Source: Thermoanaerobaculia bacterium (GTDB lineage: Bacteria; Acidobacteriota; Thermoanaerobaculia; Gp7-AA8). From it: a DNA stretch of 64,000 nucleotides. Shown piece by piece: positions 1 through 64,000 of this stretch. The translations under genes and the position numbers were made by a program. The stretch is from assembly GCA_036522835.1 (NCBI GenBank), contig DATDFB010000057.1, positions 3,906-67,905 on the forward strand. The letters are read 5' to 3'. Every line of letters begins with the position of its first letter. The first letter of the stretch is position 1. The notes below the pieces were generated by a model. The model made no database searches and was not told the DNA's origin. It was given only the letters and a program-made list of their open reading frames with translations.

Positions 1-427
1 CCTGCGAGACGGTATTGAACACCGACTCCACTTCCTTCCGCTGCACGATCGTCCCCTGGTCGGCGTCGGTCGAGGTCTTGACCAGGCGGAGGTTCGAGTT
101 CACGGCGTTCTCGCGCGACTGCTTGTTGCGCATGAAGTCGATGGCCACGTTCGTCACCATGCGGTACAGCCAGGTGTCGAACGCGTATTGCGGATCGTAT
201 TTCTCGAGGTTCTCCCACAGCTTGATGAAGACGAGCTGGGAGATGTCCTTGGCGTCCTCGGAATTGCCGATGATGCGGTAGCAGAGGGAGTAGACCTTCG
301 ACGTTTTGCGCCGGACCAGCGCCTCGAACGCGTCGGGGTCGCCGCCCCGAATCGTTTCCACGAGCTGCCGGTCATCGGGTTCGACGGTCTCTTTGGTCGG
401 GATCATCAGGCGGAGTTCCGCTGCCAT
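1..427 (-). CDS. ECF-type sigma-70 family RNA polymerase sigma factor (partial; C-terminal part lies beyond window start)
   Basis: My own minus-strand translation from the ATG at complement 425-427 gives MAAELRLMIPTKETVEPDDRQLVETIRGGDPDAFEALVRRKTSKVYSLCYRIIGNSEDAKDISQLVFIKLWENLEKYDPQYAFDTWLYRMVTNVAIDFMRNKQSRE... This matches the sigma region 2 pattern. It is absent from the ORF track because it has no stop inside the window. Confidence 0.8.
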   Translation of the reverse strand, partial: MAAELRLMIPTKETVEPDDRQLVETIRGGDPDAFEALVRRKTSKVYSLCYRIIGNSEDAKDISQLVFIKLWENLEKYDPQYAFDTWLYRMVTNVAIDFMRNKQSRENAVNSNLRLVKTSTDADQGTIVQRKEVESVFNTVSQ

Positions 428-480
428 CGTAGACACAATTACGAGGGCCGTCGAGGAAACGTCTAGTCCGCCGCGAAACA

Positions 481-509
481 TTGCCGAAAATCGATTAGCC
501 CCTTAAAAT
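481..509 (+). promoter_or_regulatory. Candidate sigma-70-type promoter for purD (pattern match only)
   Basis: TTGCCG (481-486), 17-nt spacer, TAAAAT (504-509), ending 12 nt upstream of the purD ATG in the 94-bp divergent gap. It would give a very short leader that excludes the GAGG at 511-514, so it is uncertain. Confidence 0.25.
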
Positions 510-521
510 CGAGGCACTTTC

Positions 522-1829
522 ATGCGGGTACTCATCGTCGGGCAAGGCGCGCGCGAGCACGCGATCGCCTGGAAACTCAAGCAATCCCCTCTGGTCAAAG
601 AGCTTTACGCCGCCCCGGGGAACGCCGGCATCGCCCAGGTGGCGGACTGCGTCAACATCGGCGTGGCCGACATCATCGAGCTGGCGGACTTCGCCGAGGG
701 GCTGAAGATCGACCTCACGGTCGTCGGCCCCGAGCTCCCCCTCACCCTAGGCATCGTCGACGAGTTCCAAAAGCGCGGCCTGGCCTGCTTCGGCCCCACC
801 CGGCTCGCCTCCGAGCTCGAAGGCTCGAAGATCTTCTCCAAGGAATTCATGCGCAAGTATTCGATCCCGACCGCCGAGGCCGTCACCTGCGCCTCGATGG
901 ACGAGGCGAAGAGCGCGCTGAAAAAGATGGGCTATCCGGCCGTGCTGAAGGTCGACGGCCTCGCCGCCGGCAAGGGCGTGGTCATCGTCAAGAAGCCGTC
1001 CGACGCCGACGAGTTCCTGCACACGGTCTTCGGCGAGAAGAAGTTCGGCAACGCGGCCGACCGCATCCTCGTCGAGGAGTTTCTGACCGGCGACGAAGTC
1101 TCGTTCATGGCCATCACCGACGGAAAGCGCACCGTGCCCCTCGCCGCGGCAAAGGATTACAAGACCGCGCTCGACGGCGACCTCGGGCCGAACACCGGCG
1201 GCATGGGGGCGCACTCGCCCGCGGTCGTGTTGAGCGGCGACATGGCCGGCGAGGTGATGAAGACCATCATCCTGCCGACCGTGGCGGGCATGGCCACCGA
1301 GGGGCGGCCATACACCGGCGTGCTCTACGCGGGGCTGATGCTGACGCCGAACGGCCCGAAAGTGCTCGAGTACAACTGCCGCTTCGGCGATCCGGAGACG
1401 CAGGTGCAGATGCTGCGGCTCGAGGATGACCTCGCCGACGTCTGCCTCAAATCCGCCCGCGGCAACCTCGGGGACACGAAGCTGGCGTGGCGCAAGGAAG
1501 CGGCGGCGTGCGTCGTCATCGCCGTCGAGGGCTACCCCGACGAGTTCGCGAAGGGGCAGGAAGTGGCCATCGATCCGGTCGACGACGAGGCTGTCGTGAT
1601 CTTCCACGGAGGCACGATCCCGCGCGGCGGGAAGATGATCAACGTGGCCGGCCGCGTGGCCAGCGTCTGCGCCCGCGGCGCGACGCTCACGGAGGCGCTG
1701 GTCAAGGCCTATCAGAACGTGTCGAAGGTGCGATTCGAGGGAGCGCGCTACCGCCGCGACATCGGCTACCGCGCGCTCGAGAACCGCGCGCGCATCTACA
1801 GCGGTACGTTCCCGAGCGTGACGACGTGA
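522..1829 (+). CDS. purD: Phosphoribosylamine--glycine ligase
   Basis: 435-aa ORF. MRVLIVGQGAREHAIAWKL N-terminus, ATP-grasp core, GGMGAHSPA and LEYNCRFGDPETQ motifs typical of PurD. Confidence 0.95.
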   Translation: MRVLIVGQGAREHAIAWKLKQSPLVKELYAAPGNAGIAQVADCVNIGVADIIELADFAEGLKIDLTVVGPELPLTLGIVDEFQKRGLACFGPTRLASELEGSKIFSKEFMRKYSIPTAEAVTCASMDEAKSALKKMGYPAVLKVDGLAAGKGVVIVKKPSDADEFLHTVFGEKKFGNAADRILVEEFLTGDEVSFMAITDGKRTVPLAAAKDYKTALDGDLGPNTGGMGAHSPAVVLSGDMAGEVMKTIILPTVAGMATEGRPYTGVLYAGLMLTPNGPKVLEYNCRFGDPETQVQMLRLEDDLADVCLKSARGNLGDTKLAWRKEAAACVVIAVEGYPDEFAKGQEVAIDPVDDEAVVIFHGGTIPRGGKMINVAGRVASVCARGATLTEALVKAYQNVSKVRFEGARYRRDIGYRALENRARIYSGTFPSVTT

Positions 1830-2335
1830 CCGCGCCGTTCGTTTGCATCGTCATGGGCTCCGACTCCGACGCCGAGGTCATGGCGCAGGCGTGCGCGGCG
1901 CTCGACGAGCTGGGCGTCCAGTACGAGATGAAGGTGGCGTCGGCGCACCGTTCGCCGGAGCGGACGAAGCAGGTCATCGACGAGGCCGAGCGCGGCGGCG
2001 CGGCGGTCTTCATCGCCGGCGCCGGCATGGCCGCGCATCTGCCGGGCGTCGTGGCCAGCTTCACGACGAAGCCGGTCATCGGCGTGCCGCTCGCGGGAGG
2101 CGCGCTGCAGGGCTTCGACGCGCTGCTGGCGATCGTGCAGATGCCGCCGGGGATTCCGGTGGCGACGGTCGCGGTCGGCGGGGCGCGGAACGCGGGCGTG
2201 CTGGCGGCGCAGATCATGGCCGCGTCCGACGCGGCGCTGGCGGCGCGCTTGAAAGAACAGCGGGTCAAGATGGCCGAGGCGGTGGCGCAGAAGTCGAAGA
2301 AGGTGGAAAAGTCGACGCGTAGAGTGTCATCCTGA
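1826..2335 (+). CDS. purE: N5-carboxyaminoimidazole ribonucleotide mutase
   Basis: GTG at 1826 overlaps the purD stop (GTGA). CIVMGSDSDAEVM, ASAHRSPERT and AGAGMAAHLPGVVAS..T.PVIGVP match the PurE family. An alternative ATG lies at 1853. The last codons and the stop lie inside the palindromic repeat at 2324-2403. Confidence 0.92.
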   Translation: MTAPFVCIVMGSDSDAEVMAQACAALDELGVQYEMKVASAHRSPERTKQVIDEAERGGAAVFIAGAGMAAHLPGVVASFTTKPVIGVPLAGGALQGFDALLAIVQMPPGIPVATVAVGGARNAGVLAAQIMAASDAALAARLKEQRVKMAEAVAQKSKKVEKSTRRVSS

Positions 2336-2403
2336 GTCGCGCAGACGGCGAAGGATCCCCTCGGCGGGGGGTTCCTCACCGTCTGCGCGGCTCGGAATGA
2401 CAC
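2324..2403. repeat. REP-like palindrome, family GTGTCATYC...GRATGACAC
   Basis: ~36-bp arms: gtgtcatcctgagtcgcgcagacggcgaaggatcccc / ggggttcctcaccgtctgcgcggctcggaatgacac. Related copies at 18401-18479 and 45109-45213, with a half copy at 37755-37785. Confidence 0.85.
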
Positions 2404-3308
2404 ACGCACCGCACGCGCATGCCGACCTATCGCGCAAGCTCCTCATCGCCACGATCGCCACGGCCGTCTTCGTCGTCGTCGAGCTGATCGCCGGCATCGC
2501 CGCCAACTCCCTCGCGCTCATCGGCGACGCCTTCCACAACTTCACCGACTCGCTCGCGCTGGTCCTTGCGCTCGTGGCCGTGCGCATCGAGCGGCGGCCG
2601 GCAAACGCCACCAAGACCTACGGGTATCACCGCGCCGGCGTGCTCGCCGCGTTCATCAACTCCGGGACGCTCGTCGCCTTCACGATCTACATCTTCTACG
2701 AAGCGTGGCACCGGCTGCGCGTGCCGCACGCCGTCGACAGCCGGGCCATGCTCGTCGTCGCCGCGGTCGCGTTCGCGCTCAACGCCGCCATCACCTGGTG
2801 GCTGCACGACGAAGGGCGCGAAGACCTCAACGTCCGCAGCGCCGTGCTGCACATGCTCGGCGATGCGGCGTCGTCGGTCGGCATCGTCATCGCCGCGCTG
2901 CTCATCGCCCGCACCGGCCGGCCGTTCTGGGACCCGGCCATGTCGGTCTTGATCGGCATCCTGATTTTGTGGAGCAGCTTCGGCGTGCTGCGCGAGGCGG
3001 TGAATCTGTTGCTCGAAGGGACGCCGCCGGGCATCGATCCCGGCGCGGTCACGCGCGCCATCGAGTCGGTCGAGGGCATTCTCGGCGTGCACCACCTGCA
3101 CATCTGGGGGCTCGGCTCCGCGCGGCGCGCGCTCTCCGCGCACCTCATCGTCGGCGACGTGCCGCTCGCGGCCACGAGCCAGCTCCTCGGCCGCGTGAAC
3201 GCGCTGCTGCACGACCAGTACGGCATCGAGCACACCACCATTCAGTTCGAGCTCGCCGATTGCCCCGAGGAGGATCCGTACTGCTTGCCTATTTCGCGGG
3301 AGTCGTGA
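2397..3308 (+). CDS. Cation diffusion facilitator family metal efflux transporter (CzcD/ZitB-like)
   Basis: 303 aa. His-rich N-terminus (HAPHAHAD), six hydrophobic segments, IGDAFHNFTDS and LHMLGDAASSVG (TM2/TM5 metal-site HxxxD motifs), C-terminal cytoplasmic domain with HHLHIWGL. The ATG lies inside the right arm of the repeat. Confidence 0.9.
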   Translation: MTHAPHAHADLSRKLLIATIATAVFVVVELIAGIAANSLALIGDAFHNFTDSLALVLALVAVRIERRPANATKTYGYHRAGVLAAFINSGTLVAFTIYIFYEAWHRLRVPHAVDSRAMLVVAAVAFALNAAITWWLHDEGREDLNVRSAVLHMLGDAASSVGIVIAALLIARTGRPFWDPAMSVLIGILILWSSFGVLREAVNLLLEGTPPGIDPGAVTRAIESVEGILGVHHLHIWGLGSARRALSAHLIVGDVPLAATSQLLGRVNALLHDQYGIEHTTIQFELADCPEEDPYCLPISRES

Positions 3309-4806
3309 CCGTCACCTTCGTCACGCCGAACGGCAGCAGCATCGCGAAGTTCGGCGCGACGGCGTAGAACGGGCGGAGGTCGATCGGATTGCCGAGGAGC
3401 GCCGTGCCCGCTTTCGCACAGAGATCGCCCGTGCGGAGCATGTTCTCGATCGGGCGCTTCACGCGCATGGTCGGATAGAGCGCGTTCACCTCGTCGCGCA
3501 GGTTGCCTTGCGGCTTCTCTTTGTACTCCTTCGTGAACGACGTGACGGCGAGCTGATTGCCTTTCAGCTCCGCCTGCCAGGCCACGTGCGGCGCGCCCTC
3601 GGACGGGAAGCCGTCGTACCCGCCGTGGAAGAGAACCCCCGCCGGCGTCACCTCGGCGGCCATGTCGATGAGGTGTCCGCACGCGGCGGCGTTGACGTAT
3701 GACACATCCTGCCTGGCGATGCGATTCTGCGCGTCGTAGGTGTAGCGCGACGTGACGGCCTGCCCGTCGAGCACGAGCTCCTCGCGGTCGAGCAGCCACG
3801 CCTCGCCCGCTTTGTGCGCTCGGAAGTCGAGGAGGCCGGCGCGCTCGAGGTAGTCGGCGCCCTGCACGAGGCCCGGCCCGCTCAGGATCTCGCCGTCGTA
3901 CGTCCACCCCTCGCGCTTGCGCGCGTCCTGGATCTGCTTCTGCTTCACCGGCGTGTAGCGAAGGTCGTCGAACGGCACGCACGACAGCGTCTCGTTTCTG
4001 GCGACGCGGTCGTCGGCGTAGAACGACGTGCGCGTCGCGCCGTCGCTGCACGCGCGCGCATTCGCGTACGGCCCGTGCCAGCAGCGCGGGCACCACATCG
4101 CCCCCGTGGGGAGGCGGAGGCCGCAGAACGAGCAGACGATCTTCGTCTTCATGTCGTCGATCTCGCTCTCGAGCGCGAGGATGTGCGGCTCGATGTCCGC
4201 CTTTGACGCGGCGTCGAGGCCGGCGTAGCGGTGGAAGCGCTCCGCGGCCGTCGCCAAGTCGCCGCGCTTCTCGAAGATCACCGCCTCGTTGTAGACCGGC
4301 GCCGGGTCGTTCGGCCGCTTCTGCTCCGCGTCCTGAAAGAGCTTGAGCGCGGCGTCGTAGTCGCCCTTTTGGTAGAGGAAGCGGCCGCGCGTGAAGATCT
4401 CCGTGTACTCGTCCTCGGCCTGTTTCTTCTTCTGCAGCTCGCGCTGGAAGTCGAGCTCGAGCTGGAGCTTGGCGAGGTTCTCCTTTTCCGGTCCGGCCGG
4501 GTAGAGCTGGTTGTAGCGGTCGACTTTCTGCTGGGCCTCGGAGACGCGCCCGGCCTTGGCGAGCGTGAGGGCCATGTCGTACAGCACGCCGGCGACGTCG
4601 GGCTGCAACTGATCGGCCTTCGCGAACTGCGCGTAGGCCGCGGTGTAGTCCTTCATCGAATAGAACTTCTGGCCGAAGAAGACGGCCTTGGTGAACTCGT
4701 CCTCCGGCTGCTGCGCAAGACCGAATGCAGAATGCAGGATGCAGAATGCAGAAACGAGCAGCACCGCTCGCCATTCTGCATTTTGCATTCTGCATTCTGC
4801 ATTCAT
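3289..4806 (-). CDS. Exported TPR-repeat protein with internal zinc-ribbon (CSFCG...CPRC) and unknown C-terminal domain
   Basis: This is the C-terminal 505 codons of track ORF 3289..6636. The ATG at complement 4804-4806 overlaps the upstream gene's stop (ATGA). N-terminus MNAECRMQNAEWRAVLLVSAFCILHSAFGLAQQ is signal-peptide-like, followed by TPR-like helices (YTAAYAQFAKADQLQP..., YDAALKLFQDAEQKRPND...). No family recognised for the last ~280 aa. Confidence 0.7.
   Translation of the reverse strand: MNAECRMQNAEWRAVLLVSAFCILHSAFGLAQQPEDEFTKAVFFGQKFYSMKDYTAAYAQFAKADQLQPDVAGVLYDMALTLAKAGRVSEAQQKVDRYNQLYPAGPEKENLAKLQLELDFQRELQKKKQAEDEYTEIFTRGRFLYQKGDYDAALKLFQDAEQKRPNDPAPVYNEAVIFEKRGDLATAAERFHRYAGLDAASKADIEPHILALESEIDDMKTKIVCSFCGLRLPTGAMWCPRCWHGPYANARACSDGATRTSFYADDRVARNETLSCVPFDDLRYTPVKQKQIQDARKREGWTYDGEILSGPGLVQGADYLERAGLLDFRAHKAGEAWLLDREELVLDGQAVTSRYTYDAQNRIARQDVSYVNAAACGHLIDMAAEVTPAGVLFHGGYDGFPSEGAPHVAWQAELKGNQLAVTSFTKEYKEKPQGNLRDEVNALYPTMRVKRPIENMLRTGDLCAKAGTALLGNPIDLRPFYAVAPNFAMLLPFGVTKVTVTTPAK
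4722..4805. repeat. Hairpin repeat, GCAGAATGC family (diverged copy), inside the 5' end of a CDS
   Basis: gaatgcagaatgcaggatgcagaatgcagaa ... ccattctgcattttgcattctgcattctgcattc forms ~30-bp imperfect inverted arms. Related to 16330-16428 and 19813-19925. Confidence 0.75.
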
Positions 4807-5915
4807 TGCAGCAGCGCCTCCACCACCCCGCCCACCCAATCGTCGATCACCGGCGACGTTGCCAGATACGAGTAGAGTGCGTGGCGCTTCTGCTCCGACG
4901 GCGCGCTCGGGTTGCGCAGCACGCCCGCAGGATCGGGCATCAGGTCGACCACGACGTCGCGCGCGTCGCGCGGCGCCCAGTGCGAGGGCATGTCGCTGCC
5001 GAAGAGCTTCGACACGAGCGCAAGGCGGTCGCTTTCGCCGTGCGCGGCGCGCGCGGCGGCGGCGAGGCGGCCCTTCGAGCTCTCGATGAGCATGCGAAGA
5101 TTGGATAGCACCTGCAGCCGGCGCGTGCAGGCCTCGAGGATCTTGACGTCGGAGAGGGCCGTGCTGGCGGCGAGGATCTTCTGGATGCGGTCGGTCTCGA
5201 CGGAGATGAACGCGTCGGCCGGATCGTCGGCAGGGGGCGCCGGCTCGTCGACCTTCACCTCCGGCGTGGCCGGCGTGGCCACCGGCGCGGGCGGCATGGC
5301 CGGCGTCGGCACGATCTCGGCGAGCGGCAGATCGGAGATGGCCGGCGCATCGCCGATCTCGCTCTTCGGCATGCGCAGATCGGCCGGCTCGTTGGCGATC
5401 GCCGCCGGCGGCGGAGCGGGCGGCAGCGGCACGAGCTTCGCCGCACCGAACGGCGAGCCCGCCGGCGCGGCGGGGTCGCGCATCAAATCCGAATCCGTCG
5501 GCACTTCGGCGTCCATCAGCCGCTCGCGCACGCGCAGCCGCGTGTCGCCTGCCTGGCGCAGTTGAGCGTTGCGGGCCACGTCGTTGAGGTACGTCGCGCT
5601 CATGTCGCAGTGGCAGGGGCCGAAGTTGTCGGGCAGGTAGCGCTTGTCGTTGCGCTGGCGGTAGAAGTCGACGACCGCGGCGTTGTGGCGCATGGCCGCG
5701 TCGCGGGCGCGCTCGCAGGCGGCCTGCGAGGCGAACTGGTTGATGCCCGAAAACTCGTTGAAGCCGCGTAGTTCCGGGTTGTACATCTGCACGTGGTAGT
5801 GGAAGACGTCGCAGTGCGCCGGGGGCGTCGCAGAAGGCGGGCAGAGCAGCGCCTGCCCGAGGGCCGAGCCCGCCGTCACCGCCGCCACGAGAAAAACGCT
5901 TACGCGAAGCCGCAT
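4803..5915 (-). CDS. Exported hypothetical protein (Cys-containing N-domain, Pro-rich linker, helical C-domain)
   Basis: Track ORF 4803..5969. The best start is MRLRVSVFLVAAVTAGSALGQ (ATG at complement 5913-5915), because upstream codons are translation of a palindromic repeat. PPAPPPAA/PAMPPAPVATPATP linker. No family recognised. Confidence 0.65.
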   Translation of the reverse strand: MRLRVSVFLVAAVTAGSALGQALLCPPSATPPAHCDVFHYHVQMYNPELRGFNEFSGINQFASQAACERARDAAMRHNAAVVDFYRQRNDKRYLPDNFGPCHCDMSATYLNDVARNAQLRQAGDTRLRVRERLMDAEVPTDSDLMRDPAAPAGSPFGAAKLVPLPPAPPPAAIANEPADLRMPKSEIGDAPAISDLPLAEIVPTPAMPPAPVATPATPEVKVDEPAPPADDPADAFISVETDRIQKILAASTALSDVKILEACTRRLQVLSNLRMLIESSKGRLAAAARAAHGESDRLALVSKLFGSDMPSHWAPRDARDVVVDLMPDPAGVLRNPSAPSEQKRHALYSYLATSPVIDDWVGGVVEALLQ

Positions 5916-5975
5916 GTGGAGCGCGCCGGCCATGCCGGCGCCGTAAGAGCGGCGGCATGGCCGCCGCACTCCACA
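5916..5975. repeat. REP-like double palindrome, family TGGAGTGCGGCGGCCATGCCGCCGC
   Basis: gtggagcgcgccggccatgccggcgc-cgtaaga-gcggcggcatggccgccgcactccaca. Same architecture as 48434-48491 and 51917-51975. Confidence 0.85.
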
Positions 5976-6039
5976 GAATATACGACTTCAACACCGCGGC
6001 CCCTCTCGTCGTACCGCTGGCGACGAAAGGAGAACCTCC

Positions 6040-6507
6040 ATGAACAAGAAGCACCTCACCATCGCCGGAGTGATCGCGGCGCTCGTCCTCGTCGCGGCGC
6101 CCTTCGCGCTCGCCCAGCGGATGCACGGCGCGGCTCGCGGCGGCCCCGGCAGCGACCTCGGCGGCGTGATGTTCCTCGGGCACCTCCAGCGCGCCAAGCA
6201 CGCCCTCGGCCTCTCGGACCAGCAGGTCACCGACATCGAGACCATCTTCCGCGACCTGCGCACGCAGAACCAGACCTACCGCGACTCGCTTCACGGCGCG
6301 ATGGGCGAGATTGCCACCACGCTCATCAACAATCCGAACGATCTCGCGGCGGCGCAGGCGCTGCTCGACAAGCAGGAAGCGACCGAGCATCAGATGAAAG
6401 TCAACGCCCTGCAGGCGGCGTCGAAGGCGCTCAACGTCCTGACGCCCGATCAGCGCGCCAAGCTCGGCGACTTCATCAAGGAGCATCACGGCCCGATGGC
6501 GCGGTAA
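6040..6507 (+). CDS. Periplasmic Spy/CpxP/ZraP-like (LTxxQ-motif) stress or heavy-metal-resistance protein
   Basis: 155 aa. Strong SD (AAGGAG 6027-6032), signal peptide MNKKHLTIAGVIAALVLVAAPFALAQ, two LTxxQ-type motifs (LSDQQVTDI, LTPDQRAKL), all-helical composition. Confidence 0.8.
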   Translation: MNKKHLTIAGVIAALVLVAAPFALAQRMHGAARGGPGSDLGGVMFLGHLQRAKHALGLSDQQVTDIETIFRDLRTQNQTYRDSLHGAMGEIATTLINNPNDLAAAQALLDKQEATEHQMKVNALQAASKALNVLTPDQRAKLGDFIKEHHGPMAR

Positions 6508-6511
6508 GACG

Positions 6512-7153
6512 ATGGAACTGGCGGCTGTCAACGGAGCCCTGCTCCTCGATCGTCTAAGCTGGGTAGTGACGGCAGGATTCGAGACACTGCAACAGCCCGG
6601 CGACACCTTCGAGCAGCGCGCGATCGACGCGGTCAAACGCGGCGACGCATCGGCGTACGACTATCTCGTGTCAAAATACATGAAACGAGTGGTGTCGATC
6701 GCCTGGGGAATCGTGCGCAACGCGCACGACGCGGAAGACCTCGCGCAGGAGGCTTTCGTGAAGGCCTACCAGACCATCGGCCGCTTCAAGACGGGACAAC
6801 CTTTCGGTCCGTGGATCTATCGAATCGTGACGAACCTTTCATTGGACGTGGTCAAGCATCGCAAGCGCTTCCGCCACGAAGAGCTGCGCGACGTCGAGCC
6901 GGCGGCCCGCCGCGACGAGGCCGATCTGCCGGCGCGCGCGAACGAGCTGTCGGCGCGCATCGACGAGGCCATCGAGTCGCTGCCGGAGATGCAGCGCATC
7001 GTGGCCCGGCTCTACCTGGTCGAGGAGTTCAGCCACACCGAGATCGCGGAGATGACCAATCTGAGCGAGGGGACGGTGCGCTCGCACCTCTCCCTCGCGC
7101 GCGGAAAGCTCAAAGAGCGATTGAGCGATTTGTACGGAGAAGACCATGAGTGA
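6512..7153 (+). CDS. ECF-type RNA polymerase sigma factor
   Basis: DAEDLAQEAFVKAYQTIGRFK...FGPWIYRIVTNLSLDVVKHRKR (region 2) and MQRIVARLYLVEEFSHTEIAEMTNLSEGTVRSHLSLARGKLKERL (region 4 HTH). The start could instead be the GTG at 6566. Confidence 0.9.
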   Translation: MELAAVNGALLLDRLSWVVTAGFETLQQPGDTFEQRAIDAVKRGDASAYDYLVSKYMKRVVSIAWGIVRNAHDAEDLAQEAFVKAYQTIGRFKTGQPFGPWIYRIVTNLSLDVVKHRKRFRHEELRDVEPAARRDEADLPARANELSARIDEAIESLPEMQRIVARLYLVEEFSHTEIAEMTNLSEGTVRSHLSLARGKLKERLSDLYGEDHE

Positions 7154-7448
7154 CGACAACTTCCTGGAGCGCCTCCGCGGCGACGCGCGGCAGCTTCGCT
7201 ACGAGCCCGGCGACTTCGCCTTCGCGCGCCTGCAGGCGCGCGTGCGCGAGCGCCTCACCCAGCCGACCGCGGCCCAGTTTCTGGCGTCGTGGTTCCGGCC
7301 GCTCTCCGCGTCGCTGGCGGCGCTGTCGCTGGTAGCGGCCCTCGGCACGGCCTACTATGTCGACACGCGCGACCAGGTGACGATGGACTCCATGGCATCG
7401 AACTCCGTCGAGATCACGGTGGACGGGGCCACGTACAGTGTCGACTAG
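7146..7448 (+). CDS. Putative small single-pass anti-sigma factor
   Basis: 100 aa. Overlaps the sigma gene by 8 nt. One TM segment (LSASLAALSLVAALGTAYYV). The call rests on position and size, analogous to CnrY-type anti-sigmas; no conserved motif recognised. Confidence 0.55.
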   Translation: MSDDNFLERLRGDARQLRYEPGDFAFARLQARVRERLTQPTAAQFLASWFRPLSASLAALSLVAALGTAYYVDTRDQVTMDSMASNSVEITVDGATYSVD

Positions 7449-7854
7449 CCCCCGCGCCGTGGCGGCGCTGCTGATCGTGGCGGCGCTCATCGCCGGCATC
7501 GTCGTCGGCGTGGCCGGCGACCGCCTCTACATGATGCGGCGCGTGCCGCATCCGCCGCGATTCATGTCCGACCGGTTCGTCGAGCACCTCGATCGCGAGC
7601 TGCAGCTCACGCCGCAACAGCGCGACGCGGTCAAGCAGATCAGCGAGCGCCACCGCCAGCGCATCCAGGCGCTCTCCGACAGCATCCGTCCGCAGATGCG
7701 CCAGGAGCTCGACGCCATGAACGCGGAGATCGAGAACGTGCTGAACCCCGATCAGCAGAAGAAGTTCCGCGAGCTGTCGTCGCGGATGCACCGCCGGCGC
7801 GGCTCGCGCAGCGGCATGCCGCCCGCGGGTAGTCCGCCGCCGCCGCAGCCCTAA
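7438..7854 (+). CDS. Membrane-anchored periplasmic LTxxQ / heavy-metal-sensor-like protein
   Basis: 138 aa. N-terminal TM (AVAALLIVAALIAGIVVGVAG), LTPQQRDAVKQISERHRQRIQAL plus LNPDQQKKF motifs (Spy/CnrX/ZraP-like). Overlaps the upstream ORF by 11 nt. Confidence 0.7.
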   Translation: MSTSPRAVAALLIVAALIAGIVVGVAGDRLYMMRRVPHPPRFMSDRFVEHLDRELQLTPQQRDAVKQISERHRQRIQALSDSIRPQMRQELDAMNAEIENVLNPDQQKKFRELSSRMHRRRGSRSGMPPAGSPPPPQP

Positions 7855-9077
7855 CGCGCTGAGTCCGGCCGCACGCGCAAAAAGAACGTGCAGGCCTTCC
7901 CCGTCTTCGACTCCACCCACACCGAGCCGGAGTGGGCCACGGCGAATTCGCGCACTTTGAAGAGGCCGCGGCCGGTGCGCTCGGCGGCGTTCGGGTTCCA
8001 GACGAACGACGGCTCGAAGATCGCCGCGCGCAGATCCTCGGGGACGACCGGGCCGTTGTCCATCACGAAGAACAGCAGCAGCGGACGCCCCTTGTGCTCC
8101 ATCCAGCGCACGCCGACGACGACCTGCCCGCCCGCCGGCACGTAGTGCAGCGAGTTGTCCATCAGAATGCCGAGGGTGTCGGCGAGCTGGTCGTGGTTGC
8201 GGAAGCGCTCTTCGAGATCGGGAACGTCGACCTGCAGGTGGATCCCTTTGAGATCGGCGAACTGCTGGAAGCGGTTGGCGACGGTATGCACGACGTCGAC
8301 GACTTTCGGGATGCGCGTCTCCGGCGCCGGCTCCTCGACCTCGGGGGCCATCTCCAGCGACGAGAGGACCTGATCGATCGTCCCGGCGGCGTCGTCGAGC
8401 AGCGGATCGCTGTTGCGCTTGCGCGACGCGGCGATCATGGAGTCGCGCAGGAAGCGCATCGGCATCAGCACGGTCTCGCGCACGAAGGCGACGAAGGAAG
8501 CGTGCGATTCGCTGGCCGAGTCCGCCGGACGGAAGACGAGCACCGCGCCGCTCGCGCCGCCGGAGAGCGGGACGAGCGAGTAGATGATGTTCTGGTTGCC
8601 GATGTGCAGCGCCGAGGTGGCCGGCACGGAAAGCTCGCCGATGTGCAGCCCCGCCAGCGCCTCGATCTGCTTGACCGTGCCGAGGTCCGACTGCGCGACG
8701 CCGAAGAGCTTCTTGGCCTGCGACGTGACGAACTTCACGCCGCGGTCGGGCCCGAGGACGATCGAGGCGACGCCGGCGGCGATCAGCACGTTGGCGACGC
8801 TGGTGATCGCCAGCGAAGCCGACTCGACGGGGAAGGGAACGACGGGGGCTTTCGGGAACGCATCGGGAGCCACCGCCGGCGCGGTCGCTTGCGCCGCCGA
8901 TCCCTCGCCTCGCGAGGCGGGGAGAGGGTGGCGCGAAGCGCCGGGGGAGGGGCCGACGTTCGGCACCGCGGTCGTACCGCTCTCCGTCTTCGCTTTCGGT
9001 TTCCGCGGCTTATCGCATTTCTCGCAGAGAATGCCTTCCGAGATCGCCGCGCCGCACATGAAGCACTTGGAGGCCAT
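7851..9077 (-). CDS. Atypical histidine-kinase-like protein: N-terminal zinc ribbon, PAS-like region, degenerate DHp, HATPase_c
   Basis: 408 aa. CFMCGAAISEGILCEKC at the N-terminus. C-terminal ATPase boxes LGILMDNSLHYVP (N box), VMDNGPVVPED (G1-like), ERTGRGLFKV (G2-like). The H-box-like FVAFVRETVLMPM lacks His at the aligned position. Confidence 0.75.
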   Translation of the reverse strand: MASKCFMCGAAISEGILCEKCDKPRKPKAKTESGTTAVPNVGPSPGASRHPLPASRGEGSAAQATAPAVAPDAFPKAPVVPFPVESASLAITSVANVLIAAGVASIVLGPDRGVKFVTSQAKKLFGVAQSDLGTVKQIEALAGLHIGELSVPATSALHIGNQNIIYSLVPLSGGASGAVLVFRPADSASESHASFVAFVRETVLMPMRFLRDSMIAASRKRNSDPLLDDAAGTIDQVLSSLEMAPEVEEPAPETRIPKVVDVVHTVANRFQQFADLKGIHLQVDVPDLEERFRNHDQLADTLGILMDNSLHYVPAGGQVVVGVRWMEHKGRPLLLFFVMDNGPVVPEDLRAAIFEPSFVWNPNAAERTGRGLFKVREFAVAHSGSVWVESKTGKACTFFLRVRPDSAR

Positions 9078-9123
9078 TGAGGGTCACCGATCTTAGCAAA
9101 TCACGGTAGACTCCGCGCCCGCC

Positions 9124-9972
9124 ATGGAAAAAATCGTCGTCATCGGCGCCGGGACGATGGGCAACGGCATCGCCCACGTCGCCGCCGCCTCCGGGTTCCC
9201 CGTCACGCTCATCGACGTCGGCGACGAACTGCTCCGCCGCGCCGTCGACACCATCTCCGCAAACCTCCAGCGCGGCGTCGACAAAGGAAAAATGACCGCC
9301 GAGGAGAAGCAGGCGGTCCTAGGGCGGATCAACGCCGTCACCGGATTCGAGGCCGCCGCCGAGGCGGACATCGTCATCGAAGCCATCGTCGAGAACCTGG
9401 CCGCGAAAATCTCACTCTTCCAAAAGCTCGATAGCCTCGCCCCGCCGGAGTGCCTCCTGGCCTCGAACACGTCGTCGATCTCCATCACCAAGATCGCCGC
9501 GGCGACAAAGCGGCCGGAGAAGGTCATCGGCATGCACTTCATGAACCCGGTGCCGGTGATGACGCTCGTGGAGATCATCCGCGGCATCGCCACCTCGGAC
9601 GAGACCTACGCGAAAACCGAGGACCTCGCCAAGCGCATGGGGAAGACGCCGGTCGAAGCGAACGACTATCCCGGCTTCGTCTCCAACCGCGTCCTCATGC
9701 CGATGATCAACGAGGCCGTCTTCGCGCTGTACGAAGGCGTGGCCGGCAAGGAAGCGATCGACAGCGTGATGAAGCTGGGGATGAATCACCCGATGGGGCC
9801 GCTGACGCTCGCCGACTTCGTCGGCCTCGATGTCTGCCTGGCGGTCATGCGCGTGCTCGAGGAAGGCTTCGGCGATCCGAAATACCGCCCGTGCCCGTTA
9901 CTCGTAAAGATGGTGGATGCGGGGTGGCTGGGGAGGAAAACGGGAAGAGGGTTCTACGACTACCGAAAATGA
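9124..9972 (+). CDS. hbd: 3-hydroxybutyryl-CoA (3-hydroxyacyl-CoA) dehydrogenase
   Basis: 282 aa. [12 protein letters not shown] Rossmann motif, [24 protein letters not shown]-terminal dimerisation domain [12 protein letters not shown]. Confidence 0.92.
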
Positions 9973-10046
9973 CGGGAGGTCGATTTCTCGATTCTGAATT
10001 CGGAATTCCAAGTTTCGCAATTCCGGGGCCTGCCTCCCGTGTTTTA
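9971..10046 (+). terminator. Long hairpin with U-tract after hbd (possible terminator)
   Basis: ACGGGAGG (9972-9979) pairs with CCTCCCGT (10033-10040), followed by GTTTTAAT. There is an internal GAATTCGGAATTC palindrome. The loop is long, so function is uncertain. Confidence 0.35.
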
Positions 10047-10060
10047 ATCCGCACTCGAAC

Positions 10061-11929
10061 ATGCTCTGTCAATCCTGCAGCGCCTACAACGACGACGAAC
10101 GCGAGTTCTGCTACCGCTGCCAGAACAAGCTCATGGTCCTCTCCGGCGTCACCTCGTTCGAGGAAGACGAGATCGAGGACTACGAGGAAGAAGAGGATCT
10201 TTCCCTCGACGAGCACCTGCTCGAGCGCGTCTCGGCGATCGAGGAGATCGTCAAGCGCTCCGCCGAGACGCTGCGCACCGTCGTCGACGCCGTGCAGAAG
10301 CATGAGCGCGCCAACTTCATCAACCAAACGGGCCTGCTCTCGGTCAAGGAGCTCCTGGAGAAGAAGAACCTCGTCTCCTCCGACGAGCTCGTAGAGCTGT
10401 GGGAATCGAAGATGGGCGAGCAGATGCTCGCGCTGGAAAAGAAGCAGCGCTTCACCGAGCGCCGCGACCGCATGGTCTCGCTCTTCCGCAAGGGCGACAA
10501 GCGCGAGCGCTTCCTCCAGCACGTCGGCGAGGCCGCCGCGGCGTTCGACGGCTTCGATCCCGACCGCGGAATGAAGGCGCTCGAGGAGGCCTTCAAGCTC
10601 GACCGCGACAACTACGAGCTCTCCTTCTTCCTCGGCGAGATGTTCTTCAACGACGGCAACGTCGACCGCGCCAAGCACTACCTCGAGCGCACGCTCGAAG
10701 TGCAGCCCGACCACTTCGACGCCGCCGTCTTCTACGGCGTGCTGCTGCACGAACGGCAGGATCTCAAGGGCGCCGAGCGCTGGCTGCGCCGCGCCATCCA
10801 GATCTCCCAAGACTCGTTCCTCCCCTACTTCTCCCTCGGCGCGATCTACGCGCGCAAAGGAAAGCTGCTGCGCGCGCAGAAGTTCCTGGAGAAGGCCATC
10901 CAGATCGAGGCCATCCCGCAGGCCTACTTCCTCCTCGGTACGATCTTCTACGACAAGGGCCAGCTCGAGCGGGCCATCCGCTCGTTCCAGAACGCGCTGA
11001 AGCTCGATCCCGAGTACGAAGAGGCGATTTACCACCTCGGCCTCTGCTATCTCGACCGCAACTGGAACCGCAAGGCCATCCAGTGCTTCCAGGAGGCGCT
11101 GGAGCTCAATCCCAACAAGATGGAGTACCAGCAGGCGGTCAAGATCTACGAGGGGATCTCCGGCCACACGCCGCTCGAAGGGCCGGCCGCGACGGAGTTC
11201 GGCGAGGCGGAGACGCTGGTCACGCAGGGCAATTACATCGAGGCGCTCGATCATTACCGCCAGGCCGCGCAGGAAGAGCCGGAGAACGTCAACATCCTGA
11301 TGCCGTACGCGCTCCTCTGCTCGCACCTCGACATGAACGGCGAGGCCATCGCGGTGGCGCGGCGGATCCTCAAGCAGAAGCCGACCGAGGTCGTGGCCGC
11401 GGCCGCGTACACGACGCTCGTGGAAGCGCTGCGCGCCGAGGGGAATTACAAGGAAGCGAATCGAGCGCTCGAGGAGATGCTCGGCGAGTACACGTCGAAC
11501 TACGCGAAGTCGATCGCCTACTACGAGAAGGCTTACAACCTCGCCGAGATGGAAGAGAGCCTCGACGAAGCGCTGGAGAGCGCGCAACTGGCCCTGCGCT
11601 ACTCGCCGAAGGAGCTCAAACAGTTCCCCCTCGCCGCTCTCGGCTGGGTCTACTTCAAGCGCCGCGATTTCTCGAACGCCGTCGATTTCCTGACCAAGTC
11701 CGCTGACCTCGGTCCGACGGCGACGAATCTCATGCACCTCGGGATGGCGTTGCTCGAAAGCGGCCAGAAGGACCGCGCCCGCCAGGTCTTCCGCCGCGCC
11801 AAGAGCTTCAAGACGAAGGGCGCCGGCCTGGAGGAGAAGATCCTCGAGCAGGTGCGCTCGACGACGAAGCTGATCGACCGGTTGCACGCGCGGCGGCGGC
11901 GGGCGGCGGCGAAGCCGAGCGAGCGGTAA
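10061..11929 (+). CDS. TPR-repeat protein with N-terminal zinc ribbon
   Basis: 622 aa. MLCQSCSAYNDDEREFCYRCQNKL (CxxC...CxxC), acidic linker, coiled-coil region, then many TPR units (e.g. YFLLGTIFYDKGQLERAIRSFQNALKLDPEYEEAIYHLGLCY). Confidence 0.8.
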   Translation: MLCQSCSAYNDDEREFCYRCQNKLMVLSGVTSFEEDEIEDYEEEEDLSLDEHLLERVSAIEEIVKRSAETLRTVVDAVQKHERANFINQTGLLSVKELLEKKNLVSSDELVELWESKMGEQMLALEKKQRFTERRDRMVSLFRKGDKRERFLQHVGEAAAAFDGFDPDRGMKALEEAFKLDRDNYELSFFLGEMFFNDGNVDRAKHYLERTLEVQPDHFDAAVFYGVLLHERQDLKGAERWLRRAIQISQDSFLPYFSLGAIYARKGKLLRAQKFLEKAIQIEAIPQAYFLLGTIFYDKGQLERAIRSFQNALKLDPEYEEAIYHLGLCYLDRNWNRKAIQCFQEALELNPNKMEYQQAVKIYEGISGHTPLEGPAATEFGEAETLVTQGNYIEALDHYRQAAQEEPENVNILMPYALLCSHLDMNGEAIAVARRILKQKPTEVVAAAAYTTLVEALRAEGNYKEANRALEEMLGEYTSNYAKSIAYYEKAYNLAEMEESLDEALESAQLALRYSPKELKQFPLAALGWVYFKRRDFSNAVDFLTKSADLGPTATNLMHLGMALLESGQKDRARQVFRRAKSFKTKGAGLEEKILEQVRSTTKLIDRLHARRRRAAAKPSER

Positions 11930-11933
11930 GCCC

Positions 11934-11958
11934 TGGAGTGCGGCGGCCGCACTCCACA
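11934..11958. repeat. Minimal copy of the TGGAGTGCGGCGGCC...CACTCCA palindrome
   Basis: tggagtgcggcggccgcactccaca is a perfect hairpin. It lies between the convergent stops at 11929 and 11979 and is a possible bidirectional terminator. Confidence 0.75.
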
Positions 11959-11978
11959 AACCTTCGTCGTTCGCCGCG

Positions 11979-13505
11979 TCAGCGGTTCGACGAGAGCCGG
12001 ATCGTTCCCTCTTCCGCGTACAGCTCGAGCCTCTCGCCGCCGCCGTTGATCTTGCCGGTGGCGTGCACCTTCGTCCTCCCGCCAACCTGCTCCTTGCGGA
12101 TCTGCAGGCCGTTGAAGTCGGAGACGATCGGGTCGGCGTCGGCATCCGCGGTGAAGACCGTGGCGTCGACCTCGGCGCCGAAGCGCGAGGTGAGGTTGAG
12201 GATCACGTTGCCGCGCGCGGTGCGGGCGGTGATGCGCTGCGTGCGCTGCGTCGGGTCGGAGGTAATGGTGATGTCGCCCGAGCGCGTGTCGGCGTCGATC
12301 GGGCCGGCAGCCTGGCGGACGATGATGTCGCCGCCGAGCGATCTGAGCGTGGTCGGACCGCCGGTGTACTGCACCTCGACGATGCCGCCGTCGGTCGTGA
12401 TCGTGCCGCCGACGCGCGCGGCGCGCACGAGGATGCGCCCCACGCCGGTGTGCGCGGTCAGCCCCGCCATGGCCTCGGTGATGCTGATCGGGCCGCCGAC
12501 CGACGTGGCGTTCAGCTCCCCGTAGACCGTGCCGAGCTCGATCGCCCCCGCGCCGGTGAAGACGCGCAGCGCGCCGCGCGCTTCGCCGACCTGGATGTCG
12601 GCAACGCGCTGGGAGATCTCCATCGGCCCCTGCACGGTGGGGATCTGCACGCGCATCATCTGCGGGACCGCCGCCATCGGATCGCCGATCGTGCGCACCA
12701 GATCGCGCACCGAGCGCGCCGTCGACCCGTTCTCGCCGTTGGCCAGGATGGCCACACGGCCGAGCATCGTCCCCGTCACCAGGCGCGGCCCGCCGGGCGC
12801 GTTCACGCTGCCGTGGAAGACGCGTCCTTCCCAACGGCCGCGCAGCGGCAGCGTGGTCCAGAGGTCGCCGCGCAACGTGTCGGCAATCCAGTCGAAGTTC
12901 GAATCGAGCGGGAGATGCACCTCGATGTTGGCGTTGATGGCGTTGATCTGCGCGTGCGACACCGGCTTGGTCGTGTAGTTGTAGACGATGCGGCCGTTGG
13001 TCGAATCGACGATGGACGCGCCGGTGACGTTGTCGAACACGATCGTGCTGCTGAAGGCCTTCACCGTCACGTTGCCCATGATGTTGGAGACGTGGACCTG
13101 GTCGGCGCTCGTGGTCAGCACGCGCACGTGCACGGTCTTCGGCACGCGCACCGTGTATTTGACGCTGCTGCTCCAGCGCGGGCTGCGCAGCGGCGGCACG
13201 ACCGTCTTCACCACGCACTGGTGGGGGTTGTTGCAGTCGAAGTTGATGCTCGTGTTCTCGCGGGCCTCGTCGCGCGACTGGCGGTCGACGGCGATGATCG
13301 TCGTCACCGCGCTGATCGTCGCCTTGGCGCCGTCGACGCCGAAGATCTCGATCGTGCCGTCGGGATTGTCGATCCAGAACGTGCCGGCGATTTCGAGCGG
13401 ATACGTCTTGGTGACCGGGCCCTCGACGTACACATGGTTCGCGGCGCTGAGCGGGAGCGCGAGAGTCAGGAGCGCGGCGGCGAGTAGAGGGACCTGTCTC
13501 ATCAC
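11979..13505 (-). CDS. Exported DUF4097-like putative adhesin / beta-helical protein
   Basis: 508 aa. Signal peptide MMRQVPLLAAALLTLALPLSAANH. Repetitive G-x-I/V-x-V beta-strand units (GNVTVKAFSSTIVFDNVTGASIVDSTNGRIV, GDITITS, GNVILNL) as in YvlB/LiaG-type DUF4097 proteins. Start overlaps the anti-sigma stop. Confidence 0.7.
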   Translation of the reverse strand: MMRQVPLLAAALLTLALPLSAANHVYVEGPVTKTYPLEIAGTFWIDNPDGTIEIFGVDGAKATISAVTTIIAVDRQSRDEARENTSINFDCNNPHQCVVKTVVPPLRSPRWSSSVKYTVRVPKTVHVRVLTTSADQVHVSNIMGNVTVKAFSSTIVFDNVTGASIVDSTNGRIVYNYTTKPVSHAQINAINANIEVHLPLDSNFDWIADTLRGDLWTTLPLRGRWEGRVFHGSVNAPGGPRLVTGTMLGRVAILANGENGSTARSVRDLVRTIGDPMAAVPQMMRVQIPTVQGPMEISQRVADIQVGEARGALRVFTGAGAIELGTVYGELNATSVGGPISITEAMAGLTAHTGVGRILVRAARVGGTITTDGGIVEVQYTGGPTTLRSLGGDIIVRQAAGPIDADTRSGDITITSDPTQRTQRITARTARGNVILNLTSRFGAEVDATVFTADADADPIVSDFNGLQIRKEQVGGRTKVHATGKINGGGERLELYAEEGTIRLSSNR

Positions 13506-14542
13506 GGTTTGACGCTGCCGAGCGCCTCCGCCGCTTTGACTCGGACGTACATGTTCTCGTCGTCCTGCGCAGCCTTGGCGCGCAGCGTGTCGAGCGTGGC
13601 CGGGTCGGCCTGGCCGCCCTTCTTGAGCAGATTCGAGAGGGCCTCTACGGCTTTGAGGCGCACGGCGGGATTGGGATCGGTCTTCAGCGCCTGGATCAGC
13701 GCCTCCCGCGAGTCGCTCGTCGCGCCGCCCGCGGGCAGATTCGTCAGCGTCTCCACGGCCTTGATGCGCACGCCCTCGTGCGTGTCGTTGCGGAGGACGT
13801 TGGCCAGGGCGCGGGTGATCTCCGGATCGGCGTTGCCGGGCTGCGAGTACGTCGAGCGCACCCAGTCGATGGCCCGCGACTGCGACGGGGCCATGCGGTC
13901 CTCGTTCTCAAGGACGTAGCGCATCAGCCGCACCATGGTCTTGTCGGTTGGACGGCCGGTGACGGTCATGTGCGAGGTGATGTCGAACGAGACGCCGATC
14001 TGGTCGTCCGGCGCATTGAGCTGCGTGAAGCTCACGTTTTGGATGTCGGGACGCCCTTCGATCACCGGGCTGATGGAGTTGGCCGGCAGCACGCGCGATT
14101 CGGCGATGGAGAACGCGGCCGGCTGGTACGGCGTTGCGCTCGTGATCTTCGCCTCGGTCGTCGTCTGCGTTGCCGGCTTGTCGAAAACCGTCGTCGACGA
14201 CGTCGTCGTGCGATGTCCCGCCAAGTACGACCCGCCCGCGATCACGACGACCGCGGCGGCCTGCGCAAGCCAGCGGAACGCTGGCCGGCGACGAAACGGG
14301 ACGACGTCCGCCGATTCGACGGGAGGGTTCACGCGGTTGAGGAACTCCTGCTTCATGCGCGGCGGGACTTCGAGCTCGGGCAGTTGCTCGAGGAAGCTCC
14401 ACGTCTCGCGGTAGCCCGTCCACTCCTCGCCGCACGCCGCGCACTGCTCGATGTGCTGGTGCGTGGTCTCTCGCCGCACCGGGTCGAGCGACTCGGTCAA
14501 GAGCAGCGGCATCTGTTCGCGCATCAGAGTGCAGTCAGACAT
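13502..14542 (-). CDS. Anti-sigma factor: zf-HC2 N-terminus, one TM, periplasmic HEAT-repeat domain
   Basis: 346 aa. HQHIEQCAACGEEW (HxxxCxxC), TM WLAQAAAVVVIAGGSYLAG, three HEAT-like repeats (HEGVRIKAVETLTNL, NPAVRLKAVEALSNL, NMYVRVKAAEALGSV). Confidence 0.8.
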   Translation of the reverse strand: MSDCTLMREQMPLLLTESLDPVRRETTHQHIEQCAACGEEWTGYRETWSFLEQLPELEVPPRMKQEFLNRVNPPVESADVVPFRRRPAFRWLAQAAAVVVIAGGSYLAGHRTTTSSTTVFDKPATQTTTEAKITSATPYQPAAFSIAESRVLPANSISPVIEGRPDIQNVSFTQLNAPDDQIGVSFDITSHMTVTGRPTDKTMVRLMRYVLENEDRMAPSQSRAIDWVRSTYSQPGNADPEITRALANVLRNDTHEGVRIKAVETLTNLPAGGATSDSREALIQALKTDPNPAVRLKAVEALSNLLKKGGQADPATLDTLRAKAAQDDENMYVRVKAAEALGSVKP

Positions 14543-15135
14543 CGTTCACCTCCGCTCGCCTCGCCGGTGAGCGCTTTCTTCAACACTTCCATGGCCCGGA
14601 ACACGCGCGTCTTCACCGCCCCCTCCGAGCATCCTGCGATCTGCGCGATCTCCGCGTACGACAGCCCCTGGTAGCGCGAGAGCAGGATGGCTTCGCGCTG
14701 GTCCGGAGTCAGGAACTGCAGCGCTTTCTGGATCCTCAGTTGGTTCTCGCGCTGCTCGAGCCGGTGATGGGGCGACTCGGACTGGCTGGCCGGCAGCGTC
14801 ACCAGAGCATCGTCCGAGTCCTTCGGCTTGTTGTCCCCTTTGCGCAGGTAGTCGCGGCACCAATTGGCCGCGATGGAAAAGAGCCAGGTGGAGAGCTTTG
14901 CCTCTCCATTGAACTGGTTGGCGTGCTTGAGCATCTTGACAAAGACTTCCTGGGTCGCGTCTTCCGCTGCCTCGCTGTTCCGGAGGAAGCGGTAGGTGAA
15001 GTTGTAAATCCGGCCTGAATAACGGTCGTAGATCTCCGAGGCGGGGGAGAAGTCGCCCGCCTGAACGATGCGCATGAGCTCCTGATCGCTCAGGGACTTC
15101 ATCTCCCTCGGTTCTCTCTGCTTCGACGCGGACAT
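14524..15135 (-). CDS. ECF-type RNA polymerase sigma factor
   Basis: AAEDATQEVFVKMLKHANQF...LSTWLFSIAANWCRDYLRK (region 2) and LTPDQREAILLSRYQGLSYAEIAQIAGCSEGAVKTRVFRAMEVLKK (region 4). I prefer ATG 15135 (MSASKQ) because the track start at 15195 would overlap the upstream gene by 50 nt. Confidence 0.88.
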   Translation of the reverse strand: MSASKQREPREMKSLSDQELMRIVQAGDFSPASEIYDRYSGRIYNFTYRFLRNSEAAEDATQEVFVKMLKHANQFNGEAKLSTWLFSIAANWCRDYLRKGDNKPKDSDDALVTLPASQSESPHHRLEQRENQLRIQKALQFLTPDQREAILLSRYQGLSYAEIAQIAGCSEGAVKTRVFRAMEVLKKALTGEASGGERCLTAL

Positions 15136-15145
15136 GTCGGAAAGG

Positions 15146-16309
15146 TTACGGGCCGGCTGTTTGGAGTTGCGCAACAGCCGCCGGAGCGCCTTCATTGCGC
15201 TCGACCGAGGCGATCACCAGGGCGAAGAGGTCGAGCATGGCCAGAAAGACCTCGGTGTCGCCGAAGTTGAACTCGAACATCCCCGCGACGACGAGCCCGA
15301 CCGTAATGGCCACGCCGAGCTCGGCATATTTCGAGCCCCAGCCTCGGGCGCATTCCCTCAGAAAGAGCGCGATCAACACGACGTACGCGGCGAGCCCGAG
15401 AATGCCGCGCTCGGCCCAGAGCTGCACGAGGTTGTTGTGCAGGTGCGGGATGCGGAAGCGCGGCGCGTCGGGCTTGCGGTAGAGCGGATAGACCTCTTTC
15501 ATGTTGCCCGGGCCGACGCCGAGGACCGGAACGTCTTTGATGATCTCCACGCCGCCTTCGAACATGCGGATCCGGTCGAAGTTCGACGACTGCTTCGTGT
15601 CGAAGGCCGACAGGACCCGGGCGAAGTACGGCAGGGGGAGGAAAGTGATGACGAGGATGCCGGCCGGCACGGCCCAGGCAAGAAGGCGCGGCCGCTTCAG
15701 CGTGGCGAGCACGACGACGGCGACGAGCCAGCCGAGCCAGGCGCTGCGGGTGAAGGTCATGAGCAGCGTGAGCGTGGTCAGGATCGTGCCGCCCAGGAGC
15801 CAGAGGTTGCGGCGGTCGTGAATCCAGAGGACGAGGAAGATCAGCGCCACCGGCAGCATCAGCCCCGAATAGGTCATCACGTGCGCGGCCGGGCCGGTGA
15901 TGCGGTGCTCGAGATCGCGCTGGTGCAGTGCGAAATACTGCACAAAGCCGTAAAGCGAGGAGAAGACGCCGAAGGCGAGGAAGGTCTTCAGGGCCATCTC
16001 TTTGGTCCTCGGCACGTTCCTGAACAGGATGAGCGCGGCGGGAAAGAGCAGGCACTTCAACCACAGCGCGCTCTCGCCGAAGGCATGCTTCGACGCGCCG
16101 TTGGCGATGGAGGAGACCGAGGAGTCGAGCGCGTAGACGAAGAGCGGGAAGTAGAGGACGTGGAAGGAGGGTTTGATCTCGCCTTTCCAGATCAGCCAGG
16201 CGAGCGTGCCGATCATCAGAACGACGCCGAGCTCCGAGGAGGCGATCCAGCCGGCGCAGAAGATGTGGGCGAGGTAGAAGAAAGTCGCGAGTGCAACGCC
16301 GCGGGACAT
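15146..16309 (-). CDS. O-antigen ligase (Wzy_C/WaaL-like) family polytopic membrane protein
   Basis: 387 aa with about 10-12 hydrophobic segments. Central TFTRSAWLGWLVAVVVL plus loop FDRIRMFEGGVEIIKDVPVLGVGPGN and HLHNNLVQLWAERGILG, typical of O-antigen ligase/polymerase-like proteins. Confidence 0.8.
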   Translation of the reverse strand: MSRGVALATFFYLAHIFCAGWIASSELGVVLMIGTLAWLIWKGEIKPSFHVLYFPLFVYALDSSVSSIANGASKHAFGESALWLKCLLFPAALILFRNVPRTKEMALKTFLAFGVFSSLYGFVQYFALHQRDLEHRITGPAAHVMTYSGLMLPVALIFLVLWIHDRRNLWLLGGTILTTLTLLMTFTRSAWLGWLVAVVVLATLKRPRLLAWAVPAGILVITFLPLPYFARVLSAFDTKQSSNFDRIRMFEGGVEIIKDVPVLGVGPGNMKEVYPLYRKPDAPRFRIPHLHNNLVQLWAERGILGLAAYVVLIALFLRECARGWGSKYAELGVAITVGLVVAGMFEFNFGDTEVFLAMLDLFALVIASVERNEGAPAAVAQLQTAGP

Positions 16310-16329
16310 GGCGCGTTACGCCCGCATAC

Positions 16330-16428
16330 CACGGAAACTTAGAACGCAGAATGCGAATGCAGAATGAAGAAAGCTTCGCCGGCGATTTCTCAATTCTGCA
16401 TTCGCATTCTGCGTTCTGAATTTCCGTG
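16330..16428. repeat. ~100-bp hairpin repeat, AGAACGCAGAATGCGAATGCAGAATG family
   Basis: cacggaaacttagaacgcagaatgcgaatgcagaatgaagaaa ... tttctcaattctgcattcgcattctgcgttctgaatttccgtg. The arms are nearly identical to the copy at 19813-19925. Confidence 0.9.
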
Positions 16429-16446
16429 GGCCGAAAGCAGGCGAGC

Positions 16447-16686
16447 TCACATCTCCTCGAATGCCTCGTCCACCAGCATCACCGGGATGTCACTGACGAT
16501 CGGGTAGATCCGGTGGCACTTGACGCACTGCAGGCCCTGCTCGACGACGGGCTCCTCGCCGCGGAACTTCTCCCGGAACTTGTCGCGCACGGCCGCGCTC
16601 CGCTCCGCCGACAGCGGCACCATGCGCACCTCTTCCTTGCACAGCGGGCAGGCGAGGATCTCGAGCAGTTCCGTGTCGATGGCCAT
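16447..16686 (-). CDS. Trm112/YcaR (UPF0434) family small zinc-ribbon-like protein
   Basis: MAIDTELLEILACPLCKEEV...LQCVKCHRIYPIVSDIPVMLVDEA matches the Trm112 family pattern (LLxxLxCPxCK ... YPIxDGIPVML). Start taken at ATG 16686; the track start is 16707. Confidence 0.8.
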   Translation of the reverse strand: MAIDTELLEILACPLCKEEVRMVPLSAERSAAVRDKFREKFRGEEPVVEQGLQCVKCHRIYPIVSDIPVMLVDEAFEEM

Positions 16687-16717
16687 GGGCGGCGCGAAGT
16701 GTAGCATTCGCGGCGCA

Positions 16718-17776
16718 ATGCGAGTCCTGCACCTCGCCGCCGGAAACCGCTGGACCGGAGCCGCCGCGCCGGCGTTCGCCGAGGTGGCGGCGCTGCGCGA
16801 GGCGGGAGTCGATGCGCACTACGCCTACGTCGGCGGCTACAAGCTCGAGCAGAAGCTCGCCCACGTCGGCTTCGCCCACCCCGCGATCGCCAAGGCGCAG
16901 AATCCGCTGTCGTTCCTGCGCACAGCCACGAGGCTCGAGCACCTCATCGACCACCACGGCTTCGACGTCGTGCACGCGCACCTCACCTACGATCACGTGC
17001 TGGCGCGGTTCATCGCCAAGCGGGAGAAGGTGCGGATCGTGCGGACGTTCCACTCCCGGCGGGTGATCCGCGGCGACGTCTTCACGCGGGCGCTCGTCCG
17101 GCGCACCGACGCGATTTGCGTGATCAACGACGCGCTCGCCGAGGCGGCGCCGATCCGCGGCCGTTTCGCGCTCTACACACCGCCGCCGCTCGACACGCGG
17201 CAATTCACGCCCGAGGGGCCGGACTTGCGCGGGGCCTACGGCGTCGAGGGCGATGCGCTGCTCCTCGTCGCCATCGGCAAGCTCGATCCCGCGCGCGGCT
17301 TCGAGGACGTGCTGCGGACGTACGCACTGGTACGGCAGGCCATCGCCACGGCGCGGCTGATGATCATCGGCCACGGCCCGCACCGCCCGGCGCTCGAAGC
17401 GCTGGCGAGCTCGCTGCAAATCGAGCCGATCTGGGCCGGTTATCACGAGGACGATCTCGCCGAGCACTACCGCGCCGCCGACGTGCTGCTCTTCACCGCG
17501 CGCGGCTCCGACGAGGGCCACCGCGCCGTGATCGAGGCGATGGGCTGCGGCGTCGTGCCGGCGACGTATCGCCTCGACGGCATGCCCGCGATCCTCGGCG
17601 AGCTCGGCGCGGAGTCGCTGGCGGCGTCGCCGGCGCCGCAGGCGCTGGCCGAGCGCGTGATCGCCATCGCCCAAGGCGATCTCGCCGCATCGCGCCGCGC
17701 GGCGTTCGCACGGTCGGCGGAGTTTTCGTACGGGAAGGCCGCGGAGCGGCTGATGAAGCTGTACGAGTCGCTCTAA
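16718..17776 (+). CDS. Glycosyltransferase, GT-B fold (GT4-like)
   Basis: In-frame part of track ORF 16520..17776 starting MRVLHLAAGNRWTGAAAPAF. C-terminal half reads LMIIGHGPHRPALEALA...AADVLLFTARGSDEGHRAVIEAMGCGVVPA, typical of GT4 retaining transferases. Confidence 0.82.
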   Translation: MRVLHLAAGNRWTGAAAPAFAEVAALREAGVDAHYAYVGGYKLEQKLAHVGFAHPAIAKAQNPLSFLRTATRLEHLIDHHGFDVVHAHLTYDHVLARFIAKREKVRIVRTFHSRRVIRGDVFTRALVRRTDAICVINDALAEAAPIRGRFALYTPPPLDTRQFTPEGPDLRGAYGVEGDALLLVAIGKLDPARGFEDVLRTYALVRQAIATARLMIIGHGPHRPALEALASSLQIEPIWAGYHEDDLAEHYRAADVLLFTARGSDEGHRAVIEAMGCGVVPATYRLDGMPAILGELGAESLAASPAPQALAERVIAIAQGDLAASRRAAFARSAEFSYGKAAERLMKLYESL

Positions 17777-18396
17777 ATCGTTCGCAGCAGCGCCCGCACC
17801 GGACTGGCATCCCCACCCCGAATCCGCAGCGGCGCCGCGATCAGCTCGTACGCCCCCTCGGCCACGCCGTCGAGCACGAGCCCCTCGAGGTTGGCCATGT
17901 CGTGCTCCGCGAGCGCCTGGTGCGACTCCAGCGCCTTCGACTCGAACGGATCGACCGACGGCGTGTCGATGCCGACGAGGATCACGCCATGCTGGTGCAG
18001 CACGTCGATCACCGCGGGCGAGAGGCTGGCGAAATCGTCGTTCCAGTTGCGCGGATCGGGAAACGTGCCGGTGCGAAACAGCACGCGCGGCGCGGTGATG
18101 GCCTTGCCGGCGATGTGCATCGGGCGGATGCGGTCGCCGCGCTCGACGTTGACGTGCACGACGATGCACTGGCCGATGTAGTAATCGAGCGAGCGCGAGG
18201 CGATGTCGGCGCCGCCGGCGGCGTAATGGCTCGGCGCGTCGGCGTGCGCGCCGGCGTGGAGCGTGGTGCGGACGTCGGAGAGCGTCAGGTGCGCGCCGGC
18301 GTCGATGTCGAGGCTGACGTTGCGCGCGAACGGCGTGTCCCCGGGCCAGACTGCGACGCCCGCGTCGAGCACGGGCGAGATGTCGATGAGCGTCAT
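17773..18396 (-). CDS. kynB: Cyclase-family metallohydrolase, kynurenine (aryl)formamidase-like
   Basis: 207 aa. LHAGAHADAPSHY (HxGxHxDxPxH metal motif), VGIDTPSVDP, ESHQALAEH. Overall length and order match KynB-type arylformamidases. Confidence 0.8.
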   Translation of the reverse strand: MTLIDISPVLDAGVAVWPGDTPFARNVSLDIDAGAHLTLSDVRTTLHAGAHADAPSHYAAGGADIASRSLDYYIGQCIVVHVNVERGDRIRPMHIAGKAITAPRVLFRTGTFPDPRNWNDDFASLSPAVIDVLHQHGVILVGIDTPSVDPFESKALESHQALAEHDMANLEGLVLDGVAEGAYELIAAPLRIRGGDASPVRALLRTI

Positions 18397-18400
18397 ATGA

Positions 18401-18479
18401 GTGTCATTCCGAGCCGCGAAGACGGCGAAGAATCCCGTGCCTGCCGGCAGGGGGTCCCTCGCTCCGCTCGGGATGACAC
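18401..18479. repeat. REP-like palindrome, family GTGTCATYCCGAGC
   Basis: gtgtcattccgagccgcgaagacggcgaagaatccc...cctgccggcagg...gctcgggatgacac. It fills the gap between the kynB-like start and the upstream gene's stop. Confidence 0.85.
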
Positions 18480-18484
18480 GGCGG

Positions 18485-19816
18485 TCATGCCGAGGCGATC
18501 ACTTTCAACTCGACGAGGATCGGCGTCGGCAGGGAATCGACGCCGACCGTCGTCCGCGTCGGCTGGATCTTTCCGAGCGTCTCCGCGTAGACGCGGTTGA
18601 AGCGCTCGAAGTCGCGCTTCATGTCGGTGAGGTAGACGGTGACGTCGAGAACTTTGTCGAGCGAGCTGCCGGCCTCCTCGAGGATCGCCCTGACGTTCGC
18701 GATCGTCGCGCGCGTCTGCGTCTCGATGTCGGGCGCCGGCACCTCTCCCGTCCCCGGTTTGCGCGGGCCGACGCCGGAGAGGAAGAGGAGGTTGCCGACG
18801 CGGCGCGCGTGCGGGTATGGGCCGACCGGCGGCGGCGCCTTCGGCGTGACGAGCACCTCAGGCGTCTCTTCGCCGGGCGGCGGCGCGGCTGCGGCGAGAA
18901 CGTTGTGCGTCTCCAGTCCCGTGCCGCTCGACTGCGCGAAGGTGATCGGCGCCCCTTCGTCGAACTCCTTCTCCCACTCGATCTCTTTCTGCGGGTTCGG
19001 CGTCAGCTCGACGATGGCGTTGCCGGTGCCCCACACCGGCTGGTAGTCCCACACCTTGCCGTCGTAGCGGTTGTGCTCTCCCATCAGCGCGGCCAGCCAC
19101 CAGATGGCCTTGAAGCCCATGTCGGCGTTCGCTTCGCGGGCGAAGTCGCGCGCGACCTGGGCCACGTCCTCGAGCCGCCCCTCGCCGAGCATCTCCAGGA
19201 TCTTGCGGTTCCACTCGTCGTCCTTCGCCGAGGAGACGCGGTCGTGGGCCGGGTCGATGTCGCCGACTTCGTAGCGGTTGGAGAGGTTCGTGACGACGAC
19301 GACGACGGTTTTCTTGCCGTAGTGGTCGATGGCCGCGCGGCCGGCCATGCCGAGGGCGCGCGTCTCCTCGCGCTCCGCGTAGATGTTGCAGGACACGACG
19401 GAGGCGGGGACGGCGTTGTCCGGATTGAGGAGCTTCAGCGCCACGACGGTGCCGGTGTCGATCGGAAAGCCGTGATAGCTCACCTCCGCCGCCTGCATGC
19501 CGTTCTGTTTGCAGATCGCGCAGTAGAGTTTTCCGAATTCCGGATCGACGCGGAACTCGTAGGGGATCTCGCCGAACTGGTACCAGTTCTGATCGACGAG
19601 GATCCACTTCGGCGCGGGGTCGGTCTGGAAGAGGTGGCCGATGACGGAGAACCACTGCGTGGAGTAGACGAGGATCAGCTCCGCGCCCGACGCGGCGATC
19701 TCGCGGCCGACGGCCTCGTAGCTCGCACGCAGCGACGCCCAGCCGGGGCTCTTCTCCGGCGCGAGCAGGACGTGGGGTTGGCCGGGGACGAGATAAGCCT
19801 TCTGGATCATGGCCAC
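18485..19816 (-). CDS. Fusion protein: class III (LigB-type) extradiol dioxygenase-like domain + RidA/YjgF/UK114 enamine-imine deaminase domain
   Basis: 443 aa. N-terminal ~290 aa is LigB/AmnB-like (AYLVPGQPHVLL, LILVYSTQWFSVIGH, SYHGFPIDTGTVVAL). A PPPGEETPEV linker follows. C-terminal ~125 aa is an unmistakable RidA domain (PPVGPYPHARRVGNLLFLSGVGP...QTRATIANVRAILEEAGSSLDKVLDVTVYLTDM.DF..FN.VY...PTRTTVGV..LP....VELKVIA). An alternative ATG lies at 19810. Confidence 0.78.
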   Translation of the reverse strand: MAMIQKAYLVPGQPHVLLAPEKSPGWASLRASYEAVGREIAASGAELILVYSTQWFSVIGHLFQTDPAPKWILVDQNWYQFGEIPYEFRVDPEFGKLYCAICKQNGMQAAEVSYHGFPIDTGTVVALKLLNPDNAVPASVVSCNIYAEREETRALGMAGRAAIDHYGKKTVVVVVTNLSNRYEVGDIDPAHDRVSSAKDDEWNRKILEMLGEGRLEDVAQVARDFAREANADMGFKAIWWLAALMGEHNRYDGKVWDYQPVWGTGNAIVELTPNPQKEIEWEKEFDEGAPITFAQSSGTGLETHNVLAAAAPPPGEETPEVLVTPKAPPPVGPYPHARRVGNLLFLSGVGPRKPGTGEVPAPDIETQTRATIANVRAILEEAGSSLDKVLDVTVYLTDMKRDFERFNRVYAETLGKIQPTRTTVGVDSLPTPILVELKVIASA

Positions 19817-19925
19817 GGAAAATTAGAACGCAGAATGCGAATGCAGAATGAAGAAAACGGAGTCCGTTGGCCAAGGCGCTCCGGTTTTCTCAATTCTGCA
19901 TTCGCATTCTGCGTTCTGAATTTCC
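19813..19925. repeat. ~110-bp hairpin repeat, AGAACGCAGAATGCGAATGCAGAATG family
   Basis: ccacggaaaattagaacgcagaatgcgaatgcagaatgaagaaaacgg ... ccggttttctcaattctgcattcgcattctgcgttctgaatttcc. Near-identical arms to 16330-16428 with a larger loop. Confidence 0.9.
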
Positions 19926-19930
19926 TTGAT

Positions 19931-20611
19931 TTAGTGGACGTACGTCTCCCGCTCGACGACGTCTTTCCGCGACTGGATGATCGACGTCGCGAGCAGCGCG
20001 CGCCGGCCGATCTCGTCCCACTGCGCGGTGCGCACGAGGTCCGGTACGGCGAGCGACGAGCCGAGGTTGACGGCGACGCAGCCGGCGTCGAGGTAGGGCT
20101 CGATCATGTCGAGGGCCACGGGGCCGCCGGCGAGCATCTGCACGTCGCGGATGGGGCCGCGGATGGTGCGGATGTAATCGGGGCCGCCGAGGTGCGGTGC
20201 CGGGTAGACCTTGACGATGTCGGCGCCCGCTTCCCAGGCGCGGATGATCTCGGTCGGCGTGGCCGCGCCGGCGATGGAGAGGAGGTCGTTCTCCGTCGCG
20301 TACTCGATGATCTGGTAGTCGGTGTGCGGCGAGACGATCACGTGCGCGCCGGCGCGGCGGGCCAGCGCGGCGTCGTTGGCGCTGCGCACGGTGCCGGCGG
20401 CGATGACTACGTCGGCCGCGGCGTAGCGAGCGGCGAGCTTGGCGATGAGCTCGAAGGCGTCAGGCGTGGTGAGCGTGACCTCGATGATGCGCACGCCGTT
20501 GCGCGCGTACGCGTCCGCCACGGCCTCGGCCGCCTCGGCGGAGTTTTCACGGACGACGCCGATGATCTGCTCGGTGCGGGCTTTTTCGAAAAGTTCGGTG
20601 CGGAGGGACAT
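19931..20611 (-). CDS. KDPG / 4-hydroxy-2-oxoglutarate aldolase (Eda) family class I aldolase
   Basis: 226 aa. GVRIIEVTLTTPDA (E-x-T motif), AGTV, ADIVKVYPA (Schiff-base Lys context), LAGGPV. The start is 9 nt after the kinase stop. Confidence 0.85.
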   Translation of the reverse strand: MSLRTELFEKARTEQIIGVVRENSAEAAEAVADAYARNGVRIIEVTLTTPDAFELIAKLAARYAAADVVIAAGTVRSANDAALARRAGAHVIVSPHTDYQIIEYATENDLLSIAGAATPTEIIRAWEAGADIVKVYPAPHLGGPDYIRTIRGPIRDVQMLAGGPVALDMIEPYLDAGCVAVNLGSSLAVPDLVRTAQWDEIGRRALLATSIIQSRKDVVERETYVH

Positions 20612-20620
20612 GGCCGAATT

Positions 20621-22891
20621 CTAGTTCAACCGCGCGGCCAGGTCCCTGAACTCCGTCTCCTCCCGCAACACATCCAGCCGCGGATCGACCTCGATGAACA
20701 CCAGCCACGCGCTCCGGTCCTCGTACGCCTCCCGCAGCTTCGCCAGCGCGGCCGCCTTCTCGCCCAACCCCGCATAAATGATCGCGATGTCGTACGGCGA
20801 GATGTAGCGCGTCTTGGCCTGCTCCGAGAGCATCGTCAGGATCAGCTCCGCCTCCCGCCGCTGACCGGCAATGGCGCGGGTGTGGCCGAGCATGGCCAGC
20901 AAGATCGGCACGCGGTCCGTCTCCAGCGCGCGCTGGAACGACTGCAACGCCTCCTCGTAGCGGCCCTGCTGCCCCAAGGCCATGCCGCGCCAGGCCTGGG
21001 CGGGGATGAACTTCTCGTCGAGCTCCAGCGCCTTCTCGAAGCGGCCGATGGCGGACTCGTAATCGCGCGCGAAATAGAACGGCCAGCCGCTGTGCACGAA
21101 GATGATGCGCGACAGCGGATCGAGCTCCACCGCCTTCTTCACCTGCTCGAGCGACGCGTCGAAGCGGCCGCGCGCGCAGAGGAGCATGGCGTAGCCGTCG
21201 TGCGCCGTCGCGTAGTTCGGATTCAGCTTGATGGCGCTCGTGTACGCCGCCTCCGCCCCCTCCCAATCCCACTCGTACCACCACTTCACCGCCGCCAGCG
21301 ACGCCCACGCCTCCGCGAGCGACCCGTCGATCTTCAGCGCCTGCTCGGCCGCCGCCTTCGCCTTCGGCATGGCCTCGCGCGGCGGCAGCGGGATGTTCGT
21401 CGCCAGCGTCATGAGGCTGTCGGCCAGCCCGGCGTACGCGCCGGCGAACGACGGATCGCTCTCGATGGCCTCCTGGAAGTGGACGATCCCCTTCTTCAGA
21501 CTCTCCTCGGTGCGCTTGTTCCACTGATAGCGCCCCTTGAGATAGAGCTGGTACGCCTCCGTGTTTTTCGTCGACGTCTTGCGCAGCCGCTTCTTCTCCG
21601 CGCCGGTGAGGCGGATGCGCAGCGCTTCGGCGATCTCCTGCGACATCTCTTCCTGCAGCGTGACGAGGTCGGCGATCTGGCGGTTGTACTGCTCGCCCCA
21701 GAGGTGCGCGCCATCGAGGGAGTCGACCAGCTCGACGTTGATGACGATGCGGTCGCCGACGTGCTTCACCCGCCCGCTCAACACCGCGCGCACGCGCAGG
21801 TCGCGGCCGACGGCGCGCGGGTCGACTTCGCGGCCTTTGTAGCGGAACACGGTGCTGCGCGCCATCACCTTGAGCTTCGGCAGTTGCGAGAGCTTGTTGA
21901 TGACACCCTCGGTCACGCCGTCGGAGAGATAGTCGGTCTCGGCGTCGGCGCCGCCGTTCTGGAACGGCAGGACGGCGATGGAGTCGATGGCTTTCGACTT
22001 CCGCGTGCGCGGGCGCGGCAGCAGGTCGATGCGCGTCGTGGAGCTCGACGAGATCGCGCGCAGCGTCAGCGCCAGGTCGCGCGCGGACTGAAACCGCTGC
22101 AGCGGGTTCTTTTCCACGCACCCTTCGATGACGCGCTGGAACTCCGGCGGCACGGCCTCGGCCAGCTCGTCACGCGAGACGTCTTCCTTGAGAATGGCCG
22201 CGATCGTGGCCGCGCCGGAGCCGCGCTGGAACGGCTTCTTCGACGTGACCATCTCGTAGAGGATGCAGCCGAGGGAAAAGATGTCCGCAGTGCCGTCGAC
22301 CGCCTCGCCCTTGAGCTGTTCCGGCGCCATGTAGGCGAGCGTCCCCACGATCGTCCCCGGATCGGTGCGGAACTTCCGCGTCGGCAGGTTGCCGGTGTCC
22401 TCGCCGGTGAGGTACGGGTCGGTCTGGGCGAGGCCGAAGTCGAGGATCTTGATGCGCCCTTCGCGCGTGAGGAAGACGTTCTCCGGCTTGAGATCGCGGT
22501 GGACCACGGCGCGCGAGTGCGCCGCCGCCAGGCCTTCGGCGATCTCCGCGCCGATGTCGACCGCGGCGCGCCATTCGATGATCGCGTTCGCGAGCCGGGC
22601 GCGCAGCGTCTCCCCTTCGAGCAGCTCCGTGACGACGAAGAAGGTGCCGTCCTGGTCGCCGTAGTCGAAGATGGAGAGGACGTTCGGGTGCGACAGCGAC
22701 GCGATGGCGCGCGCCTCGCGCTCGAAGCGCGCCAGGGCATCGGCGTCGCGCGCGGAATCGGGCAGCAGCACCTTGATGGCCACGTCGCGGCCGAGGCGGG
22801 GGTCGCGGCCGCGGTAGACCGCACCCATCCCTCCCTCGCCGAGGAGCGTAAGAACTTCGTACGGACCGACGCGGGAGCCTGAAGCCAGCAT
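20621..22891 (-). CDS. Ser/Thr protein kinase with TolB-like N-terminal-type domain and C-terminal TPR repeats
   Basis: GPYEVLTLLGEGGMGAVYRGRD...AIKVL (VAIK), HRDLKPENVFL, DFGLA, APE. Then IAVLPFQNGGADAETDYLSDGVTEGVINKLS and TPR units. Start chosen at MLASGSRVGPYEV (22891); in-frame ATGs at 22933 and 22939 would overlap the divergent mglA-like gene. Confidence 0.9.
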   Translation of the reverse strand: MLASGSRVGPYEVLTLLGEGGMGAVYRGRDPRLGRDVAIKVLLPDSARDADALARFEREARAIASLSHPNVLSIFDYGDQDGTFFVVTELLEGETLRARLANAIIEWRAAVDIGAEIAEGLAAAHSRAVVHRDLKPENVFLTREGRIKILDFGLAQTDPYLTGEDTGNLPTRKFRTDPGTIVGTLAYMAPEQLKGEAVDGTADIFSLGCILYEMVTSKKPFQRGSGAATIAAILKEDVSRDELAEAVPPEFQRVIEGCVEKNPLQRFQSARDLALTLRAISSSSTTRIDLLPRPRTRKSKAIDSIAVLPFQNGGADAETDYLSDGVTEGVINKLSQLPKLKVMARSTVFRYKGREVDPRAVGRDLRVRAVLSGRVKHVGDRIVINVELVDSLDGAHLWGEQYNRQIADLVTLQEEMSQEIAEALRIRLTGAEKKRLRKTSTKNTEAYQLYLKGRYQWNKRTEESLKKGIVHFQEAIESDPSFAGAYAGLADSLMTLATNIPLPPREAMPKAKAAAEQALKIDGSLAEAWASLAAVKWWYEWDWEGAEAAYTSAIKLNPNYATAHDGYAMLLCARGRFDASLEQVKKAVELDPLSRIIFVHSGWPFYFARDYESAIGRFEKALELDEKFIPAQAWRGMALGQQGRYEEALQSFQRALETDRVPILLAMLGHTRAIAGQRREAELILTMLSEQAKTRYISPYDIAIIYAGLGEKAAALAKLREAYEDRSAWLVFIEVDPRLDVLREETEFRDLAARLN

Positions 22892-22922
22892 GCCGAGCGG
22901 TCCAATGCTAATCTTTTCCGCA

Positions 22923-23822
22923 ATGGTCCTCATTAACAAAGCGATTAACGAAGTGACGGTGAAGCTCGTCTATTACGGACCCGGTCTGTGCGGGAAGACG
23001 ACCAACCTGGAGAAGATCTACGGAAACCCGAAGCTCGAGAACAAAGGGAAGATGATCTCGATGTCGACGGAGACGGACCGAACGCTCTTTTTCGACTTCA
23101 TGCCGATGGAGCTCGGCACGATCGGCGGCCAGAAAGTGCGCGTGCAGCTCTACACCGTGCCGGGGCAGGTGTTCTACGACGCCACGCGCAAGCTCGTGCT
23201 GCGCGGCGCGGACGGCGTGGTCTTCGTGGCCGACTCGCAGTCGTCGATGCGGGAGTCGAACCTCCAATCGCTCGAGAACCTGATCACGAACCTGCGCCTC
23301 AACCGCATCGATCCGCAGAAAATCGCGCTCGTCTTTCAGTACAACAAGCGCGACCTGCCGAACGTCGACAGCGTCGAGGACATGAACGGATACCTGCATC
23401 CCGACGGCATTCCGGTCGTCGAGGCGGCGGCGATCAACGGCACCGGAGTGACGGCCACGCTGCGCACGGCGGTGGCGCGGATCCTCGACAACCTGAAGAA
23501 GGGCGTCGACACGACGCTGCACGAGGAGCCGGAGCTGGCGCCGCCGGACTTGAGCGTGGGGCTGTCGGGAAAACCTGTCGATCCGTTCGCACCAGTCGAC
23601 GAAGAGCCATTCGAGGCCGATGTCGCCGTGGCGGTGGCCGAGGAGGAGACGGAGGACCCGTTCGCGGCGCCGGCGGCGGAGATCCACGACACGGGCGCCG
23701 AGCGCGCCGAGCTCGAGGCCATGCTGGCGGGGGCGCGCGAGGTCGTGGCCTCGCTCGAAGCCGCGCTCGAGAAAGCGCGCCACCAGGAACGGCGGCTCGC
23801 GGATAAACTCGGCGCGCTTTGA
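22923..23822 (+). CDS. mglA: MglA-family Ras-like small GTPase with ~105-aa acidic C-terminal extension
   Basis: MVLINKAINEVTVKLVYYGPGLCGKTTN has the same N-terminal spacing as Myxococcus MglA. SMSTETDRTLFFDFMP, YTVPGQVFYDATRKL (MglA-specific TVPGQ), QYNKRDLP. The tail EEPELAPP...VDPFAP...EDPFAAP...AELEAMLAGAREVVASLEAALEKARHQERRLADKLGAL is not found in canonical MglA. Confidence 0.9.
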   Translation: MVLINKAINEVTVKLVYYGPGLCGKTTNLEKIYGNPKLENKGKMISMSTETDRTLFFDFMPMELGTIGGQKVRVQLYTVPGQVFYDATRKLVLRGADGVVFVADSQSSMRESNLQSLENLITNLRLNRIDPQKIALVFQYNKRDLPNVDSVEDMNGYLHPDGIPVVEAAAINGTGVTATLRTAVARILDNLKKGVDTTLHEEPELAPPDLSVGLSGKPVDPFAPVDEEPFEADVAVAVAEEETEDPFAAPAAEIHDTGAERAELEAMLAGAREVVASLEAALEKARHQERRLADKLGAL

Positions 23823-24520
23823 CCTGGTTCCACGAATGGTTCGGCGAGGAGTACCTCGCGCTCTACTCGCATCGTGACGACGACGAGGCGAGGCAGCAGG
23901 TCGTCTTCTTCAAAGAGCATTGCGGCGCCGTGCGCGGGCCGCTCCTCGACCTCGCCTGCGGCAAGGGGCGGCACATCGCCGAGCTGCGCGCCGCCGGCTA
24001 TGGCGCGGTCGGCTGCGACCTCTCCTTCACGCTGCTGCGCACCGGCCGCGCCGAGTACGGGCCGCTCCCGGTGGCGCGCGCGGACATGCGCGCGCTGCCG
24101 TTCTGCACGGCGGGCTTCGCCGGCCTGGTGAGCTTCTTCACCTCGTTCGGGTACTTCTCGGTTGAGGAGGAAAACGTGGCCGTCGTACGCGAGATGGCGC
24201 GCGTGCTGGAAAAGGGGGCGGTGTTCCTCTTCGACTACCTGAATCTGCACCGGGAGCTGGAGAAACTGGTGCAGCGCGAGACGCGCGGCGACGTCACGAT
24301 CGAGCGCTGGTTCGACTCGCAGGACCGCTCGTTCAACAAACGGATAACAATCGGACAAAAGCGCTACCTGGAGCGCGTTCGCGGATACGATCTCGACGAG
24401 ATCTCGATGATGTTCACGACGGCGGGCCTGACGATTCGCGCCGCGTTCGGCGATTTCCTCGGTGCGCCGTTCGAAATGAGCTCGCCGCGGCTGATCGTGC
24501 TGGGGACGAAGAATCGATGA
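23819..24520 (+). CDS. Class I SAM-dependent methyltransferase (candidate bacillithiol N-methyltransferase, NmbA-like by context)
   Basis: 233 aa. TTG start overlaps the mglA-like stop (TTGA). LLDLACGKGRHIAELRAAGYGAVGCDLS (motif I) and FAGLVSFFTSFGYF. The gene end overlaps the bshC start (ATGA). The NmbA assignment is contextual inference only. Confidence 0.8.
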   Translation: MTWFHEWFGEEYLALYSHRDDDEARQQVVFFKEHCGAVRGPLLDLACGKGRHIAELRAAGYGAVGCDLSFTLLRTGRAEYGPLPVARADMRALPFCTAGFAGLVSFFTSFGYFSVEEENVAVVREMARVLEKGAVFLFDYLNLHRELEKLVQRETRGDVTIERWFDSQDRSFNKRITIGQKRYLERVRGYDLDEISMMFTTAGLTIRAAFGDFLGAPFEMSSPRLIVLGTKNR

Positions 24521-26004
24521 CGATTCAGTTCCCGCTGGACTGTTATCCCGGGTTCAACCGATTCGTCCTCGACTGGCTCGGCGGCGATGCGAGGTTTCTT
24601 TGTCGCGGTGCCCACTCGGTAGGGGCGCACGGCGTGCGCCCGCGGCAACTTGCCGACGCGCTGATCGAATCCAACAAACGCTGGGGCCTCTTCGTCGACG
24701 ACGACGTCCGCCGCTGGCAACGCGGTGAAGGCATGACCGTCATCGCCGGCCAGCAAACCGGCTTCGCCGGCGGCCCTCTCTACACGCTCGTCAAGATCGC
24801 CACGCTCGTGCGGATGAAGCGCGACAACGAAGCGCGCGGCATCCCCACCACCGTCTTTTTCTGGCTGGCAACCGAGGATCACGACTTCGCCGAGGTGGCA
24901 AGCGTTGCCTTTCCAGCGGGCGACGCGCGCGCGCAGCGCGACCTCGTCTACCTCCGCGCCGCGCGCGCCGTGGAGACGCGCGACGTCGTCGGCCCGCAGC
25001 CCGTCCCGCCGGTGCTGATCGACGAGCTCCTTGCGTTTTTCAACATGCCGCGGCCGCCGTGGCTGCGCGAAGGGATCTCGTTCCGCGACTCCTTCGCGGA
25101 GCTGATCGCCGGCGTCTTTCCGCGCGACGTCGTGCTCGTCGATGCGCTGCTGCCGGAGCTGCGGCGCGCGGGAGCGCCGCTCTTCGCATCGATCGTGTCG
25201 ACGTGGGACGCGATTCAGAGCGCGCTCGCCACGCGCGCCGCCGAGCTGACCGCCGCCGGCTACACGCCGCAAGTCGCGCCGCGCGAGAACGGGCAGTACA
25301 CGCTGCTCTACGAGATCGGCGAGCGCGGCAACCGCGAAATCACCGACAAAGCGGCCGTGCCGGAATGGACATCCACGTCGGCGCTCACGCGGCCTTTGCT
25401 GCAGGACTCCGTGCTGCAACCTGACGTCTTCGTCGGCGGGCCGGCCGAGGTCGCGTACTACGCGCAGATCGCGCCGCTGCACGAAATGCTCGGCATTGCC
25501 ATGCCGCGCGTTGCGCTGCGCGCGCACGCGCTCATCGCGCCGAAGCGCATCGCCCGCGCGATCGAGCGCTACGACATCAAACCGGAGGACATCTTCACGA
25601 GCGCGGATGAACTGCTGGCCACGCGCGAGCCGGAAGGCGTCGCCACGATTCGCGAAGCGGCGGAAAAGGGCCGCAAAGAGCTGACGGACGTTTTCACGCA
25701 GATCGGCGACGTCGCATTTCCCGCCGATCACGCCATTGCCAGAAGAGTCAGCCGCTCCATCGGCCACATCGAGTACCACTTCGACAAGCTCGCCGAGCGG
25801 GCCACGCGCTCGCTCGTGCGCAAGGACCGCGAGCGCTACGCCGCGGTGCGCGAGCTCGTGGCCGCGCTCTTCCCCGACCGCCAGGTGCAGGACCGCGTCG
25901 CCGGCTGGTTTGCCTACTGGAGCGAATCCGGCAACCATCTCGTCGAGCGCTTGATCGAGGAGATCGAGCCGGACAGCGACGTCTGCAGGATCGTGACGCT
26001 ATGA
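24517..26004 (+). CDS. bshC: Bacillithiol biosynthesis cysteine-adding enzyme
   Basis: 495 aa. VIAGQQTGFAGGPLYTLVKIATLV matches the BshC hallmark (GGQQxGxxxGPLYTxxK). Length and position next to bshB/bshA also fit. Confidence 0.82.
   Translation: MTIQFPLDCYPGFNRFVLDWLGGDARFLCRGAHSVGAHGVRPRQLADALIESNKRWGLFVDDDVRRWQRGEGMTVIAGQQTGFAGGPLYTLVKIATLVRMKRDNEARGIPTTVFFWLATEDHDFAEVASVAFPAGDARAQRDLVYLRAARAVETRDVVGPQPVPPVLIDELLAFFNMPRPPWLREGISFRDSFAELIAGVFPRDVVLVDALLPELRRAGAPLFASIVSTWDAIQSALATRAAELTAAGYTPQVAPRENGQYTLLYEIGERGNREITDKAAVPEWTSTSALTRPLLQDSVLQPDVFVGGPAEVAYYAQIAPLHEMLGIAMPRVALRAHALIAPKRIARAIERYDIKPEDIFTSADELLATREPEGVATIREAAEKGRKELTDVFTQIGDVAFPADHAIARRVSRSIGHIEYHFDKLAERATRSLVRKDRERYAAVRELVAALFPDRQVQDRVAGWFAYWSESGNHLVERLIEEIEPDSDVCRIVTL
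24618..24641. repeat. Half copy of the GGTAGGGGCGCACGGCGTGCGCCC palindrome, in frame inside bshC
   Basis: ggtaggggcgcacggcgtgcgccc translates as VGAHGVRP in the BshC N-terminal region. Full copies lie at 32153-32209 and 53541-53589. Confidence 0.8.
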
Positions 26005-26720
26005 AACCCGTCGACGCCATCTTCTTCGACGCCCATCCCGACGACATCGAGCTCTCCTGCGGCGGCACGATCGTCGACTTCGTCAGCCGCGGCCTCAGGG
26101 TCGGCATCATTGACCTCACCAGCGGCGAGATGGGGACGCGCGGCACGCCCGAGACGCGCCGCCGCGAGGCCTCCGCCTCCGCCGAGATCCTCGGCGCGTC
26201 CTTCCGCGAGCAGCTCGACTTCGGCGACGGCGCCCTCCGCACCGGCCGCGAGGAAGAGCTGCAGATCATCGGCGTCATCCGCAAGTACCGCCCGAAAATC
26301 ATCTTCGCGCCGTGGCCCGACGAGCGCCATCCCGACCACGCCCGTGCCGGGCGCCTCATCACCGAGGCGTCGTTCTACGCGGGGCTGCGCGCGCTGGAGA
26401 CGGCGCTGCCCGCGCACCGCCCGCAGGTCACGATCTACTACCTGCAGAACTACCTTCCGCCGATCAGCTTCGTCGTCGACGTGTCGAAGGCGTGGCCGAC
26501 GAAGATGCGCGCCATCGGCGCCTTCGAGTCGCAGTTCTACAAACCGAATTCGACCGAGCCGGAGACGTTCATCGCCAAGAAGTCGTTTCTCGACATGATC
26601 GAGGCGCGCGGCCGCCACTTCGGCGCGCTCATCGGCGCGGAGTACGGCGAGGCCTACGTGACGAAGCAGCCGCCGAAGATCGAGGACGTGATCGCGGCGT
26701 ACAGCGGGAGGGAACCGTGA
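26001..26720 (+). CDS. bshB: N-acetyl-alpha-D-glucosaminyl L-malate deacetylase (PIG-L/LmbE family)
   Basis: 239 aa. FFDAHPDDIELSCGGTI (AHPDD...GG), DLTSGEMGTRG, ERHPDHARAG. ATGA overlap with bshC. Confidence 0.85.
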   Translation: MKPVDAIFFDAHPDDIELSCGGTIVDFVSRGLRVGIIDLTSGEMGTRGTPETRRREASASAEILGASFREQLDFGDGALRTGREEELQIIGVIRKYRPKIIFAPWPDERHPDHARAGRLITEASFYAGLRALETALPAHRPQVTIYYLQNYLPPISFVVDVSKAWPTKMRAIGAFESQFYKPNSTEPETFIAKKSFLDMIEARGRHFGALIGAEYGEAYVTKQPPKIEDVIAAYSGREP

Positions 26721-27841
26721 GAATCGGCATCACCTGCTACCCCACCTTCGGCGGCTCCGGCGTGGTAGCCACGGAGCTCGGCATCGCTCTGGCCAAGATG
26801 GGCGACGACGTCCACTTCATCAGCTACGCGCCGCCGTCGCGGCTCAACATCCTCCACGAGCGCGTGCGCTTCCACGAAGTCACGGTCACGCCGTATCCGC
26901 TCTTCGATCCGTTCCCGCCGTACACGCTGGCGCTGGCGACGAAGATGGCGGAGATCGCCGAGTACGAGCGCCTCGACGTGCTGCACGTGCACTACGCGAT
27001 CCCGCACGCCATCAGCGCCCACCTCGCCCGCGAGATCCTCGGCGACAAGATGCGCTTCGTCACCACCCTGCACGGCACCGACATCACCCTCGTCGGGCGC
27101 GACGCGTCGTATCTGCCGATCACGAAGTTCGGCATCGAAGTCTCCGACGGCGTCACGGCCGTGTCGCATTGGCTGCGCGACGAGACGGAGAAGAACTTCG
27201 GCACGAAGAAGGAGATCGCCGTCATCCCGAACTTCGTCGATCCGCTGCGCTTCCAGCGCCACGAGAGCGCGTTCTGCCACCTCTTCGGCGACGCCGGCGA
27301 CCGCCTCCTCTGCCACGTCTCGAACTTCCGTCCCGTGAAGCGGATCATGGACGTGCTGGCCGTCTTCGAGCGCGTGCTGCGCGTGATCCCGAGCCGCCTG
27401 GTGATGATCGGCGACGGCCCCGACCGTTCCAAGGCCGAGGCGTTCTGCCGTCAACATCATTTGAAGGACCGCGTCTTTTTCCTCGGCAATGTTCCGAATC
27501 TCGAAGAGATCGTCGGCGCCAGCGACGTGTTCCTCCTGCCCAGCGAGCACGAGTCGTTCGGCATGGCCGCGCTGGAGGCGATGGCCTCGGAAGTCCCGGT
27601 CATCGCCACGCGCGCGGGCGGACTGCCCGAGGTCGTGGTCGACGGCGAGACCGGATACCTCCTGCCGGTCGGCGACGTCGACGCCATGGCCGAGCGCGCC
27701 ATCGCCATCCTCACCGACAAGGTCCTGCAGCGCCGCCTCGGGCGCGCCGGACGCGCGCTGGCGGAGGAGCAGTTCAACGTGAACCGCGTCGTGCCGATGT
27801 ACCGCGAGTTCTATGAGAAGTTCCTGGTTCTTCGTTCTTAG
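26717..27841 (+). CDS. bshA: N-acetyl-alpha-D-glucosaminyl L-malate synthase (GT4)
   Basis: GTG start overlapping the bshB stop (GTGA). VRIGITCYPTFGGSGVVATELG, LHVHYAIPHA, TTLHGTDITLVG, HVSNFRPVKR, ESFGMAALEAMASEVPVIATRAGGLPEVV closely parallel Bacillus BshA. Confidence 0.88.
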   Translation: MRIGITCYPTFGGSGVVATELGIALAKMGDDVHFISYAPPSRLNILHERVRFHEVTVTPYPLFDPFPPYTLALATKMAEIAEYERLDVLHVHYAIPHAISAHLAREILGDKMRFVTTLHGTDITLVGRDASYLPITKFGIEVSDGVTAVSHWLRDETEKNFGTKKEIAVIPNFVDPLRFQRHESAFCHLFGDAGDRLLCHVSNFRPVKRIMDVLAVFERVLRVIPSRLVMIGDGPDRSKAEAFCRQHHLKDRVFFLGNVPNLEEIVGASDVFLLPSEHESFGMAALEAMASEVPVIATRAGGLPEVVVDGETGYLLPVGDVDAMAERAIAILTDKVLQRRLGRAGRALAEEQFNVNRVVPMYREFYEKFLVLRS

Positions 27842-27852
27842 TTCTTGGTTGG
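27821..27852. repeat. GTTCTT-rich half element at a convergent gene junction
   Basis: ttcctggttcttcgttcttagttcttggttgg. Related to the arms at 30363-30440. It encodes the last codons and stops of both bshA (+) and the transglycosylase (-). Confidence 0.65.
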
Positions 27853-29892
27853 TCGGGCGTAGATCTCCGCGTAGTTCTCGTACGAATTCAGCACCTTGCG
27901 CACGTAGTCCTTCGTCTCGTCGAAGCTGACGGCGGTGAGGAAGAAGTCGTCGCCGGGGCCGGCGGCGAGGCGCGACCAGAGCGCGGCCTGCTTCGGGCCG
28001 GCGTTGTAGGCGGCGGCGATCTTGTAGCGGTCGCCGCCGAGCTCTTTCGACAGCGTGGCCACGTACTTCGCGCCCAGGCGGATGACGACGCGCGGGTCGT
28101 AGAGATCGTCTTCGTCGACGTCGACGAGGCCGATGTCGCGGCCGATCTGCCGCGCCGTGGTGATGATGAGCTGCAGGAGACCTCGCGCCGCCGCCTCCGA
28201 CTTCGCGCGCGGATCGAAGCGCGACTCCTCGCGCATGATGGCGAAAAGCAGCGTCGGATCGGCGCTGTAGCTCTTCGCGTCGGCCTCGATGAAGCTCGCG
28301 AAGTAGCGCGGATAGAGCAGCTCGCGGACGACGCGCGGGAGGAGCTGCGGGACGAAGTCGTCGGGCACGCCGTTCATCACCGTCTCGATGGCGCGGATCG
28401 ACTCGTGCGAGGCATTGCCGAGGTTCAGGGCGAGCGATTGCGTGAGGCCGCTCTGCATGGGGTGCAGCGGCCAGATCTTCGGGATGTCGTCGGCCGCCTC
28501 GTCGAAGAGGCCCATGGCCATGAGCTGTTCGGCGCGCGAGGCATCGGGCGGGAGAGGGACGTGCGGGAAGGGGAGCGGCTTCAGGTCGAGGACGGCCTTG
28601 TACGGCGGCTTCTGTTGGTAGCTCGCGGCAATTTGCTTCAGGTCCGGCTGGAAATGCAGCCGCTGCCGCGCGAAGTAGGCGAAGTGCGTCGGCACGGTGG
28701 CGTGGATGACCCGGAGATAGGCCTCGCGCGACGCCTGCGGATTCGACGACTCCAGCGCGCGGCCGCGCCAGTAGTCGATCTCGTACGGATCGAATTTGTC
28801 GAGCAGGTTCCGCGGGATGGCGTTCAGCGTGACGACGCACGCGCCGGCGTTCCCCGCGCCGAGCATGCCGACGGCGTAGGCGAGCGAGGCGTCGACGAGC
28901 GCGCGGTCCTTCGGGAAGAGCTTGCGCATCGCCGCCAGATCCGCCGCCGCATCGGCAAAGCGCCGCTGCTTAAGGCGCGTGCGCAAACGCTGCGTCAACG
29001 CGGCGGCGGTCGAGGCCGTGCGCGCCGGCACGGCGATGGCCTGCGTCATGAGCTGCTCCGCGCCGGCGTCATTCCCCTGCAGTTGCGCGGCGCGCGCGGC
29101 ATGCCAGAGGAAGGTAATCTTCATTGCCGCGCTCTTCGTCTGCTGCGCGCCGCGGAGGTACGTCGCCTGCGCCTGCGCAAACTTTTCGTCGCCGTAGTAG
29201 GCGCGGCCGATCGAAAAGGTGATGTCGTCGCTCGGCGGCACGGAACCGAGCAGCGCCACGGCGCGGTCGAAGTGGCGGTGGTTGAGCATGGCCGTGCCGA
29301 GGAGAATTCTCTGTGGCGGCGTGAGCCGCGCGCGCAGCTCCGCCGTGTCGAGAGCGCGCGCGACGTGCTCCGCGGCGTCGTCCATCGTGCCGCCGGCGAG
29401 GATGGCCAGACACGCCGCGCCGTTCCGCGACGCTTCGGCGAGGCGCGCCTGAATGTCGCGTGACGGCGGAAGCCGCTGCGCGAACGCCGACAGCCGCTGC
29501 GGGTCCTTCATGAGGTATTCGACTTCGTCCTCGATGGCTTGCTGGCGATAGAACGCGTGCGGGTACTCGAAGATCAGCGTTTGCCGGTCGCGGCTCGCCG
29601 CCTCGCCGTCCTCGATCTCGGCCTTGTGGTAGAGCGCAAGGTCGCGGAAGGGATTCCCCGGCGCGAGGAACGGCGCCAGCTCTTTCGCCGCGGCAGCGCG
29701 CTCATTGCGGTCGACGAGAAGCCGGGCACGGAGGTACGAGGGCGCCGGCGCAGCCGGCAGCGCCGTCCTCTCGACACGAAAGACCCGCCGGCGCGCCACG
29801 CGCTGCCGCGCGGCGACGATCCCGAGAATGACGACGATCAGGATGAGGGCAGCAAGGGCGGAAAGGAGAAGGACGAGTCGTTTCTTCGTCAA
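27838..29892 (-). CDS. Soluble-lytic-transglycosylase-like (Slt70-type) murein transglycosylase with N-terminal anchor
   Basis: 684 aa. TTG start in TTGA overlap with the upstream ORF. N-terminal TM LVLLLSALAALILIVVILGIV, a long superhelical repeat region, and a C-terminal SLT domain LFAIMREESRFDPRAKSEAAARGLLQLI...AAYNAGP. Confidence 0.88.
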   Translation of the reverse strand: MTKKRLVLLLSALAALILIVVILGIVAARQRVARRRVFRVERTALPAAPAPSYLRARLLVDRNERAAAAKELAPFLAPGNPFRDLALYHKAEIEDGEAASRDRQTLIFEYPHAFYRQQAIEDEVEYLMKDPQRLSAFAQRLPPSRDIQARLAEASRNGAACLAILAGGTMDDAAEHVARALDTAELRARLTPPQRILLGTAMLNHRHFDRAVALLGSVPPSDDITFSIGRAYYGDEKFAQAQATYLRGAQQTKSAAMKITFLWHAARAAQLQGNDAGAEQLMTQAIAVPARTASTAAALTQRLRTRLKQRRFADAAADLAAMRKLFPKDRALVDASLAYAVGMLGAGNAGACVVTLNAIPRNLLDKFDPYEIDYWRGRALESSNPQASREAYLRVIHATVPTHFAYFARQRLHFQPDLKQIAASYQQKPPYKAVLDLKPLPFPHVPLPPDASRAEQLMAMGLFDEAADDIPKIWPLHPMQSGLTQSLALNLGNASHESIRAIETVMNGVPDDFVPQLLPRVVRELLYPRYFASFIEADAKSYSADPTLLFAIMREESRFDPRAKSEAAARGLLQLIITTARQIGRDIGLVDVDEDDLYDPRVVIRLGAKYVATLSKELGGDRYKIAAAYNAGPKQAALWSRLAAGPGDDFFLTAVSFDETKDYVRKVLNSYENYAEIYARPTKN

Positions 29893-30338
29893 ACGTCATC
29901 TCGGGCCAGCGTTCCCGACAGAACTGCGTGCGGGGCGCGCCTGAGAATCTCGTTCTTAGCAATCGCGTAGCCAAGGATCGCGTCGACCAGCACCCGCCGC
30001 CCGTCCGCGGAGAGCAGCACCAGAATCTTCCGCTTGATCTCGCGGATCTCCACGATCTCCTCCCAGCGCAGCCACCGCCCCGGCTTCCCGAGCCACGACA
30101 GCACGCGGTTCTCGTACATCACGCCGTCGTCGCTGAAATAGATGTGGTCGCCGTACTGCACCGCCGCCGCGGCGAGCGTGCCGAGGAAGAGGAGCACCAG
30201 CACCGTCAGCGTGAACGGCTCGATCTCCTTCGCGCCGTGCGAGAGGTAGTCGAACACCAGCGCCGCCGAGGCGAACGTCGCCGCGCAGGAGATGAGCCGC
30301 GCGATGGGCGTTCGGTCGAAGCGGAGGATACGGTTCAT
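29889..30338 (-). CDS. Small membrane protein (two TM segments plus PH-like soluble domain), unknown function
   Basis: 149 aa. Hydrophobic segments LISCAATFASAALVF and FTLTVLVLLFLGTLAAAAV. Translationally coupled to the transglycosylase gene. No family firmly recognised. Confidence 0.6.
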   Translation of the reverse strand: MNRILRFDRTPIARLISCAATFASAALVFDYLSHGAKEIEPFTLTVLVLLFLGTLAAAAVQYGDHIYFSDDGVMYENRVLSWLGKPGRWLRWEEIVEIREIKRKILVLLSADGRRVLVDAILGYAIAKNEILRRAPHAVLSGTLARDDV

Positions 30339-30362
30339 GTATGGCGTAGAACGAATTGTGCG

Positions 30363-30440
30363 GGGTTCTTAGTTCTTAGTTCTTGGTTCTTAAGTTTTGC
30401 CGAAACCCAAGAACCTAACAACATAAGAACCTAAGAACCA
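30363..30440. repeat. Low-complexity hairpin (TTCTTAG repeats / CTAAGAA repeats)
   Basis: ggttcttagttcttagttcttggttcttaagtttt-gccgaaa-cccaagaacctaacaacataagaacctaagaacc. It occupies most of the 118-bp divergent gap upstream of proS. Confidence 0.8.
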
Positions 30441-30456
30441 CTACAATCCCCCGCCC

Positions 30457-32157
30457 ATGCGCTGGAGCCAGTCCTTCATTCACACCCTGCGCGAAGTTCC
30501 GGCCGACGCGGACGTCGTCAGCCAGAGACTGATGATGCGCGCCGGCATGATCCGCAAAGTAGCCGCCGGAATTTACACCTATCTCCCCCTCGGCCTCCGT
30601 TCGATGCAGAAGCTCGAGGCCATCATCCGCGAGGAGATGAACCGCGCCGGCGCGGTGGAGCTCCTCGGGCCGACCATCCACCCGGGCGAGTTGTGGATGG
30701 AGTCGGGACGCTGGCAGCGCTACGGCAAGGAGCTCCTGCGCATCAAAGACCGCCACGAGCGCGACTTCGTCTACGGCCCCACGGCCGAGGAGGTCGTGAC
30801 CGACGCCGTGCGGAACACGCTCAACTCCTATCGACAGCTCCCGATCAACCTCTATCAGATCCAGACCAAGTTTCGCGACGAAGTGCGGCCCCGCTTCGGC
30901 CTCATGCGCGGGCGCGAGTTCACCATGAAGGACGCGTACTCCTTCCACGCCACGGCATCGTCGCTCGACGAGACGTACGAGAAGATGCGCGACGCCTACA
31001 GCGCCATCTTCCGCCGCTGCGCGCTCGACCACGTGCCGGTCGAGGCCGACACCGGCAACATCGGCGGCAGCGCCTCGCACGAGTTCATGGTGCTGGCGCA
31101 GTCGGGCGAGGACGCGGTCGTGTCGTGCCCCAACTGCCGCTACGGCGCGAACGTGGAGAAGGCCACGTCGAAGTTCTTCCTCGACGAGCCGGAGCCCGCG
31201 CCGATGGAAGCGATGGCCGAATTGCACACGCCGGGAACGCAGACGATCGACGACGTCGGCCGCTTCCTCGGCAAGCCGACCTCGCAGCTCGTCAAGACCC
31301 TCGTCTTCGACACCGACAAAGGGTGTCTGATGGTCCTCGTGCGCGGCGACCGCGAGGGGAACGAGGTCAAGATCAAGAACGTCTCCGGCGCCGAGTGGAT
31401 GGAGATGATGCCCGACGCGCGCTTCGAGGAGGCCACGGGCGGCCCGGTCGGCTATTGCGGTCCGGTCGGGACGAAGGCGGCACGCGTGATCGCCGACGTA
31501 TCGCTCAAAGGCCACGTCAACTGGATCGTCGGTGGCAATAAGAAGGACTACCACCTCGGCGGCGCGAATCCCGGCCGCGACTTCCCCGAGCCGGAGTACG
31601 CCGACGTCACGACCGTCTTCGCCGGCGATCCCTGTCCGCGCTGCGGCACGCCGCTGGAGATCAACCGCGGCATCGAGGTCGGCCATGTGTTCAAGCTCGG
31701 AACGAAGTACTCCGAGCCGATGGGCTGCACGTTCCTCGATGAGAACGGCGAGCGCAAGCCGATGATCATGGGCTGCTACGGCTTGGGCGTCGGCCGCACG
31801 GTCGCCGCCGCGGTGGAGCAGAGCCACGACGACGACGGCATCATCTGGCCGATCCCGATCGCGCCGTACACCGTCGTCGTGACCGCGCTCGGCAAAGAGG
31901 AGAGCGTGCGCGCGACGGCCGAGGAGGTCTACGCGAAGCTCCTGGCCGCCGGCGTCGACGTGCTCTTCGACGACCGCGACGAGCGCCCCGGCGTGAAGTT
32001 CAAGGACGCGGATCTGATCGGTTTTCCGCTGCGCATCGCCGTCGGCGCGAAGAGCCTGGCGAACGGCGTCATCGAGTGGAGCTGGCGCAAGGATCGCGCG
32101 AAGCAGCTCGGGCCGCCGGGCGAGGTGGTGGAGACGGTCATAACGGCCGCTCGGTAG
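30457..32157 (+). CDS. proS: Proline--tRNA ligase (bacterial type with editing domain)
   Basis: 566 aa. MRWSQSFIHTLREVPADADVVSQRLMMRAGMIRKVAAGIYTYLPLG, class II motifs FRDEVRPRFGLMRGREFTMKDAYSF and GCYGLGVGR, anticodon-binding C-terminus. The stop TAG lies inside a palindromic repeat. Confidence 0.97.
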   Translation: MRWSQSFIHTLREVPADADVVSQRLMMRAGMIRKVAAGIYTYLPLGLRSMQKLEAIIREEMNRAGAVELLGPTIHPGELWMESGRWQRYGKELLRIKDRHERDFVYGPTAEEVVTDAVRNTLNSYRQLPINLYQIQTKFRDEVRPRFGLMRGREFTMKDAYSFHATASSLDETYEKMRDAYSAIFRRCALDHVPVEADTGNIGGSASHEFMVLAQSGEDAVVSCPNCRYGANVEKATSKFFLDEPEPAPMEAMAELHTPGTQTIDDVGRFLGKPTSQLVKTLVFDTDKGCLMVLVRGDREGNEVKIKNVSGAEWMEMMPDARFEEATGGPVGYCGPVGTKAARVIADVSLKGHVNWIVGGNKKDYHLGGANPGRDFPEPEYADVTTVFAGDPCPRCGTPLEINRGIEVGHVFKLGTKYSEPMGCTFLDENGERKPMIMGCYGLGVGRTVAAAVEQSHDDDGIIWPIPIAPYTVVVTALGKEESVRATAEEVYAKLLAAGVDVLFDDRDERPGVKFKDADLIGFPLRIAVGAKSLANGVIEWSWRKDRAKQLGPPGEVVETVITAAR

Positions 32158-32209
32158 GGGCGCACGGCGTGCGCCCTCAGCGTCCGGGCGCACGCCGTGC
32201 GCCCCTACC
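32153..32209. repeat. REP-like palindrome, family GGTAGGGGCGCACGGCGTGCGCCC
   Basis: Perfect 24-bp inverted arms ggtaggggcgcacggcgtgcgccc / gggcgcacgccgtgcgcccctacc separated by 9 nt. It contains the proS stop codon. Confidence 0.9.
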
Positions 32210-32224
32210 TGTTATCCTTTTCCT

Positions 32225-33607
32225 ATGCGCAAGACCTTTCTTTTGCTCGCGTTAACTGCGGCTCTGCCCGCCTTTGCCCAGAACACCGACATCGAGTCCC
32301 TCTCCGGCCTGCAATTCAATTTCGGCAACCCCGGCGCCCGCTCCCTCGGCATGGGCGGCGCGTTCCTCGGCCTCGCCGACGACGCCTCGGCCGCCGAGGC
32401 GAACCCGGCCGGGCTCACCATCCTGCGCAAGCCCGAGGTCTCCATCGAGATCCGCAACTACGTCGAGCAGCAGACCTTCACCACCACCGGCACCTATCCG
32501 GACATCAGCCGCACCGACTTCAACCATTACAGCCAGCGCGTCCCCATCACCTTCGCCAGCGCGGTTTACCCGTACAAGAACGCCACCTTCGGCCTCTACT
32601 ACCACGAGGCGCTGCGCAATCAAGGCTCGGGGCAGGTCATCCCCATCCGCAACGAATTCAGCGGCGCGGTGACGGCCGACGTCCCGAACTTCTACCTCGC
32701 CAAGGGCGGGACCGCTCCGGTCACGCGCGATCAGTGCATCGCCATCAACGTCGCGGCGAAGGACGACTTCGCCTGCCTGCAGTACACCATCCTTCCGTTC
32801 CTCAGCGCGCTCGACGTCACCGAGCGCACGTTCGGCCTGGCCGGCGCGTACAAGATCGGCAAGTTCTCCTTCGGCGGCACCGTGCGCTACCAGCGCTTCA
32901 ACGAGACCGCGTTCACCTTCCGCGTCACGCCGGACTTCGATTTCTCGTCGATCTCCGTGCAGGCCACGAGTGACATCCGTGAGAACAGCGACAAGGCGAA
33001 GGACGTCAGCGACGTCACCTTCACCGCGGGCGTGAAGTGGACGCCGAACGACCGCTTCAGCGCCGGCGCGGTCTACAAGCAGGGGGCGCGCTACAAGGCC
33101 CCCACCTTCGCCGCGAACGAGGATACAAACTTCGACTTCGTCAAAGTCTCCGACACGACCTTCCACATCCCCGACATCTTCGGCGCCGGCGTTTCCGTCC
33201 GGCCCATCCCGGTGCTGACGGTCAACGTCGACGCCGTGCGGGTGAAGTACTCGAACCTCGTCGACAACTTCGTCTCCATCAACGAGTCGGTGCGCGAGAT
33301 CGACCAAGCCTACAAGGCTCCCGACGTCACGGAGCTCCACGCCGGCGCGGAGTACTTCTTCGCGACGAAGATTCCGCTGGCGCTGCGCGTCGGCTGGTGG
33401 CACGACCCGGCGCACTCGATCGAATACCGCGGACCGCTGAGCACGCCCGACCGCGTCGCCGCGGCGATCCTCTACCCGCGCGGCGAGTCGCAGAACCACC
33501 GCTCCATCGGCGCGGGATTAGCGTGGCCGCGATTCCAGGTTGATGCCGCGTATGACACCTCACCGCACTACAAGGTCGCCTCGGTTTCGATGGTTGCTCG
33601 TTTCTAG
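32225..33607 (+). CDS. Outer-membrane beta-barrel protein, FadL/TodX (OMPP1)-like
   Basis: 460 aa. Signal peptide MRKTFLLLALTAALPAFAQ, GARSLGMGGAFLGLADDASAAEANPAGL (FadL-family N-terminal motif), alternating beta-strand pattern, C-terminal ...SMVARF. Confidence 0.72.
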   Translation: MRKTFLLLALTAALPAFAQNTDIESLSGLQFNFGNPGARSLGMGGAFLGLADDASAAEANPAGLTILRKPEVSIEIRNYVEQQTFTTTGTYPDISRTDFNHYSQRVPITFASAVYPYKNATFGLYYHEALRNQGSGQVIPIRNEFSGAVTADVPNFYLAKGGTAPVTRDQCIAINVAAKDDFACLQYTILPFLSALDVTERTFGLAGAYKIGKFSFGGTVRYQRFNETAFTFRVTPDFDFSSISVQATSDIRENSDKAKDVSDVTFTAGVKWTPNDRFSAGAVYKQGARYKAPTFAANEDTNFDFVKVSDTTFHIPDIFGAGVSVRPIPVLTVNVDAVRVKYSNLVDNFVSINESVREIDQAYKAPDVTELHAGAEYFFATKIPLALRVGWWHDPAHSIEYRGPLSTPDRVAAAILYPRGESQNHRSIGAGLAWPRFQVDAAYDTSPHYKVASVSMVARF

Positions 33608-35519
33608 CGCGCTGCTCGTCTGCGCGCTCGCGGCGAGCGCGCAGGTGCAGGAATCGATCACCGTCAACCTCATCGAAGTGCCGGTGACGGTCGTCGACTC
33701 GAGCGGCAACCCGGTCCGCGGGCTCACCGCCGCGAACTTCAAGCTCTACGACCAGGGGAAAGAGGTCGCCGTCAGCTCGGTCGACACAATCGACTTCGCC
33801 TCGAAGGAGTCGATGAGCGCGGTCTCGCCGCTGAATCCGGCGGCGCGGCGCAAGTTCCTCGTCCTCTTCGATCTTTCCTTCTCGAAGCCGTCGTCGCTGG
33901 CGCGCGCGCAGGAGGCGGCGCGGGCGTTCGTGACCAAGTCGGTGCAGCCGCGCGACCTCGTCGGCGTCGGCACGGTCGACAAGCGCGGCTTCCGCCTCGT
34001 TGCCTCGTTCACCACGGACCGCAAGCTCGTCGCCGACGCGATCGCCAATCCGGCGCAGATGAAGACGGACGATCCGCTGCACCTCGGCCGCAGCGGCATC
34101 GCCTTCGAGCTCTCCGACCATTCGAGCGAGACCGGGAAAGGGAGAGCGGCGATGGGCGACGAGAACGTCGCCGCGCTCATGGCCGACTCCATGCGCCAGA
34201 ACCGCGAGACCGCGCGCGCCGAGGCCGAGAAGGAGATGGACTTCCTCGGCGACCTGGCCAAAACGCTGCGCAGCATCCCGGGGAAGAAGCAGGTCGTCTT
34301 CCTCTCCGAGGGCTTCGACCCGCGCTTCATTTCCGGAAGCGACGCGCGCGAGGACCTCACCTACCAGGCCAGCGTCTTCGATACGAGCGACGACAAACGC
34401 TTCGGCTCGAACAGCGCCTCCACGACACTGCGGCGGATGGCCGACGCCTTCCGCGGCTCCGACGTCGTTCTGCACGCGCTCGACATCCAGGGTCTGCGCG
34501 TCGACAACAGCATCGAGGGCGGCTTCGTCAACAGCAACGACTCGCTGCGCCTCCTGGCCCAGCCGACCGGCGGCATGGTCTTCAAGAACGCGAACAAGAT
34601 CGAGACCGACTTCGAGCGCCTCATGAAGACGGAGGAAGTCGTCTACGTGCTGTCGTTTCAGGCGCCGGCGTCGAAGCCCGGCAAGTTCCACGACCTGAAG
34701 GTGAAGCTCGTCAACGTCCCGGGCGGCGCGAAGGCCTTCGCGCGCGCCGGCTACTACGAGAGCGGCAGCGAGACGCAGCAGGAGCGCACGATGACGAATG
34801 CCGAGATCGTGATGAACGACGTGGAGCAGAAGGACTTCCGCACCGCGTCGCTCGCCGCGGCGTTCCCGACGATGACGGATGCGGCGCAGGTGCCGGTCAT
34901 CGTCGAGATCAGCGGCACCGACCTCGAGAAACAGAACGCCGTCGACTTCTACGTCTACGCATTCGATGAAGAGGGGACGGTGCGCGACCGCCTCTACCAG
35001 CGCGTGACGCTCGACCTAGGCAAGGTCGGCGCGAAGCTGCGCGCGAACGGCCTGAAGTACTGGGCCACGCTGTCGCTGCCGCCGGGCAAGTACGCGGTGA
35101 AGACGCTCGTCCTGGCCGGAGCGAAGAAAGGCTTCGCGCGCGCCGACGTCGTCGTCCCCGCGTCCAACCAGCTCACCGCCGCGCCGATCTTCGTCGACGA
35201 CAGCTCGGCCAATTGGGTGCTGGTGAAGGGAACGTCGCACGCGCAGGCGGCGGCGTATCCGTTCGACCTCAGCGGCGAGCATTTCATCCCCGCCGCCACG
35301 GCGCGCACGAAGCGCTTCGCCGTCTTCGTGCCGAACGCGAAGCCGGAGGACGTCACCTTCGAGACGACGCCGAAGGTGAAGTTCCTCGGCGCGGCAAAGA
35401 GCGGGGGGGCGACGGCGCTGGTGATGGAGCTCGACCAGGCGGTAAAGGACGTGGAGCTGACGATCCGCAAGAAGGGCGTGGCCACGCCGGAGAAGATTCC
35501 GCTGCACATCGTGCAGTAA
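33540..35519 (+). CDS. Exported VWA-domain protein (VWFA-related acidobacterial-type domain)
   Basis: 659 aa. Signal peptide ...WLLVSSALLVCALAASAQ. ITVNLIEVPVTVVDSSGNPVRGLTAANFKLYDQGKEV followed by KFLVLFDLSFS (DxSxS MIDAS-like), typical of this family. The start is ambiguous (33540-33552) and overlaps the upstream OMP gene. Confidence 0.78.
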   Translation: MMPRMTPHRTTRSPRFRWLLVSSALLVCALAASAQVQESITVNLIEVPVTVVDSSGNPVRGLTAANFKLYDQGKEVAVSSVDTIDFASKESMSAVSPLNPAARRKFLVLFDLSFSKPSSLARAQEAARAFVTKSVQPRDLVGVGTVDKRGFRLVASFTTDRKLVADAIANPAQMKTDDPLHLGRSGIAFELSDHSSETGKGRAAMGDENVAALMADSMRQNRETARAEAEKEMDFLGDLAKTLRSIPGKKQVVFLSEGFDPRFISGSDAREDLTYQASVFDTSDDKRFGSNSASTTLRRMADAFRGSDVVLHALDIQGLRVDNSIEGGFVNSNDSLRLLAQPTGGMVFKNANKIETDFERLMKTEEVVYVLSFQAPASKPGKFHDLKVKLVNVPGGAKAFARAGYYESGSETQQERTMTNAEIVMNDVEQKDFRTASLAAAFPTMTDAAQVPVIVEISGTDLEKQNAVDFYVYAFDEEGTVRDRLYQRVTLDLGKVGAKLRANGLKYWATLSLPPGKYAVKTLVLAGAKKGFARADVVVPASNQLTAAPIFVDDSSANWVLVKGTSHAQAAAYPFDLSGEHFIPAATARTKRFAVFVPNAKPEDVTFETTPKVKFLGAAKSGGATALVMELDQAVKDVELTIRKKGVATPEKIPLHIVQ

Positions 35520-35521
35520 CG

Positions 35522-36145
35522 TCACCGTGCGGCGGCGAGCGAATCCAGCGGAACGTCGAGGAGCTCGAATTTCTCCCAACCCTTGAAGTCGTAGTGCCAC
35601 CACTCCGACGGCAACGGCTCGAAGCCGTGTCGCGTCATGACCTCGCGCAACCTGGCGCGGTTGGCGATGGCCTCGGCGGGGAGATCGTTGAAGTCGTTCC
35701 GCGCGCGCGGCGTGAAGTCGTCGAAGCCGGTCGGCATCAGGAGCTCCTTGCCGGTCTCGAGGTCGATGAGCGTCAGATCGACGGCCGCGCCGCGGTTGTG
35801 CCGCGAGCCCTTCTTCGGGTCGGCGACATAGTCGGGATTCTTGATCGGCTCCCACATCGCCACCGTCACGCGGTAGGGGCGGTAGGCGTCCCAGACTTTC
35901 AGCCCGAGGCGTTGCGGCGCGAGCTCGCGCTCGACATCGGCGAGCGCCGCGGCCACCGGCGCGCGGAGGTAGGCCTTCGCCACCGGATACAGCTGCGTGT
36001 GCATGAAGTTGTTCGTCGTGGCGTAGCGGAGGTCGAGGGCGACGCCGGTGGTGGAAAGGTCGATCATCTCCCGCGGGTCGACGCTGCGCGCCACGCGCGG
36101 GCCGGTGGCGCAGGCGATCAGCAGGAGCAGCAGAAGCCGCTTCAT
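35522..36145 (-). CDS. D-alanyl-D-alanine dipeptidase (VanX/DdpX, peptidase M15D), lipoprotein form
   Basis: 207 aa. Lipobox MKRLLLLLLIAC, WDAYRPY, SRHNRGAAVDLTL (Zn ligands), EWWHYD. Confidence 0.88.
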   Translation of the reverse strand: MKRLLLLLLIACATGPRVARSVDPREMIDLSTTGVALDLRYATTNNFMHTQLYPVAKAYLRAPVAAALADVERELAPQRLGLKVWDAYRPYRVTVAMWEPIKNPDYVADPKKGSRHNRGAAVDLTLIDLETGKELLMPTGFDDFTPRARNDFNDLPAEAIANRARLREVMTRHGFEPLPSEWWHYDFKGWEKFELLDVPLDSLAAAR

Positions 36146-36165
36146 TCGAAGACATAATACCGGCC

Positions 36166-37332
36166 GTGGAATTCGACATCTTCTTCTCGATCTGCCAGAC
36201 GGAGGTCGACGGGTATCTGCCCGACGAGCGAACGATGTTCGCGAATTTCTTCGAGCAGGTCGAGCTCGCCGACCGTCTCGGCTTCGGCACGGCGTGGGTG
36301 GCGGAGAGCCATCTTTCGACCGAGGTGCAGAAGACCAATCCCGGCGCGGTCATTCCGCACTTCGTCGGGGAGATCGGGCTCAACACCGACATCCTGCAGC
36401 TCGCGCACCGCGTCTTCGCGCGCACGAAGCGGATCGGCGTCGGCTCAGCGATCCTGAACATCCTCTGCAACGGCGGGCCGATTGCGCATGCGGAGCGGAT
36501 CAAGACGTTCCTGGCTTTGCACGGGCTCGACCCCGAGGAGCGGCGCACGCTGACGATCGGCTTCGCCTCGGGGCGCTTCCCGTTCATCAACGTGCCGTAC
36601 GGCGTCGTGCCGCGGAATCCGGTCGAGAGCGCGGCGTGGCCCGTGGTCAAGAACAAGATTTTCGAAGAGGCGACGGAGATTTTTCTCCGCCTGCTCAAAG
36701 GGGAGACGCTCAACTCGACGATGATCGCCCCGCGCGTGCTGCGGCGCGGCGACTTCCGCTCCGAGGAGGACTGGCAGCGCGTGCTCGAAGCGCACGGGCA
36801 GTACGTCGACGACGTGCCGCTCGCGCCACGCTGGACGTTCCCGAACCTGAAGATCGTTCCGCAGGAGTCGCGCATGGACCTCCTGCGACTCTCCATCGGG
36901 TCGCACGACCCGGCGCTGCAGGCGTTCGCGAACACGTTCCTGCCGGTCGGCGTCTTCAATCTCTCCATCACGCCGGGAAAAGAGATCGAGGAGACGAACC
37001 GTCGGATGCTGACGCAGTACCACGGCGGCGGATGGGAGCGGCGCCTCATGCCGCGCACGGTGCTCGTTTTTCCGAACGAGGCGGAGGCGACGACGGCGCT
37101 CTCGAACTACTGGCGCGCGCTGGAGGGGACGCTCGACGAGGAAAAGGTGCGCCGGGCCACGAACAACGCGCTCGTCGGCGACGCCGGGACGATCGCGCGG
37201 CAGATGCGGGAACGCTTCGATCCCGCGGACCGTTTGATGCTCTGGTTCGACTTCAACAACCACGACTCCAAGCGCGTGATGCAGAGCATGGACGACTTCA
37301 TGACCAAGGTGGCGCCGAGCTTCGCCGGATGA
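36166..37332 (+). CDS. LLM-class (luciferase-like) flavin-dependent oxidoreductase
   Basis: 388 aa. GTG start. FFEQVELADRLGFGTAWVAESH and the overall TIM-barrel LLM pattern. Substrate unknown. Confidence 0.8.
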   Translation: MEFDIFFSICQTEVDGYLPDERTMFANFFEQVELADRLGFGTAWVAESHLSTEVQKTNPGAVIPHFVGEIGLNTDILQLAHRVFARTKRIGVGSAILNILCNGGPIAHAERIKTFLALHGLDPEERRTLTIGFASGRFPFINVPYGVVPRNPVESAAWPVVKNKIFEEATEIFLRLLKGETLNSTMIAPRVLRRGDFRSEEDWQRVLEAHGQYVDDVPLAPRWTFPNLKIVPQESRMDLLRLSIGSHDPALQAFANTFLPVGVFNLSITPGKEIEETNRRMLTQYHGGGWERRLMPRTVLVFPNEAEATTALSNYWRALEGTLDEEKVRRATNNALVGDAGTIARQMRERFDPADRLMLWFDFNNHDSKRVMQSMDDFMTKVAPSFAG

Positions 37333-39167
37333 TCCGCCGCACGCTGCTGCTCTTCGCCGCCAATCTCGTGCTCTTCACGCTGCTGCGGGTGGCGTTTCTC
37401 CTGGTCTTCGGCCATCGCCTGGCCGGGAACGATCTTCTGCGCGCCTTTTACCTCGGATTGAAATTCGACGCGCGGCTGGCGGCGCTGGTCGTCGCGCCGA
37501 TCGCGATTTTCGGCACGCGCCGCGCGGCGACGATCGTCTTCGCAATCTTCGAGCTCATCGTCCTCCTCTGCTACGCCATCGACTTCGGCTCGTACGCGTA
37601 CGTCCACCAGCGCGTGAACGCCAGCGAGCTGGAGTTCCTCCGCAATCCGCTGATCTCGCTGCACATGGTGTGGGAGTCGTACCACGTCGTCTGGTTCGGG
37701 CTGGGCATCCTGCTGTTCCTCGCGGCGCTCGTGTTCGCGCTGCGCGGCGGCGACGTGTCATCCCGAGCGCAGCGAGGGATCCCCCGCGACCCGCTCTGGC
37801 AGCGCATCGCCCTCATCGTCTTTCTTCTGGCGTGCATCTACGGCAAGGCCTCGCGCTACCCGCTGCGCTGGAGCGACGCCTACGTCGCACGCGATCCCTT
37901 CGCCGCGGAGCTCGCGCTCAACCCGCCGCAGTTCCTCTTCGAGACGATGCGCGAGGAGCCGGTGAAGCTCGACGAGAACCGCGTGCGGCGGCTCTACCCG
38001 GTCATGGCCGCGTATGCCGGAGTCGATCGCCCCGATCCGAAATCGCTGTCGCTGGCGCGCACGCCGAGGCTCTTTCCGCAGACCACCGGGGCGCCCAACG
38101 TCGTCGTCATCCAGCTCGAGTCCTTCGCGGCGTTCAAGAGCGGCGCGTTCGGCAACCGCGCCAACGGCTGCCCGAACGTCGACCGCCTGGCGCGCGAGGG
38201 GCTGCTCTTCACGAACTACTACTCCCCCTCGGAGAAGACCGCGCGCGCGCTCTATGCCGCCGTCTTCGGCATGGCCGACGTGAGCCCGTGGCAGGCCGCC
38301 GGCAACAACCCCATGGCGGTCGACCAGTACACGATCATCAACGCCTTCCGCGGCTACGAGAAGTATTTCTTCCTCGGCGGGAGCGCGAACTGGTCGAACA
38401 TCCGCGGGATGCTCGCGCACAATATCGACGGACTGAAGATCTTCGAGGAAGGCTCGTACAAAGCGAAGCCGGTCGACGTCTGGGGCGTGACGGACGAAGA
38501 GGTGTTCCTCACGGCGAGCGACGAGCTCTCGAAACAGCGCAAGCCATTCTTCGCGCTGATCCTGACCTCCGGCAATCACCGCCCCTACACCGTGCCGAAG
38601 GAGACGCACGGCTACGCGCGCGAGATCCTGTCGAACGAAGACCTGCGCGCGAACGGCTTCGAGTCGAACGACGAGTACAACTCCTTCCGCTACCTCGACC
38701 ACGCCGTCGGCCTCTTTTTCGAGAAGGCCGAGAAGGAGCCGTGGTTCAAGAACACCGTCTTTGTTCTCTACGGCGACCACGGCACGCGCACCGGCGCGCC
38801 CGGCGAAGCGCTCACGCTCGGCGACCTCTCGCTCATCGTCTACCACGTGCCGATGATCATCTACGCGCCCGGCTTCAACGTGCCGCCGCGCAGGATCGAC
38901 ATCGCCGCGAGCCACATGGACCTGATGCCGACGATCGCGAGCTTTTGCGGAGTGCCGTACCGCAATCAGACGCTGGGCATCGATCTCTTCGATCCGAATT
39001 CCGCCGGACACTCGGCAGCGTTCGTTTTTACAACGTTTCGCCAGCCGCCCACCCTCGGCCTGGTCGAAGGCGCGCGCTACACGATCGTAAAATCGGGGAC
39101 GAGCAACACCCTTCCGGAAGCGTTTTATGAGTTTTCTCGTTGGCTGATGCTGCACAATAAACCGTAA
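37329..39167 (+). CDS. LTA-synthase / phosphoglycerol-transferase family membrane sulfatase-fold protein
   Basis: In-frame part of track ORF 36048..39167 from MIRRTLLLFAANLVLFTLL (ATGA overlap with the LLM gene). About 5 N-terminal TM segments, then a sulfatase domain: VVVIQLESFAAF, LILTSGNHRPYTVP, VLYGDHGTR. Confidence 0.85.
   Translation: MIRRTLLLFAANLVLFTLLRVAFLLVFGHRLAGNDLLRAFYLGLKFDARLAALVVAPIAIFGTRRAATIVFAIFELIVLLCYAIDFGSYAYVHQRVNASELEFLRNPLISLHMVWESYHVVWFGLGILLFLAALVFALRGGDVSSRAQRGIPRDPLWQRIALIVFLLACIYGKASRYPLRWSDAYVARDPFAAELALNPPQFLFETMREEPVKLDENRVRRLYPVMAAYAGVDRPDPKSLSLARTPRLFPQTTGAPNVVVIQLESFAAFKSGAFGNRANGCPNVDRLAREGLLFTNYYSPSEKTARALYAAVFGMADVSPWQAAGNNPMAVDQYTIINAFRGYEKYFFLGGSANWSNIRGMLAHNIDGLKIFEEGSYKAKPVDVWGVTDEEVFLTASDELSKQRKPFFALILTSGNHRPYTVPKETHGYAREILSNEDLRANGFESNDEYNSFRYLDHAVGLFFEKAEKEPWFKNTVFVLYGDHGTRTGAPGEALTLGDLSLIVYHVPMIIYAPGFNVPPRRIDIAASHMDLMPTIASFCGVPYRNQTLGIDLFDPNSAGHSAAFVFTTFRQPPTLGLVEGARYTIVKSGTSNTLPEAFYEFSRWLMLHNKP
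37755..37785. repeat. Half copy of the GTGTCATCCCGAGC palindrome, in frame in a CDS
   Basis: gtgtcatcccgagcgcagcgagggatcccc translates as VSSRAQRGIP in a loop between TM segments of the LTA-synthase-like protein. Confidence 0.75.
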
Positions 39168-39176
39168 TCGCAAACG

Positions 39177-39206
39177 ACAGCGGCGGCATGGCCGCCGCAC
39201 TCCACA
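39177..39206. repeat. Half copy of the GCGGCGGCATGGCCGCCGCACTCCACA palindrome abutting the hflX ATG
   Basis: acagcggcggcatggccgccgcactccaca is followed immediately by the ATG at 39207. Confidence 0.85.
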
Positions 39207-40460
39207 ATGCCTGAAACTGCCATCGCCGTAGGACTTCTCCTGCCGGACACATCGCGTACCGTCGCCGACGAGCACCTCGACGAGCTCGAGAAACTGATCG
39301 AGACGGCCGGCGGCAACGTCGTCGCCAAAATGCTGGCCCGCCGCCCCGCGCCCGATCCCGCCACCTTCGTCGGCAAGGGGAAGGCGGAAGAGATCAAGGT
39401 CATCGCCGAGAATCACGGCGCGCAGCTCGTGGTCTTCGACGACGACTTGAGCCCCGCGCAGGTGCGCAACCTCGAGAAGATCACGGGCGTCAAGGTCATC
39501 GACCGCAGCGGCCTCATTCTCGACATCTTCGCCGGCCGCGCGCGCAGCCGCGAGGCGCGCACGCAGGTGGAGCTGGCGCAGCTCGAGTACACGCTGCCGC
39601 GCCTCACCCGCGCCTGGACGCACCTGGAGCGGCAGGCCGGCGGCATCGGCACGCGCGGCGTCGGCGAGACGCAGATCGAGCTCGACCGCCGCATCATCCG
39701 CAACCGCATCGCCCACCTCAAAGAAGAGCTGCGCAAGATCGAGCGGACGCGCGTCACGCAGCGCAAGGCGCGCAGCAGCGCCTTCACCGTCGCGCTGGTC
39801 GGCTACACGAATGCCGGGAAGTCGACGCTCTTCAACCAGCTCACGCGCGGCGGCGCCGAGGCGGTCGACAAGCTGTTCGCCACGCTCGATGCGAAGTCGC
39901 AGCGCGCCGCGTTCGAGATGCCGCGCGAGACCGTCGTCATCGACACCGTCGGCTTCATCCGCAAGCTGCCGCACAACCTCGTGGCCTCGTTCCGCTCGAC
40001 GATGGAGGAGGCGGTCGCCGCCGACCTCGTGCTGCACGTCATCGATGTGAGCCATCCACAGTACGAAGAGCAGCGCACCGTCGCCGAGGAAGTGTTGAAA
40101 GAGCTCGGCGTGCCGGCGGAGCGGGTCATGGAGGTCTACAACAAAGTCGACCGCGCCGAGACCATGATCCGCCGCAAGGGCGCCGTCGGCGTGTCCGCGC
40201 TGACGGGGCGGAACATCGACAAGCTGGTCGATGCCATCCGGCAGCGCGAGCTCGAAGGCGGCGAGGTCGTGCAGCTCGAGATCCCGCACTCCGAGCCGAA
40301 GCTCCTGGCGGAGCTGCACGAGACCGCGGTGGTGTACGCGCAGACGGCATCCGACGACATCACGGCCGTCACGGCGTGGCTGCCGTTCGAGGTCCTGCCG
40401 CGATTCACCGAGTACCGGCGGCCCGACGTGGCCGCCGCCGCGCGCGCGACGCTCAGGTGA
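39207..40460 (+). CDS. hflX: GTPase HflX
   Basis: 417 aa. N-terminal HflX domain (FVGKGKAEEIK), GYTNAGKSTLFNQLT (G1), DTVGFIRKLPH (G3), NKVD (G4). Confidence 0.93.
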   Translation: MPETAIAVGLLLPDTSRTVADEHLDELEKLIETAGGNVVAKMLARRPAPDPATFVGKGKAEEIKVIAENHGAQLVVFDDDLSPAQVRNLEKITGVKVIDRSGLILDIFAGRARSREARTQVELAQLEYTLPRLTRAWTHLERQAGGIGTRGVGETQIELDRRIIRNRIAHLKEELRKIERTRVTQRKARSSAFTVALVGYTNAGKSTLFNQLTRGGAEAVDKLFATLDAKSQRAAFEMPRETVVIDTVGFIRKLPHNLVASFRSTMEEAVAADLVLHVIDVSHPQYEEQRTVAEEVLKELGVPAERVMEVYNKVDRAETMIRRKGAVGVSALTGRNIDKLVDAIRQRELEGGEVVQLEIPHSEPKLLAELHETAVVYAQTASDDITAVTAWLPFEVLPRFTEYRRPDVAAAARATLR

Positions 40461-41532
40461 TCGTGCGCAAGCGGTCGTTGATGACGCGCGTCCGCCCGCC
40501 GGCGTTGATGCGCAGCTCGAGACCCGGCTTGCCGTCCAGATCGGACGCGCCGAGGTACGTCCATGCCGCGCCGGCCGTGTAGGTGAAGCTCGATCCGTCG
40601 GCATCGTGGTAGATGTCGATGGCGCTTCCCACGTTGAACACGAGATCGTTGCCGGGCCGCCCATCGGTGTCGACGGCGTCGACCAGCGTCCACCCTTTCG
40701 TGCTGACGAGGTGGCTCGTCACGGTGCCGCCGGCGTCGTGAATGATGCGAACGGCCGATCCGATGTTGAGAATCAGCTCCGCGCCCGCCTTGCCGTCGAG
40801 ATCGGCGGCGCGCATGAACTTCCACGAGCTGCCGCCGTCGTAGTCCCTCGACGCGCCCGTGCCGGCGTGAACGATCCGGATTTTGGAGCCGAGATTCAGC
40901 ACCAACTCCGCGCCCGGCAGTCCGTCGAGCTCCGCCGAGGTGACCAACGCCCACGCCGGCCCGAGAGCCGGAAAATCGACGACGCTGTTGCTGCCGTCGC
41001 GGATCACGCGGAGCGTCGATCCGAGATTCACCGCCAGCTCGGCGCCCGGCTTCCCGTCGAGCTCCGCGATCGTGACGACCGTCCAGACCGGGCCGAGATT
41101 CGCAGTATCGCTCGAGGTGCCGGCCGCGTCGTGAATGATGCGGATCGTCGAGCCGAGGTTCAGCACGAGCTCCGCGCCGGCTTTGCCGTCGGTATCCACC
41201 GTGGCGATCAGCTTCCACGCCGCCGCCGCGTTGTAGTCCTGCATCTTGCCGGTCGCGTCGCGGATCACGCGGATCTTCGCGCCGAGATTGAGCACGAGCT
41301 CCAGGCCGGGTCGGCCGTCGAGATCGGCCGCGCCCGCGAAGGCCCACCCGGCGCCGGCGGCGTACGTGTTCGACGTTCCGTTCGCGCGCTGCACGCGGAT
41401 CGTGGCGCCCTCGTTGAAGACCTTCTCGGCCGCACCGTCGCCGTTCGTGTCCCAACTGCCCATCAGGATGCTGCCGGCAGCCATGGCATCCGAGGCGAGG
41501 AGAAAGAGGGTCAGGAGCCGGAGAAACCGCAT
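40453..41532 (-). CDS. Exported beta-propeller protein with about eight FG-GAP-like DxDGxxGxE repeats
   Basis: Start at MRFLRLLTLFLLASDAMAAG (complement 41530-41532). Seven full ~42-aa repeats plus one partial, e.g. DLDGRPGLELVLNLGAKIRVIRDATGKMQDYNAAAAWKLIATV. The 3' end overlaps the hflX stop by 8 nt. Confidence 0.75.
   Translation of the reverse strand: MRFLRLLTLFLLASDAMAAGSILMGSWDTNGDGAAEKVFNEGATIRVQRANGTSNTYAAGAGWAFAGAADLDGRPGLELVLNLGAKIRVIRDATGKMQDYNAAAAWKLIATVDTDGKAGAELVLNLGSTIRIIHDAAGTSSDTANLGPVWTVVTIAELDGKPGAELAVNLGSTLRVIRDGSNSVVDFPALGPAWALVTSAELDGLPGAELVLNLGSKIRIVHAGTGASRDYDGGSSWKFMRAADLDGKAGAELILNIGSAVRIIHDAGGTVTSHLVSTKGWTLVDAVDTDGRPGNDLVFNVGSAIDIYHDADGSSFTYTAGAAWTYLGASDLDGKPGLELRINAGGRTRVINDRLRTIT
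40456..41454 (-). repeat. Internal ~126-bp coding tandem repeats (propeller blades)
   Basis: The repeated peptide pattern D-[LT]-D-G-[KR]-[PA]-G-x-E-L-V-L-N-L-G-S-x-I-R-[IV]-I recurs at about 42-aa spacing through the ORF. Confidence 0.8.
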
Positions 41533-41599
41533 CGAAACTCCTGTCGTTTCGTACAGATGACGTCGCGCGCGGCCCAAACGTGATAGGAATCAGGAAGCG

Positions 41600-42088
41600 A
41601 TGAAAATCCGTCCAGCCGAGGCGAAGGACCGCCCGCGCATCCGCGAGATCCTCGTTGCCACGGCGCGATTCACGGACGACGAGATCCGCGCCGCGGTCGA
41701 GCTCGTCGACCACTACCTCGACCATCCCGCCCGCTCCGAATACCTCACCTTCGTTCTCGAGTCGCCCGAGAGCGGCCCCAGCCGCCAGGTGCAGGGCTAC
41801 GTCACTTACGGCGCTACGCCGAAGACCGAGGGCGTGTTCGATCTCTACTGGATCGCCGTCGACCCGCGGCACCAGGGGCAGGGCTTCGGACAGCTTCTTC
41901 TACGCTTCGTAGAGAACGAAGTGCGCCGGCACCGAGGCAGAATGTTGCTCATCGAGACCTCGTCGAAGGAAAGTTATTCGTCGACGTTGCGCTTTTACCA
42001 ACGCAGCGGTTACGACGAGATCTCGCGAATTAAAGACTTCTACCGCATCGAGTGCGACAAAATCGTCTTCTGTAAGAAATTCGCATGA
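41600..42088 (+). CDS. GNAT family N-acetyltransferase
   Basis: 162 aa. YWIAVDPRHQGQGFGQLLLRFVE (Q/RxxGxG acetyl-CoA motif), ...TLRFYQRSGY. Confidence 0.85.
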   Translation: MKIRPAEAKDRPRIREILVATARFTDDEIRAAVELVDHYLDHPARSEYLTFVLESPESGPSRQVQGYVTYGATPKTEGVFDLYWIAVDPRHQGQGFGQLLLRFVENEVRRHRGRMLLIETSSKESYSSTLRFYQRSGYDEISRIKDFYRIECDKIVFCKKFA

Positions 42089-42873
42089 GCCCGAACCTGA
42101 CCCTTTACGCCGCACTCGGCCTCTACGCCGCCGGCACGCTGATGGCCTTGGCGTCGCTGTTCGGGCGGCGTTTGCAGACGCCGGCGCTGGTGCTGATGCT
42201 GGCCGGGTTCGTCAGCCACACGGTCTGGATCGGGACGATTTGCGTGCGCACGCACCACCCGCCGCTCACGAACCTGCCGGAGATCGCGGCGTTCCTGTCG
42301 TGGACGGTGTTCGTCGTGGAGCTGGTGCTGCTGTTCAAGTACCGCGTGCACGCGGCGTCGTTCTTCGTCTACCCGCTCGTGCTGATGCTCCTGACCGTCT
42401 CGGCCGTCGTGCACGAGCCGTTCGCGCTGGCCGGCCCGACGGCGCAGTCGAAGCTCTTCACGACGCACATCCTCCTCTCGACGGTCGGCGTGGCCGCACT
42501 GCTCATCGGCGTCGCGTTCAATGCGCTGGCCTGGATGCAAGACCGGTCGCTCAAGTCGAAGCACCGCGGGCGGACGTGGGAGTGGATCCCGAGCCTCAAC
42601 GTCTGCAAGACGCTGAGTTACCGGGCGCTGGCCGTCGGCTTCAGCATCTACACGCTCGGGATTCTGACGGGGATTCTCTGGTCCTACCGCACGACTTCGG
42701 AGCTGCTCGACCTGCGCGTCAAGCAGGTCGGCGCGATCGTGGCGTGGGTGCTCTTCGCAACGCTCCTGCAGTCGTACGTCAGCGGCGCGTATCGCGCGCG
42801 GAGGGCCATGGTGATCTCGGCCTGCGCGCTCGTGGCGGTGCTCGTGGCCATTTTGGGGATCCGGCATGTCTGA
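42085..42873 (+). CDS. Cytochrome c assembly protein family (CcsA/HemX-like) membrane protein
   Basis: 262 aa with 7-8 TM segments. W-rich region LGILTGILWSY...VAWVLFATLLQ as in CcsA/HemX proteins that accompany hemA. ATGA overlap with the GNAT gene. Confidence 0.75.
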   Translation: MSPNLTLYAALGLYAAGTLMALASLFGRRLQTPALVLMLAGFVSHTVWIGTICVRTHHPPLTNLPEIAAFLSWTVFVVELVLLFKYRVHAASFFVYPLVLMLLTVSAVVHEPFALAGPTAQSKLFTTHILLSTVGVAALLIGVAFNALAWMQDRSLKSKHRGRTWEWIPSLNVCKTLSYRALAVGFSIYTLGILTGILWSYRTTSELLDLRVKQVGAIVAWVLFATLLQSYVSGAYRARRAMVISACALVAVLVAILGIRHV

Positions 42874-43079
42874 GCAGAACGCTCGCACTCTGCCAACGCT
42901 CGGGAGAACGACCGGGAGGCCTCCGGCGGGCGGGCACGGCCCGCAGCGTTTGTTGGCGCGCAAATCATGTTTCCTGCGAAACCCGTACGTTCGGCCGGAG
43001 GCAACCAGCGCTGCGGGCCGCGCCCGCCCGCCGGAGGCCCTTCGTCGTCCCCTGCGTTGGCAGAGTGCGAGCGTTCTGC
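42874..43079. repeat. 206-bp nested palindrome (MITE-like or structured-RNA-like) between the ccsA-like gene and hemA
   Basis: Outer arms form a perfect 26-bp inverted repeat: gcagaacgctcgcactctgccaacgc (42874-42899) / gcgttggcagagtgcgagcgttctgc (43054-43079). Inner arms 42914-42948 / 43009-43040 are about 32 bp with 1-2 mismatches. About 60-nt central region. Confidence 0.85.
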
Positions 43080-43092
43080 ACGGGAGGGCGAC

Positions 43093-44355
43093 ATGGCCCT
43101 GATCGCCATCGGCCTCAACCACCGCACTGCCCCCGTGGACGTGCGCGAGCGGCTCAGCGTGGCCGAGTCGAAGCTGCCGGAGTTGATCGCGAGCCTCACG
43201 GCCATGAGCGGCGTCGACGGCGGCGCCATCGTCTCGACCTGCAACCGCGTCGAGACCTACGTCTCCGCCTCGAGCGAAGACATCATCGAAGCGGTCGTCG
43301 ACTGGCTCGCCGAGCGCGCCGGCGCCGACCGGGCCGAGATCGAGAAGCACCTCTACATCCTTCGCCACGGCGACGTGGTCAAGCACCTCTTCCGCGTGGC
43401 CGCGGGGCTCGACTCGATGATTGTCGGCGAGCCGCAGATCCACGGCCAGGTGCGCGCGGCGTTCCTGGAGTCGCAGCGCTGCGGCGCGCTCGACGCACTG
43501 CTGATGCACGTCTTCGAGCAGACCATGCGCGTGGCCAAGAAGATCCGCACCGACACCGGCATCGGCGAGCACGCCGTCTCCGTGCCGTACGCCGCGGTGG
43601 AGCTGGCGAAGAAGATCTTCGGCGAGCTCGACGGCCTGCAGGCGCTGCTCCTCGGCGCGGGCGACATCGGCGAGCTAACGGCGGAGCACCTCGCGGGCTC
43701 GGGTGTGCGCCAGATCTTCGTGGCCAACCGCGCCTACGAGCGCGGCGTGCAGCTCGCCGAGCGCTTCGGCGGCGCGGCCATCCAGTTCAGCGCTGTCGAG
43801 CCGTACCTGGCCACGTGCGACATCGTCATCGCCTCGACCGCAGCGCCGCACTTCGTCATCGAGCGCGGCCAGGTCGCGCGCGCGCTGGAGTCGCGGAAGA
43901 TGAAGAACCTCTTCCTCATCGACCTGAGCGTGCCGCGCAACATCGACCCGGCCATCGCCAAGGTCGAGGGCGCCTATCTCTACAACATCGACGACCTCCA
44001 GCTCGTGGCCGAGTCGAACCGCGAGCTGCGCATGAAGAAGGCCCAGCAGGCGGAGGAGATCGTGGCGCGCGAGGTGGAGTCGTTCCGCCGCCGCATCGCC
44101 GCCATGGACGCGGTGCCGACGATCGTCGAGCTGCAGCAGCGCCTCGAGGAGATCCGCGCCACGGAGCTGGAACGGTGCCTCCGCCGCGTCGGCCCGATCA
44201 CCGCCGAGCAGCGCGAGGCCATCGAGATGATGACCACGCAGATGGTCAACAAGATCCTCCACTACCCGATCCTCCAGCTCAAGGAAGCCGACGAGCCGCA
44301 GGAGCAGCGCGAGTCGCTCCGCAAGACGATTCGAAAGATCTTCGGGCTGCGATGA
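43093..44355 (+). CDS. hemA: Glutamyl-tRNA reductase
   Basis: In-frame part of track ORF 42967..44355 from MALIAIGLNHRTAPVDVRERLSV. SD GGGAGGG at 43082-43088. STCNRVE catalytic Cys motif and LLGAGDIGELTAEHL NADPH site. Confidence 0.95.
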   Translation: MALIAIGLNHRTAPVDVRERLSVAESKLPELIASLTAMSGVDGGAIVSTCNRVETYVSASSEDIIEAVVDWLAERAGADRAEIEKHLYILRHGDVVKHLFRVAAGLDSMIVGEPQIHGQVRAAFLESQRCGALDALLMHVFEQTMRVAKKIRTDTGIGEHAVSVPYAAVELAKKIFGELDGLQALLLGAGDIGELTAEHLAGSGVRQIFVANRAYERGVQLAERFGGAAIQFSAVEPYLATCDIVIASTAAPHFVIERGQVARALESRKMKNLFLIDLSVPRNIDPAIAKVEGAYLYNIDDLQLVAESNRELRMKKAQQAEEIVAREVESFRRRIAAMDAVPTIVELQQRLEEIRATELERCLRRVGPITAEQREAIEMMTTQMVNKILHYPILQLKEADEPQEQRESLRKTIRKIFGLR

Positions 44356-45356
44356 GCGAGACAATCCGCATCGGCACGCGCGGCAGCCAACTCGCGCTCT
44401 GGCAAGCCAACGAAGTGTCGAACCGGCTCAGCGAAATCGGCTACCGGCCGGAGATCGCGGTCATCAAGACGACGGGCGACAAGCGCACCGACGTGCCGCT
44501 GTCGTCGGTCGGCGGCAAGGGCCTCTTCATCAAGGAGCTCGAGGAGGCGCTGGCGCGGCGCGAGATCGATGTGGCCGTGCACTCGCTCAAGGACGTGCCG
44601 TCGCTCGTCCCCGAGCCGTTCGTGCTGGCCGGCTTCCTCGAGCGCGCCGACGCCCGCGACGCCTGGGTGCAGCTCGACGGCACGCGCATCGAGGAGCTGG
44701 CTGCAGGCGCGGTCGTCGGCACGAGCGCGCCGCGGCGGCGCGCGCAACTGCGGCTGCTCTTTCCGTCGCTCACGCTCGAGGAGATGCGCGGCAACGTCGA
44801 CACGCGCATCAATAAACTGCGCGCCGGCTTGTACGACGGCGCGGTGCTGGCGTCGGCCGGACTCATTCGACTCGGCCGTTCCAGCGAGATCACCGCGCAG
44901 TTCGACGTCGACCAGATGGTGCCGGCCGCGGGGCAGGGCATCGTCACGATCGAGTGCAACAAAGACGACGATCGCGCGCGCCAGGCCGCCGCGGCGATCA
45001 ACCACCATCCCAGCGAGGCCGCGGCGCGCGCCGAGCGCGGCGTGCTGCAGAAGTTCGGCGAGGCGCTCGACTGCTACTCCGCCGTGGCCGTGCATGCGAC
45101 GTGGGCCCGTGTCATTCCGCGTCGCGAAGACGGCGAGGAGTCCCGTGCACACGACGACGGCGATGCTCCGTCGGCAGGAGATCCTTCGCCGTCTTCGCGG
45201 CTCGGGATGACACGTCTCAAGATCCGCGCGTTCTTCGGCGAGCTCGAAGGCGAGCGCCATTTGCACGTCACGCGCGAAGGCGACGAGGCCGACGCCGTCG
45301 TGCAGCAAGTCTTCGACGAGCTCGTCGACCGCGGAGCCATGGAGCTGCTCAAGTGA
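44352..45356 (+). CDS. hemC: Hydroxymethylbilane synthase (porphobilinogen deaminase) with in-frame repeat-derived insertion
   Basis: Last 335 codons of track ORF 42240..45356. ATGA overlap with hemA. IRIGTRGSQLALWQA, HSLKDVP, RGNVDTRINKL, and the cofactor Cys in EALDCYSAV. Contains a 35-codon insert, (R)VIPRREDGEESRAHDDGDAPSAGDPSPSSRLGMTR. Confidence 0.93.
   Translation: MSETIRIGTRGSQLALWQANEVSNRLSEIGYRPEIAVIKTTGDKRTDVPLSSVGGKGLFIKELEEALARREIDVAVHSLKDVPSLVPEPFVLAGFLERADARDAWVQLDGTRIEELAAGAVVGTSAPRRRAQLRLLFPSLTLEEMRGNVDTRINKLRAGLYDGAVLASAGLIRLGRSSEITAQFDVDQMVPAAGQGIVTIECNKDDDRARQAAAAINHHPSEAAARAERGVLQKFGEALDCYSAVAVHATWARVIPRREDGEESRAHDDGDAPSAGDPSPSSRLGMTRLKIRAFFGELEGERHLHVTREGDEADAVVQQVFDELVDRGAMELLK
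45109..45213. repeat. REP-like palindrome (GTGTCATTCC...GGGATGACAC), 105 bp, in frame inside hemC
   Basis: gtgtcattccgcgtcgcgaagacggcgaggagtccc ... ggagatccttcgccgtcttcgcggctcgggatgacac. About 36-bp arms, about 33-nt loop. Length 105 = 35 codons. Confidence 0.88.
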
Positions 45357-46810
45357 AGAGCGGAAAAGTCTTTCTCACCGGCGCCGGCCCGGGCGATCCG
45401 GGGCTCCTGACGACGCTCGCCGCGCAGTTGATCGCGACGGCCGATCTCATCGCCACCGACGCGCTGGTCTCGCGCGAGATCGTGGCGCTCTTTCCGAAAA
45501 CGGCGCAGGTCGTCTACGTCGGCAAACGCGCCAGCGCGCACACGCTGCCGCAGGACCAGATCAATCAGCTCCTCATCGACGAGGCGAAGAAGGGGAAGCG
45601 CGTCGTGCGGCTCAAGGGCGGCGATCCGTTCGTCTTCGGCCGCGGCGGGGAGGAGGCGGAGGAGCTCGCCGCCGCCGGCGTGGAGTTCGAGATCGTCCCC
45701 GGCATCTCCTCGGCGATCGCCGGCCCCGCCTACGCCGGCATTCCGGTCACGCACCGCGCCCACGCCACGTCGGTGACGCTCGTGACCGGCCACGAATCGG
45801 AAGAGTCGACGGGAATCCAATGGGCCGCGCTCGCGCAGCTCAACGGCACGATCGTCTTCATGATGGGTCTCGCCAATCTGCCGCTCATCGCGCGCAAGCT
45901 GCGCGAGCACGGCGTTCCCGGCACGCGCCGCGCCGCGGTGATCTCGCACGCTACGCGTCCCGAGCAGCGCACCGTGGCCGGCACGCTCGACGACATCGAG
46001 TCGCGCGCGGCGGAGGCGAAGATCGAGCCGCCGGCGCTCATCGTGGTGGGCGAGGTCGTGCAGCTCCACGACACGATCGATTGGTTCGAGTCGAAGCCGC
46101 TCTTCGGCCGCCGCGTCGTCGTCACGCGCGCCCGCGAGCAAGCCTCGGATCTGAAGCGCCTCTTCGAGGAGAGCGGCGCGCAGGTCGTGCAGTTTCCGAC
46201 GATCGAGATCGTGCCGCCGGAGTCGTGGGATTCGCTCGACCGCGCCGTCGACGAGGCGTGGGACTGGCTGATCTTCACCTCGACGAACGGCGTGGGCGCC
46301 TTCTTCGAGCGCCTCTTCGCCCGCGGCAAAGACGTGCGGGCGATTGCGCCGAAGATCGCCGCCGTCGGCGAGGCTACGGCCGCGTCGCTGCGCGCGCGCG
46401 GCATCGCGCCCGACGTCGTTCCCGACAAGTTCCTGTCCTCCGCCCTGATTCCGTTGCTGCCCGAGAATCCCGGCCGCACGGCGATCGTCCGCGCGCAGGA
46501 AGGGCGCGACGATCTCCTCGACGCGCTGCGCGGGCGCGGCGCCGAGGTGCATCTGGCGGTGGCGTACCGCAACGTTCCAGTCGTGCACGACAAGGACGAG
46601 CTTCACGACATCGACGTCGTCACGTTCACCAGCGCCTCGACCGTCGACAACTTCTTCGCCAGCGGCGGCAACGCCAACGGCGCGCTCGTGGCCTCGATCG
46701 GCCCGATCACCAGCGAGGCGATCCGGAAGCACGGGCGCGCCGTCGACGTCGAGGCGCCGGCGGCGACGATTCAGGCGCTGCACGACGCGGTGGTGGCGCG
46801 GCTGCGCTAG
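45353..46810 (+). CDS. cobA: Bifunctional uroporphyrinogen-III C-methyltransferase / uroporphyrinogen-III synthase
   Basis: GTG start in GTGA overlap with hemC. GKVFLTGAGPGDPGLLT, RLKGGDPFVFGRGGEE, VPGISSAIAGPAYAGIPVTHR (SUMT). The C-terminal ~235 aa (LFGRRVVVTRAREQASDL...) is HemD-like. Confidence 0.9.
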   Translation: MKSGKVFLTGAGPGDPGLLTTLAAQLIATADLIATDALVSREIVALFPKTAQVVYVGKRASAHTLPQDQINQLLIDEAKKGKRVVRLKGGDPFVFGRGGEEAEELAAAGVEFEIVPGISSAIAGPAYAGIPVTHRAHATSVTLVTGHESEESTGIQWAALAQLNGTIVFMMGLANLPLIARKLREHGVPGTRRAAVISHATRPEQRTVAGTLDDIESRAAEAKIEPPALIVVGEVVQLHDTIDWFESKPLFGRRVVVTRAREQASDLKRLFEESGAQVVQFPTIEIVPPESWDSLDRAVDEAWDWLIFTSTNGVGAFFERLFARGKDVRAIAPKIAAVGEATAASLRARGIAPDVVPDKFLSSALIPLLPENPGRTAIVRAQEGRDDLLDALRGRGAEVHLAVAYRNVPVVHDKDELHDIDVVTFTSASTVDNFFASGGNANGALVASIGPITSEAIRKHGRAVDVEAPAATIQALHDAVVARLR

Positions 46811-47062
46811 CGCCTCGTCAGCCGCAGTACGGCGGGCACTCGCCAGAGGTTGCGCAGCAGCAACAGACCGCGCAGTGAATGTGCTGATGCTCGCACGTAA
46901 ATCGTCACCGTTGTAGTGCGACTCGCACTCGCTCCGTCCCGGTCTCGTTCCAGGTGCCGAACGCGAAGGCAAAACCGGCGCGCCCGTTCAACTTCGCCAA
47001 GGACGGCCGGCGACGCATGGACACATCAGCGGCGCGGCCGCCTGCGCGGTTGGCGGTGTGGC

Positions 47063-50000
47063 ATGCCATACGAATGCCAGTCAGGCTTGGACGCCGCCGC
47101 CCTCAGCTACACTCCGCGCGTGCCGCGCGTCCTCAAAGCCTCGCTCTGGCTGGCCGCCTTCTTTTTCGCCTGCGGTATTTTCCTCGGCACGACGCAACTG
47201 CTTCGGGCCGTGCCGCCGACGCCGCACGTGGCCGTGGGGCGGGTGACGGTCGAGAACGCGTCGAAGCTGCGCGAGTACCTCACGGCGCTCCTCTTTTTCG
47301 TCCTCGTCCCGCCGCTGACGATCGGCCTCTATCGGCTCGGCTCCCGGCAGCTCGAGCGGTTTCCCGGCACCCTTCCCTCGGCACTCTTCGTCGCGCCATT
47401 TTTCCTCGCGCCGTTCCTTTATCTGACGACGTTCAAGTGGGGCTGGCCGCTCATCATCCCGCTCGCGGCGTCGCAGCTCGGCCCGCGCGCGCTGCTGCTC
47501 TTCCGGCGCACGCGCTGGCTGCGACAGCTCCTGGCGATGAAAGCGTTCAACGCCCTCATCGCCGCCGAGGCGCTGGCGTGGATCCTCTTCTTCTACATCG
47601 GCACGTGGCACCGCATCGCCCACATCGCCACGCTCTTTCTCGAGATCGTCTTCGTCGGCTTCTTCATCGCCCTCTTCTGGTGCGCCTTCGCCCTGATCGC
47701 GCGGATCGCCTCGTTCACCGGCGGCATCGACATCGAGGTCGCGTTCCAGAGAGTCGCCGCCGGCGCGCTGCCGCTGATCATCCTGCCGGCGCTCGGCCTT
47801 CGCTTCGTCCCGGCGCACATCGCCATCTCCACGGTCATGGCCGTGACGTTCGCGACGATCGCGATGGTTCTGCAAGGCAAGGAGCCGGTCGATGCGAGGC
47901 GCGTCCGCAACGTCACCGCGTACGTCATCTTCCCGCTCCTCCTCTATTGCGTCAGCTACGCCTCGACCGCGGCGCTCTCGCAGTGGATCGACCTCTTCCA
48001 CCGCGGCGAGTCGCTCGGCCCAGCCTTCGACTACCTCCGCGGCAAAGTCCCGTACCGCGACGTCTTCGTCCTGCACGGCCTGCTCGAGGACGGCCAGCTC
48101 GACGCCTGGCTCTTCCAGCTCTTCGGCCGCAATGCCGGCATCGCCCTGGCGCGGCCCGTGATCCTAGGCTCGTTCGCCGTGCCGGCGCTCTGGTACGTCG
48201 GCATGGCCATCTTCGACTCGATCCCGCTCGCGGCGCTGGTGATGCTCCTCGGGGCCGTGACAACGGTCGACAACGAGCGCGAGTTGTGGGAGATCCTCGT
48301 CCTGGCGCTGCTCCTCGGCGCGCTGCGGCGGAAATCGAAAATGCTCTATGTCCTCAGCGGCGTCGCCGCCGGCGTCACGCTCTTCTTCAGCTTCGACATC
48401 GGCCTCTACTCGATCGCCGGCGGCTTGATCGTTTGTGGAGTGCGGTGGCCACGCCACCGCTCTGACAGCGGCGGCATGGCCGCCGCACTCCAGATCTTCG
48501 GCATCGCGATCGGCACCGCACCGTTCATCGCATATCTGGCGAGCAAAGGTGCCGTTAAAGCCTTCTTCGAAACCTCCTTCGTCACGATCCCGCGAATCAT
48601 CGACGCCGTCTGGTCGCTCCCCTTTCCCGACCTCACCTCCACGTTCCGCAGCAAGAATCTCAACCTCCACACACTCTCCGACTTTTTCCTCTACGAGCAC
48701 TTCCGCTACATCCTCAATCCGCTCGTCATCTGCCTGGCCATTCTGGTGCTGCTGTGGCGGCGCAAGCGGTGGGAGTGGATCGACACCGCCCTCTTCGCGC
48801 TCACGATCTTCGCCGTCCTCACCCAGCGCAGCGCGTTGGGCCGCGCCGACTTCCCGCATCAATACTTCTCCGCGTTTCTCATCGGCCCGATGATCCTCAT
48901 CCTCCTCGTGCTTCTCGCGCGGGCGGGGCAGTGGTCGGTGGCGCTGCTCGTGCCGCTGCTCGCCGTCGTGCTGTGGGTGCCGGACATCGCCAACGGCCGC
49001 ATCGACGACACCTGCCACTACCAGGGCCGCGTCAGCGGCACCATTCGCGACCCGAAGGCGGAGGAGGTGCGCAACCGCATCGACGCCGTGCGCTACTGGG
49101 TCTGGCAGCACAGCAAGCCGAATCAGCCGATCTTCGACTTCTCGAACCAGCCGGCGCTCTACTTCTTCTGCGAGCGGCCGAATCCGACGCGCTTCTACCA
49201 GGTGCCGATCCTCTCGCCGCCGGCGCTGCAGCGCGAGACGATTCTGGCGCTCGAGCGCGCGAAGCCGCCCGTCGTCATCCGGCGCTCGCCGCAGGAGTTC
49301 GACGTCTTCGACGGCATCGACAACGCCATCCGCGCGCAGGCCGTGGCCGCGTATCTCGACGACTTCTACGTCTTCGCCCACACCACGCGCGGCGTCGAGG
49401 TGTGGGTGCGCAAGGCGCCGGCGCCGCAGCTCAATCTCGCCGGTTACATGCGCCGCTACCGCATCCCCACGCTCGAGGAGCTCGGCACGATCGGCGGGCG
49501 CTCGCGCGTCGTCTTCCCGACCGTCGGCACCGTGCCGGGCGTCGGCGGTGCGTACTGGCGCTCCGATTTGATGCTGCACAACCCGTGGAAGGAGACGATC
49601 TCGCTCGACCTCCGTTACGTCGCCGGCGACGTCCGCGCGCACCGCAACGTCATCCTAGGCGCCGGGCAGAGCATCGTCTGGCCCGACGTCGTACGCACGT
49701 TCTTCGGCGCGCCGGAGAGCCGCGGGGTGCTGTGGATCGAGTACCGCGGCACGAACGCGCCCGTCGCGCGGGTGAAGACGTCCGATGTCGCGCACGAGGC
49801 GAAGGCGACGATCGACGCGCCGCTGACGCTCGCCGGCTCCGCGACGGCCGGGACGCCGAGCGACGACCTGACGATTTTCGGCCTCCCCTCGACGAAGGAC
49901 CGGCGGATCAACATCGGCATCGTGAACGTCGGCGCGATTCCGGCCACGTTCCGCATCACGGCGCGCTCGCGCACCGGGCAGCCGATCGGCAGGCCGATCG

Positions 50001-50188
50001 AGGAAGGGCTGGCCGAGGACGAGTCGTACACGCTGACCGACCTCGAGTCGCAGTTGCGCGCGCGGCTCGATGAGACGACGAGCGTGCACGTCGGCGTCGT
50101 GGCCGGGACGTGCATCGCCTACGCGACGGTCGTCGACATCAACGGCGACACGCAGTTCATCGCCGCGCTGCCGTCGCAGCAGCCATGA
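47063..50188 (+). CDS. Large (~1040 aa) polytopic membrane protein with C-terminal soluble beta-rich domain; function unknown
   Basis: Track ORF 46916..50188. The first 49 codons are Arg-rich junk, so the start is taken at ATG 47063 (alternative GTG 47120). More than 15 hydrophobic segments over ~650 aa. The soluble tail has GGAYWRSDLMLHNPWKETISLDLRYV... Contains an in-frame palindromic repeat at 48434-48491. Confidence 0.7.
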   Translation: MPYECQSGLDAAALSYTPRVPRVLKASLWLAAFFFACGIFLGTTQLLRAVPPTPHVAVGRVTVENASKLREYLTALLFFVLVPPLTIGLYRLGSRQLERFPGTLPSALFVAPFFLAPFLYLTTFKWGWPLIIPLAASQLGPRALLLFRRTRWLRQLLAMKAFNALIAAEALAWILFFYIGTWHRIAHIATLFLEIVFVGFFIALFWCAFALIARIASFTGGIDIEVAFQRVAAGALPLIILPALGLRFVPAHIAISTVMAVTFATIAMVLQGKEPVDARRVRNVTAYVIFPLLLYCVSYASTAALSQWIDLFHRGESLGPAFDYLRGKVPYRDVFVLHGLLEDGQLDAWLFQLFGRNAGIALARPVILGSFAVPALWYVGMAIFDSIPLAALVMLLGAVTTVDNERELWEILVLALLLGALRRKSKMLYVLSGVAAGVTLFFSFDIGLYSIAGGLIVCGVRWPRHRSDSGGMAAALQIFGIAIGTAPFIAYLASKGAVKAFFETSFVTIPRIIDAVWSLPFPDLTSTFRSKNLNLHTLSDFFLYEHFRYILNPLVICLAILVLLWRRKRWEWIDTALFALTIFAVLTQRSALGRADFPHQYFSAFLIGPMILILLVLLARAGQWSVALLVPLLAVVLWVPDIANGRIDDTCHYQGRVSGTIRDPKAEEVRNRIDAVRYWVWQHSKPNQPIFDFSNQPALYFFCERPNPTRFYQVPILSPPALQRETILALERAKPPVVIRRSPQEFDVFDGIDNAIRAQAVAAYLDDFYVFAHTTRGVEVWVRKAPAPQLNLAGYMRRYRIPTLEELGTIGGRSRVVFPTVGTVPGVGGAYWRSDLMLHNPWKETISLDLRYVAGDVRAHRNVILGAGQSIVWPDVVRTFFGAPESRGVLWIEYRGTNAPVARVKTSDVAHEAKATIDAPLTLAGSATAGTPSDDLTIFGLPSTKDRRINIGIVNVGAIPATFRITARSRTGQPIGRPIEEGLAEDESYTLTDLESQLRARLDETTSVHVGVVAGTCIAYATVVDINGDTQFIAALPSQQP
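48434..48491. repeat. REP-like double palindrome (TGGAGTGCGG...CCGCACTCCA) in frame inside the large membrane protein gene
   Basis: tgtggagtgcggtggccacgccaccgc-tctgaca-gcggcggcatggccgccgcactcca translates as CGVRWPRHRSDSGGMAAALQ. Confidence 0.85.
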
Positions 50189-50736
50189 TCGAGCTCGCGT
50201 TGCCCTGGGGCGATCGCGCCATCGCCATCCGCGACGTCGACGATCCGGAATCGTGGCTGCGCGGAGACGAGCTCGCGGTCGCGCGCGCCTTCCCGCGCGA
50301 GAAGCGCAGACAGGAGTGGATGCTCGCCCGCGCCGCTGCGAAAGTGCTCGCGCGCCGCCGCGGCCTCGGCGACATCGCCGTCGAGCGCCCGCTCGTGTCG
50401 GTCTCGCACTCAGGCCCGTGGGCCGCGGCGGCGATCGACACGATGCCGGTCGGCATCGACATCGAAGTCGTGCGCGACGTCAGCGAGCGCGCCGCGCGGC
50501 ACTTCCTTACCGAGGAGCAGATCGCGCAGATGGAGTCATGCACGATTCCGCATCGCCTGCTGCACTTCTGGTGCGCAAAGGAGGCGGCATGGAAGCGGCT
50601 GTGCGGCTCGATTCCGTTTCTGAAAGGCGTCCCGCTGACGCTTCTGGAGTGCGGCGGCCATGCCGCCGCTTTCGATTCCGTGGAGACGATCGAGCTCGGC
50701 GGCGTCGTCGTCGCCCTCACGCGCCCCACTTCTTGA
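50185..50736 (+). CDS. 4'-phosphopantetheinyl transferase superfamily protein (Sfp/EntD-like)
   Basis: In-frame part of track ORF 50110..50736 from MIELALPWGD (ATGA overlap with the upstream gene). SVSHSGPWAAAA, PVGIDIEVV, FWCAKEAAWK (W/FxxKEAxxK). Confidence 0.8.
   Translation: MIELALPWGDRAIAIRDVDDPESWLRGDELAVARAFPREKRRQEWMLARAAAKVLARRRGLGDIAVERPLVSVSHSGPWAAAAIDTMPVGIDIEVVRDVSERAARHFLTEEQIAQMESCTIPHRLLHFWCAKEAAWKRLCGSIPFLKGVPLTLLECGGHAAAFDSVETIELGGVVVALTRPTS
50645..50670. repeat. Half copy of the TGGAGTGCGGCGGCCATGCCGCCGCT palindrome in frame in the PPTase gene
   Basis: tggagtgcggcggccatgccgccgct translates as LECGGHAAA near the PPTase C-terminus. Confidence 0.8.
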
Positions 50737-51571
50737 GCAGCGCCCGCGCGTCGTCCACCGCCGCGGCGTTCTCCACCTCGAACTCCGGCGGGTTCGGCGC
50801 GGCGATGGTCTCCTTCAGCATCTGCACCGCCTGCGGCCCAGTGTGGCTGTCGTTGCTCACCATCGCCTCCGCCAGGAACACCTTCGTGATCTTGTTCGTC
50901 GGGTCGACTTTCAGCGACTCGTTGAGAAACCGCACCGCCTCCTTCGACGACGCCCAGCCGGTGAGGAAGGGGATGCGCGGCGTCTGATCGTGCAGGCGGC
51001 CCAGGACGCGCTGGGGAGAGCCGCCGTCCATCCGCGGATCGACGAGCATCGCGATCGTCGCCTCCCGTTTGATGCGGTCGGCGGCGCCCTCGCGCGCGGC
51101 GGCCATCTTGCCGTAGGCAAGCGCCCACTCGCCCCAGTTGATCGCGTCCCAGAGGAACGTTTCGCCGGCGCCGGGGATGGTGCGCGCGACGTCGGCGACG
51201 CGCTTCTCCGTCGCCTTCGCCACCGAGGTCACGCCTTTCGCTTTCAGCAGATTGTCGACAACGGCGAGCGCGCCTTCGCCGGCCTTCTTCGCGTCACCGT
51301 AAATTTTCTTCTTCTCGTCGTTCGACGCGGCGACGTACGCGCCCTTGAAGCGGTACGCGCGCAGCAGCTTCCAGCGCGCCTCGACGTCGTTCGGGCTCGC
51401 GGCGACGGCGCGCTGGTACGCGGCGATGGCGGCATCGATCTGCGCCGCCTTGGCCCTCCCGCCCACGTGCCCCTCGGCGCGCGCATTCCAATGCTGGTCG
51501 CCCTCCGCAACCTGCGCCAGCGCGGCGACGGGCATCGTGAGAGCGAGGAGCGCGATGAAGATGTTTCGCAT
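50717..51571 (-). CDS. Exported helical-repeat (TPR-like, TatT-family-like) protein
   Basis: In-frame part of track ORF 50717..52021 from MRNIFIALLALTMPVAALAQ (ATG at complement 51569-51571). Helical repeats. FLWDAINWGEWALAYGK and GSPQRVLGRLH resemble TatT-type TPR proteins. Weak family call. Confidence 0.6.
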   Translation of the reverse strand: MRNIFIALLALTMPVAALAQVAEGDQHWNARAEGHVGGRAKAAQIDAAIAAYQRAVAASPNDVEARWKLLRAYRFKGAYVAASNDEKKKIYGDAKKAGEGALAVVDNLLKAKGVTSVAKATEKRVADVARTIPGAGETFLWDAINWGEWALAYGKMAAAREGAADRIKREATIAMLVDPRMDGGSPQRVLGRLHDQTPRIPFLTGWASSKEAVRFLNESLKVDPTNKITKVFLAEAMVSNDSHTGPQAVQMLKETIAAPNPPEFEVENAAAVDDARALLKKWGA

Positions 51572-51612
51572 ACGTGCGATTTTATGGCACACCGCTTGAA
51601 CCGGCTTCAGCC

Positions 51613-51915
51613 ATGCGCAGCATTGTTTGTCTCGCCGCCGTCCTCGCACTCGCGGCTTGCCGCGGCGAGAAGATTCCGCGCGACTACCAGAACAACCCGC
51701 CGGCGATGACGCACCCGGTGACGAAGTCGTCCGATACGCCGACCGCGCACGGCATGCCCGGCCCGGCGCCGGAGCCGAGCAAGGGCGCCGAGGGGAAGAA
51801 CGTGAGCCGGCAGCCGACGTCGCCGACCTCGACAACGTACACCCTCGGCGATCAGGCGCCGACGCAGACGACCAGCACCTCCGCGACGGGGACGCAGTTG
51901 AAGGTGAAGCCATAA
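51613..51915 (+). CDS. Small lipoprotein, Pro/Thr/Ser-rich, unknown function
   Basis: MRSIVCLAAVLALAAC lipobox at the start chosen within track ORF 51574..51915. Low-complexity remainder. Coding status is moderate. Confidence 0.5.
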   Translation: MRSIVCLAAVLALAACRGEKIPRDYQNNPPAMTHPVTKSSDTPTAHGMPGPAPEPSKGAEGKNVSRQPTSPTSTTYTLGDQAPTQTTSTSATGTQLKVKP

Positions 51916-51916
51916 T

Positions 51917-51975
51917 GCGGAGTGCGGCGGCCATGCCGCCGCTGTAACAGCGCCGGCATGGCCGGCGCACTCCAC
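51917..51975. repeat. REP-like double palindrome abutting the fmt ATG
   Basis: gcggagtgcggcggccatgccgccgc-tgtaaca-gcgccggcatggccggcgcactccac is followed directly by the ATG at 51976. Confidence 0.88.
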
Positions 51976-52836
51976 ATGCGCCTGCTTTTTTTCGGAACCC
52001 CGCAATTCGCCGTGCCGACACTCGAGGCCATCGCGCGCGAGCACGAGGTCGTGCTCGTCGTCGCGCAGCCCGACAAGCCCGCGGGCCGCGGCATGCATCT
52101 GCAGGCTCCCGCGGTGGTCGTGCGCGCGCGCGAGCTTGGGCTGCCGGTGGCGCAGCCGCCGAAGATCCGCGACTTCGCGCCGCCCGCGGCCGAGGCGGCG
52201 ATCGTCGTCGCGTACGGAAAGATCCTGCCGGCGGCGCTGCTCGCCACGATGCCGTTCTACAACGTGCACGCGTCGCTGCTGCCGAAGTACCGCGGCGCGG
52301 CGCCGATCCAGCGTTCCATCGAGCACGGCGAAGCGGAAACGGGCGTGACGATCATGCGCATCGACGAGCAGCTCGATCATGGGCCGACGCTGCTGGCTGC
52401 GTCGACGGCAATCGACCCCGATGAGCATTCGCCGGGGCTCGGCTCCCGGCTTTCGGCTCTCGGCGCGGATTTGATGCGGCGGGTGCTGCGCGAGCGGCCG
52501 GCCGAGGTCGAGCAGGACCACGCGCGGGCCACGCTCGCGCCGAAGATCGACAAGGAGGAGGGACTCGTCGACTGGAGCGCCCCGGCGCGGGCGATCTACG
52601 ACAAGTTCCGCGCCTTCGATCCATGGCCCGGGATTTTCACGGACACGATGAAGTTGATCGACGTCGCGCCGGCTTCCGGCCAGGGCGCGCCGGAAAGCAT
52701 CCTCGCCATCGACGACGGCGTCGTCGTCGCTTGCGGCGAGGGCGCGCTGCGCGTGCGCACGATCCAGCGCGCGGGAAAGCCGCGCGTGAACGCCGCCGAC
52801 GTGGCGCGCGCGGAACGCTGGCGCGTCTTCCCATGA
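51976..52836 (+). CDS. fmt: Methionyl-tRNA formyltransferase
   Basis: In-frame part of track ORF 51922..52836 from MRLLFFGTPQFAVPTL. AQPDKPAGRG and NVHASLLPKYRGAAPIQRSI. Confidence 0.93.
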   Translation: MRLLFFGTPQFAVPTLEAIAREHEVVLVVAQPDKPAGRGMHLQAPAVVVRARELGLPVAQPPKIRDFAPPAAEAAIVVAYGKILPAALLATMPFYNVHASLLPKYRGAAPIQRSIEHGEAETGVTIMRIDEQLDHGPTLLAASTAIDPDEHSPGLGSRLSALGADLMRRVLRERPAEVEQDHARATLAPKIDKEEGLVDWSAPARAIYDKFRAFDPWPGIFTDTMKLIDVAPASGQGAPESILAIDDGVVVACGEGALRVRTIQRAGKPRVNAADVARAERWRVFP

Positions 52837-53984
52837 ACGAGCGCCAGCGCGCGCTGCACCTCCTCCGCCGCATCGAGCGCGAGCAGGCGTTTGCCGCGCC
52901 GCTTCTGGCCCAGGAATCCGGCTTCGTCCGCACGCTCGTCCTCGGCGTGCTGCGCTGGCGCTCGCGTCTCGACTTCGCCGTGTCGGCACACGCGAAACGA
53001 AAAATCGACGATCAAGTCCTCGATGTCCTCCGCCTCGGCGCGTACCAACTGCTCTTCATGGACATCGCCAAGTACGCCGCCGTCGCGGAGACAGTGGAGC
53101 TCGCGCCAAAGCATGCGCGCGGCTTCGTCAACGCGATGCTGCGGCGCGTGACGGACGTCGAGCCCAAAGATCTCGCCACCCGCACCGCCCACCCCCCCTG
53201 GCTGATCGCGCGCTGGGTGCGCCACTACGGCGAGGAGCGCGCCGCGCGCATCGCCGCCGCGAATCAGGAGCTGTCGTATCCGGACGTGATCGCGAACGAG
53301 CCGCCGCCCGAGGCCACGCCGTCCGAGCTCGTCCCCGGCATGTGGAAGCTGCATGGATCCTCCGCCGACGTCGAAGGCATCGTTCTCGACGAAGGAAGCG
53401 CGGTCATCGGCGACCTCGCCGCGGCGACGTCAAACGACATTCTCGACCTCGCCGCCGCGCCGGGCGGGAAGAGCATCGTCGCGGCGCTGCGCGGGGCGCA
53501 TGTGGTGAGCAACGATGTCTCGATTGGACGGCTGCTCGGCGGGCGCATGCTATGCGCCCCTACCGGTAGGGGCGCACGGCGTGCGCCCCTCGTTGTCTCC
53601 GACGCGCGGCAACCGCCGTTCCGAAGAACGTTCGACACCGTCCTCCTCGATGCGCCGTGCAGTGCCACCGGCACGATCCGCAAGAATCCGGAGCTGAAGT
53701 GGCGTCTGCGCGAGGAGGACCTGCCGTCGTTCGCGAAACTGCAGCGCGAGATGCTGGAAAGCGCCGTGCGCCTCGCAAAACGCTACGTCGTCTACTCCAC
53801 CTGCTCTCTCGAGCCCGAAGAAAACGACGAAGTCGTGAACGGATTCGAACGGGAAGACGCGGCGGGCTTCGTCAACGATAACGTCCGCCGCTGGGTCGAA
53901 GACGGCGTGCTCCGCCTCACGCCCGAGTCGGGCGCGGACGGCTTCACCGCGTTTGTGCTAAGAATTCCGCCCCATGCCGCGTGA
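52833..53984 (+). CDS. rsmB: 16S rRNA (cytosine-C5)-methyltransferase RsmB/Sun family
   Basis: ATGA overlap with fmt. N-terminal NusB-like MNERQRALHLLRRIEREQAFA, ILDLAAAPGGKS, LLDAPCSATGTIRKNPE, YSTCSLEPEEN. Contains an in-frame palindromic repeat. Confidence 0.9.
   Translation: MNERQRALHLLRRIEREQAFAAPLLAQESGFVRTLVLGVLRWRSRLDFAVSAHAKRKIDDQVLDVLRLGAYQLLFMDIAKYAAVAETVELAPKHARGFVNAMLRRVTDVEPKDLATRTAHPPWLIARWVRHYGEERAARIAAANQELSYPDVIANEPPPEATPSELVPGMWKLHGSSADVEGIVLDEGSAVIGDLAAATSNDILDLAAAPGGKSIVAALRGAHVVSNDVSIGRLLGGRMLCAPTGRGARRAPLVVSDARQPPFRRTFDTVLLDAPCSATGTIRKNPELKWRLREEDLPSFAKLQREMLESAVRLAKRYVVYSTCSLEPEENDEVVNGFEREDAAGFVNDNVRRWVEDGVLRLTPESGADGFTAFVLRIPPHAA
53541..53589. repeat. REP-like palindrome (GGGCGCA...TACCGGTAGGGGCGCACGGCGTGCGCCC) in frame inside rsmB
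   Basis: gggcgcatgctatgcgcccctaccggtaggggcgcacggcgtgcgcccc translates as GRMLCAPTGRGARRAP within the methyltransferase domain. Confidence 0.85.
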
Positions 53985-56016
53985 CATCCCTGTTGGCAAC
54001 GGCTCGTTGCTCGTTGCCTTCGATGCCAAGTACCGCCTCGCCGACATCTACTTCCCCCATGTCGGCCACGAGAACCACAGCGGCGCGCGCTTCCGCTTCG
54101 GCATCTTCGCCGACGGCGTTTGCAGTTGGATCGAGGACGACCGCTGGCAGCGCACGCTCGGGTACCTGCGCGACACGATCGTCAGCGACGTGGTGGCCGA
54201 GAACGCCGAGCTGGGCCTGCGCCTGCGCTGCCACGACGCCGTCGATGCCGACGCCAACGTCTACGTCCGCAAAATCGTGGTGCGCAACACGCGCGACGAC
54301 GCCCGCACGGTGAAGTTCTTCTTCCACCACGACTTCAACCTCTACGGCAACCCGAACGGCGACACGGCCATGTTCGATCCCGACTCGGCGAGCGTCATCC
54401 ACTACAAGATGAAGCGCTACTTCCTCGTCAGCGCCGGCACGGATGCGCGCAGCGGCATCGACGAGTACGCATGCGGGCGGAGCGGCATCGGCGGCGAGGA
54501 GGGGACGTGGCGCGACGCCGAGGATGGCGCGCTGTCGATGAATGCCATTCAGCAGGGGTCGGTCGACTCGACGATCGCCATCAGCGTCGACATCGAAGCG
54601 CACGGCAGCGCCACCGTCTACTACTGGATCTGCGCCGGCGCGCGCTACGGCGAAGTGCGCGAGCTCGACCGCTACGTGCGCGAGGAGACGCCGGCGCGCA
54701 TCATCGCCCGCACCGCGTCGCTTTGGTACACGTGGGTCAACAAGAACGGCGAGGATCTCTCCGACCTGCCCGAGGAGATCGGCGATCTCTACCGGCGCTC
54801 GCTCCTGGTCGTGCAGACGCAGTGCGACCACGAGGGCGGCATCACCGCCGCGAACGACTCCGACATCGAGTGGAGCCACAACGATCACTACTCGTACGTC
54901 TGGCCGCGCGACGGCGCCTTCGTCGCCGACGCCATGGACCGCGCCGGCTTCCACGCCCTGGCGCGGCGCTTCCTACAGTTCGCGCACGACTCGATCTCCA
55001 GCGAAGGCTACTTCCTGCACAAGTACGCGCCCGACGGCTCGGTGGCGTCGGCGTGGAACCCGTGGGTACGCCGCGGCAAGAAACAACTCCCCATTCAGGA
55101 AGACGAGACCGCGCTGATCCTCTGGCTCGTGGCGCGGCACTACGAGCGGACGCGCGACCTCGAGTTCGTCCGGGCCGTCTACCGGCGCCTGGTCGTGCAG
55201 CCGGCGGAGTTCATGATCGACTTCCGCGATCCGCTCACGCATCTGCCGCAGCCGTCGTTCGACATCTGGGAGGAGCGGCAGGGCGTCTTCACCTTCACCT
55301 GCGCCGCGGTCTCCGCGGGGTTGCGCGCCGCCTCGGAGCTCGCCAACCTGTTCAACGAGCAGGAGCGGCGCAACCGCTACGCGCGCGCGGCGGCCGAGGT
55401 GCGCGATGCCATCGTGCGGCATCTGTGGCTCGAACAGGAGGGGCGCTTCGCGCGCGGCCTGGCGCTGCGCGACGACGACACGCTCGAGCTCGACGCCACG
55501 ATCGACGCCTCGGCGTTCGGTACGTTCTACCTCGACGTCTTTCCGGCGGAGAGCGCCATGGTGGAGGGCACGATGCGCGCCGTGCGCGAGGCGCTGTGGA
55601 TCTCGACGGAGACCGGCGGCGTGGCCCGTTACGAGCGCGACCGCTACCAGCGCACGAGCAACGATGACGAGAGCATCGCCGGGAACCCGTGGCTGATCTG
55701 CACGCTCTGGCTGGCCGAGCACGCCGTGGCGCGGGCGACGTCCGTGGCGGAGCTGCAATCGGCGCTCGACCTGGTGCGCTGGGCGCGCTCGAAGGCGCGG
55801 CCGTCGCTGGTGTTGCCCGAGCAGATCGATCCGTCGACGGGCGCGCCGCTCTCCGTCGCGCCGTTCACGTGGAGTCACGCGCAGGTGATCTCGGTCGTGC
55901 GCGGCTACCTCGACGCGCTTCGTTTTCTGCGCCGCGAATCGCGCGACAACGCCGCGCGCGGCGAGGAAAAAATCGCGCGCGATCATCCCGTTGACAAACC
56001 GAAATGGTTTCCATAG
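53974..56016 (+). CDS. Glycoside hydrolase family 15 protein (glucoamylase / trehalase-related)
   Basis: 680 aa. N-terminal beta-sandwich (GNGSLLVAFDAKYRLADIYFPHVG) plus (alpha/alpha)6 catalytic domain with YSYVWPRDGAFVADAM, IWEER and NPWLICTLWLAEH. Confidence 0.88.
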   Translation: MPRDIPVGNGSLLVAFDAKYRLADIYFPHVGHENHSGARFRFGIFADGVCSWIEDDRWQRTLGYLRDTIVSDVVAENAELGLRLRCHDAVDADANVYVRKIVVRNTRDDARTVKFFFHHDFNLYGNPNGDTAMFDPDSASVIHYKMKRYFLVSAGTDARSGIDEYACGRSGIGGEEGTWRDAEDGALSMNAIQQGSVDSTIAISVDIEAHGSATVYYWICAGARYGEVRELDRYVREETPARIIARTASLWYTWVNKNGEDLSDLPEEIGDLYRRSLLVVQTQCDHEGGITAANDSDIEWSHNDHYSYVWPRDGAFVADAMDRAGFHALARRFLQFAHDSISSEGYFLHKYAPDGSVASAWNPWVRRGKKQLPIQEDETALILWLVARHYERTRDLEFVRAVYRRLVVQPAEFMIDFRDPLTHLPQPSFDIWEERQGVFTFTCAAVSAGLRAASELANLFNEQERRNRYARAAAEVRDAIVRHLWLEQEGRFARGLALRDDDTLELDATIDASAFGTFYLDVFPAESAMVEGTMRAVREALWISTETGGVARYERDRYQRTSNDDESIAGNPWLICTLWLAEHAVARATSVAELQSALDLVRWARSKARPSLVLPEQIDPSTGAPLSVAPFTWSHAQVISVVRGYLDALRFLRRESRDNAARGEEKIARDHPVDKPKWFP

Positions 56017-56067
56017 ATTGTCGAAACCGGCTTAAAACAAGGGGTTTCGCACAGGAGGAAGGCGTAT

Positions 56068-56373
56068 ATGGCAGGAAAAGGTGACGTCATCAACGAGATC
56101 GCCGACCAGGCTGGGATCTCGAAGAAGGAAGCGGCCGCAGCGTTCGACGCATTCGTCAGCTACATCTCCGGCTCGTGCCAGCGAGGCGAGCGCTGCTCGA
56201 TCCCAGGGCTCGGCAGCTTCTCCGTCTCGCAGCGCAAGGCGCGCGAGGGCCGCAACCCCCGCACGAACGAAAAGATCACCATCCCGGCATCGAAGAACGT
56301 CCGCTTCAAGGCCGGCAAGGACCTCAAGGACGCCGTAAACGTTTCCGGTAAGCGGGGGTCGAAGAAGAAGTAG
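56068..56373 (+). CDS. hup: HU/IHF family nucleoid-associated DNA-binding protein with Lys-rich tail
   Basis: 101 aa. Strong SD AGGAGG (56053-56058). ISKKEAAAAFDAF, IPGLGSFSVSQRKAREGRNPRTNEKITIPASKNVRFKAGKDLK, C-terminal GKRGSKKK. Confidence 0.92.
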   Translation: MAGKGDVINEIADQAGISKKEAAAAFDAFVSYISGSCQRGERCSIPGLGSFSVSQRKAREGRNPRTNEKITIPASKNVRFKAGKDLKDAVNVSGKRGSKKK

Positions 56374-56404
56374 CCCGTCACCTGCCAGAAGCCTGCGATG
56401 AACG

Positions 56405-56436
56405 AGCGCTCCGGGAAGCCGGAGCGTTTTTCGTTT
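56405..56436 (+). terminator. Rho-independent terminator downstream of hup
   Basis: 8-bp GC stem CGCTCCGG (56407-56414), GAAG loop, CCGGAGCG (56419-56426), followed by TTTTTCGTTT. Confidence 0.75.
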
Positions 56437-56470
56437 AAGTTGTTAGGTTCGCAGGTTGTTACGTTCTTCA

Positions 56471-56687
56471 CCGATCGAAGAGCGCACGCTTCCGATCGAA
56501 GAACGAACGCTTCAATCGGAATCGTGCGCTCTTCGATTTTAATCGTACGCTCTTCGATCTTTATCGCGCGCTCTTCGATCTTTATCGCGCGCTCTTCGAT
56601 CGGAATCGCGCGCTCTTCGATCGGAATGGCGCACTCTTCGATCGGAATCGTGCGTTCTTCGGTTGCAAGCGTGCGTTCTTCGAAAAC
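56471..56687. repeat. Array of ten 21-bp units (2 inverted + 8 direct), consensus AATCGCGCGCTCTTCGATCGG
   Basis: Direct units start at 56520, 56541, 56562, 56583, 56604, 56625, 56646 and 56667. Inverted units are at 56471-56491 and 56492-56512 (ccgatcgaagagcgcacgctt is the exact reverse complement of aagcgtgcgctcttcgatcgg). The array is flanked by GTTGTTAGG / CCTAAGAAC-type inverted sequences at 56437-56470 and 56688-56716. Confidence 0.9.
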
Positions 56688-56723
56688 AACCTAAGAACTC
56701 AACAACTTAACAACCGGATCACC

Positions 56724-57749
56724 TCAAACCCACGCCCGCGGTACGAACAACGTCTCATACAACTTGATCGCGTACCGATCCGTCATCCCGGCCACGAAGT
56801 CGATGGCCAGCCGCTCGGTCGTCTCTTCGCTGTTCACCGGCAGGTACTCCTCGGGGTGGGCGACGACGTACTCGAAGAGCGCGGTGACGATGCGCTTCGC
56901 TTTTTCCAATTCGTCGCGCACGGCGGGGATGAGGTACATGTGCTCGAACATGTAGCGGCGTAGCTCTTCGAGCGCCTCCAGCACCTCGGCCGACATGCGG
57001 ATCGCCTCGTAGCCGCAGGCGAGCGTCTGGGCGACGACGTCGCGCACCATGCGGTCGATGCGCTGGCTGCCGGTGGGGCCGAGCGTGTCGCGGATCGCCT
57101 TCGGGATGTCGTCCTCGGTCAAGAGGCCGGCGCGGATGCCGTCGTCGATGTCGTGGTTCACGTAGGCGACGATGTCGGAGATGCGCACGATGTCGCCCTC
57201 GAGCGTGAGCGCCCGGGAGCGCGGCCGCGAGCGCAGCAACTCTCCCTTCTCGCCCTTCGAATGTTTGAGGATGCCGTCGCGCACTTCGATCGTGAGGTTG
57301 AGGCCGCGGCCGTCGTTCTCCAGCACCTCCACGACGCGCACCGACTGCCGGTAGTGATCGAAGCCGCCGCGCACGAGCTTATTGAGCGCCGCCTCGCCGG
57401 CGTGCCCGAACGCGGAGTGCCCGAGGTCGTGGCCGAGACCGATGGCCTCGGTGAGCACTTCGTTGAGGCGCAGCGACTTCGCGATCGTGCGCGCGATCTG
57501 CGTCACCTCCAGCACGTGCGTCAGGCGCGTGCGGTAGTGGTCGCCCTCGGGTGCGAGGAACACCTGCGTCTTGTGCTTGAGGCGCCGGAAGGCCTTGCAG
57601 TGAATGATGCGGTCGCGGTCGCGCTGGTAGGAGGGGCGGAGGTCGTCCTCCGGCTCGGCGCGGTCGCGGCCGCGCGTGCCGGCGCTCTTCGCGGCGCGCG
57701 GGTGAAACGTCTCGGCTTCGATTTGCTCGAGGGTCTCGCGGATCGTCAC
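56724..57749 (-). CDS. dgt: dGTP triphosphohydrolase-like HD-domain protein
   Basis: 341 aa. RDRDRIIHCKAFRRLKHKTQVF, RTRLTHVLEVTQIARTIA, GLGHDLGHSAFGHAGE. Confidence 0.9.
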   Translation of the reverse strand: MTIRETLEQIEAETFHPRAAKSAGTRGRDRAEPEDDLRPSYQRDRDRIIHCKAFRRLKHKTQVFLAPEGDHYRTRLTHVLEVTQIARTIAKSLRLNEVLTEAIGLGHDLGHSAFGHAGEAALNKLVRGGFDHYRQSVRVVEVLENDGRGLNLTIEVRDGILKHSKGEKGELLRSRPRSRALTLEGDIVRISDIVAYVNHDIDDGIRAGLLTEDDIPKAIRDTLGPTGSQRIDRMVRDVVAQTLACGYEAIRMSAEVLEALEELRRYMFEHMYLIPAVRDELEKAKRIVTALFEYVVAHPEEYLPVNSEETTERLAIDFVAGMTDRYAIKLYETLFVPRAWV

Positions 57750-57762
57750 CGCGGCAATCGTA

Positions 57763-59337
57763 TCAGTGCCGCGCCGCGCGGCGGCGCACGTTCGGCGCCG
57801 GCGGGATCACCAGCAGCGTCACGCTCTTCGCCGGCAGCGTGAGCGAGAGCGCGCCGCCGCTGACGGCGACGTCGGCTAGGCGCGCGACGTGAGTGCCGGA
57901 GGCGAGCTGCCACCGCTGCGCGTTCGCGGCGGCGTTGAAGTTCGACAACTTGACGGCTGCCGCCGTCGTGCCGCTGAGGACTTTCACGATCATCACCGTG
58001 AGCGCGTTGTCGGACGAGCGCTGCGCGGCGAAGACGGCGACATCGTCCGGATTCGGGCCGCCGGCGCCGACCGAGGTGTCGCCGAACGCCGACTTCGCGC
58101 CGTCGTAGTTGCGATAGATCTTGATCGCGTCGTACGCCGGCGAGCCGGCAGCGGGCGTCGTCCAGCGCGCGGCGAGGTCGAGGCCCTCGCGGCCGAAGAT
58201 GCCGAGGACGTCCGCCTGCGCCGTGGCGCCGTTCATGTTCCCCTCGGCGCCCCAGTTGTACTCGGTGATCCCGATCGGCAGTCCCGCCGCCCACTCGCGC
58301 ATGCGCGGAATCAGCCGCACCGTGTCGCCGATCCACGACTCATCGACGTACTTCGGGTCCCACAGCGAGCGCGTGGAGCGGTTGCGGCGGAGCTGCATGG
58401 CCGTGGAGAGGTCGTCGCTGAGCTCGCCGCTTTGCGGGTAATAGTGCACGGTGACGACGTCGAGCAGCCCGCGCAACTGCGAGACGAGCCACGGCACGGA
58501 CTCCGCGCCGCCGTGCGCCGTGCGGTCGGGAAAGCTCGACCAGTCGTGCGCCGCGGCCCACTGCTGGTCGTAGCCGCTGTAGAAGTACCCGGCCCAGCCC
58601 CACTCCTCGGGGCCGCAGATCAGCGCATTCGGGTCGGTGGCGCGGATGCGCTGGGCGTGATCGCGCATCTTCGCCAGCACTTCGTCCATCGTTGCGCCGG
58701 CCGGGTGCACGTCGCGGTGCGTGGCGTGCCAGATCGACGGCTCGTTGTCGAGCAGGTACCAGCGCACGCCGCCCCACTGCGTGACGAGATGTTGCACCCA
58801 GGCCTGCTGGAAGAGCGCGTCGACCGGCATGTTCGCGTCGTTTGGATCGTTGCCGCCGATCTCGCTGCCGTTCGCGCGCACGCCGTTGCCGGCGTCAGGC
58901 ATGTATGGGTCGGTGGACTGCTGCGCGCCGTACTTCGCCACGGAGAAGCTCGCCAGCTTGGCGCGGTTCGGACCGAGCTTCGCCGTCCAGCCGATCATGG
59001 GGATGGTGATCATCGGCTGCGCGCCGGCCGACTTCGTGTCGCGGATGAACGCGTCGGCGCTCTCGCCGGCGAGCGCGCTGGTCTCGCCGATCGACTCGTA
59101 GAACCAGTCGGCGGCGCGGTTGGCGGCGTTGAGCTGCCAGTTGTAGCGCGTCGCGGCGTTGCCGCCGGAGCGGTTCAGCGGGACGTTGAGGTCGGCCAGT
59201 TGCGCCGCCGTGGCGAAGGCGACCCCGTAGACGTTCGGATTGATCGGATGGCGATTCGCGGCCGCGTCGACGTTGATGGCGATCTGCGCGAAAAGCGCCG
59301 GCGCGAAGAAGAGCGCGGCGAGCACACTCCAGCCCAA
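57763..59337 (-). CDS. Secreted glycoside hydrolase family 44 (endoglucanase/xyloglucanase-like)
   Basis: 524 aa. TTG start, signal peptide MGWSVLAALFFAPALFAQ. PLNRSGGNAATRYNW, WYLLDNEPSIWHATHRDVHP, GITEYNWG. Confidence 0.85.
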   Translation of the reverse strand: MGWSVLAALFFAPALFAQIAINVDAAANRHPINPNVYGVAFATAAQLADLNVPLNRSGGNAATRYNWQLNAANRAADWFYESIGETSALAGESADAFIRDTKSAGAQPMITIPMIGWTAKLGPNRAKLASFSVAKYGAQQSTDPYMPDAGNGVRANGSEIGGNDPNDANMPVDALFQQAWVQHLVTQWGGVRWYLLDNEPSIWHATHRDVHPAGATMDEVLAKMRDHAQRIRATDPNALICGPEEWGWAGYFYSGYDQQWAAAHDWSSFPDRTAHGGAESVPWLVSQLRGLLDVVTVHYYPQSGELSDDLSTAMQLRRNRSTRSLWDPKYVDESWIGDTVRLIPRMREWAAGLPIGITEYNWGAEGNMNGATAQADVLGIFGREGLDLAARWTTPAAGSPAYDAIKIYRNYDGAKSAFGDTSVGAGGPNPDDVAVFAAQRSSDNALTVMIVKVLSGTTAAAVKLSNFNAAANAQRWQLASGTHVARLADVAVSGGALSLTLPAKSVTLLVIPPAPNVRRRAARH

Positions 59338-59423
59338 GTACGCCGGCCAGTGCGTGTGAGCGTTCGCGCCGTGAAGGATTGGGGCAATCTAGGCTTCCGT
59401 CGCTGGAGAAGAGGTGAGCCAGC

Positions 59424-59855
59424 TCACAAACGGAGCTCCAGGAAGCGCGAGCCCTCGACGGGATTGAAGCGATACGGCGCGATGTCGGTGAAGCCGAGCT
59501 CCTCGTACAGCGCCATGGCCGCGCGCATCTGCGGCAGCGTATCGAGGCGCATCCGCTCGTAGCCGCGGCGCCGCGCCTCGGCGATGACGGCCTCCGCCAG
59601 CGCGCGGCCGAGGCCGCGGCCGCGGGCGGTGGGGCGGACGTAGAGGCGCTTCATCTCGCAGATGCGCTCGTCAATCCGGCGCAGCGCCACACAGCCGCCG
59701 GCGTCGCCGGCGACGAAGATGCACTCGTAAAACTCGCCGAGATGCGCGAGCTCGTCGTCGAAGTTCTGGAATCCGAGGTCGACGCCGAGCGACGCCGCGT
59801 ACTCGAGGAAGAGCTCGCGGACGACGCCGAGATCGCGCGCGGGAGCGATGGTCAT
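59424..59855 (-). CDS. GNAT family N-acetyltransferase
   Basis: C-terminal 143 codons of track ORF 59424..60752 from [33 protein letters not shown] and ALYEELGF. Confidence 0.85.
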
Positions 59856-59864
59856 TCGCCGATA

Positions 59865-60854
59865 ATGCGCAGCGCTTCGATGCGACGCAAGCTGATGGAG
59901 ATCCTCGCGGAGCCCGGCACGGGCGCGCCGCTGCGGCTGGAGGTGACGCGCGGCTCCGGCGACGTCGTCGAGGAAGGCGCGCTCGTCTCCGAGACGAAGC
60001 GCTATCCGATCGCCGGCGGCATTCCGCGCTTCGTCGAGCCCGACAACTACGCGGCGTCGTTCGGCCAGCAGTGGAACGCCTTCCGCGAAGTGCAGCTCGA
60101 CTCGGCGAACGGCGCGTCGTATTCGCGGCGGCGCTTCGACGCCGAGGTTGGGTGGGCGGAGGATGAGCTGCGCGGGAAGTGGCTGCTCGACGCCGGCTGC
60201 GGCGCCGGACGCTTCGCCGAGGTGAGCGCGGCGCGCGGGGCGAACCTCGTCGCGCTCGATCTCTCCTCGGCCGTCGATGCCGCGGCCAAAACGCTCGCGC
60301 GCTTTCCGAACGCCGACGTCGTGCAGGGGAGCATCCTCGATCCGCCGTTCCGCCGCGGCGCGTTCGACTTCTGCTATTGCATCGGCGTCATCCAGCACAC
60401 CCCCGACCCGCCGCGGGCCATCCGCACGCTCGCCGGCGCCGTGCGCCCCGGCGGAAAGTTCGCGTTCACGATGTACGGGCGGCGCTGGTACACGAAGCTC
60501 TATGCGAAGTACCTGGTGCGCCCGCTGACGAAGCGGATGCGGCCGGCCACGCTGCTGGCGGCGATCGAGACGACGATGCCGTTCTTCTTCCCGCTGACCG
60601 ACGCCTTGTTCCGCGCGCCGCTCATCGGAAAGCTCGCCGGCTTCACCATTCCGATCGCGAACGATCCGTCGATGACGGAGCTCACGCGCGAGCAGCGCTA
60701 CCGCCTGGCCATCCTCGACACCTTCGACATGCTCGCGCCGCAGCACGACCACCCGATGACGTGGCAGGAGATGGAGCGCGAGCTGCGCGCGGCGGGAGCG
60801 GCGCGGTGGGAGTTCAGGAGCCGGGTGCCGGTGGTCGTGTCAGGAGTCCGCTAG
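59865..60854 (+). CDS. Class I SAM-dependent methyltransferase with N-terminal Trm112-like segment
   Basis: In-frame part of track ORF 59742..60854. [11 protein letters not shown] (Trm112-like), [14 protein letters not shown] (motif I), VRPGGKFAF. The start is ambiguous (59865, 59880 or 59895). Confidence 0.8.
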
Positions 60855-61631
60855 CTCGCCCCGCAGCGTCGTCACCGCCTGGCCGCCGAGCTTGACCCGG
60901 TCGCCGGCGAGCCGCACGCGCAGCTCGCCGCCGCGCCGGGAAACCTGCAGCGCGCGCATTTCCGTCTTGCCGAGACGCGCGGACCAGAACGGCGCGAGGC
61001 AGCAGTGCGCGCTGCCGGTGACCGGATCCTCGGGGACGCCGGCGGCTGGGGCGAAGAAGCGCGAGACGAAGTCGGCGCCGTCCGTCGACGCCTTGCTCGT
61101 CACCATCACGCCGCGCGCCTGGATCTGCGCCAGCCGCGCGAAGTCGGGCTGCAGGGCACGCACCTCGTCCTCGGAATCGACTTCGACGAGGTAGTCGAGC
61201 TCGTTGCGGCCGACGTAGGCCGCGCGTTGCACGCCGAGCGACGGCAGCAGGCCATCCGGCGGCGCGGTCTCTCGTTCCCTCAACGCGGGGAAGTCGAGCT
61301 CGATCCACTCCCCGTCGCGCGATGCCGTCAACGCGCCGCTCAGCGTGTAGAAGCGCGCAACGTCGTTCGCGCCGAGCCGCCCCTCCTCCCACAGCGCGTG
61401 CGCGCTGCCGAGCGTGGCGTGGCCGCAGAGCTTCACCTCGACCGAGGGGGTGAACCAGCGCAGCGACCAGCCGTCGCCGCGCGGGAGGAGGAACGCCGTC
61501 TCGGAGAGATTCATCTCCGCGGCGACGTTCCTCATCCACTCATCGCCGCGCTCGCGGTCGAGAAAGCAGACCGCCGCGGGGTTGCCGCGGAACGGCTCGG
61601 ACGTGAACGCGTCGACCTGGATCAGGCGCAT
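60840..61631 (-). CDS. PhzF family isomerase-like protein
   Basis: 263 aa. MRLIQVDAFTSEPFRGNPAAVCF, ETAFLLP, LCGHATLGSAHAL, DPVTGSAHCCLAPFW. Confidence 0.88.
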   Translation of the reverse strand: MRLIQVDAFTSEPFRGNPAAVCFLDRERGDEWMRNVAAEMNLSETAFLLPRGDGWSLRWFTPSVEVKLCGHATLGSAHALWEEGRLGANDVARFYTLSGALTASRDGEWIELDFPALRERETAPPDGLLPSLGVQRAAYVGRNELDYLVEVDSEDEVRALQPDFARLAQIQARGVMVTSKASTDGADFVSRFFAPAAGVPEDPVTGSAHCCLAPFWSARLGKTEMRALQVSRRGGELRVRLAGDRVKLGGQAVTTLRGELADS

Positions 61632-62420
61632 CTAGAACCCCGGAACCTTCGCCGCTTTCTTGTACAGCAGCCAGACCACGAAAAAGCCGAGAACGATCAC
61701 GCCGGCGGCGTATGCGTCGCGCGCGGCATTGCTGAACATCGGGAAGTAGTGGTTGCTGAGCATGAACAGCACCAGCGGCACCGACATGTACGTGTTGTGC
61801 CGCGAGCGCAGCCCGGCGATCTTCACCTCGGCCGAGTCGGCCGGCAGCGGCGTCCCCGCCTTCGTCGCGGCGATGATCTTTTTCTGGTACGGCCAGATCA
61901 GCATCCAGACATTGAGCGCCATCGTCGTGCCGAAGGTCATGCCGCCGTGGATGTAGAGCGCGCGGCCGCCGTAATGGCCGACGCACTCCAGGAGAGCCCA
62001 AACGCCGGCATAGAGCACCAGACAGATCGCCGCGCCGACGACCTTGTTCGGAAGCGCCTTCATGATCGCGTTGTAGACCACGAAGCCGACGGCGAGCGTG
62101 ACCAGGTAGATGGCCAGCCAGAGCCAGGGGTTGTTGTCGGCGTGGTTGTCGTCGAAGAGCTGCTTCCGTTCGGAGTAGTAGACAAGTCCAGCCAGGACGA
62201 AGCCGGTGATCCAGGTCCAGGCCGCGCCCCAGCGGAACCAGAACAGCGCGCGCGGCATTAGCTCGGGGTTGACGGCGCGCTTGGTCGGGCCGTCGATCTT
62301 GCCCTGGAACGGGCCGTTGACCCAGTTGAAGAACCAGAGATGGCCGATCCAGGCGATGGCGGCGATCACGTGAGCCCAGCGAAAGAAGAGGTTGAGTAGC
62401 GTGTTCAGCGGTTCATTCAT
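61632..62420 (-). CDS. Polytopic membrane protein resembling the membrane domain of urate hydroxylase PuuD (no cytochrome c domain)
   Basis: 262 aa. LNLFFRWAHVIAAIAWIGHLWFFNWVN resembles the PuuD N-terminus as I remember it. No CxxCH motif is present. Its stop directly abuts the PhzF start. The family call is from memory. Confidence 0.45.
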   Translation of the reverse strand: MNEPLNTLLNLFFRWAHVIAAIAWIGHLWFFNWVNGPFQGKIDGPTKRAVNPELMPRALFWFRWGAAWTWITGFVLAGLVYYSERKQLFDDNHADNNPWLWLAIYLVTLAVGFVVYNAIMKALPNKVVGAAICLVLYAGVWALLECVGHYGGRALYIHGGMTFGTTMALNVWMLIWPYQKKIIAATKAGTPLPADSAEVKIAGLRSRHNTYMSVPLVLFMLSNHYFPMFSNAARDAYAAGVIVLGFFVVWLLYKKAAKVPGF

Positions 62421-62468
62421 GCGCCCTCCTCAAAGATCTGTCGTTTGGAGTAGCCTGCCGCCGATTAT

Positions 62469-63158
62469 ATGGAATTCCAAGAACGCATCGCCGTCATCAC
62501 CGGCGCGTCGAGCGGCATCGGCGCCAGTTGCGCGCGGAAACTCGCCGAGCGCGGCGCCCGCGTCGTCCTCTTCGCCCGCTCGCTCGACAAGCTGCGCGAG
62601 ATCGCCGCGCGGCACGAAGACCGCATGCTCGCCGTCTCCGGCGACGTGGCCGAGGAAGCCGACATCGAGCGTCTCTTCGCGGAGACGGAGTCGCGCTTCG
62701 GCGCGTGCGACCTCCTGATCAACAACGCCGGCATGATCGATCCGAAGCCGATGGAAGCGACGAGCGCGGACGACTGGGACCGCATGTTCGCGGTGAACGT
62801 CCGCGGCGCGTTCCTCTGCGCGCGGCGCGCGCTGCGGGCGATGCCGGGCGGCGCGGCGATCGTCAACGTCGCCTCGATCTCCGGCGTGGCCGGCCCGGAG
62901 AAGTTCCCCGGCTGGATCTCCTACTGCGCGAGCAAGGGGGCGGTGATCTCCATGACCGAGGCGATGGCGGTGGAGCTGAAGGGGCGTGGCGTGCGCGTGA
63001 ACTGCGTGAGCCCCGGCTCGGTCGACACGAAGATGTGGGCGGAGGCGAGCGGAGGCGCGCCCGCGGACATGACGCCGGACGAGGTCGCGGAAACGATTCT
63101 CTTTCTGGCCTCGGAGCGCTCGCGGCCGATGAACGGACAGAACGTCAATGTGTGGTGA
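62469..63158 (+). CDS. Short-chain dehydrogenase/reductase (SDR)
   Basis: 229 aa. ITGASSGIG (TGxxxGxG), NNAG, S...YCASK catalytic set. Confidence 0.9.
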   Translation: MEFQERIAVITGASSGIGASCARKLAERGARVVLFARSLDKLREIAARHEDRMLAVSGDVAEEADIERLFAETESRFGACDLLINNAGMIDPKPMEATSADDWDRMFAVNVRGAFLCARRALRAMPGGAAIVNVASISGVAGPEKFPGWISYCASKGAVISMTEAMAVELKGRGVRVNCVSPGSVDTKMWAEASGGAPADMTPDEVAETILFLASERSRPMNGQNVNVW

Positions 63159-63170
63159 CGGGCGCAGATC

Positions 63171-64000
63171 GTGACGTCGCAAGAACACCACCTGCGCCCG
63201 ACCTGGGCCGAGGTCGACCTCGGCGCGTTCCGCCGCAACGTCGACGCCGTCGCGCGCATGCTGCCGGAGCGCTCGCGCCTCATCGCCGTGCTGAAGGCAA
63301 ACGCGTACGGCCACGGCGCGGTGGAGGTGGCGCGCGCGTGCCACCACGACCGCGTGGCCATGATCGCCGTGGCGTTGCTCGAGGAGGCGCTACAGCTGCG
63401 CGCCGCCGGCATCGCGCTGCCGATCCTCGTGCTCGGAGCGCTGACGCGCGAGCAGATCGCCGTGGCCACGGACAAGAGCATTGTCCCCGGCGTCATCGGC
63501 CCCGAGGAGCTCGCCTACGCGTGCGACGTGGCGCGGGACCGCGACGTCACCGTGCACCTCAAGCTCGACAGCGGCATGGGGCGGATGGGGATTCTCGAAG
63601 CGGAGCTCCCGCGGGCGATCGAGATGATCCGCTCCGCGCCGCGGCTGCGCATCGACGCGATCTACACCCACTACGCGAACGCGGACGATCCGCTCGACGC
63701 ATTCACGCAGACGCAGACGGAGAATTTTCAGCGCCTGCTGGCCAAGCTGCGCGAGGCGGGCATCGACGCGCCGGCGCACCACGCCGCGAACAGCGCGGCC
63801 ACGATGCGGGGATTGGTCGCGCCGGGAGACTACGCGCGAACGGGAATCGTGCTGTACGGCGTCAAGCCGCTGGAGCCTGTCCTCCGCTGGCGCACGGAGA
63901 TCGTGCGCTTGAAAACGCTCCCCCCCGGCTACGCCATCGGCTACGGCACGACCTTCCACACCGCGCGCGAAAGCCGCATCGCCACGCTGCCCGTCGGTTA
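63171..64000 (+). CDS. alr: Alanine racemase (partial; continues beyond window end)
   Basis: My own translation from GTG 63171 gives VTSQEHHLRPTWAEVDLGAFRRNVDAVARMLPERSRLIAVLKANAYGHGAVEVA... (PLP-Lys motif AVLKANAYGHG) and KLDSGMGRMG. Not in the ORF track because there is no stop in the window. Confidence 0.9.
   Translation, partial: MTSQEHHLRPTWAEVDLGAFRRNVDAVARMLPERSRLIAVLKANAYGHGAVEVARACHHDRVAMIAVALLEEALQLRAAGIALPILVLGALTREQIAVATDKSIVPGVIGPEELAYACDVARDRDVTVHLKLDSGMGRMGILEAELPRAIEMIRSAPRLRIDAIYTHYANADDPLDAFTQTQTENFQRLLAKLREAGIDAPAHHAANSAATMRGLVAPGDYARTGIVLYGVKPLEPVLRWRTEIVRLKTLPPGYAIGYGTTFHTARESRIATLPVG

What the first reader, a model, noticed from the sequence alone, without database searches (positions are those of the whole stretch)
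42874..43079. 206-bp two-tier palindrome inserted between the ccsA-like gene and the hemA Shine-Dalgarno
A perfect 26-bp outer inverted repeat (42874-42899 / 43054-43079) encloses a second, about 32-bp GC-rich inverted repeat (42914-42948 / 43009-43040) and a ~60-nt core. It starts 1 nt after the ccsA-like stop and ends 2 nt before the hemA SD (GGGAGGG 43082-43088). The flanking genes otherwise form a chain of 4-nt overlaps (GNAT-ccsA, hemA-hemC-cobA/hemD). The element therefore interrupts what looks like one operon. It would fold into a very stable structure right next to the ribosome-binding site of the first committed tetrapyrrole enzyme. It could be a MITE, a processing or stability element, or a regulatory RNA.
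Basis: seen in the sequence. Interest (0 to 1): 0.5.

Follow-up and report, generated by a model that had tools for sequence, protein, structure and literature searches.

The report
Mobile palindromic repeat upstream of hemA
The 206-bp palindrome is real, but it is one copy of a scattered family of hairpin-forming, probably mobile DNA repeats that landed between two haem-operon genes in a few closely related soil bacteria, not a conserved hemA control element.

Summary
There is a perfect 26-bp outer inverted repeat, a 38-nt inner inverted repeat (92% complementary) and a 46-nt loop. The RNA fold is -181 kcal/mol (z = -12.9). The element fills the gap from the stop of the ccsA-like gene to 2 nt before the hemA Shine-Dalgarno.

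The host is an uncultured soil Thermoanaerobaculia (Acidobacteriota). Four relatives have empty sites there: a 9-15 nt spacer or an 8-nt gene overlap. Only one small clade (window, L004, L027) carries the element. A sister lineage (L006) and a more distant one (L013) carry unrelated hairpins at the same junction.

Related copies lie at other loci. The 141-nt inner module occurs alone between convergent genes in L018. Translated copies with foreign flanks are P0241 and P0243 (both tiers) and P0245 (inner only). I found no target-site duplication, Rfam match, promoter or covariation.

In L027 the element sits at the identical site but inverted. The inner stems vary about ten times less than 4-fold degenerate sites. 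This is unexplained.

Best reading: a MITE/REPIN-like palindromic repeat that was tolerated because it spared the stop codon and the ribosome-binding site. Any effect on hemA is inferred. It is a new member of a known kind, of moderate interest.

The parts
42874..43079 (.). Whole two-tier palindromic element (206 nt).
   Evidence: It is absent from the empty sites in L008, L009, L012 and L029, and present in L001, L004 and L027/L028.
42874..42899 (+). Outer arm next to the ccsA-like gene (26 nt).
   Evidence: It is a perfect complement of 43054-43079. It varies at 9 of 26 sites among window, L004 and L027.
43054..43079 (+). Outer arm next to hemA (26 nt).
   Evidence: Only 1 of 26 sites varies among the three lineages, whatever the orientation of the interior.
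42909..43049 (.). Inner hairpin module (141 nt), which also occurs on its own elsewhere.
   Evidence: It is 81.6% identical over 141 nt to L018 873-1013 (E = 3e-35; alignment). The translated copies P0242 and P0245 cover only this part.
42918..42955 (+). Left arm of the inner stem.
   Evidence: 38 nt, 92%. Most pairs (cols 45-71) are invariant in window, L004, L027 and L018.
43002..43039 (+). Right arm of the inner stem.
42956..43001 (.). Asymmetric loop or core, which defines the orientation of the element.
   Evidence: 8 of 46 sites vary. It is read in reverse complement in L027.
42926..42954 (+). Terminator-like half-unit: GCGGGC, a 7-nt loop, GCCCGC, then AGCGTTTGTT.
   Evidence: This is a consensus scan hit on the sense strand. 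The same unit is antisense in L027. It is a weak match and its function is not shown.
42085..42873 (+). Upstream gene: a Cytochrom_C_asm (ccsA/ccsB-like) membrane protein, with its TGA stop at 42871-42873.
   Evidence: Pfam PF01578 with E = 5.7e-15. The TIGR03144 hit is below its cut-off.
43082..43088 (+). hemA Shine-Dalgarno GGGAGGG, left intact by the insertion.
   Evidence: The same ACGGGAG / TCGGGAG motif directly follows the stop codon in the empty sites of L009 and L029.
43093..44355 (+). hemA (glutamyl-tRNA reductase).
   Evidence: Pfam GlutR_N, Shikimate_DH and GlutR_dimer.

Best explanation
The element is one copy of a dispersed family of non-coding palindromic repeats of the MITE/REPIN kind in uncultured soil bacteria. 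It has two tiers. A 141-nt hairpin module, which also occurs alone at other loci, is enclosed by 26-bp outer inverted repeats.

Shown: it entered the junction between the ccsA-like stop codon and the hemA ribosome-binding site in the ancestor of three closely related Thermoanaerobaculia lineages, without a target-site duplication. The interior, or the whole element, later inverted in one of these lineages. The site is an insertion-tolerant gap. Unrelated hairpin elements occupy it in two other lineages, and other junctions of the same gene cluster also carry lineage-specific hairpins.

Inferred: the element persisted because it left both the stop codon and the Shine-Dalgarno intact. No promoter is detectable, so hemA is probably still read from the upstream transcript and the element is transcribed. 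Its RNA would form a roughly 95-bp hairpin. That hairpin replaces the ancestral translational coupling of ccsA-like and hemA. It could also act as an RNase III substrate, a 3' exonuclease barrier or a partial terminator, and so change the ratio of upstream to downstream products.
For: Insertion, not ancestral leader:
- Empty sites have 9 nt (L008), 15 nt (L009, L029) or an 8-nt overlap (L012), with the same [A/T]CGGGAG motif right after the stop.
- The hemA tree is (L029 empty,(L006 other element,(L027,(L004,window)))).

Family at other loci:
- L018 873-1013 is 81.6% identical over 141 nt and lies between convergent genes.
- P0241 shares 82% amino-acid identity over 57 residues and also carries the right outer arm in another frame. 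Its flanks are foreign.
- P0243 carries both tiers and P0245 carries the inner module.

Flip: L027 1299-1504 aligns without gaps to the reverse complement of the window element, with 18 differences against 86 in the same sense.

Not a regulator:
- No Rfam hit.
- No sigma-70-like promoter.
- The covariation term is +1.19 and the inner-stem pairs are nearly all invariant.

Genome habit:
- A second palindromic family has an in-frame copy in hemC and copies at 18401-18480 and 2324-2403.
- GTAG-headed REP doublets are present.
- Relatives carry hairpins at other junctions.

The definition of bacterial MITEs, and their effects through RNA hairpins, come from PMC3733652, PMC10969869 and PMC2649163.
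Against: - Copy number looks low. There is one copy in 64 kb. The outer-arm 20-mer occurs only at the hemA locus in the one representative MAG that carries the element.
- There is no target-site duplication, and no partner transposase or autonomous element was found.
- DNA is available for only one foreign copy. The others are known only as translated ORFs.
- The inner stems (3 of 95 variable sites) and the hemA-proximal arm (1 of 26) evolve far more slowly than 4-fold sites (113 of 371). Plain selfish DNA decaying in place would not do this.
- All effects on expression are inferred. No transcript data were available.
Confidence: 0.7

Rival explanations
1. It is a domesticated cis-acting hairpin. 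The element began as a repeat but is now kept by selection. It would act as a processing, stability or attenuation signal that sets the expression ratio between the ccsA/hemX-like gene and hemA-hemC-cobA/hemD.
For: The inner stems vary at 3 of 95 sites and the hemA-proximal arm at 1 of 26, against 0.305 at 4-fold sites (P = 1e-11 and 1e-3). The flanking coding DNA diverges normally right up to the element. Unrelated long hairpins occupy the same junction in L006 (156 nt) and L013 (96 nt, -82.9 kcal/mol).
Against: It is absent from L029, L008, L009 and L012, which keep the genes coupled. The orientation differs between lineages. No compensatory changes are seen. The same stems are equally conserved in L018, at an unrelated locus, so the conservation is a property of the family and not of hemA. 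Other junctions also gain hairpins. The changes in the ccsA-proximal arm are clustered, so they may be one or two events, and the asymmetry between the arms is statistically fragile.
Confidence: 0.18
2. It is an invertible DNA switch (inverton). The 154-bp segment between the perfect 26-bp inverted repeats would flip and change read-through into hemA, for example by placing the terminator-like half-unit on the sense or the antisense strand.
For: Both orientations exist at the identical site in close relatives. The inverted repeats are perfect in the window. The terminator-like unit is sense in window and L004 and antisense in L027.
Against: Orientation is constant within each lineage across independent samples: window type in four samples, L004 type in two and L027 type in two. 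There is no promoter in either orientation. No recombinase was found among ten window ORFs scanned. The interior is itself nearly palindromic, so a flip changes little. One rare recombination between 26-bp repeats would explain the data.
Confidence: 0.05
3. It is a transcription terminator module. Each half is a small GC hairpin followed by a T-rich run facing inwards, so it would act in both directions. Here it would partly terminate GNAT-ccsA transcripts before hemA.
For: There is a terminator-like hit at 42926-42944 plus AGCGTTTGTT. The L018 copy lies between convergent genes, where a two-way terminator would be expected.
Against: The whole hairpin is followed by ACGGGAGG with no U-tract. 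The half-unit has only 5 T in 8 and fails the scan in L018. hemA has no detectable promoter of its own, so efficient termination would silence an essential pathway. The motif is antisense in L027.
Confidence: 0.06
4. It encodes a small protein: the 78-codon ORF 42866-43102, which overlaps both the ccsA stop and the hemA start.
For: The ORF is open and would keep the chain of overlapping genes.
Against: Five of the six frames are fully open across the palindrome and the sixth has a single stop, as expected at this GC content. There is no Pfam hit. The L027 counterpart is only 45% identical and has gaps, whereas HemA is 93% identical. The family copies change frame.
Confidence: 0.01

Closest known systems
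Bacterial MITEs such as the Neisseria Correia/NEMIS elements, ERIC and RUP
   Same: The size falls in the 70-300 bp range and the terminal inverted repeats in the 15-30 bp range. The element has no coding capacity, sits right next to coding sequences and is co-transcribed. It folds into a robust hairpin that could stabilise or destabilise mRNA or be cut by RNase III (PMC3733652, PMC2649163, PMC10969869).
   Different: There is no target-site duplication and no known parent insertion sequence. Few copies were detected. Nearly the whole element is self-complementary, not only its termini. No promoter or IHF site was identified.
REPINs / REP doublets mobilised by RAYT transposases
   Same: Two inverted units are separated by a spacer and form a long hairpin. 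There is no target-site duplication. The arms are much better conserved than the spacer. The location is intergenic, just downstream of a gene (PMC3116915, PMC3337134).
   Different: It has no GTAG (or paired CGTC) head, it is much longer than a REP doublet, and it is not abundant. A genuine GTAG-REP family exists separately in the same window. Association with a RAYT could not be tested.
Nested or clustered small repeats of Streptococcus pneumoniae (BOX, RUP, SPRITE)
   Same: Small repeats insert into one another, and SPRITE carries terminator-like hairpins (PMC10969869). That resembles the inner module inside the outer arms and its terminator-like halves.
   Different: The phylum is different and the sequences are unrelated. 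Nesting here is inferred only from the inner module occurring alone (L018, P0245).
Invertons (invertible promoter switches)
   Same: A short segment bounded by inverted repeats lies directly upstream of a gene and is found in both orientations.
   Different: There is no promoter inside, no recombinase nearby and no mixture of orientations within a lineage. The comparison rests on my own knowledge of invertons and not on a paper read here.

Membership tests
Bacterial MITE | Small (70-300 bp) and non-coding | tested here: met
   The element is 206 nt. The ORFs across it are not conserved.
Bacterial MITE | Terminal inverted repeats of about 15-30 bp | tested here: met
   It has 26-bp perfect terminal inverted repeats.
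Bacterial MITE | Target-site duplication flanking the insertion | tested here: not met
   The filled sites read TGA|element|ACGGGAG (window) and TAA|element|TCGGGAG (L027). The empty sites read TGA-A-ACGGGAG (L009) and TAA-C-TCGGGAG (L029). No duplicated bases are present.
Bacterial MITE | Several dispersed copies at unrelated loci | tested here: met
   L018 gives a DNA copy and P0241, P0243 and P0245 are translated copies with foreign flanks. Only a handful of copies were seen, and none is identical.
Bacterial MITE | A related autonomous element or transposase with the same ends | tested here: inconclusive
   The outer-arm 20-mer occurs in no other place in 185,579 representative genomes. Diverged ends would be missed.
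REPIN / REP doublet | GTAG (or CGTC) tetranucleotide head on each unit | tested here: not met
   The 206 nt contain no GTAG or CTAC. CGTC occurs only on the right side, at 43043-43049. The criteria come from PMC3733652.
REPIN / REP doublet | Two inverted short palindromic units separated by a spacer | tested here: inconclusive
   Each inner arm holds a small hairpin, GCGGGC-7 nt-GCCCGC. The arms are 47 nt long, far more than a REP.
REPIN / REP doublet | Tens to hundreds of copies per genome and a cognate RAYT gene | not testable with these tools
   Only 64 kb of the host genome and short loci were available. One copy was seen per 64 kb.
Conserved cis-regulatory RNA leader of hemA | Present in orthologous leaders of related genomes | tested here: not met
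   It is absent from L029, L008, L009 and L012, and replaced by unrelated sequence in L006 and L013.
Conserved cis-regulatory RNA leader of hemA | Compensatory base changes or a match to a curated RNA family | tested here: not met
   The covariation term is +1.19 and the inner-stem pairs are nearly all invariant. There is no Rfam match.
Inverton | Both orientations present within one population | not testable with these tools
   Only assembled contigs were available. Orientation is fixed within each lineage across samples.
Inverton | A promoter inside the invertible segment | tested here: not met
   No sigma-70-like site was found on either strand in either orientation.
Intrinsic terminator | GC-rich stem directly followed by a U-tract | tested here: not met
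   The full hairpin is followed by ACGGGAGG. Only a weak internal half-unit matches.
Integron attC site | RYYYAAC / GTTRRRY boxes, an unpaired central spacer and extrahelical bases, within a cassette array | tested here: not met
   The ends GCAGAAC / GTTCTGC match 5 of 7 positions. However, the outer stem is a perfect 26-bp duplex with no spacer or bulges. The neighbours are core syntenic genes, and the element occurs in both orientations. The criteria are from my own knowledge.

The most novel reading that the evidence does not exclude
The hairpin is not just tolerated but selected. The clade would keep a long hairpin at the ccsA/hemX-like to hemA boundary as operon punctuation, recruiting whichever palindromic repeat is at hand. 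That would explain three unrelated hairpins at one junction. Sequence-level constraint on the inner stems and the hemA-proximal arm would reflect binding by a protein or nuclease. Inversion of the element would change read-through into hemA.
Probability: 0.12. Interest if true: 0.6.

Novelty: new member of a known kind. Interest (0 to 1): 0.35.

Why it matters
The result shows that a striking structure next to the first committed tetrapyrrole gene is not a haem or iron sensor. It is a repeat element in a poorly studied phylum.

The locus is a clean natural series. Close relatives show it empty, filled, flipped, or filled by a different element. This series could be used to measure what a long intra-operon hairpin does to translational coupling and mRNA fate. 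It could also be used to ask why the stems of such repeats stay almost unchanged while neighbouring synonymous sites diverge by 20-30%.

More broadly, these Thermoanaerobaculia genomes carry many palindromic repeat families, one of which is inserted in frame inside hemC.

Tried and rejected
- Rfam search of the region at E up to 10, and of the whole window at gathering score, gave only sub-threshold microRNA-like hairpin hits and nothing else.
- The outer-arm 20-mer in representative genomes hit only the orthologous hemA locus, plus a Streptomyces coding sequence that has no palindrome.
- The same 20-mer in the metagenome collection hit two homologues of the Streptomyces gene and one unrelated site. 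It also hit L017, a 20-nt match at the very end of a 1.5-kb contig.
- That collection did not return the JGI contigs of L001 or L027, which do contain the 20-mer. The negative result therefore has no power.
- L017 was followed through its histidine kinase. It is Myxococcales-like and no longer contig exists, so this was a dead end and cost one protein search.
- Scans of viral contigs with inner-arm patterns gave nothing, or single chance hits.
- The plasmid and phage collections gave no match.
- DNA for P0241 and P0243 is not retrievable.
- RNA-level selection in the outer stem looked suggestive in L004, with three wobble-compatible changes and one compensatory pair. It disappeared when L027 was added, leaving about half of the changes compatible.
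- Sigma-54-like and ECF-like motifs in the hemA-proximal arm were examined by eye and were poor matches.
- A Pfam scan of ten window ORFs found no transposase or recombinase.

Full report
**Observation.** The palindrome is real and far beyond chance.
- The 26-nt arms 42874-42899 and 43054-43079 are perfectly complementary. They occur nowhere else in the window, and shuffles expect 0 matches.
- The inner repeat is 38 nt at 92% (42918-42955 / 43002-43039), with 46 nt between the arms.
- As RNA, 42860-43100 folds at -181.1 kcal/mol (z = -12.9). The opposite strand folds almost as well, at -177.7.
- The element starts at the base after the TGA of a Cytochrom_C_asm (ccsA/ccsB-like) gene. It ends 2 nt before GGGAGGG, which lies 4 nt upstream of the hemA ATG at 43093.
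- The neighbouring genes GNAT/ccsA-like, hemA/hemC and hemC/cobA-hemD overlap by 4 nt each.

**Host.** The HemA protein is identical to one from a "MAG TPA: Thermoanaerobaculia bacterium", and all close relatives come from soil metagenomes. The same element, base for base, is in a JGI contig (L001). Three other assemblies break inside it (L002, L003, L005).

**It is an insertion, not a conserved leader.** I fetched the same gene cluster from relatives ranked by HemA identity. The state of the junction in each is:

| Locus | HemA identity to window | State of the ccsA-like / hemA junction |
|---|---|---|
| L012 | 87% | 8-nt overlap, ATGCTTAG |
| L008 | 88% | 9-nt spacer |
| L009 | 87% | 15-nt spacer, TGA-AACGGGAGTCGCGAC-ATG |
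| L029 | 93% | 15-nt spacer, TAA-CTCGGGAGCGGCGAC-ATG |
| L013 | 85% | 96-nt hairpin built of (GTGCCC)n / (GGGCAC)n |
| L006 | 93% | unrelated 156-nt element of the GGGGAGAAGG / CCCTCTCCCC type |
| window, L004, L027/L028 | 100%, 95%, 93% | the 206-nt element (219-nt spacer) |

A neighbour-joining tree on hemA gives (L029,(L006,(L027,(L004,window)))), so a single gain at the base of a small clade is the simplest history. Filled and empty sites differ by the element alone. The stop codon and the [A/T]CGGGAG ribosome-binding motif sit on either side, and no bases are duplicated.

**It belongs to a dispersed family.** DNA scans with the outer-arm 20-mer found no second locus. The metagenome collection lacks the relevant samples, because it did not return L001 or L027 themselves. 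I therefore translated the element in three frames and searched the protein databases for ORFs that had been mis-called across other copies.
- Four proteins carry recognisable copies with foreign flanks: P0241, P0242, P0243 and P0245.
- P0241 shares 82% identity over 57 residues, and has the right outer arm in a shifted frame. P0243 also carries both tiers. P0242 and P0245 carry only the inner module.
- The DNA behind P0242 (L018) shows a 141-nt hairpin between convergent genes. It is 81.6% identical to window 42909-43049 (E = 3e-35) and folds at -130.7 kcal/mol.
- The "two tiers" are therefore a hairpin module that can exist alone, enclosed in a subfamily by 26-bp outer repeats.
- The copies seen are few and diverged. 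This method sees only copies that a gene caller happened to translate.

**It is flipped in one lineage.** L027 and L028 are two independent assemblies. In both, the element occupies exactly the same site, but it aligns without gaps to the reverse complement of the window copy. There are 18 differences in 206 that way, against 86 in the same sense. Orientation is constant within each lineage across samples. One rare recombination between the 26-bp arms, or an excision and re-insertion, is enough to explain this.

**Rates.** Among window, L004 and L027, 113 of 371 four-fold degenerate sites in the flanking genes vary (0.305).

| Region | Variable sites | P versus the 4-fold rate |
|---|---|---|
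| Inner stems | 3 of 95 | 1e-11 |
| hemA-proximal outer arm | 1 of 26 | 1e-3 |
| Loop | 8 of 46 | 0.034 |
| ccsA-proximal outer arm | 9 of 26 | 0.75 |

- Coding DNA on both sides diverges normally right up to the element, so a recent recombination tract is not the cause.
- There is no covariation. Nearly all inner-stem pairs are simply invariant, and they are also invariant in L018 at an unrelated locus.
- That points to a property of the family rather than a hemA-specific function. Candidates are sequence recognition by a mobilising enzyme, conversion between arms or between copies, or GC-biased repair in the hairpin. I could not decide among these.
- The changes in the ccsA-proximal arm are clustered and may be one or two multi-base events, so the asymmetry between the arms should not be over-read.

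**Signals.**
- There is no Rfam family at any threshold worth noting.
- There is no sigma-70-like promoter in either orientation.
- The full hairpin has no U-tract after it.
- One weak terminator-like half-unit (GCGGGC-7-GCCCGC followed by GCGTTTGTT) is on the sense strand in window and L004 and on the antisense strand in L027. It fails the scan in L018.
- The 78-codon ORF across the element is not a gene. Five of the six frames are fully open and the sixth has one stop, there is no Pfam hit, and the L027 version is only 45% identical with gaps.

**Genome habit.** The window is rich in palindromic repeats.
- A family with arms GTGTCATYCYGAG... has copies at 2324-2403 and 18401-18480. A 34-codon in-frame copy lies inside hemC and is absent from every relative.
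- GTAG-headed REP doublets are present.
- Hairpins made of mirrored short tandem repeats occur.
- In relatives, other non-overlapping junctions of this gene cluster also carry lineage-specific hairpins.
- The hemA junction is therefore one of several permissive gaps, not a special one.

**How it most likely works.**
- Shown: it is a lineage-specific insertion of a family member, with no duplication, sparing the stop codon and the ribosome-binding site, and later inverted.
- Inferred: mobilisation in trans by an unidentified enzyme.
- Inferred: co-transcription with the operon, because no promoter is detectable.
- Inferred: formation of a roughly 95-bp RNA hairpin, loss of the ancestral translational coupling, and possible RNase III cleavage, exonuclease blocking or partial termination. 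These effects are documented for Correia, ERIC and REP elements (PMC2649163, PMC3733652, PMC10969869).

**Comparison with known systems.** It works like a bacterial MITE or REPIN.
- As a MITE it meets the criteria for size, terminal repeats, lack of coding capacity and dispersed copies. It fails on target-site duplication, and no parent element was found.
- As a REPIN it lacks the GTAG or CGTC head, and abundance could not be shown.
- It fails the tests for a conserved riboswitch-like leader, an inverton with a promoter, an intrinsic terminator and an attC site.

**Verdict.** It is a new member (family) of a known kind of element, in an under-studied phylum. Interest is moderate. The open point is the strong conservation of the stems.

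Noticed in passing
window 45102-45216 (inside hemC, 44352-45356): hemC carries a 34-codon in-frame palindromic insertion (46-nt arms, -75 kcal/mol) that is absent from every relative. HemC is 334 aa here and 300 aa elsewhere. This resembles the in-frame Rickettsia palindromic elements.
   Followed up: partly
window 2324-2403, 18401-18480, partial at 37752-37768: These are further copies of the repeat inserted in hemC (arms GTGTCATYCYGAG...CTCGGRATGACAC). All lie between genes, so this is a genuine multi-copy MITE-like family in the genome.
   Followed up: partly
window 24619, 32153-32209, 53541-53588: GTAG-headed REP units (GTAGGGGCGCACGGCGTGCGCCC) occur singly and as inverted doublets. One doublet exactly fills the gap between two tandem genes. 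These are classical REP/REPIN-type repeats, which implies a RAYT somewhere in the genome.
   Followed up: partly
window 4723-4804, 16329-16429, 19814-19928; L013 2405-2500; L009 6110-6191: These hairpins have arms made of short tandem repeats mirrored on the other side: (GAATGCA)n, (GTGCCC)n and (TTAGGGG)n. 16329-16429 and 19814-19928 are two copies of one family. The origin of this architecture is unexplained.
   Followed up: no
window 56471-56661: Just downstream of an HU gene (56068-56373) there is an array of about 21-nt units (CCGATCGAAGAGCGCACGCTTC) in alternating orientation, between convergent genes.
   Followed up: no
window 40386-41596: A 1.2-kb window-specific insertion lies between hflX and the GNAT gene. 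It carries a minus-strand PA5033-family gene (NF052506, E = 3e-105) with internal repeats of about 130 nt. All relatives have only 7-130 nt here.
   Followed up: partly
window 46811-47113: About 300 nt of window-specific, non-palindromic intergenic DNA lie downstream of cobA/hemD. L004 has 4 nt at this position.
   Followed up: no
L006 2345-2500: The closest relative of L027 carries a completely different 156-nt element at the ccsA/hemA junction, made of CCTTCTCCCCGC...GCGGGGAGAAGG-type hairpins. A similar motif is in the window at 8891-8934. This implies replacement of one repeat by another at one site.
   Followed up: partly
L008 992-1098; L006 6113-6228: Lineage-specific hairpins (46-nt and 21-nt arms) occupy other junctions of the same gene cluster: hflX/GNAT, and cobA-hemD/next gene.
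   Followed up: no
L017 1-21: A Myxococcales-like contig begins with an exact 20-nt copy of the outer arm, about 180 nt upstream of a histidine kinase gene. It could be a chance match or a truncated copy in another phylum, and it could not be extended.
   Followed up: yes
L002 1, L003 1, L005 1 (window 42935, 42973, 43010): Three independent assemblies end inside the element. The cause could be a coverage drop in the GC-rich hairpin, a repeat-induced break, or mixed orientation. It was not resolved.
   Followed up: no

Follow-up and report, generated by a model that had tools for sequence, protein, structure and literature searches.

RPEs are palindromes of about 100-150 bp that occur in intergenic positions and also in frame within unrelated housekeeping genes (Ogata et al. 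2000, 2002, as given in PMC10969869 and PMC1166351). The peptides they encode are added in a manner compatible with the fold of the host protein, and in R. felis 85 of 728 RPEs are located inside ORFs (PMC10969869, PMC1166351). Intragenic REPs with GTAG or CGTC tags have been described within known genes of several phyla, often genes for DNA repair such as uvrA (Di Nocera et al. 2013, PMC3733652); different REPs are found at about one site of Xanthomonas recB, neutral insertion into loops and linkers was argued by the same authors, and REPs affect mRNA stability (PMC3733652). REPINs are intergenic doublets whose inverted arms pair into a hairpin (about 89 bp in Pseudomonas) and whose spacers all differ; the RAYT gene exists as a single copy, is inherited vertically, has repeats on its flanks and is matched to the repeat subtype (Bertels and Rainey 2011, PMC3116915; PMC3337134).

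The window, i.e. the whole 64-kb stretch of DNA that was analysed, comes from a Thermoanaerobaculia MAG and carries a 105-bp palindromic repeat in frame in hemC. It is very probable, in our assessment, that this repeat is a recent cargo-less insertion of a REPIN- or RPE-like palindrome, which would be translated as a nearly neutral loop of an enzyme that keeps working.

The palindrome in hemC and its repeat family

The features referred to in the text are the following (window coordinates):

43093-44355, plus strand: hemA (glutamyl-tRNA reductase), 420 aa, with Pfam GlutR_N, Shikimate_DH and GlutR_dimer; start set from the 420-aa orthologue in locus L087
44352-45356, plus strand: hemC (hydroxymethylbilane synthase), 334 aa with the insert counted, cofactor Cys C241; assigned by PF01379, PDB HMBS matches and the structural model
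45109-45213, unstranded: 105-bp palindromic repeat (family A), in frame in hemC, encoding the 35 residues VIPRREDGEESRAHDDGDAPSAGDPSPSSRLGMTR; absent in relatives
45108-45153, plus strand: left arm of the palindrome, 46 nt by inverted-repeat search, 78 % complementary to 45169-45214
45169-45214, plus strand: right arm of the palindrome; its reverse complement GTGTCATCCCGAGCCGCGAAGACGGCGA has 1 mismatch against the arm pattern
45353-46810, plus strand: cobA/hemD fusion (uroporphyrinogen-III methyltransferase and synthase), 485 aa, from Pfam TP_methylase and HEM4 and from sequence
2324-2403, unstranded: second family-A copy (80 bp), with a purE-like gene on one side and a cation-efflux gene on the other and taking up all of the spacer that separates them
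18401-18479, unstranded: third family-A copy (79 bp), within a spacer of 88 bp that separates two minus-strand genes; the right arm carries an internal deletion

The identification of hemC rests on Pfam PF01379 (E = 1.9e-77) and on matches to HMBS entries of the PDB (E = 1e-57), and C241 of the protein is aligned to C242 of E. coli. The hemA stop and the hemC start share the sequence ATGA at 44352-44355, and the GTG start of cobA/hemD at 45353 overlaps the hemC stop codon TGA (45354-45356).

The element comprises exactly 105 nt, or 35 codons, and translation in frame with hemC gives (R)VIPRREDGEESRAHDDGDAPSAGDPSPSSRLGMTR, preceded by ...AVAVHATWA and followed by LKIRAFFGELEG; deleting it in silico leaves an intact HemC of 299 aa. 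Its two arms are separated by 15 nt according to the inverted-repeat search, and the region 45100-45222 is predicted to fold into a single long RNA hairpin of -78 kcal/mol; shuffled versions average -50.3 (z = -8.0), and 0 of 200 fold as well. The original prediction had described from the letters a mobile 105-bp palindrome of exactly 35 codons, 36-bp arms and a strong internal mRNA hairpin. The length and frame were borne out by sequence and translation, the predicted fold agrees with the hairpin, and the 36 bp correspond to the better-paired outer part of the arms, the computed arms extending to 46 nt. Its mobile character is reflected in a dispersed family, of which the window contains three copies and soil metagenomes yield more than 120 matching stretches.

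A 28-nt arm motif occurs five times in the 64-kb window, whereas 0.00 occurrences are expected from shuffles; the element therefore belongs to a repeat family, and a chance palindrome is excluded. The family, designated A, has the form GTGTCATYCYGAG...CTCRGGATGACAC and is made up of two inverted arms around a non-conserved spacer, multicopy and mostly intergenic. Reconstruction yielded 96 copies of 72-189 bp with a variable centre and with sharply conserved termini (GTGTCAT.../...ATGACAC), with which the ends of the hemC element, GTGTCATTCCG.../...CTCGGGATGACAC, agree. Copy lengths display no bias towards 3n (35/32/31). Within the copy at 2324-2403 lie the stop codon of purE and an ATG that may be the start of the following gene. 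Gene callers place ORFs of 30-85 aa on these repeats. The family-A flanks show no target-site duplication: they are identical over k = 3 in 2 of 94 cases and over k >= 4 in none, k >= 3 being at chance level. A repeated ACGT (4 nt) where the element joins hemC was rejected as such a duplication, being indistinguishable from an extension of the palindrome itself.

At the gathering threshold Rfam gave zero matches over the whole 64-kb window, and in a permissive scan the element matched only hairpin models of a generic miRNA-precursor type, with scores far under the cut-offs on either strand; no Rfam match fits, and a known RNA family was discarded. An intein, an intron or a translational bypass was likewise rejected, the insert being open in frame, devoid of intein or intron features and like the intergenic copies. 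Nothing relevant was found in the literature on the family-A motif or its peptides. A profile search of a database of 5.8 billion proteins with the peptides of the element, whose word prefilter gives preference to short sequences, brought up nothing but spurious short ORFs and missed HemC itself, and an exhaustive phmmer search with the 41-residue segment of the window gave 0 matches at E <= 0.001, the query being too short for the size of the database.

Age and structural position of the insertion

The closest insert-free relatives, members of the same 90 % cluster, have HemC proteins of 300 aa that are 91-93 % identical, their genes being about 90-92 % identical in nucleotides; the nearer outgroups are likewise all of 300 aa, and both groups read ...HAT(I/V/M)NGHVKIRAFF... 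at this position. The insert-free site, ...ACG ATC AAC GGG CAC GTC AAG..., contains no hairpin (z about 0), and on balance the host gene lost 3 nt along with the insertion. Because relatives at 91-93 % protein identity are without the insert, the element in hemC is, as read from the orthologue alignment, a recent gain.

The AlphaFold model of HemC (mean pLDDT 88.9) retains the three-domain HMBS fold and matches E. coli HMBS with a TM of 0.90-0.92 and an rmsd of about 2.5 A (Foldseek). Strands 245-254 and 286-296 flank a low-confidence loop at 255-285, the remaining model having a pLDDT above 90. The turn that holds the insert links strands one and two of domain 3 and lies about 10 residues past C241, in the E. 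coli alignment as in the AlphaFold model. In the model the insert loop projects from the end of the beta-hairpin furthest from the cofactor loop, and its 35 residues probably form a hydrophilic, disordered loop. The original prediction had placed the insert in the domain-3 turn just past the cofactor Cys loop, on which alignment and model agree, and had taken it for a surface loop derived from a mobile palindrome; the members of the 91-93 % cluster and the nearer outgroups are insert-free, and a loop shared by all relatives in a form free of palindromic structure is not what was found. Domain 3 of human HMBS tolerates an extra segment of about 30 residues with activity retained, at another position; that segment is ancient, fixed in animals and not derived from a palindrome.

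In the course of events that we favour, a cargo-less hairpin repeat, of a family common in soil Acidobacteriota, entered hemC in a recent ancestor of this Thermoanaerobaculia lineage, at the very tip of the beta-hairpin that strands one and two of HemC domain 3 make up. Since by chance it is 3n long and free of stops in the hemC frame, it would be transcribed and translated with hemC as a 35-residue loop, translation presumably passing through the hairpin of -78 kcal/mol. HemC would keep working, and the insert would be a nearly neutral passenger that slowly gathers changes.

Recurrence at the HemC turn and selection after the insertion

Seven of the 87 evaluable family-A copies (about 8 %) were in frame in coding-like ORFs. 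Hosts confirmed by Pfam include UvrA, an M61 peptidase, a HI0933-like flavoprotein, a lantibiotic dehydratase N-domain protein and a HhH-GPD glycosylase, and a multidomain glycoside hydrolase also hosts a copy, between its domain matches. At the HemC turn itself, palindromic inserts (z from -3.3 to -13.3) were found in other Thermoanaerobaculia at loci L005, L006, L023, L031, L036, L040 and L213, which amount to at least seven independent inserts from at least six sequence-unrelated palindrome families and share neither length nor sequence. In a three-gene scan of 52 loci, palindromes concentrate at hemC codons 258-276 and recur at the hemC 3' end too. In the same 52 loci, the 1,260 nt that precede hemC yielded five inverted repeats, none of them further than about 450 nt from the hemC start, and cobA/hemD downstream yielded four; of the five, the four with long arms end 10-43 nt ahead of that start. 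Neither the recurrence at this turn nor the in-frame copies in other genes had been foreseen in the original prediction, and the same is true of the association with a GIY-YIG gene described below.

The recurrence most likely marks the turn as one of the few HemC sites where an insertion survives selection. Instead of selection sparing insertions there, the elements or their mobilising enzyme could prefer this stretch of hemC at the DNA level, a reading in keeping with at least seven independent events in about eight codons, with the few inverted repeats flagged next door in the 52 loci, and with the Xanthomonas recB site (PMC3733652). We nevertheless regard such targeting as rather unlikely: a target specificity shared by six or more unrelated families is not to be expected, the insert-free sites have no intrinsic hairpin, the exact insertion points are several codons apart, and the family-A flanks show no consensus target.

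Between the allele of the window and that of locus L091, which both bear the insert, 24 codon changes in the host part are synonymous and 3 non-synonymous, and in the insert 1 is synonymous and 3 are non-synonymous (Fisher p = 0.016, with small counts from one allele pair). From 24/3 in the host part versus 1/3 in the insert it follows that hemC, as far as this one allele pair indicates, is kept under purifying selection after the insertion while the loop drifts. The insert might even so have been co-opted, its mRNA hairpin tuning how the hemA-hemC-cobA/hemD message is expressed or decays, or its loop giving HemC a new interaction, and the hairpin of about -72 kcal/mol in both diverged insert alleles, the palindromes recurring at the turn and at the hemC 3' end, and the known effects of REPs on mRNA stability (PMC3733652) are compatible with this. 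Co-option is nonetheless improbable, given that three of the four substitutions in the insert alter the protein, which points to relaxed constraint, that the derived insert changes relative to the family consensus weaken base pairs with 0 compensatory changes, that the nearest relatives manage without the insert, and that the recurrent inserts differ in sequence and length. In-gene and intergenic family-A hairpins do not differ in strength (p = 0.19), which is neither for nor against a structural role.

Very little favours the view that the insert inactivated hemC and that the gene is decaying while haem synthesis depends on another copy in the genome. The C-terminal Pfam domain of HemC is undetected here, but it is equally undetected in insert-free relatives, and the clade-specific motif LDCYSAVAVHA is invariant among the HemC relatives. 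The cofactor Cys C241 and the catalytic Arg, Asp and Lys are invariant as well, with R10, K80/D81, R128-R130, R146 and R152 conserved throughout 94 homologues. The 64-kb window contains no second hemC, relatives carry a single hem operon at the corresponding locus, and the 24 synonymous versus 3 non-synonymous changes in the host part were gathered since the insertion. The frame, the downstream HemC residues and the GTGA coupling to cobA/hemD, reported as intact from the start, were confirmed from the sequence, and together with the invariant residues and the purifying selection on the host part they argue that hemC is probably functional, as had been proposed. An assembly or chimera artefact caused by the repeat can be practically dismissed, for although repeats can mislead assemblers, and the L005 scaffold contains a suspicious 114-bp duplication, at least four independent assemblies of different samples, from JGI, ENA, Logan and NCBI, agree fully on the 334-aa allele (JGI 3300039426 and ERR1051325 are among the samples that carry it), both insert junctions are nucleotide-identical in the three aligned loci L087-L089, and alleles P0123 and P0130 also bear the insert with a few substitutions.

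In-frame 'selfish' palindromes have until now been mainly a Rickettsia curiosity, with scattered REP cases elsewhere; here the process is active now in abundant free-living soil Acidobacteriota, and a before/after pair at 91-93 % identity, combined with the later selection, makes a clean natural experiment on new protein loops. One beta-hairpin turn struck at least seven times by unrelated palindromes is a testable case of tolerance versus targeting. In practice, such inserts disrupt domain detection and swell the number of 'hypothetical protein' calls.

A GIY-YIG nuclease between family-A arms and comparison with known systems

The only gene found between family-A arms encodes a small GIY-YIG nuclease of about 100 aa and of the UPF0213/YhbQ type (PF01541, E = 2.7e-15), whose nearest solved structure is 1ZG2, UPF0213 protein BH0048; NCBIfam has no model for it. 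Family arms flank the gene on both sides in 8 of 8 loci, with an outer inverted pair enclosing it in seven, and all five arm pairs of 301-600 bp enclose a GIY-YIG gene, and 0 another gene. These genes are mostly at one conserved DHO_dh locus, and greater divergence of the nuclease goes along with greater divergence of the arms. Identical GIY-YIG proteins on many contigs were considered as multiple copies, a reading that was rejected for that of one orthologous locus across many samples; the figure of 62 % of nuclease homologues having arm-encoded tails therefore does not stand for 68 independent events. Longer elements with family-A arms and a GIY-YIG gene exist, and the cargo-less copies have no gene remnants, only 12-15-nt matches to GIY-YIG genes being found in the long ones; the model in which cargo-less copies are deletion derivatives of a nuclease-bearing element is unsupported. 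A tblastn search of about 2 Mb with an IS200 TnpA query, a weak test of low power, gave no match at E < 0.2.

By association, the GIY-YIG nuclease is a candidate mobilising enzyme of family A. We tentatively propose, as an idea somewhat more apt to fail than to hold, that the GTGTCAT...ATGACAC palindromes are non-autonomous REPIN-like replicators, whose putative cognate enzyme would be not a RAYT but the GIY-YIG nuclease of the UPF0213/YhbQ type, its gene located in the loop of a master copy that occupies a conserved chromosomal locus. The nuclease link, if functional, would represent a new enzyme class behind REP-like repeats and hint at what the poorly understood UPF0213/YhbQ proteins do. 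Were the REPIN-like reading true, it would amount to a second, independent invention of the REPIN-RAYT lifestyle, provide a function for a widespread orphan nuclease family, and account for the repeated seeding of new surface loops by palindromes in essential enzymes (HemC, UvrA) of free-living soil bacteria.

Family A resembles REPINs in its inverted arms with a variable spacer, and RAYT systems in the nuclease gene located between arms at mostly one locus. It differs from them in that the enzyme is a GIY-YIG nuclease of the UPF0213/YhbQ type as opposed to an IS200-like HUH tyrosine transposase, and in that its gene is inside the loop of one split palindrome, whereas RAYT is located beside whole REPINs. 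Like MITEs, family-A copies are short, non-coding, multicopy and bounded by terminal inverted repeats, with occasional in-frame fusions; unlike them, they have no target-site duplication, no related insertion sequence with family-A ends was found, and remnants of a cargo gene are missing in the longer copies.

With intragenic REPs the present family shares a copy within UvrA, but its arms of about 36 nt, its hairpins of 72-189 bp and its GTGTCAT/ATGACAC ends are different, the GTAG/CGTC tag is missing in 96 copies, and a Y1 transposase was not found in about 2 Mb by the weak tblastn test. The likeness to RPEs consists in palindromic, fold-compatible, in-frame insertion, with a share inside ORFs of 7/87 here versus 85/728 in R. 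felis. There is no apparent sequence relationship, as judged from the lack of an Rfam match and from the Thermoanaerobaculia MAG as host. The host of family A is a free-living, high-GC soil acidobacterium and that of RPEs a reduced intracellular alphaproteobacterium; family A has a variable centre and a continuous range of lengths (72-189 bp), and a nuclease gene is identifiable with it, whereas none is reported in the cited RPE papers. In-frame palindromes are of a known kind, that of RPEs and intragenic REPs (PMC10969869, PMC3733652, PMC1166351), to which the HemC hot spot and the nuclease link add new leads.

The hemC insert and its recent origin

The hemC open reading frame of the window holds, in frame at 45109-45213, a 105-bp palindrome of the dispersed family A, and forms part of the following operon:

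43093-44355, hemA, overlapping the hemC start by ATGA
44352-45356, hemC, hydroxymethylbilane synthase (PF01379, E 1.9e-77)
45108-45153 and 45169-45214, palindrome arms found by inverted-repeat search, 46 nt each, 78 % complementary, 15 nt between them
45353-46810, cobA/hemD fusion, its GTG start overlapped by the hemC end

The hemC product matches the HMBS structures of E. coli, Vibrio and Arabidopsis with E about 1e-57. The insert comprises exactly 35 codons, is stop-free in the hemC frame, and encodes the peptide VIPRREDGEESRAHDDGDAPSAGDPSPSSRLGMTR, placed between ...AVAVHATWA(R) and LKIRAFF...; the original prediction of an in-frame, 35-codon palindrome proved correct in every detail that could be checked. 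The reading frame and the GTGA coupling to cobA/hemD are seen to be intact, as had been stated, and the hemA-hemC-cobA/hemD coupling is unbroken. The strong mRNA hairpin that had been anticipated is also predicted by folding: the RNA of 45100-45222 forms one long hairpin of -78 kcal/mol (dinucleotide-shuffle mean -50.3; z = -8.0; 0 of 200 shuffles as good).

The insert is no assembly artefact. Independent assemblies at JGI, ENA, Logan and NCBI, made from different samples, contain contigs that encode an identical 334-aa HemC (the NCBI entry derives from a Thermoanaerobaculia MAG), and three aligned contigs (L087-L089) agree in every nucleotide of the element and of its two junctions. The 90 %-identity HemC cluster contains two further 334-aa alleles (P0123 and P0130) and, in the comparison with close orthologues that had been proposed as a check, eight insert-free members of 300 aa and 91-93 % identity (...HAT(I/M)(N/D)GHVKIRAFF...); all nearer outgroups (75-87 % identity) are also ~300 aa. 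The relatives therefore do not share a loop devoid of palindromic DNA; they have no loop. Their DNA matches both flanks of the insert at ~90-92 % (L007, L092) or 88 % (L001, L002), has 13 nt where the window has 115, and folds in an ordinary manner in the corresponding region (z between 0 and +1.6). Since the insert is absent from close relatives at both protein and DNA level, the palindrome was acquired in the ancestor of the window and of L091, a diverged insert-bearing allele; the two now differ by 4.4 % across the operon.

Because both of these alleles carry the insert, the 33 nucleotide differences between their hemC genes postdate the insertion. The host part (900 nt) shows 24 synonymous codon changes and 3 protein-changing ones, against 1 synonymous and 3 non-synonymous changes in the element (Fisher p = 0.016; one allele pair, small counts). 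These ratios show that the host gene has been under strong purifying selection ever since the insertion, and that the protein sequence of the inserted loop is only slightly constrained. The insert, in which derived substitutions relative to the family consensus weaken base pairs and none is compensatory, fits a slowly decaying passenger. No second hemC lies within the 64-kb window. The expectation that the insert-bearing hemC is probably functional is supported by the purifying selection, by the intact coupling, and by catalytic residues that are invariant in an alignment of 94 homologues.

The HemC turn and its palindromes

An AlphaFold2 model of the insert-bearing HemC, based on the alignment of 94 homologues (mean pLDDT 88.9, pTM 0.84), places a loop (255-285) between strands 245-254 and 286-296; pLDDT drops to 47-53 in the loop block and is mostly >90 in the remainder. 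Foldseek comparison with E. coli HMBS (1YPN, 1AH5, 1PDA) gave a target-normalised TM of 0.90-0.92 and an rmsd of ~2.5 A. In the alignment with E. coli, the insert replaces the short turn (..ELIDGEIWL..) joining the first two domain-3 strands, about ten residues past the cofactor cysteine (C241 here, C242 in E. coli); alignment and model thus agree with the predicted location in the turn of the domain-3 strands after the cofactor-Cys loop. As a ten-residue beta strand is roughly 30 A long, the loop should project from the hairpin end remote from the catalytic cleft. The unusual LDCYSAVAVHA motif around the cysteine and a C-terminal domain undetected by Pfam are common to insert-free relatives, and are therefore clade features rather than signs of decay.

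In HemC homologues and in the Thermoanaerobaculia genomes of GTDB, all large inserts inside HemC were located within ~8 codons past the VH[AC] motif, and all were palindromic at the DNA level.

Palindromic inserts at the HemC turn of other loci (L) and proteins (P)
L005: family A, 81 bp, z -6.4, with an odd 114-bp duplication
L006, also P0031 and P0032: family B (GTCATCCCGAGCG...), arms 97 % complementary, z -8.0
L036 and L040: family C, z -13.3 and -11.9
L031: family D, z -4.5
L023: two small hairpins, z -3.3
L213, also P0120: family F, z -7.0

With L036 and L040 counted as one, the turn has received at least seven insertions from at least six palindrome families. A long-inverted-repeat scan of hemA, hemC and cobA/hemD in 52 loci (~187 kb) showed strong in-gene palindromes clustering at hemC codons 258-276, and a second group at the hemC 3' end. 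None of the hits assigned to hemA lay farther than ~450 nt upstream of where hemC starts; the four with long arms, which end 10-43 nt before that start, are suspected to be intergenic.

Such recurrence could reflect DNA-level targeting of this hemC stretch. This is unlikely, given that the families at the turn are unrelated, that their exact insertion points differ, and that the empty site has no special structure. For the same reasons a selection filter is favoured, whereby the turn would tolerate insertions that other positions in this flexible three-domain enzyme would not.

Several other features of these loci were recorded. At L005:1281-1475, a 114-bp tandem duplication of a hemC segment plus the family-A left end results in a 370-aa HemC with a repeated '...LRKFG.PLD.YS...', and could represent either an artefact of the scaffold or a genuine repeat-mediated rearrangement. 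In a Thermoanaerobaculia MAG (L038:10001 onward), hemC and cobA/hemD share one continuous ORF of 794 aa, apparently through gene fusion. Short HemC proteins (274-288 aa, shortened domain 3, e.g. ...RAFFNGVRASGATVDEVY...) are encoded by L020, L026, L028-L030, L033, L035, L039, L044 and L046, four of which (L028, L035, L039, L044) have a long palindrome ~100 nt upstream of hemC. The related genomes L045 (8141-8227) and L048 (11699-11803) carry long inverted repeats with arms of 26-35 nt at differing positions of the cobA/hemD region, possibly further in-gene palindromes.

Family A, other palindromes and the GIY-YIG nuclease

Two further family-A copies are found in the window:

2324-2403, copy 1, filling the gap from a purE-like gene to a cation-efflux gene
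18401-18479, copy 2, in an 88-bp spacer between two co-directional genes

The left end of copy 1 supplies the purE-like stop (...RRVSS, then TGA at 2333-2335), and the cation-efflux gene that follows has a candidate ATG (2397) in the right terminus of the copy, GGAATGACAC. The 25-nt arm pattern occurs in at least 120 stretches of JGI metagenome contigs, mostly from soil and rhizosphere, and 96 elements were reconstructed from these and other loci. Their termini, GTGTCATYCYGAGCCGCG(A/C)AGACGGCGA.../...CTCRGGATGACAC, are sharply conserved, while the centre is variable and the length continuous from 72 to 189 bp, with no bias towards multiples of three (35/32/31). The flanks display no target-site duplication (k of 3 or more at chance level) and no clear target consensus. 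This anatomy is that of a REPIN-like hairpin doublet, not of a classical MITE. One copy has three tandem left arms (L159:426-593) and another a 3-fold tandem repeat inside its loop (L156:854-1013), which suggest slippage or recombination within elements; many annotated 'hypothetical proteins' of 30-85 aa (P0131-P0176) are translations of intergenic family-A palindromes.

A strict filter required a frame open across the whole element and, on each side of it, no fewer than 40 codons and a coding-type GC3 pattern. By this filter 7 of 87 evaluable copies were in frame within genes, with a few more at looser criteria. Pfam-confirmed hosts are UvrA, an HhH-GPD glycosylase, an HI0933-like flavoprotein, an M61 peptidase, a lantibiotic dehydratase N-domain protein, a formyltransferase and a large GH43/pectinesterase/GDSL/GH88 protein; in several, the domain match extends across the element. 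Most in-gene copies read in the hemC frame (VI[LP]SREDGEG...SSRLGMT), the third frame at each element end holds TGA in most variants, and fold strength is equal for in-gene and intergenic copies (p = 0.19). In-frame residence in genes is thus a general property of the family. The 1478-aa glycoside hydrolase ORF of L102 has a second palindrome-derived segment (DVIPSVSEGP...ARDDT), from a related family, between GH43 and GH43_C2.

The palindromes are active now, to judge by the ccsA-hemA spacer:

42874-43079, near-perfect nested palindrome of another family, 206 bp, -169.5 kcal/mol, present in the window and L087

In L091, L001 and L002 this spacer is empty and measures 9 nt, and in L092 it holds a different palindrome of 156 nt. 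Across the operon L091 matches the window at 95.6 % and yet has the empty spacer, so that the upstream palindrome was gained later than the hemC insert. Elsewhere in the window, AT-richer palindromes on GAATGCA-type heptamers are located at 16329-16429, 19814-19928 and 4723-4804, two of them forming one ~100-bp family and the last in or close to the N-terminal portion of a long ORF on the minus strand (with peptides such as NAECRMQNAEWR and SAFCILHSAF), and a dense array of a ~20-nt unit, CGATCGAAGAGCGCACGCTT, in direct and inverted copies occupies 56471-56645.

In L108, two intact family-A arms are 388 bp apart, and the 'loop' encodes a ~100-aa GIY-YIG protein (PF01541, E 2.7e-15) whose ORF starts a few bases past one arm and ends inside the other. 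Its closest solved relative is UPF0213 protein BH0048 (1ZG2); NCBIfam has no model for it. Family arms were present on both flanks in all eight nuclease loci examined as DNA, and seven of these loci have the gene inside an outer inverted pair.

Nuclease loci and their arms
L108, L217, L214: nuclease between family-A arms
L186: GGGACCTCACA arm subtype, common to 158-189-bp copies
L168: arms of family B, the family present in the L006 hemC
L098: frameshifted nuclease gene, with a short palindrome on each side
L224 and L225: nuclease with extra nested copies

We counted 133 consecutive left-right arm pairs in 2.05 Mb of non-redundant DNA: 124 of 200 bp or shorter, three of 201-300 bp, apparently with nested repeats of other families, five of 301-600 bp, every one with a GIY-YIG gene, and none of 601-3000 bp. 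The nuclease is therefore the only cargo seen in this DNA. It has at least 6,523 homologues; the closest among the matches listed are mostly orthologues that share a single conserved locus (Transp_cyt_pur / DHO_dh / GIY-YIG / aminotransferase), so that the arm-encoded peptides in which 68 of 109 nuclease proteins end are not independent events; the independent genomic contexts number four. No nuclease-gene remnant was recognisable in long cargo-less copies. The picture suggested is that of a single, vertically inherited gene between arms whose subtype follows the divergence of the nuclease; hairpin doublets that lack cargo and have unique spacers would meanwhile have spread through the genome. 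The nuclease may mobilise the palindromes, home into them, or merely reside there.

Comparison with known palindromic repeats

The core finding on the hemC insert is confirmed, and is largely ordinary in kind. In-frame palindromic repeats in housekeeping genes are established for the Rickettsia palindromic elements (RPEs; PMC10969869, PMC1166351), and intragenic REPs, frequently hosted by uvrA, uvrB or recB, occur in several phyla (PMC3733652); the hemC insert shows the same behaviour. The in-gene fraction of family A, ~8 %, is close to that of the R. felis RPEs, of which 85 of 728 are in genes (PMC1166351, PMC10969869). In-frame palindromes as such are thus known, but this insert lies outside the described families: it has no Rfam match and no RPE match, although the RPE models themselves were not compared, and its family shows neither the GTAG nor the CGTC tag that described REPs carry, nor the other MITE and REP hallmarks of target-site duplication and RAYT. 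It provides a clean, recent and selection-tested example in free-living soil Acidobacteriota, at a narrowly delimited hot spot into which at least six palindrome families have inserted.

That the family is specifically associated with a small GIY-YIG nuclease is of added interest, and our literature search found no published description of this association. A search of ~2 Mb of compared DNA for a Y1 transposase gave no match, a weak test with an approximate IS200 TnpA query. The close parallel to the picture suggested is REPIN-RAYT (PMC3337134, PMC3116915); its enzyme is an HUH tyrosine transposase, whereas the gene associated with family A encodes a GIY-YIG nuclease.

Follow-up and report, generated by a model that had tools for sequence, protein, structure and literature searches.

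Palindromes adjoining three start codons

In the window, by which we mean the whole 64-kb stretch of DNA analysed here from an uncultured soil bacterium of the Thermoanaerobaculia, the methionyl-tRNA formyltransferase gene fmt follows a small lipoprotein gene, and a palindromic element at 51915..51977 occupies the entire gap from the lipoprotein stop to the fmt ATG. Related palindromes lie elsewhere in the window, and the features are as follows.

51613..51915, plus strand: small lipoprotein gene upstream of fmt (MRSIVCLAAVLALAAC...), with its stop TAA at 51913-51915
51911-51916: CATAAT, a -10-like hexamer overlapping the lipoprotein stop; relatives have TAGAAT in the same place
51915..51977, unstranded: full REPIN-like element of two inverted REP units, GCGGAGTGC-GGCGGCCATGCCGCC-GCTGTAACAGC-GCCGGCATGGCCGGC-GCACTCCAC, with 31-nt arms that are 90% complementary
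51976..52836, plus strand: fmt, the inverted repeat running 2 nt into its ATG (at 51976; junction ...GGCGCACTCCAC-ATG)
39165..39179, plus strand: stop TAA of a sulfatase gene and 12 nt (TCGCAAACGACA), 12 of the 15 nt matching TGATCGAAAACGTCA of locus L080
39180..39206, plus strand: single REP unit, hairpin GCGGCGGCATGGCCGCCGC and tail ACTCCACA, adjoining the hflX ATG
39207..40460, plus strand: hflX, a ribosome-associated GTPase (ATG at 39207; junction ...GCCGCACTCCACA-ATG)
4803..5915, minus strand: exported protein of 370 aa with a signal peptide (MRLRVSVFLVAAVTAGSALGQ) and no Pfam match (ATG at complement 5913-5915; junction ...GGCGCGCTCCAC-ATG)
5915..5975, unstranded: full REPIN-like element between the -10-like TATATT and the exported-protein ATG
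5977..5982, minus strand: TATATT, a -10-like hexamer lying 2 nt upstream of the element
48435..48495, plus strand: full element in frame within a 1033-aa membrane protein, encoding ...CGVRWPRHRSDSGGMAAALQ...
50644..50670, minus strand: single REP unit in frame within a phosphopantetheinyl transferase (ACPS) gene, encoding LLECGGHAAAF
11937..11958, unstranded: mini palindrome consisting of just a pair of heads (TGGAGTGCGGC/GGCCGCACTCCACA); it lies 5 nt past a TAA stop and separates convergent genes

The initial annotation had reported that the fmt, hflX and exported-protein starts adjoin the end of the same palindrome, that no purine-rich Shine-Dalgarno (SD) sequence precedes them and that a stable stem ends about 8 nt upstream, and our analysis bears out these three points. 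All three ATGs stand 0-1 nt 3' of ...GC(A/G)CTCCAC(A), and no purine-rich stretch is present in the 8-20 nt 5' of any of them. The hflX stem, GCGGCGGC-ATG-GCCGCCGC at 39180-39198, ends 8 nt 5' of the ATG, and the last stem before the fmt and exported-protein ATGs is the variant GCGCCGGCATGGCCGGCGC. At fmt (arms 51915-51945/51947-51977) and at the exported gene (5915-5941/5949-5975), the arms of the inverted repeat overlap the start codon by its first 1-2 bases.

Judged by the N-termini of homologues, all three ATGs are the correct starts. Fmt proteins of relatives begin (V/L/M)R(L/V)(L/V)FFGTP and HflX proteins M(P/S/I)E(T/N)xIA, while MR(V/L)... opens the exported protein, its signal peptide coming next, at the same position in relatives; no in-frame start was found further 5' of the hflX ATG at 39207. 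The Fmt start residue is common to more than 25 relatives, where it is mostly encoded by GTG or TTG, and the element-bearing copy has ATG. The NCBI Fmt record (P0001) begins 6 codons earlier, at an ATG in the hairpin loop, which is probably a mis-call that the repeat caused. Exact-protein look-ups of Fmt from ATG 51976 and from an upstream GTG gave no match, the public record using a third start.

A repeat family resembling REP and REPIN sequences

Repetitive extragenic palindromes (REPs) are dispersed repeats whose doublets, the REPINs, are thought to be mobilised by RAYT transposases. The family described here is likewise made up of many dispersed copies of a short imperfect palindrome, rich in GC, whose head is conserved and unpaired. 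Its unit consists of the head (T/C)(G/T)(T/C)GGAGT and a 19-nt GC hairpin, GCGGCGGCCATGCCGCCGC, and a full element usually comprises two inverted units over about 59 nt; the arrangement of a 19-nt hairpin with a head of 5-8 nt in many copies is that of a REP. The window holds 8 units at 6 loci, to which loci in other MAGs add more than 70, and the core hairpin has 14 matches in the window against 0.46 expected. Three of the six window loci lie directly 5' of starts, one lies between convergent genes and two are intragenic. Inverted unit pairs with spacers of 1-7 nt, as in REPINs, occur at 5915-5975, 48435-48495 and 51915-51977, and such doublets, like REPINs, fold into one long hairpin. The stems have also been maintained by compensatory change, as in REPs: partner units that had not been filtered for pairing keep perfect stems via double changes (GGTCGCCATGCGACC, GGTGCCCATGGCACC and GGCAGCCATGCTGCC), and in a set pre-filtered to no more than one mismatch, 97% of cells are paired, 4 pairs have changed on both sides and 0 of 500 shuffles scored as high.

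The expansion of the family is lineage-specific, a further likeness to REPs. Among the matches listed, it is abundant in a few MAGs of Thermoanaerobaculia and Acidobacteria gp7, and the orthologous regions of close relatives, 808 kb in 80 metagenome loci, contain only 2 family units. These 80 loci added empty sites and no intermediate states. The hflX insert is also present in locus L078, whose HflX is 97% identical, and the element in the membrane-protein gene (48435..48495) is common to L079, where it ends ...CTCCACATGG within the gene, and is absent in L080 and L081. The ACPS unit substitutes 27 nt of a variable loop and leaves the gene length unchanged. As a separate observation, in-frame palindromic repeats are found at permissive loops of the membrane protein, ACPS, the sulfatase and rsmB.

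In several respects the family departs from classical REPs. Two super-families of REPs are recognized, tagged GTAG or CGTC (PMC3733652), whereas the tag here is (C/G)(T/C)GGAGT, with the reverse complement ACTCCA(C/G), so that the head is GGAGT and neither of the known ones. Many copies here lie upstream of or within genes, while classical REPs are mostly found downstream (PMC3733652). In six-frame translations of the window and loci L001-L082, a crude search by motif, too coarse to establish absence, gave 0 matches to a RAYT (Y1/HUH) transposase. No direct repeat of the kind that MITEs have as target-site duplications is common to the flanks of the three full window copies; AT stands on both sides of gp7-type copies, and since it is palindromic and equally expected at both ends of an extended inverted repeat, a duplication cannot be proven from it. 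Rfam 15 at the gathering score gave no match anywhere in the window, and a limited literature search on REPs at start codons found no description of a GGAGT-head family, which thus appears to be undescribed so far.

Two other palindrome families in the window behave alike, one supplying a start and one a TAG stop. At 2324-2403, the ATG of a CDF transporter gene falls within a GTGTCAT...ATGACAC element that lies 1 nt past a new purE TAG stop; in L083 the genes overlap by 20 nt at this site and the start is GTG. The element at 18401-18479 is separated from the preceding stop by 5 nt and from the following ATG by 4 nt. The window also has a true GTAG family, distinct from the GGAGT-head repeats, and here a classical REP GTAG, within GGTAGGGG at 32153-32157, supplies the proS stop. 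It has been described that the terminus of a GTAG REP can supply the TAG stop of a flanking ORF (Di Nocera et al. 2013, PMC3733652). The GGAGT-head element is alike in that its terminus overlaps and completes a codon bounding the neighbouring gene, but the codon completed is the start (A or AT of ATG), at the opposite end of the gene.

Other repeats next to or within genes offer partial parallels. REPs at 5' ends have been treated mainly as annotation errors (Di Nocera et al. 2013, PMC3733652). The Neisseria REP2 and Borrelia IR repeats stand directly 5' of genes, with their own ATG fused to the downstream ORF (Delihas 2011, PMC3184786), and the position directly upstream of a gene is shared with the elements described here. 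However, REP2 has a promoter, a ribosome-binding site (RBS) and a complete ATG and lacks terminal inverted repeats, whereas the present element has no RBS and its share of the ATG is no more than 1-2 bases; its flank holds the -10-like hexamers, and the sequences are unrelated. Like the Rickettsia palindromic elements, our palindromes occur in frame within unrelated proteins at permissive loops, but they measure 27-60 nt against about 150 bp, belong to other families in another phylum and also fill intergenic junctions.

Initiation context and recurrence of the abutment

Orthologous sites that lack the element were informative. At hflX, loci L079, L080, L081 and L092 have the stop/start overlap CC(A/G)TGA and no SD. 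At fmt, L074, L081 and L092 have TAG-AATCGCGC(C)GCC-GTG, a gap of 11-12 nt without an SD, and L076 and L077 have TACAAT, 8 nt and TTG, again with no SD. At the exported gene, L083 has TATAAT, 15 nt and ATG, likewise with no SD. Since the orthologous sites without the element are also without an SD, the missing SD predates the element. Upstream of hflX, the stretch 39165..39179 resembles the ancestral hflX codons 1-5 and may be a duplicated or left-behind old overlapping start.

The absence of an SD is common in this lineage. An SD core (GGAG, GAGG or AGGA) at -17..-4 was found for 18 of 86 database-called genes of the window region and four relatives, against a background of 13%, and for 13 of 48 in a second gene set, the backgrounds across both sets being 13-14%; 24 of the 86 genes (28%) have a TANNNT hexamer no further than 20 nt from the start, against 0.9%. 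The initial annotation had contrasted the three genes with others that have clear SDs. The SDs of hup, 6040 and hemA are present, but the contrast itself is not supported, since only about 20% of the lineage's genes have an SD core. Similarly, its suggestion that the element brings its own initiation context is correct insofar as the terminal A or AT forms part of the ATG, while the idea that it replaced or supplies an RBS is not supported, the orthologous empty sites being SD-less as well.

The abutment was scored wherever CTCCN is followed 1-3 nt later by an ATG at the head of a long ORF with high GC3, with random oriented positions in the same loci as the null. In the window it occurs at 3 of 8 unit ends, against 0.7% for the null (P = 1.9e-5), and overall, among the matches listed, at 7 of 86 ends, again against 0.7% (P = 2.7e-6). 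With the null limited to non-coding DNA, about 1.4% by our estimate, P is still about 1e-4. Enrichment of starts at 0-1 nt, which the initial annotation had named as a check, thus holds in the cross-genome sample at these 7 of 86 ends among the matches listed; the sample was seeded with an exact 20-mer, the starts in other MAGs come from ORFs and Pfam only, and one of the seven cases (L021) is weak. A further instance is rimM in L040, TAA-T-CTGGAG...CTCCAG-ATG, where the Pfam N-terminal domain begins at residue 5. In L063, both genes of a divergent pair start at opposite ends of one element cluster.

As RNA, the element is predicted to form a hairpin of about -47 to -70 kcal/mol. The fmt element gives one predicted hairpin of -62.5 kcal/mol in which the A and U of the start codon are paired, and the exported-gene element, flanks included, is predicted to fold at -71 kcal/mol. 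An alternative, terminator-like hairpin, GGCGCA-CTCCACA-TGCGCC plus T7, is predicted across the fmt start. Gating or stabilisation of these mRNAs by the hairpin is plausible on such models.

Promoters were considered separately. No sigma-70-like promoter emerged from a consensus scan of the two full copies, and a promoter borne by the element was rejected, the -10-like hexamers in the flanks being without a properly spaced -35 partner. A leaderless mRNA from a promoter within the element was also rejected, because the 12 nt 5' of the ATG (GCACTCCAC) contain no -10-like hexamer.

Explanations for the abutment

From the repeat family and its anatomy, the starts, the SD-less empty junctions, the low use of SDs and a recurrence that includes a second repeat family, we propose that the feature at fmt is one copy of a REP/REPIN-like palindromic repeat that has expanded in the Thermoanaerobaculia lineage and fills the gap between two genes, a reading to which, taken jointly, we give a probability of roughly 0.6. 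The genes would have been without a ribosome-binding site before the element arrived, so the element would be a gap-filler and not a new translation signal. The genome appears to be compact and SD-poor, the first genes of operons having a -10 box 6-15 nt before the start, as expected of leaderless mRNAs or very short leaders, and internal genes overlapping or almost touching the preceding stop. Inserts of 30-60 nt would survive here only in permissive protein loops or in the nucleotides of gene boundaries with stop and start intact, so that the surviving copies would themselves be the spacer. The 5' end of the element adjoins the upstream stop or the -10 box, and its 3' end, ...CTCCAC-A(T), gives the start its first 1-2 bases; the exact abutment would then arise from selection on a random or weakly targeted flux of insertions. 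At fmt and the exported gene, transcription beginning about 7 nt past the -10-like hexamer would give a 5'-terminal hairpin with the AUG unpaired about 5 nt beyond it, and such a hairpin may stabilise the mRNA. At hflX, and possibly at fmt, the gene would be read from the upstream transcript, with the AUG at the foot of the stem and exposed when the terminating ribosome melts the 5' arm, which would keep translational coupling. Any effect of the element on expression is putative.

Reportedly, Liang, Rudd and Deutscher found in 2015 that in E. coli a REP no more than about 15 nt from a stop codon makes ribosomes stall and so reduces translation of the gene before it. The fmt copy lies 1 nt past the upstream stop and the copies of the second family 1-5 nt past theirs, so a similar effect on the upstream gene would be expected here. 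That work differs in concerning the upstream gene only; a downstream start at the foot of the hairpin is not addressed by it.

Simple insertion followed by selection does not account for all junctions. At fmt and the exported gene, the spacers of relatives (AATCGCGCCGCC and CGCGGCCGTTCTCGC) are not split around the element but gone, and a simple insertion model, which does not predict such a loss, was rejected at these two sites. Replacement, gene conversion or a target of greater specificity is suggested instead, and the ACPS copy, in replacing exactly 27 nt, points in the same direction.

A possible but less favoured explanation is targeted insertion instead of selection, in which an enzyme, for example of the single-strand-specific HUH/RAYT type, would prefer either a short AT-containing target such as (T)AAT or A^TG or else DNA that is melted between the -10 box and the start of leaderless genes. 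In a genome of 67% GC, AT targets concentrate at TAA stops, ATG starts and -10 boxes, and copies would therefore land there. Left flanks are usually ...(T)AAT or ...AT, as in CATAAT|GCGGAG at fmt and TATATT-CT|GTGGAG at the exported gene, and those of gp7-type copies are cTAAT|CTGGAG, gTAAT|CTGGAG, tTAAT|CTGGAG and gAAT|CTGGAG. Both full start-adjoining window copies begin 1-2 nt past a -10-like hexamer that pre-exists in relatives, and when the element is taken out together with one AT, fmt and rimM of L040 both yield TAATGCGC, a classical stop/start overlap. However, the terminal AT is also explained by an extended inverted repeat, the fmt relatives have TAG, 11-12 nt and GTG and not TAATG, other flanks are found at the intragenic and hflX copies, and the crude motif search of the window and L001-L082 found no transposase.

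Of similarly limited probability is the view that these are selfish elements adapted to gene boundaries, whose termini would restore the neighbouring stop and start: TA|A...A|TG here, and in the sister families an entire ATG or TAG. With the insert folded into a hairpin, these two codons would come to stand side by side in the mRNA, and the hairpin would keep coupling, or leaderless-like initiation, across a 60-nt insert without an SD.

We consider it unlikely that the element is a dedicated cis-regulatory RNA, a hairpin recruited to gate or stabilise translation-related mRNAs (fmt, hflX and rimM). Such a hairpin would, for instance, conceal the AUG until it is opened by a factor or an upstream ribosome. 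The very stable predicted stems, at whose base the start-codon A and U are paired, the alternative terminator-like hairpin across the fmt start and the fact that 3 of about 7 cases are translation or ribosome-biogenesis genes would be in line with such a role. Yet the element also precedes genes for the exported protein and for lysyl-PG-synthase-like and deacetylase-like proteins, lies between convergent genes and stands in frame within at least 4 genes, and the same genes are expressed without it in close relatives. With only 2 units in 808 kb of these relatives, the element is recent and lineage-specific and not a conserved regulator, and it has no Rfam match. The link to translation factors drawn by the initial annotation from two of the three genes, to which rimM in one other genome can be added, is not supported, as tightly packed operons explain it equally well.

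Still less probable is a split ribosome-binding site like that of phage T4 gene 38, in which the folded inner hairpin would bring the GGAG of the 5' head beside the AUG and the element would thus bring the context. Every full element begins (G/C)(T/C)GGAGTGC and ends ...CTCCAC-AUG, so that both ends lie side by side once the inner stem is folded, and some SD-led genes exist in the lineage. But GGAG itself pairs with the CUCC beside the AUG, no upstream GGAG exists at hflX, where the copy is a single unit, the same genes of relatives work without an SD, and a transcription start past the -10-like hexamer would leave GGAG out of the RNA. Finally, coincidence or an annotation artefact, in which the ATGs would not be real starts or the three window cases would be luck, is largely refuted and hardly credible: repeats do mislead gene callers, as the NCBI Fmt start at the loop ATG illustrates, apparent N-terminal coding REPs are often mis-annotated (PMC3733652) and the sample is small, but homologue N-termini fix the three starts, P = 2e-5 in the window and 3e-6 overall (among the matches listed) were obtained with a generous null, and both other MAGs and a second repeat family show the arrangement independently.

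If the gap-filling explanation is true, the repeats would pose a problem for annotation, as they mislead gene callers and add in-frame peptides such as ECGGHAAA and SGGMAAALQ to real soil-metagenome proteins. Mobile DNA would persist in tight genomes through ends that regenerate stop and start and through folding aside in the RNA. The same genes with and without a hairpin of -60 kcal/mol at the AUG would then provide a natural test bed for SD-independent initiation, in which coupling and leaderless or short-leader initiation could be compared directly in an under-studied phylum.

Start codons at the ends of family-1 palindromes

The REP/REPIN-like palindromes of family 1 are built from a unit consisting of the head (T/C)(G/T)(T/C)GGAGT followed by the 19-nt hairpin GCGGCGGCCATGCCGCCGC, and a full element comprises two inverted units. 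Six family-1 loci are found in the window, and a search of Rfam gave no match anywhere in the window.

Family-1 loci in the window
5915-5975, full element, two inverted units
11937-11958, mini palindrome, two heads only
39180-39206, single unit
48435-48495, full element, two inverted units
50644-50670, single unit
51915-51977, full element, two inverted units

The initial annotation had placed three ATG codons directly after the terminal CTCCAC(A) of such palindromes. The sequences claimed for these junctions are exact on re-reading, and no purine-rich Shine-Dalgarno sequence (SD) precedes any of the three genes, as had been claimed.

Junctions of palindrome end and start codon, as read from the sequence
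51976, plus strand, fmt: ...GGCGCACTCCAC then ATG
39207, plus strand, hflX: ...GCCGCACTCCACA then ATG
complement 5913-5915, minus strand, exported protein: ...GGCGCGCTCCAC then ATG

The N-termini of homologues show that the three annotated starts are correct. Fmt begins at the same residue, (V/L/M)R(L/V)(L/V)FFGTP, in more than 25 relatives, HflX begins M(P/S/I)E(T/N)xIA in about 40, and relatives of the exported protein begin MR(V/L) followed by a signal peptide. The fmt start is ATG in the window and GTG or TTG in most relatives. Because the inverted-repeat arms span 51915-51977 at fmt and 5915-5975 at the exported-protein gene, the palindrome extends into both start codons, by two bases (AT) at fmt and by one base (A) at the exported-protein gene. 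The NCBI protein record of this Fmt (P0001, 100% identical) begins six codons early, at the hairpin-loop ATG at 51958 (MAGALH-MRLLFF), and an N-terminal extension of the MAGALH type occurs in no relative compared; the record is an example of family-1 repeats misleading automatic start prediction. An alternative small hairpin that resembles an intrinsic terminator, GGCGCA-CTCCACA-TGCGCC then TGCTTTTTTT (51964-51992), lies across the start codon of fmt; folding predictions have it form once the element's 5' arm is not available for pairing. Since its T-run codes for the conserved LFF, this hairpin may be fortuitous.

Abutment was scored where an ATG 1-3 nt past CTCCN starts an ORF that has coding-like GC3 and is 131 codons or longer. 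Among the matches listed, it was found at 7 of 86 unit ends from the window and loci of other MAGs: three in the window, one in L040, two in L063 and a weak case in L021. In L040 the junction reads TAA-T-CTGGAG...CTCCAG-ATG, and the Pfam RimM N-domain of this rimM product starts from residue 5. In L063 the starts of a divergent pair, deacetylase-like and lysyl-PG-synthase-like, touch both ends of one cluster of four family-1 hairpins (2530-2645), which forms the whole spacer; since both predicted ATGs touch its ends, this spacer has no room for conventional promoters. When positions and orientations were drawn at random from the same 300 kb, 0.7% passed, internal Met codons included; against this null P is 2.7e-6 overall, 1.9e-5 for the window and 0.002 for the other genomes. 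With the null restricted to non-coding DNA, estimated at about 1.4%, P is still about 1e-4. About 24 ends have a gene start ahead of them at up to about 140 nt; in 8 of these it lies 0-2 nt past CTCCAN, and in the others at 4-137 nt. The enrichment at 0-1 nt that the initial annotation proposed as a check is present in the sampled loci, because the start distances cluster at 0-2 nt. The abutment observation is confirmed and statistically supported.

Initiation at element-free junctions of relatives

In our GC3-based gene set, an SD core (GGAG, GAGG or AGGA at -17 to -4) accompanies any early start candidate in 13 of 48 genes, the background being 13.7% of internal start-like codons. A second set holds the database gene calls for four relatives and for the locus equivalent to the window. 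Of its 86 genes, 18 show an SD core (background 13%), 9 show a strong SD, and 24 show TANNNT within -20 to -4 (background 0.9%). This 30-fold excess of TANNNT 4-20 nt before starts, with an SD core in about 20% of genes (window; loci L001 and L079-L083), suggests that leaderless or very short-leader mRNAs are widespread in Thermoanaerobaculia. The clear SDs noted earlier at hup, hemA and the gene at 6040 are indeed present, but such genes are a minority. Since the lineage is SD-poor, the missing SD before fmt, hflX and the exported-protein gene needs no special explanation.

Comparison with relatives reveals the same junctions without the element. In L079, L080, L081 and L092 (88-91% identity) the hflX start overlaps the sulfatase stop, reading ...AAACC ATGA GT... 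or ...AAGCC GTGA TC..., whereas the window, like L078 (a 97% relative), has TAA, 12 nt, REP unit and ATG in this order. The window's 15 nt after CCG (TAATCGCAAACGACA) match TGATCGAAAACGTCA of L080 at 12 of 15 positions and look like a duplicated or left-behind copy of the region around the old hflX start; one G-to-A substitution there would have turned TGA into TAA and destroyed the old GTG. The fmt junction is TAG-AATCGCGC(C)GCC-GTG in L074, L081 and L092, and in L076 and L077, with a divergent neighbour, ...TTACAAT + 8 nt + TTG. Both TAGAAT and TACAAT make good -10 hexamers, and their distance of 8-9 nt from the start codon suggests that the fmt mRNA has no leader or almost none. The window has CATAAT in place of this hexamer, with the element one base later. 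Similarly, the exported gene reads TATAAT + 15 nt + ATG in L083, and TATATT + CT + element + ATG in the window. All element-free hflX, fmt and exported-gene sites compared lack an SD, and the comparison indicates that the genes behind family-1 elements were already SD-independent before insertion. At fmt and the exported gene, plain insertion does not predict the junctions, because the relatives' spacer is gone rather than split around the element.

The sulfatase/hflX junction is a hot spot, a recurrent landing site for inserts. L082 carries a different, 78-nt palindromic insert (L082 9920-10000), and L086, L090 and L091 carry yet another palindrome family upstream of hflX. One of these inserts is GCGAGCAGG...CCTGCTCGC, another GCGCAGGGGGCAGGGCGCAG...CTGCGCCCTGCCCCCTGCGC followed by TATAAT; both families are unrelated to family 1.

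Distribution and other palindrome families

The window belongs to a Thermoanaerobaculia MAG and has near-identical contigs in JGI and ENA soil metagenomes. A cross-genome scan with the terminal 20-mer as query, one genome per species, gave, among the matches listed, many copies in the Thermoanaerobaculia MAGs DATEZA01, DATKFO01, DASVHS01 and DASYUK01, further copies in the Acidobacteria gp7 MAG QHVS01, and also matches attributable to chance within coding sequence of unrelated high-GC bacteria. Orthologous regions on 80 related metagenome contigs, 808 kb in all, contain only 2 family-1 units. The expansion of family 1 is, on this distribution, lineage-specific, and its elements are recent inserts specific to the lineage. 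In full elements collected without a pairing requirement, partner hairpins differ yet are perfectly paired (GGTCGCCATGCGACC, GGTGCCCATGGCACC, GGCAGCCATGCTGCC); in a set pre-filtered to at most one mismatch, 97% of cells are paired and 4 pairs changed on both sides. A crude test found no RAYT-type transposase in the window and the loci searched.

A second palindrome family, family 2, is GTGTCATCCYGAG...CTCGGRATGACAC (GTGTCATCCTGAG...CTCGGAATGACAC), and the third is a classical GTAG REPIN.

Copies of the other families in the window
2324-2403, family 2, between purE and a cation-efflux gene
18401-18479, family 2, fills an operon junction, with 5 nt between stop and element and 4 nt between element and the ATG at 18396 (minus strand)
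37755-37767, half of a family-2 element, within the sulfatase gene and read in frame as VSSRAQRGI
45201-45213, further family-2 copy
32153-32209, GTAG REPIN GGTAGGGGCGCACGGCGTGCGCCC, supplies the proS TAG stop (32155-32157)
53541-53588, second GTAG REPIN, in frame inside rsmB

At 2324-2403, where purE now ends in a TAG, the element begins 1 nt past that stop and holds the cation-efflux ATG (2397) within its 3' arm. L083 (13380-13480) lacks the element; there purE and the efflux gene share 20 nt, and the efflux start is GTG. The sulfatase insert is a full copy in L080 and is absent from L079 and L081. The rsmB copy adds about 16 residues relative to L077, and L076 carries a different insert there. 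Family 1 also occurs within genes. The full element at 48435-48495 is in frame in a 1033-aa membrane protein, giving about 16-20 extra residues (GVRWPRHRSDSGGMAAALQ), and is conserved in the 90% relative L079 (about 17830-17900) and absent from two other relatives; L090 and L092 have other inserts in this loop. Since the L079 copy ends ...CTCCACATGG within the gene, a terminal CACAT(G) need not be a start. The unit at 50644-50670 stands in for exactly 27 nt of a variable loop in ACPS (phosphopantetheinyl transferase), leaving gene length unchanged (ECGGHAAAF in the window vs DERADALRF); this pattern resembles replacement or conversion more than insertion. Long AT-richer palindromes of GAATGCA-like heptads lie downstream of genes at 4723-4804 and 16329-16429. 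The general picture is one of several palindrome families that persist only at the borders of genes or where a protein loop is permissive. The in-frame copies recall the Rickettsia RPEs (PMC10969869).

Family 1 has the same anatomy as REP sequences and REPIN doublets and works alike, but its head differs from the GTAG and CGTC tags of the two described REP super-families (PMC3733652). The nearest precedent for its codon sharing is the terminus of GTAG REPs, which supplies the TAG stop of an ORF (PMC3733652), as the proS copy does here. For a repeat fused to a start, the nearest precedents are Neisseria REP2 and the Borrelia IR, which are unrelated to family 1 and carry a full promoter, RBS and ATG (PMC3184786).

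A proposed origin of the shared start codons

The interpretation in the initial annotation is partly supported. The element does shape the start codon, as its end overlaps the ATG, but it is not the source of the initiation signal, and the suggested link to translation genes is not supported, family 1 not being specific to them. We propose that purifying selection would eliminate insertions that harm a stop or a start, and that ends in ...CA or ...CAT, with TA|AT... opposite, would ease rebuilding of ATG and TAA. The survivors would then show stop (or -10 box), element and start with no gap between. A target preference for AT-containing sites may contribute alongside selection.

The full element is predicted to form a single hairpin (-62 to -71 kcal/mol) whose basal pairs include the A and U of the start codon. 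If transcription began about 7 nt past the flanking -10-like hexamer, the modelled transcript would carry a 5'-terminal hairpin of -47 to -54 kcal/mol, with the AUG unpaired 5 nt beyond it. Such a 5'-terminal hairpin would be expected to stabilise the mRNA, by analogy with mRNA decay in E. coli. On a transcript from the upstream gene, translation of that gene would end 1 nt (fmt) or 12 nt (hflX) short of the hairpin. The ribosome there would open the hairpin's 5' arm and expose the AUG on the opposite side of the stem base, so that ancestral translational coupling would persist. These natural pairs of junctions with and without the element would allow a direct test of SD-independent initiation and of coupling across a hairpin.
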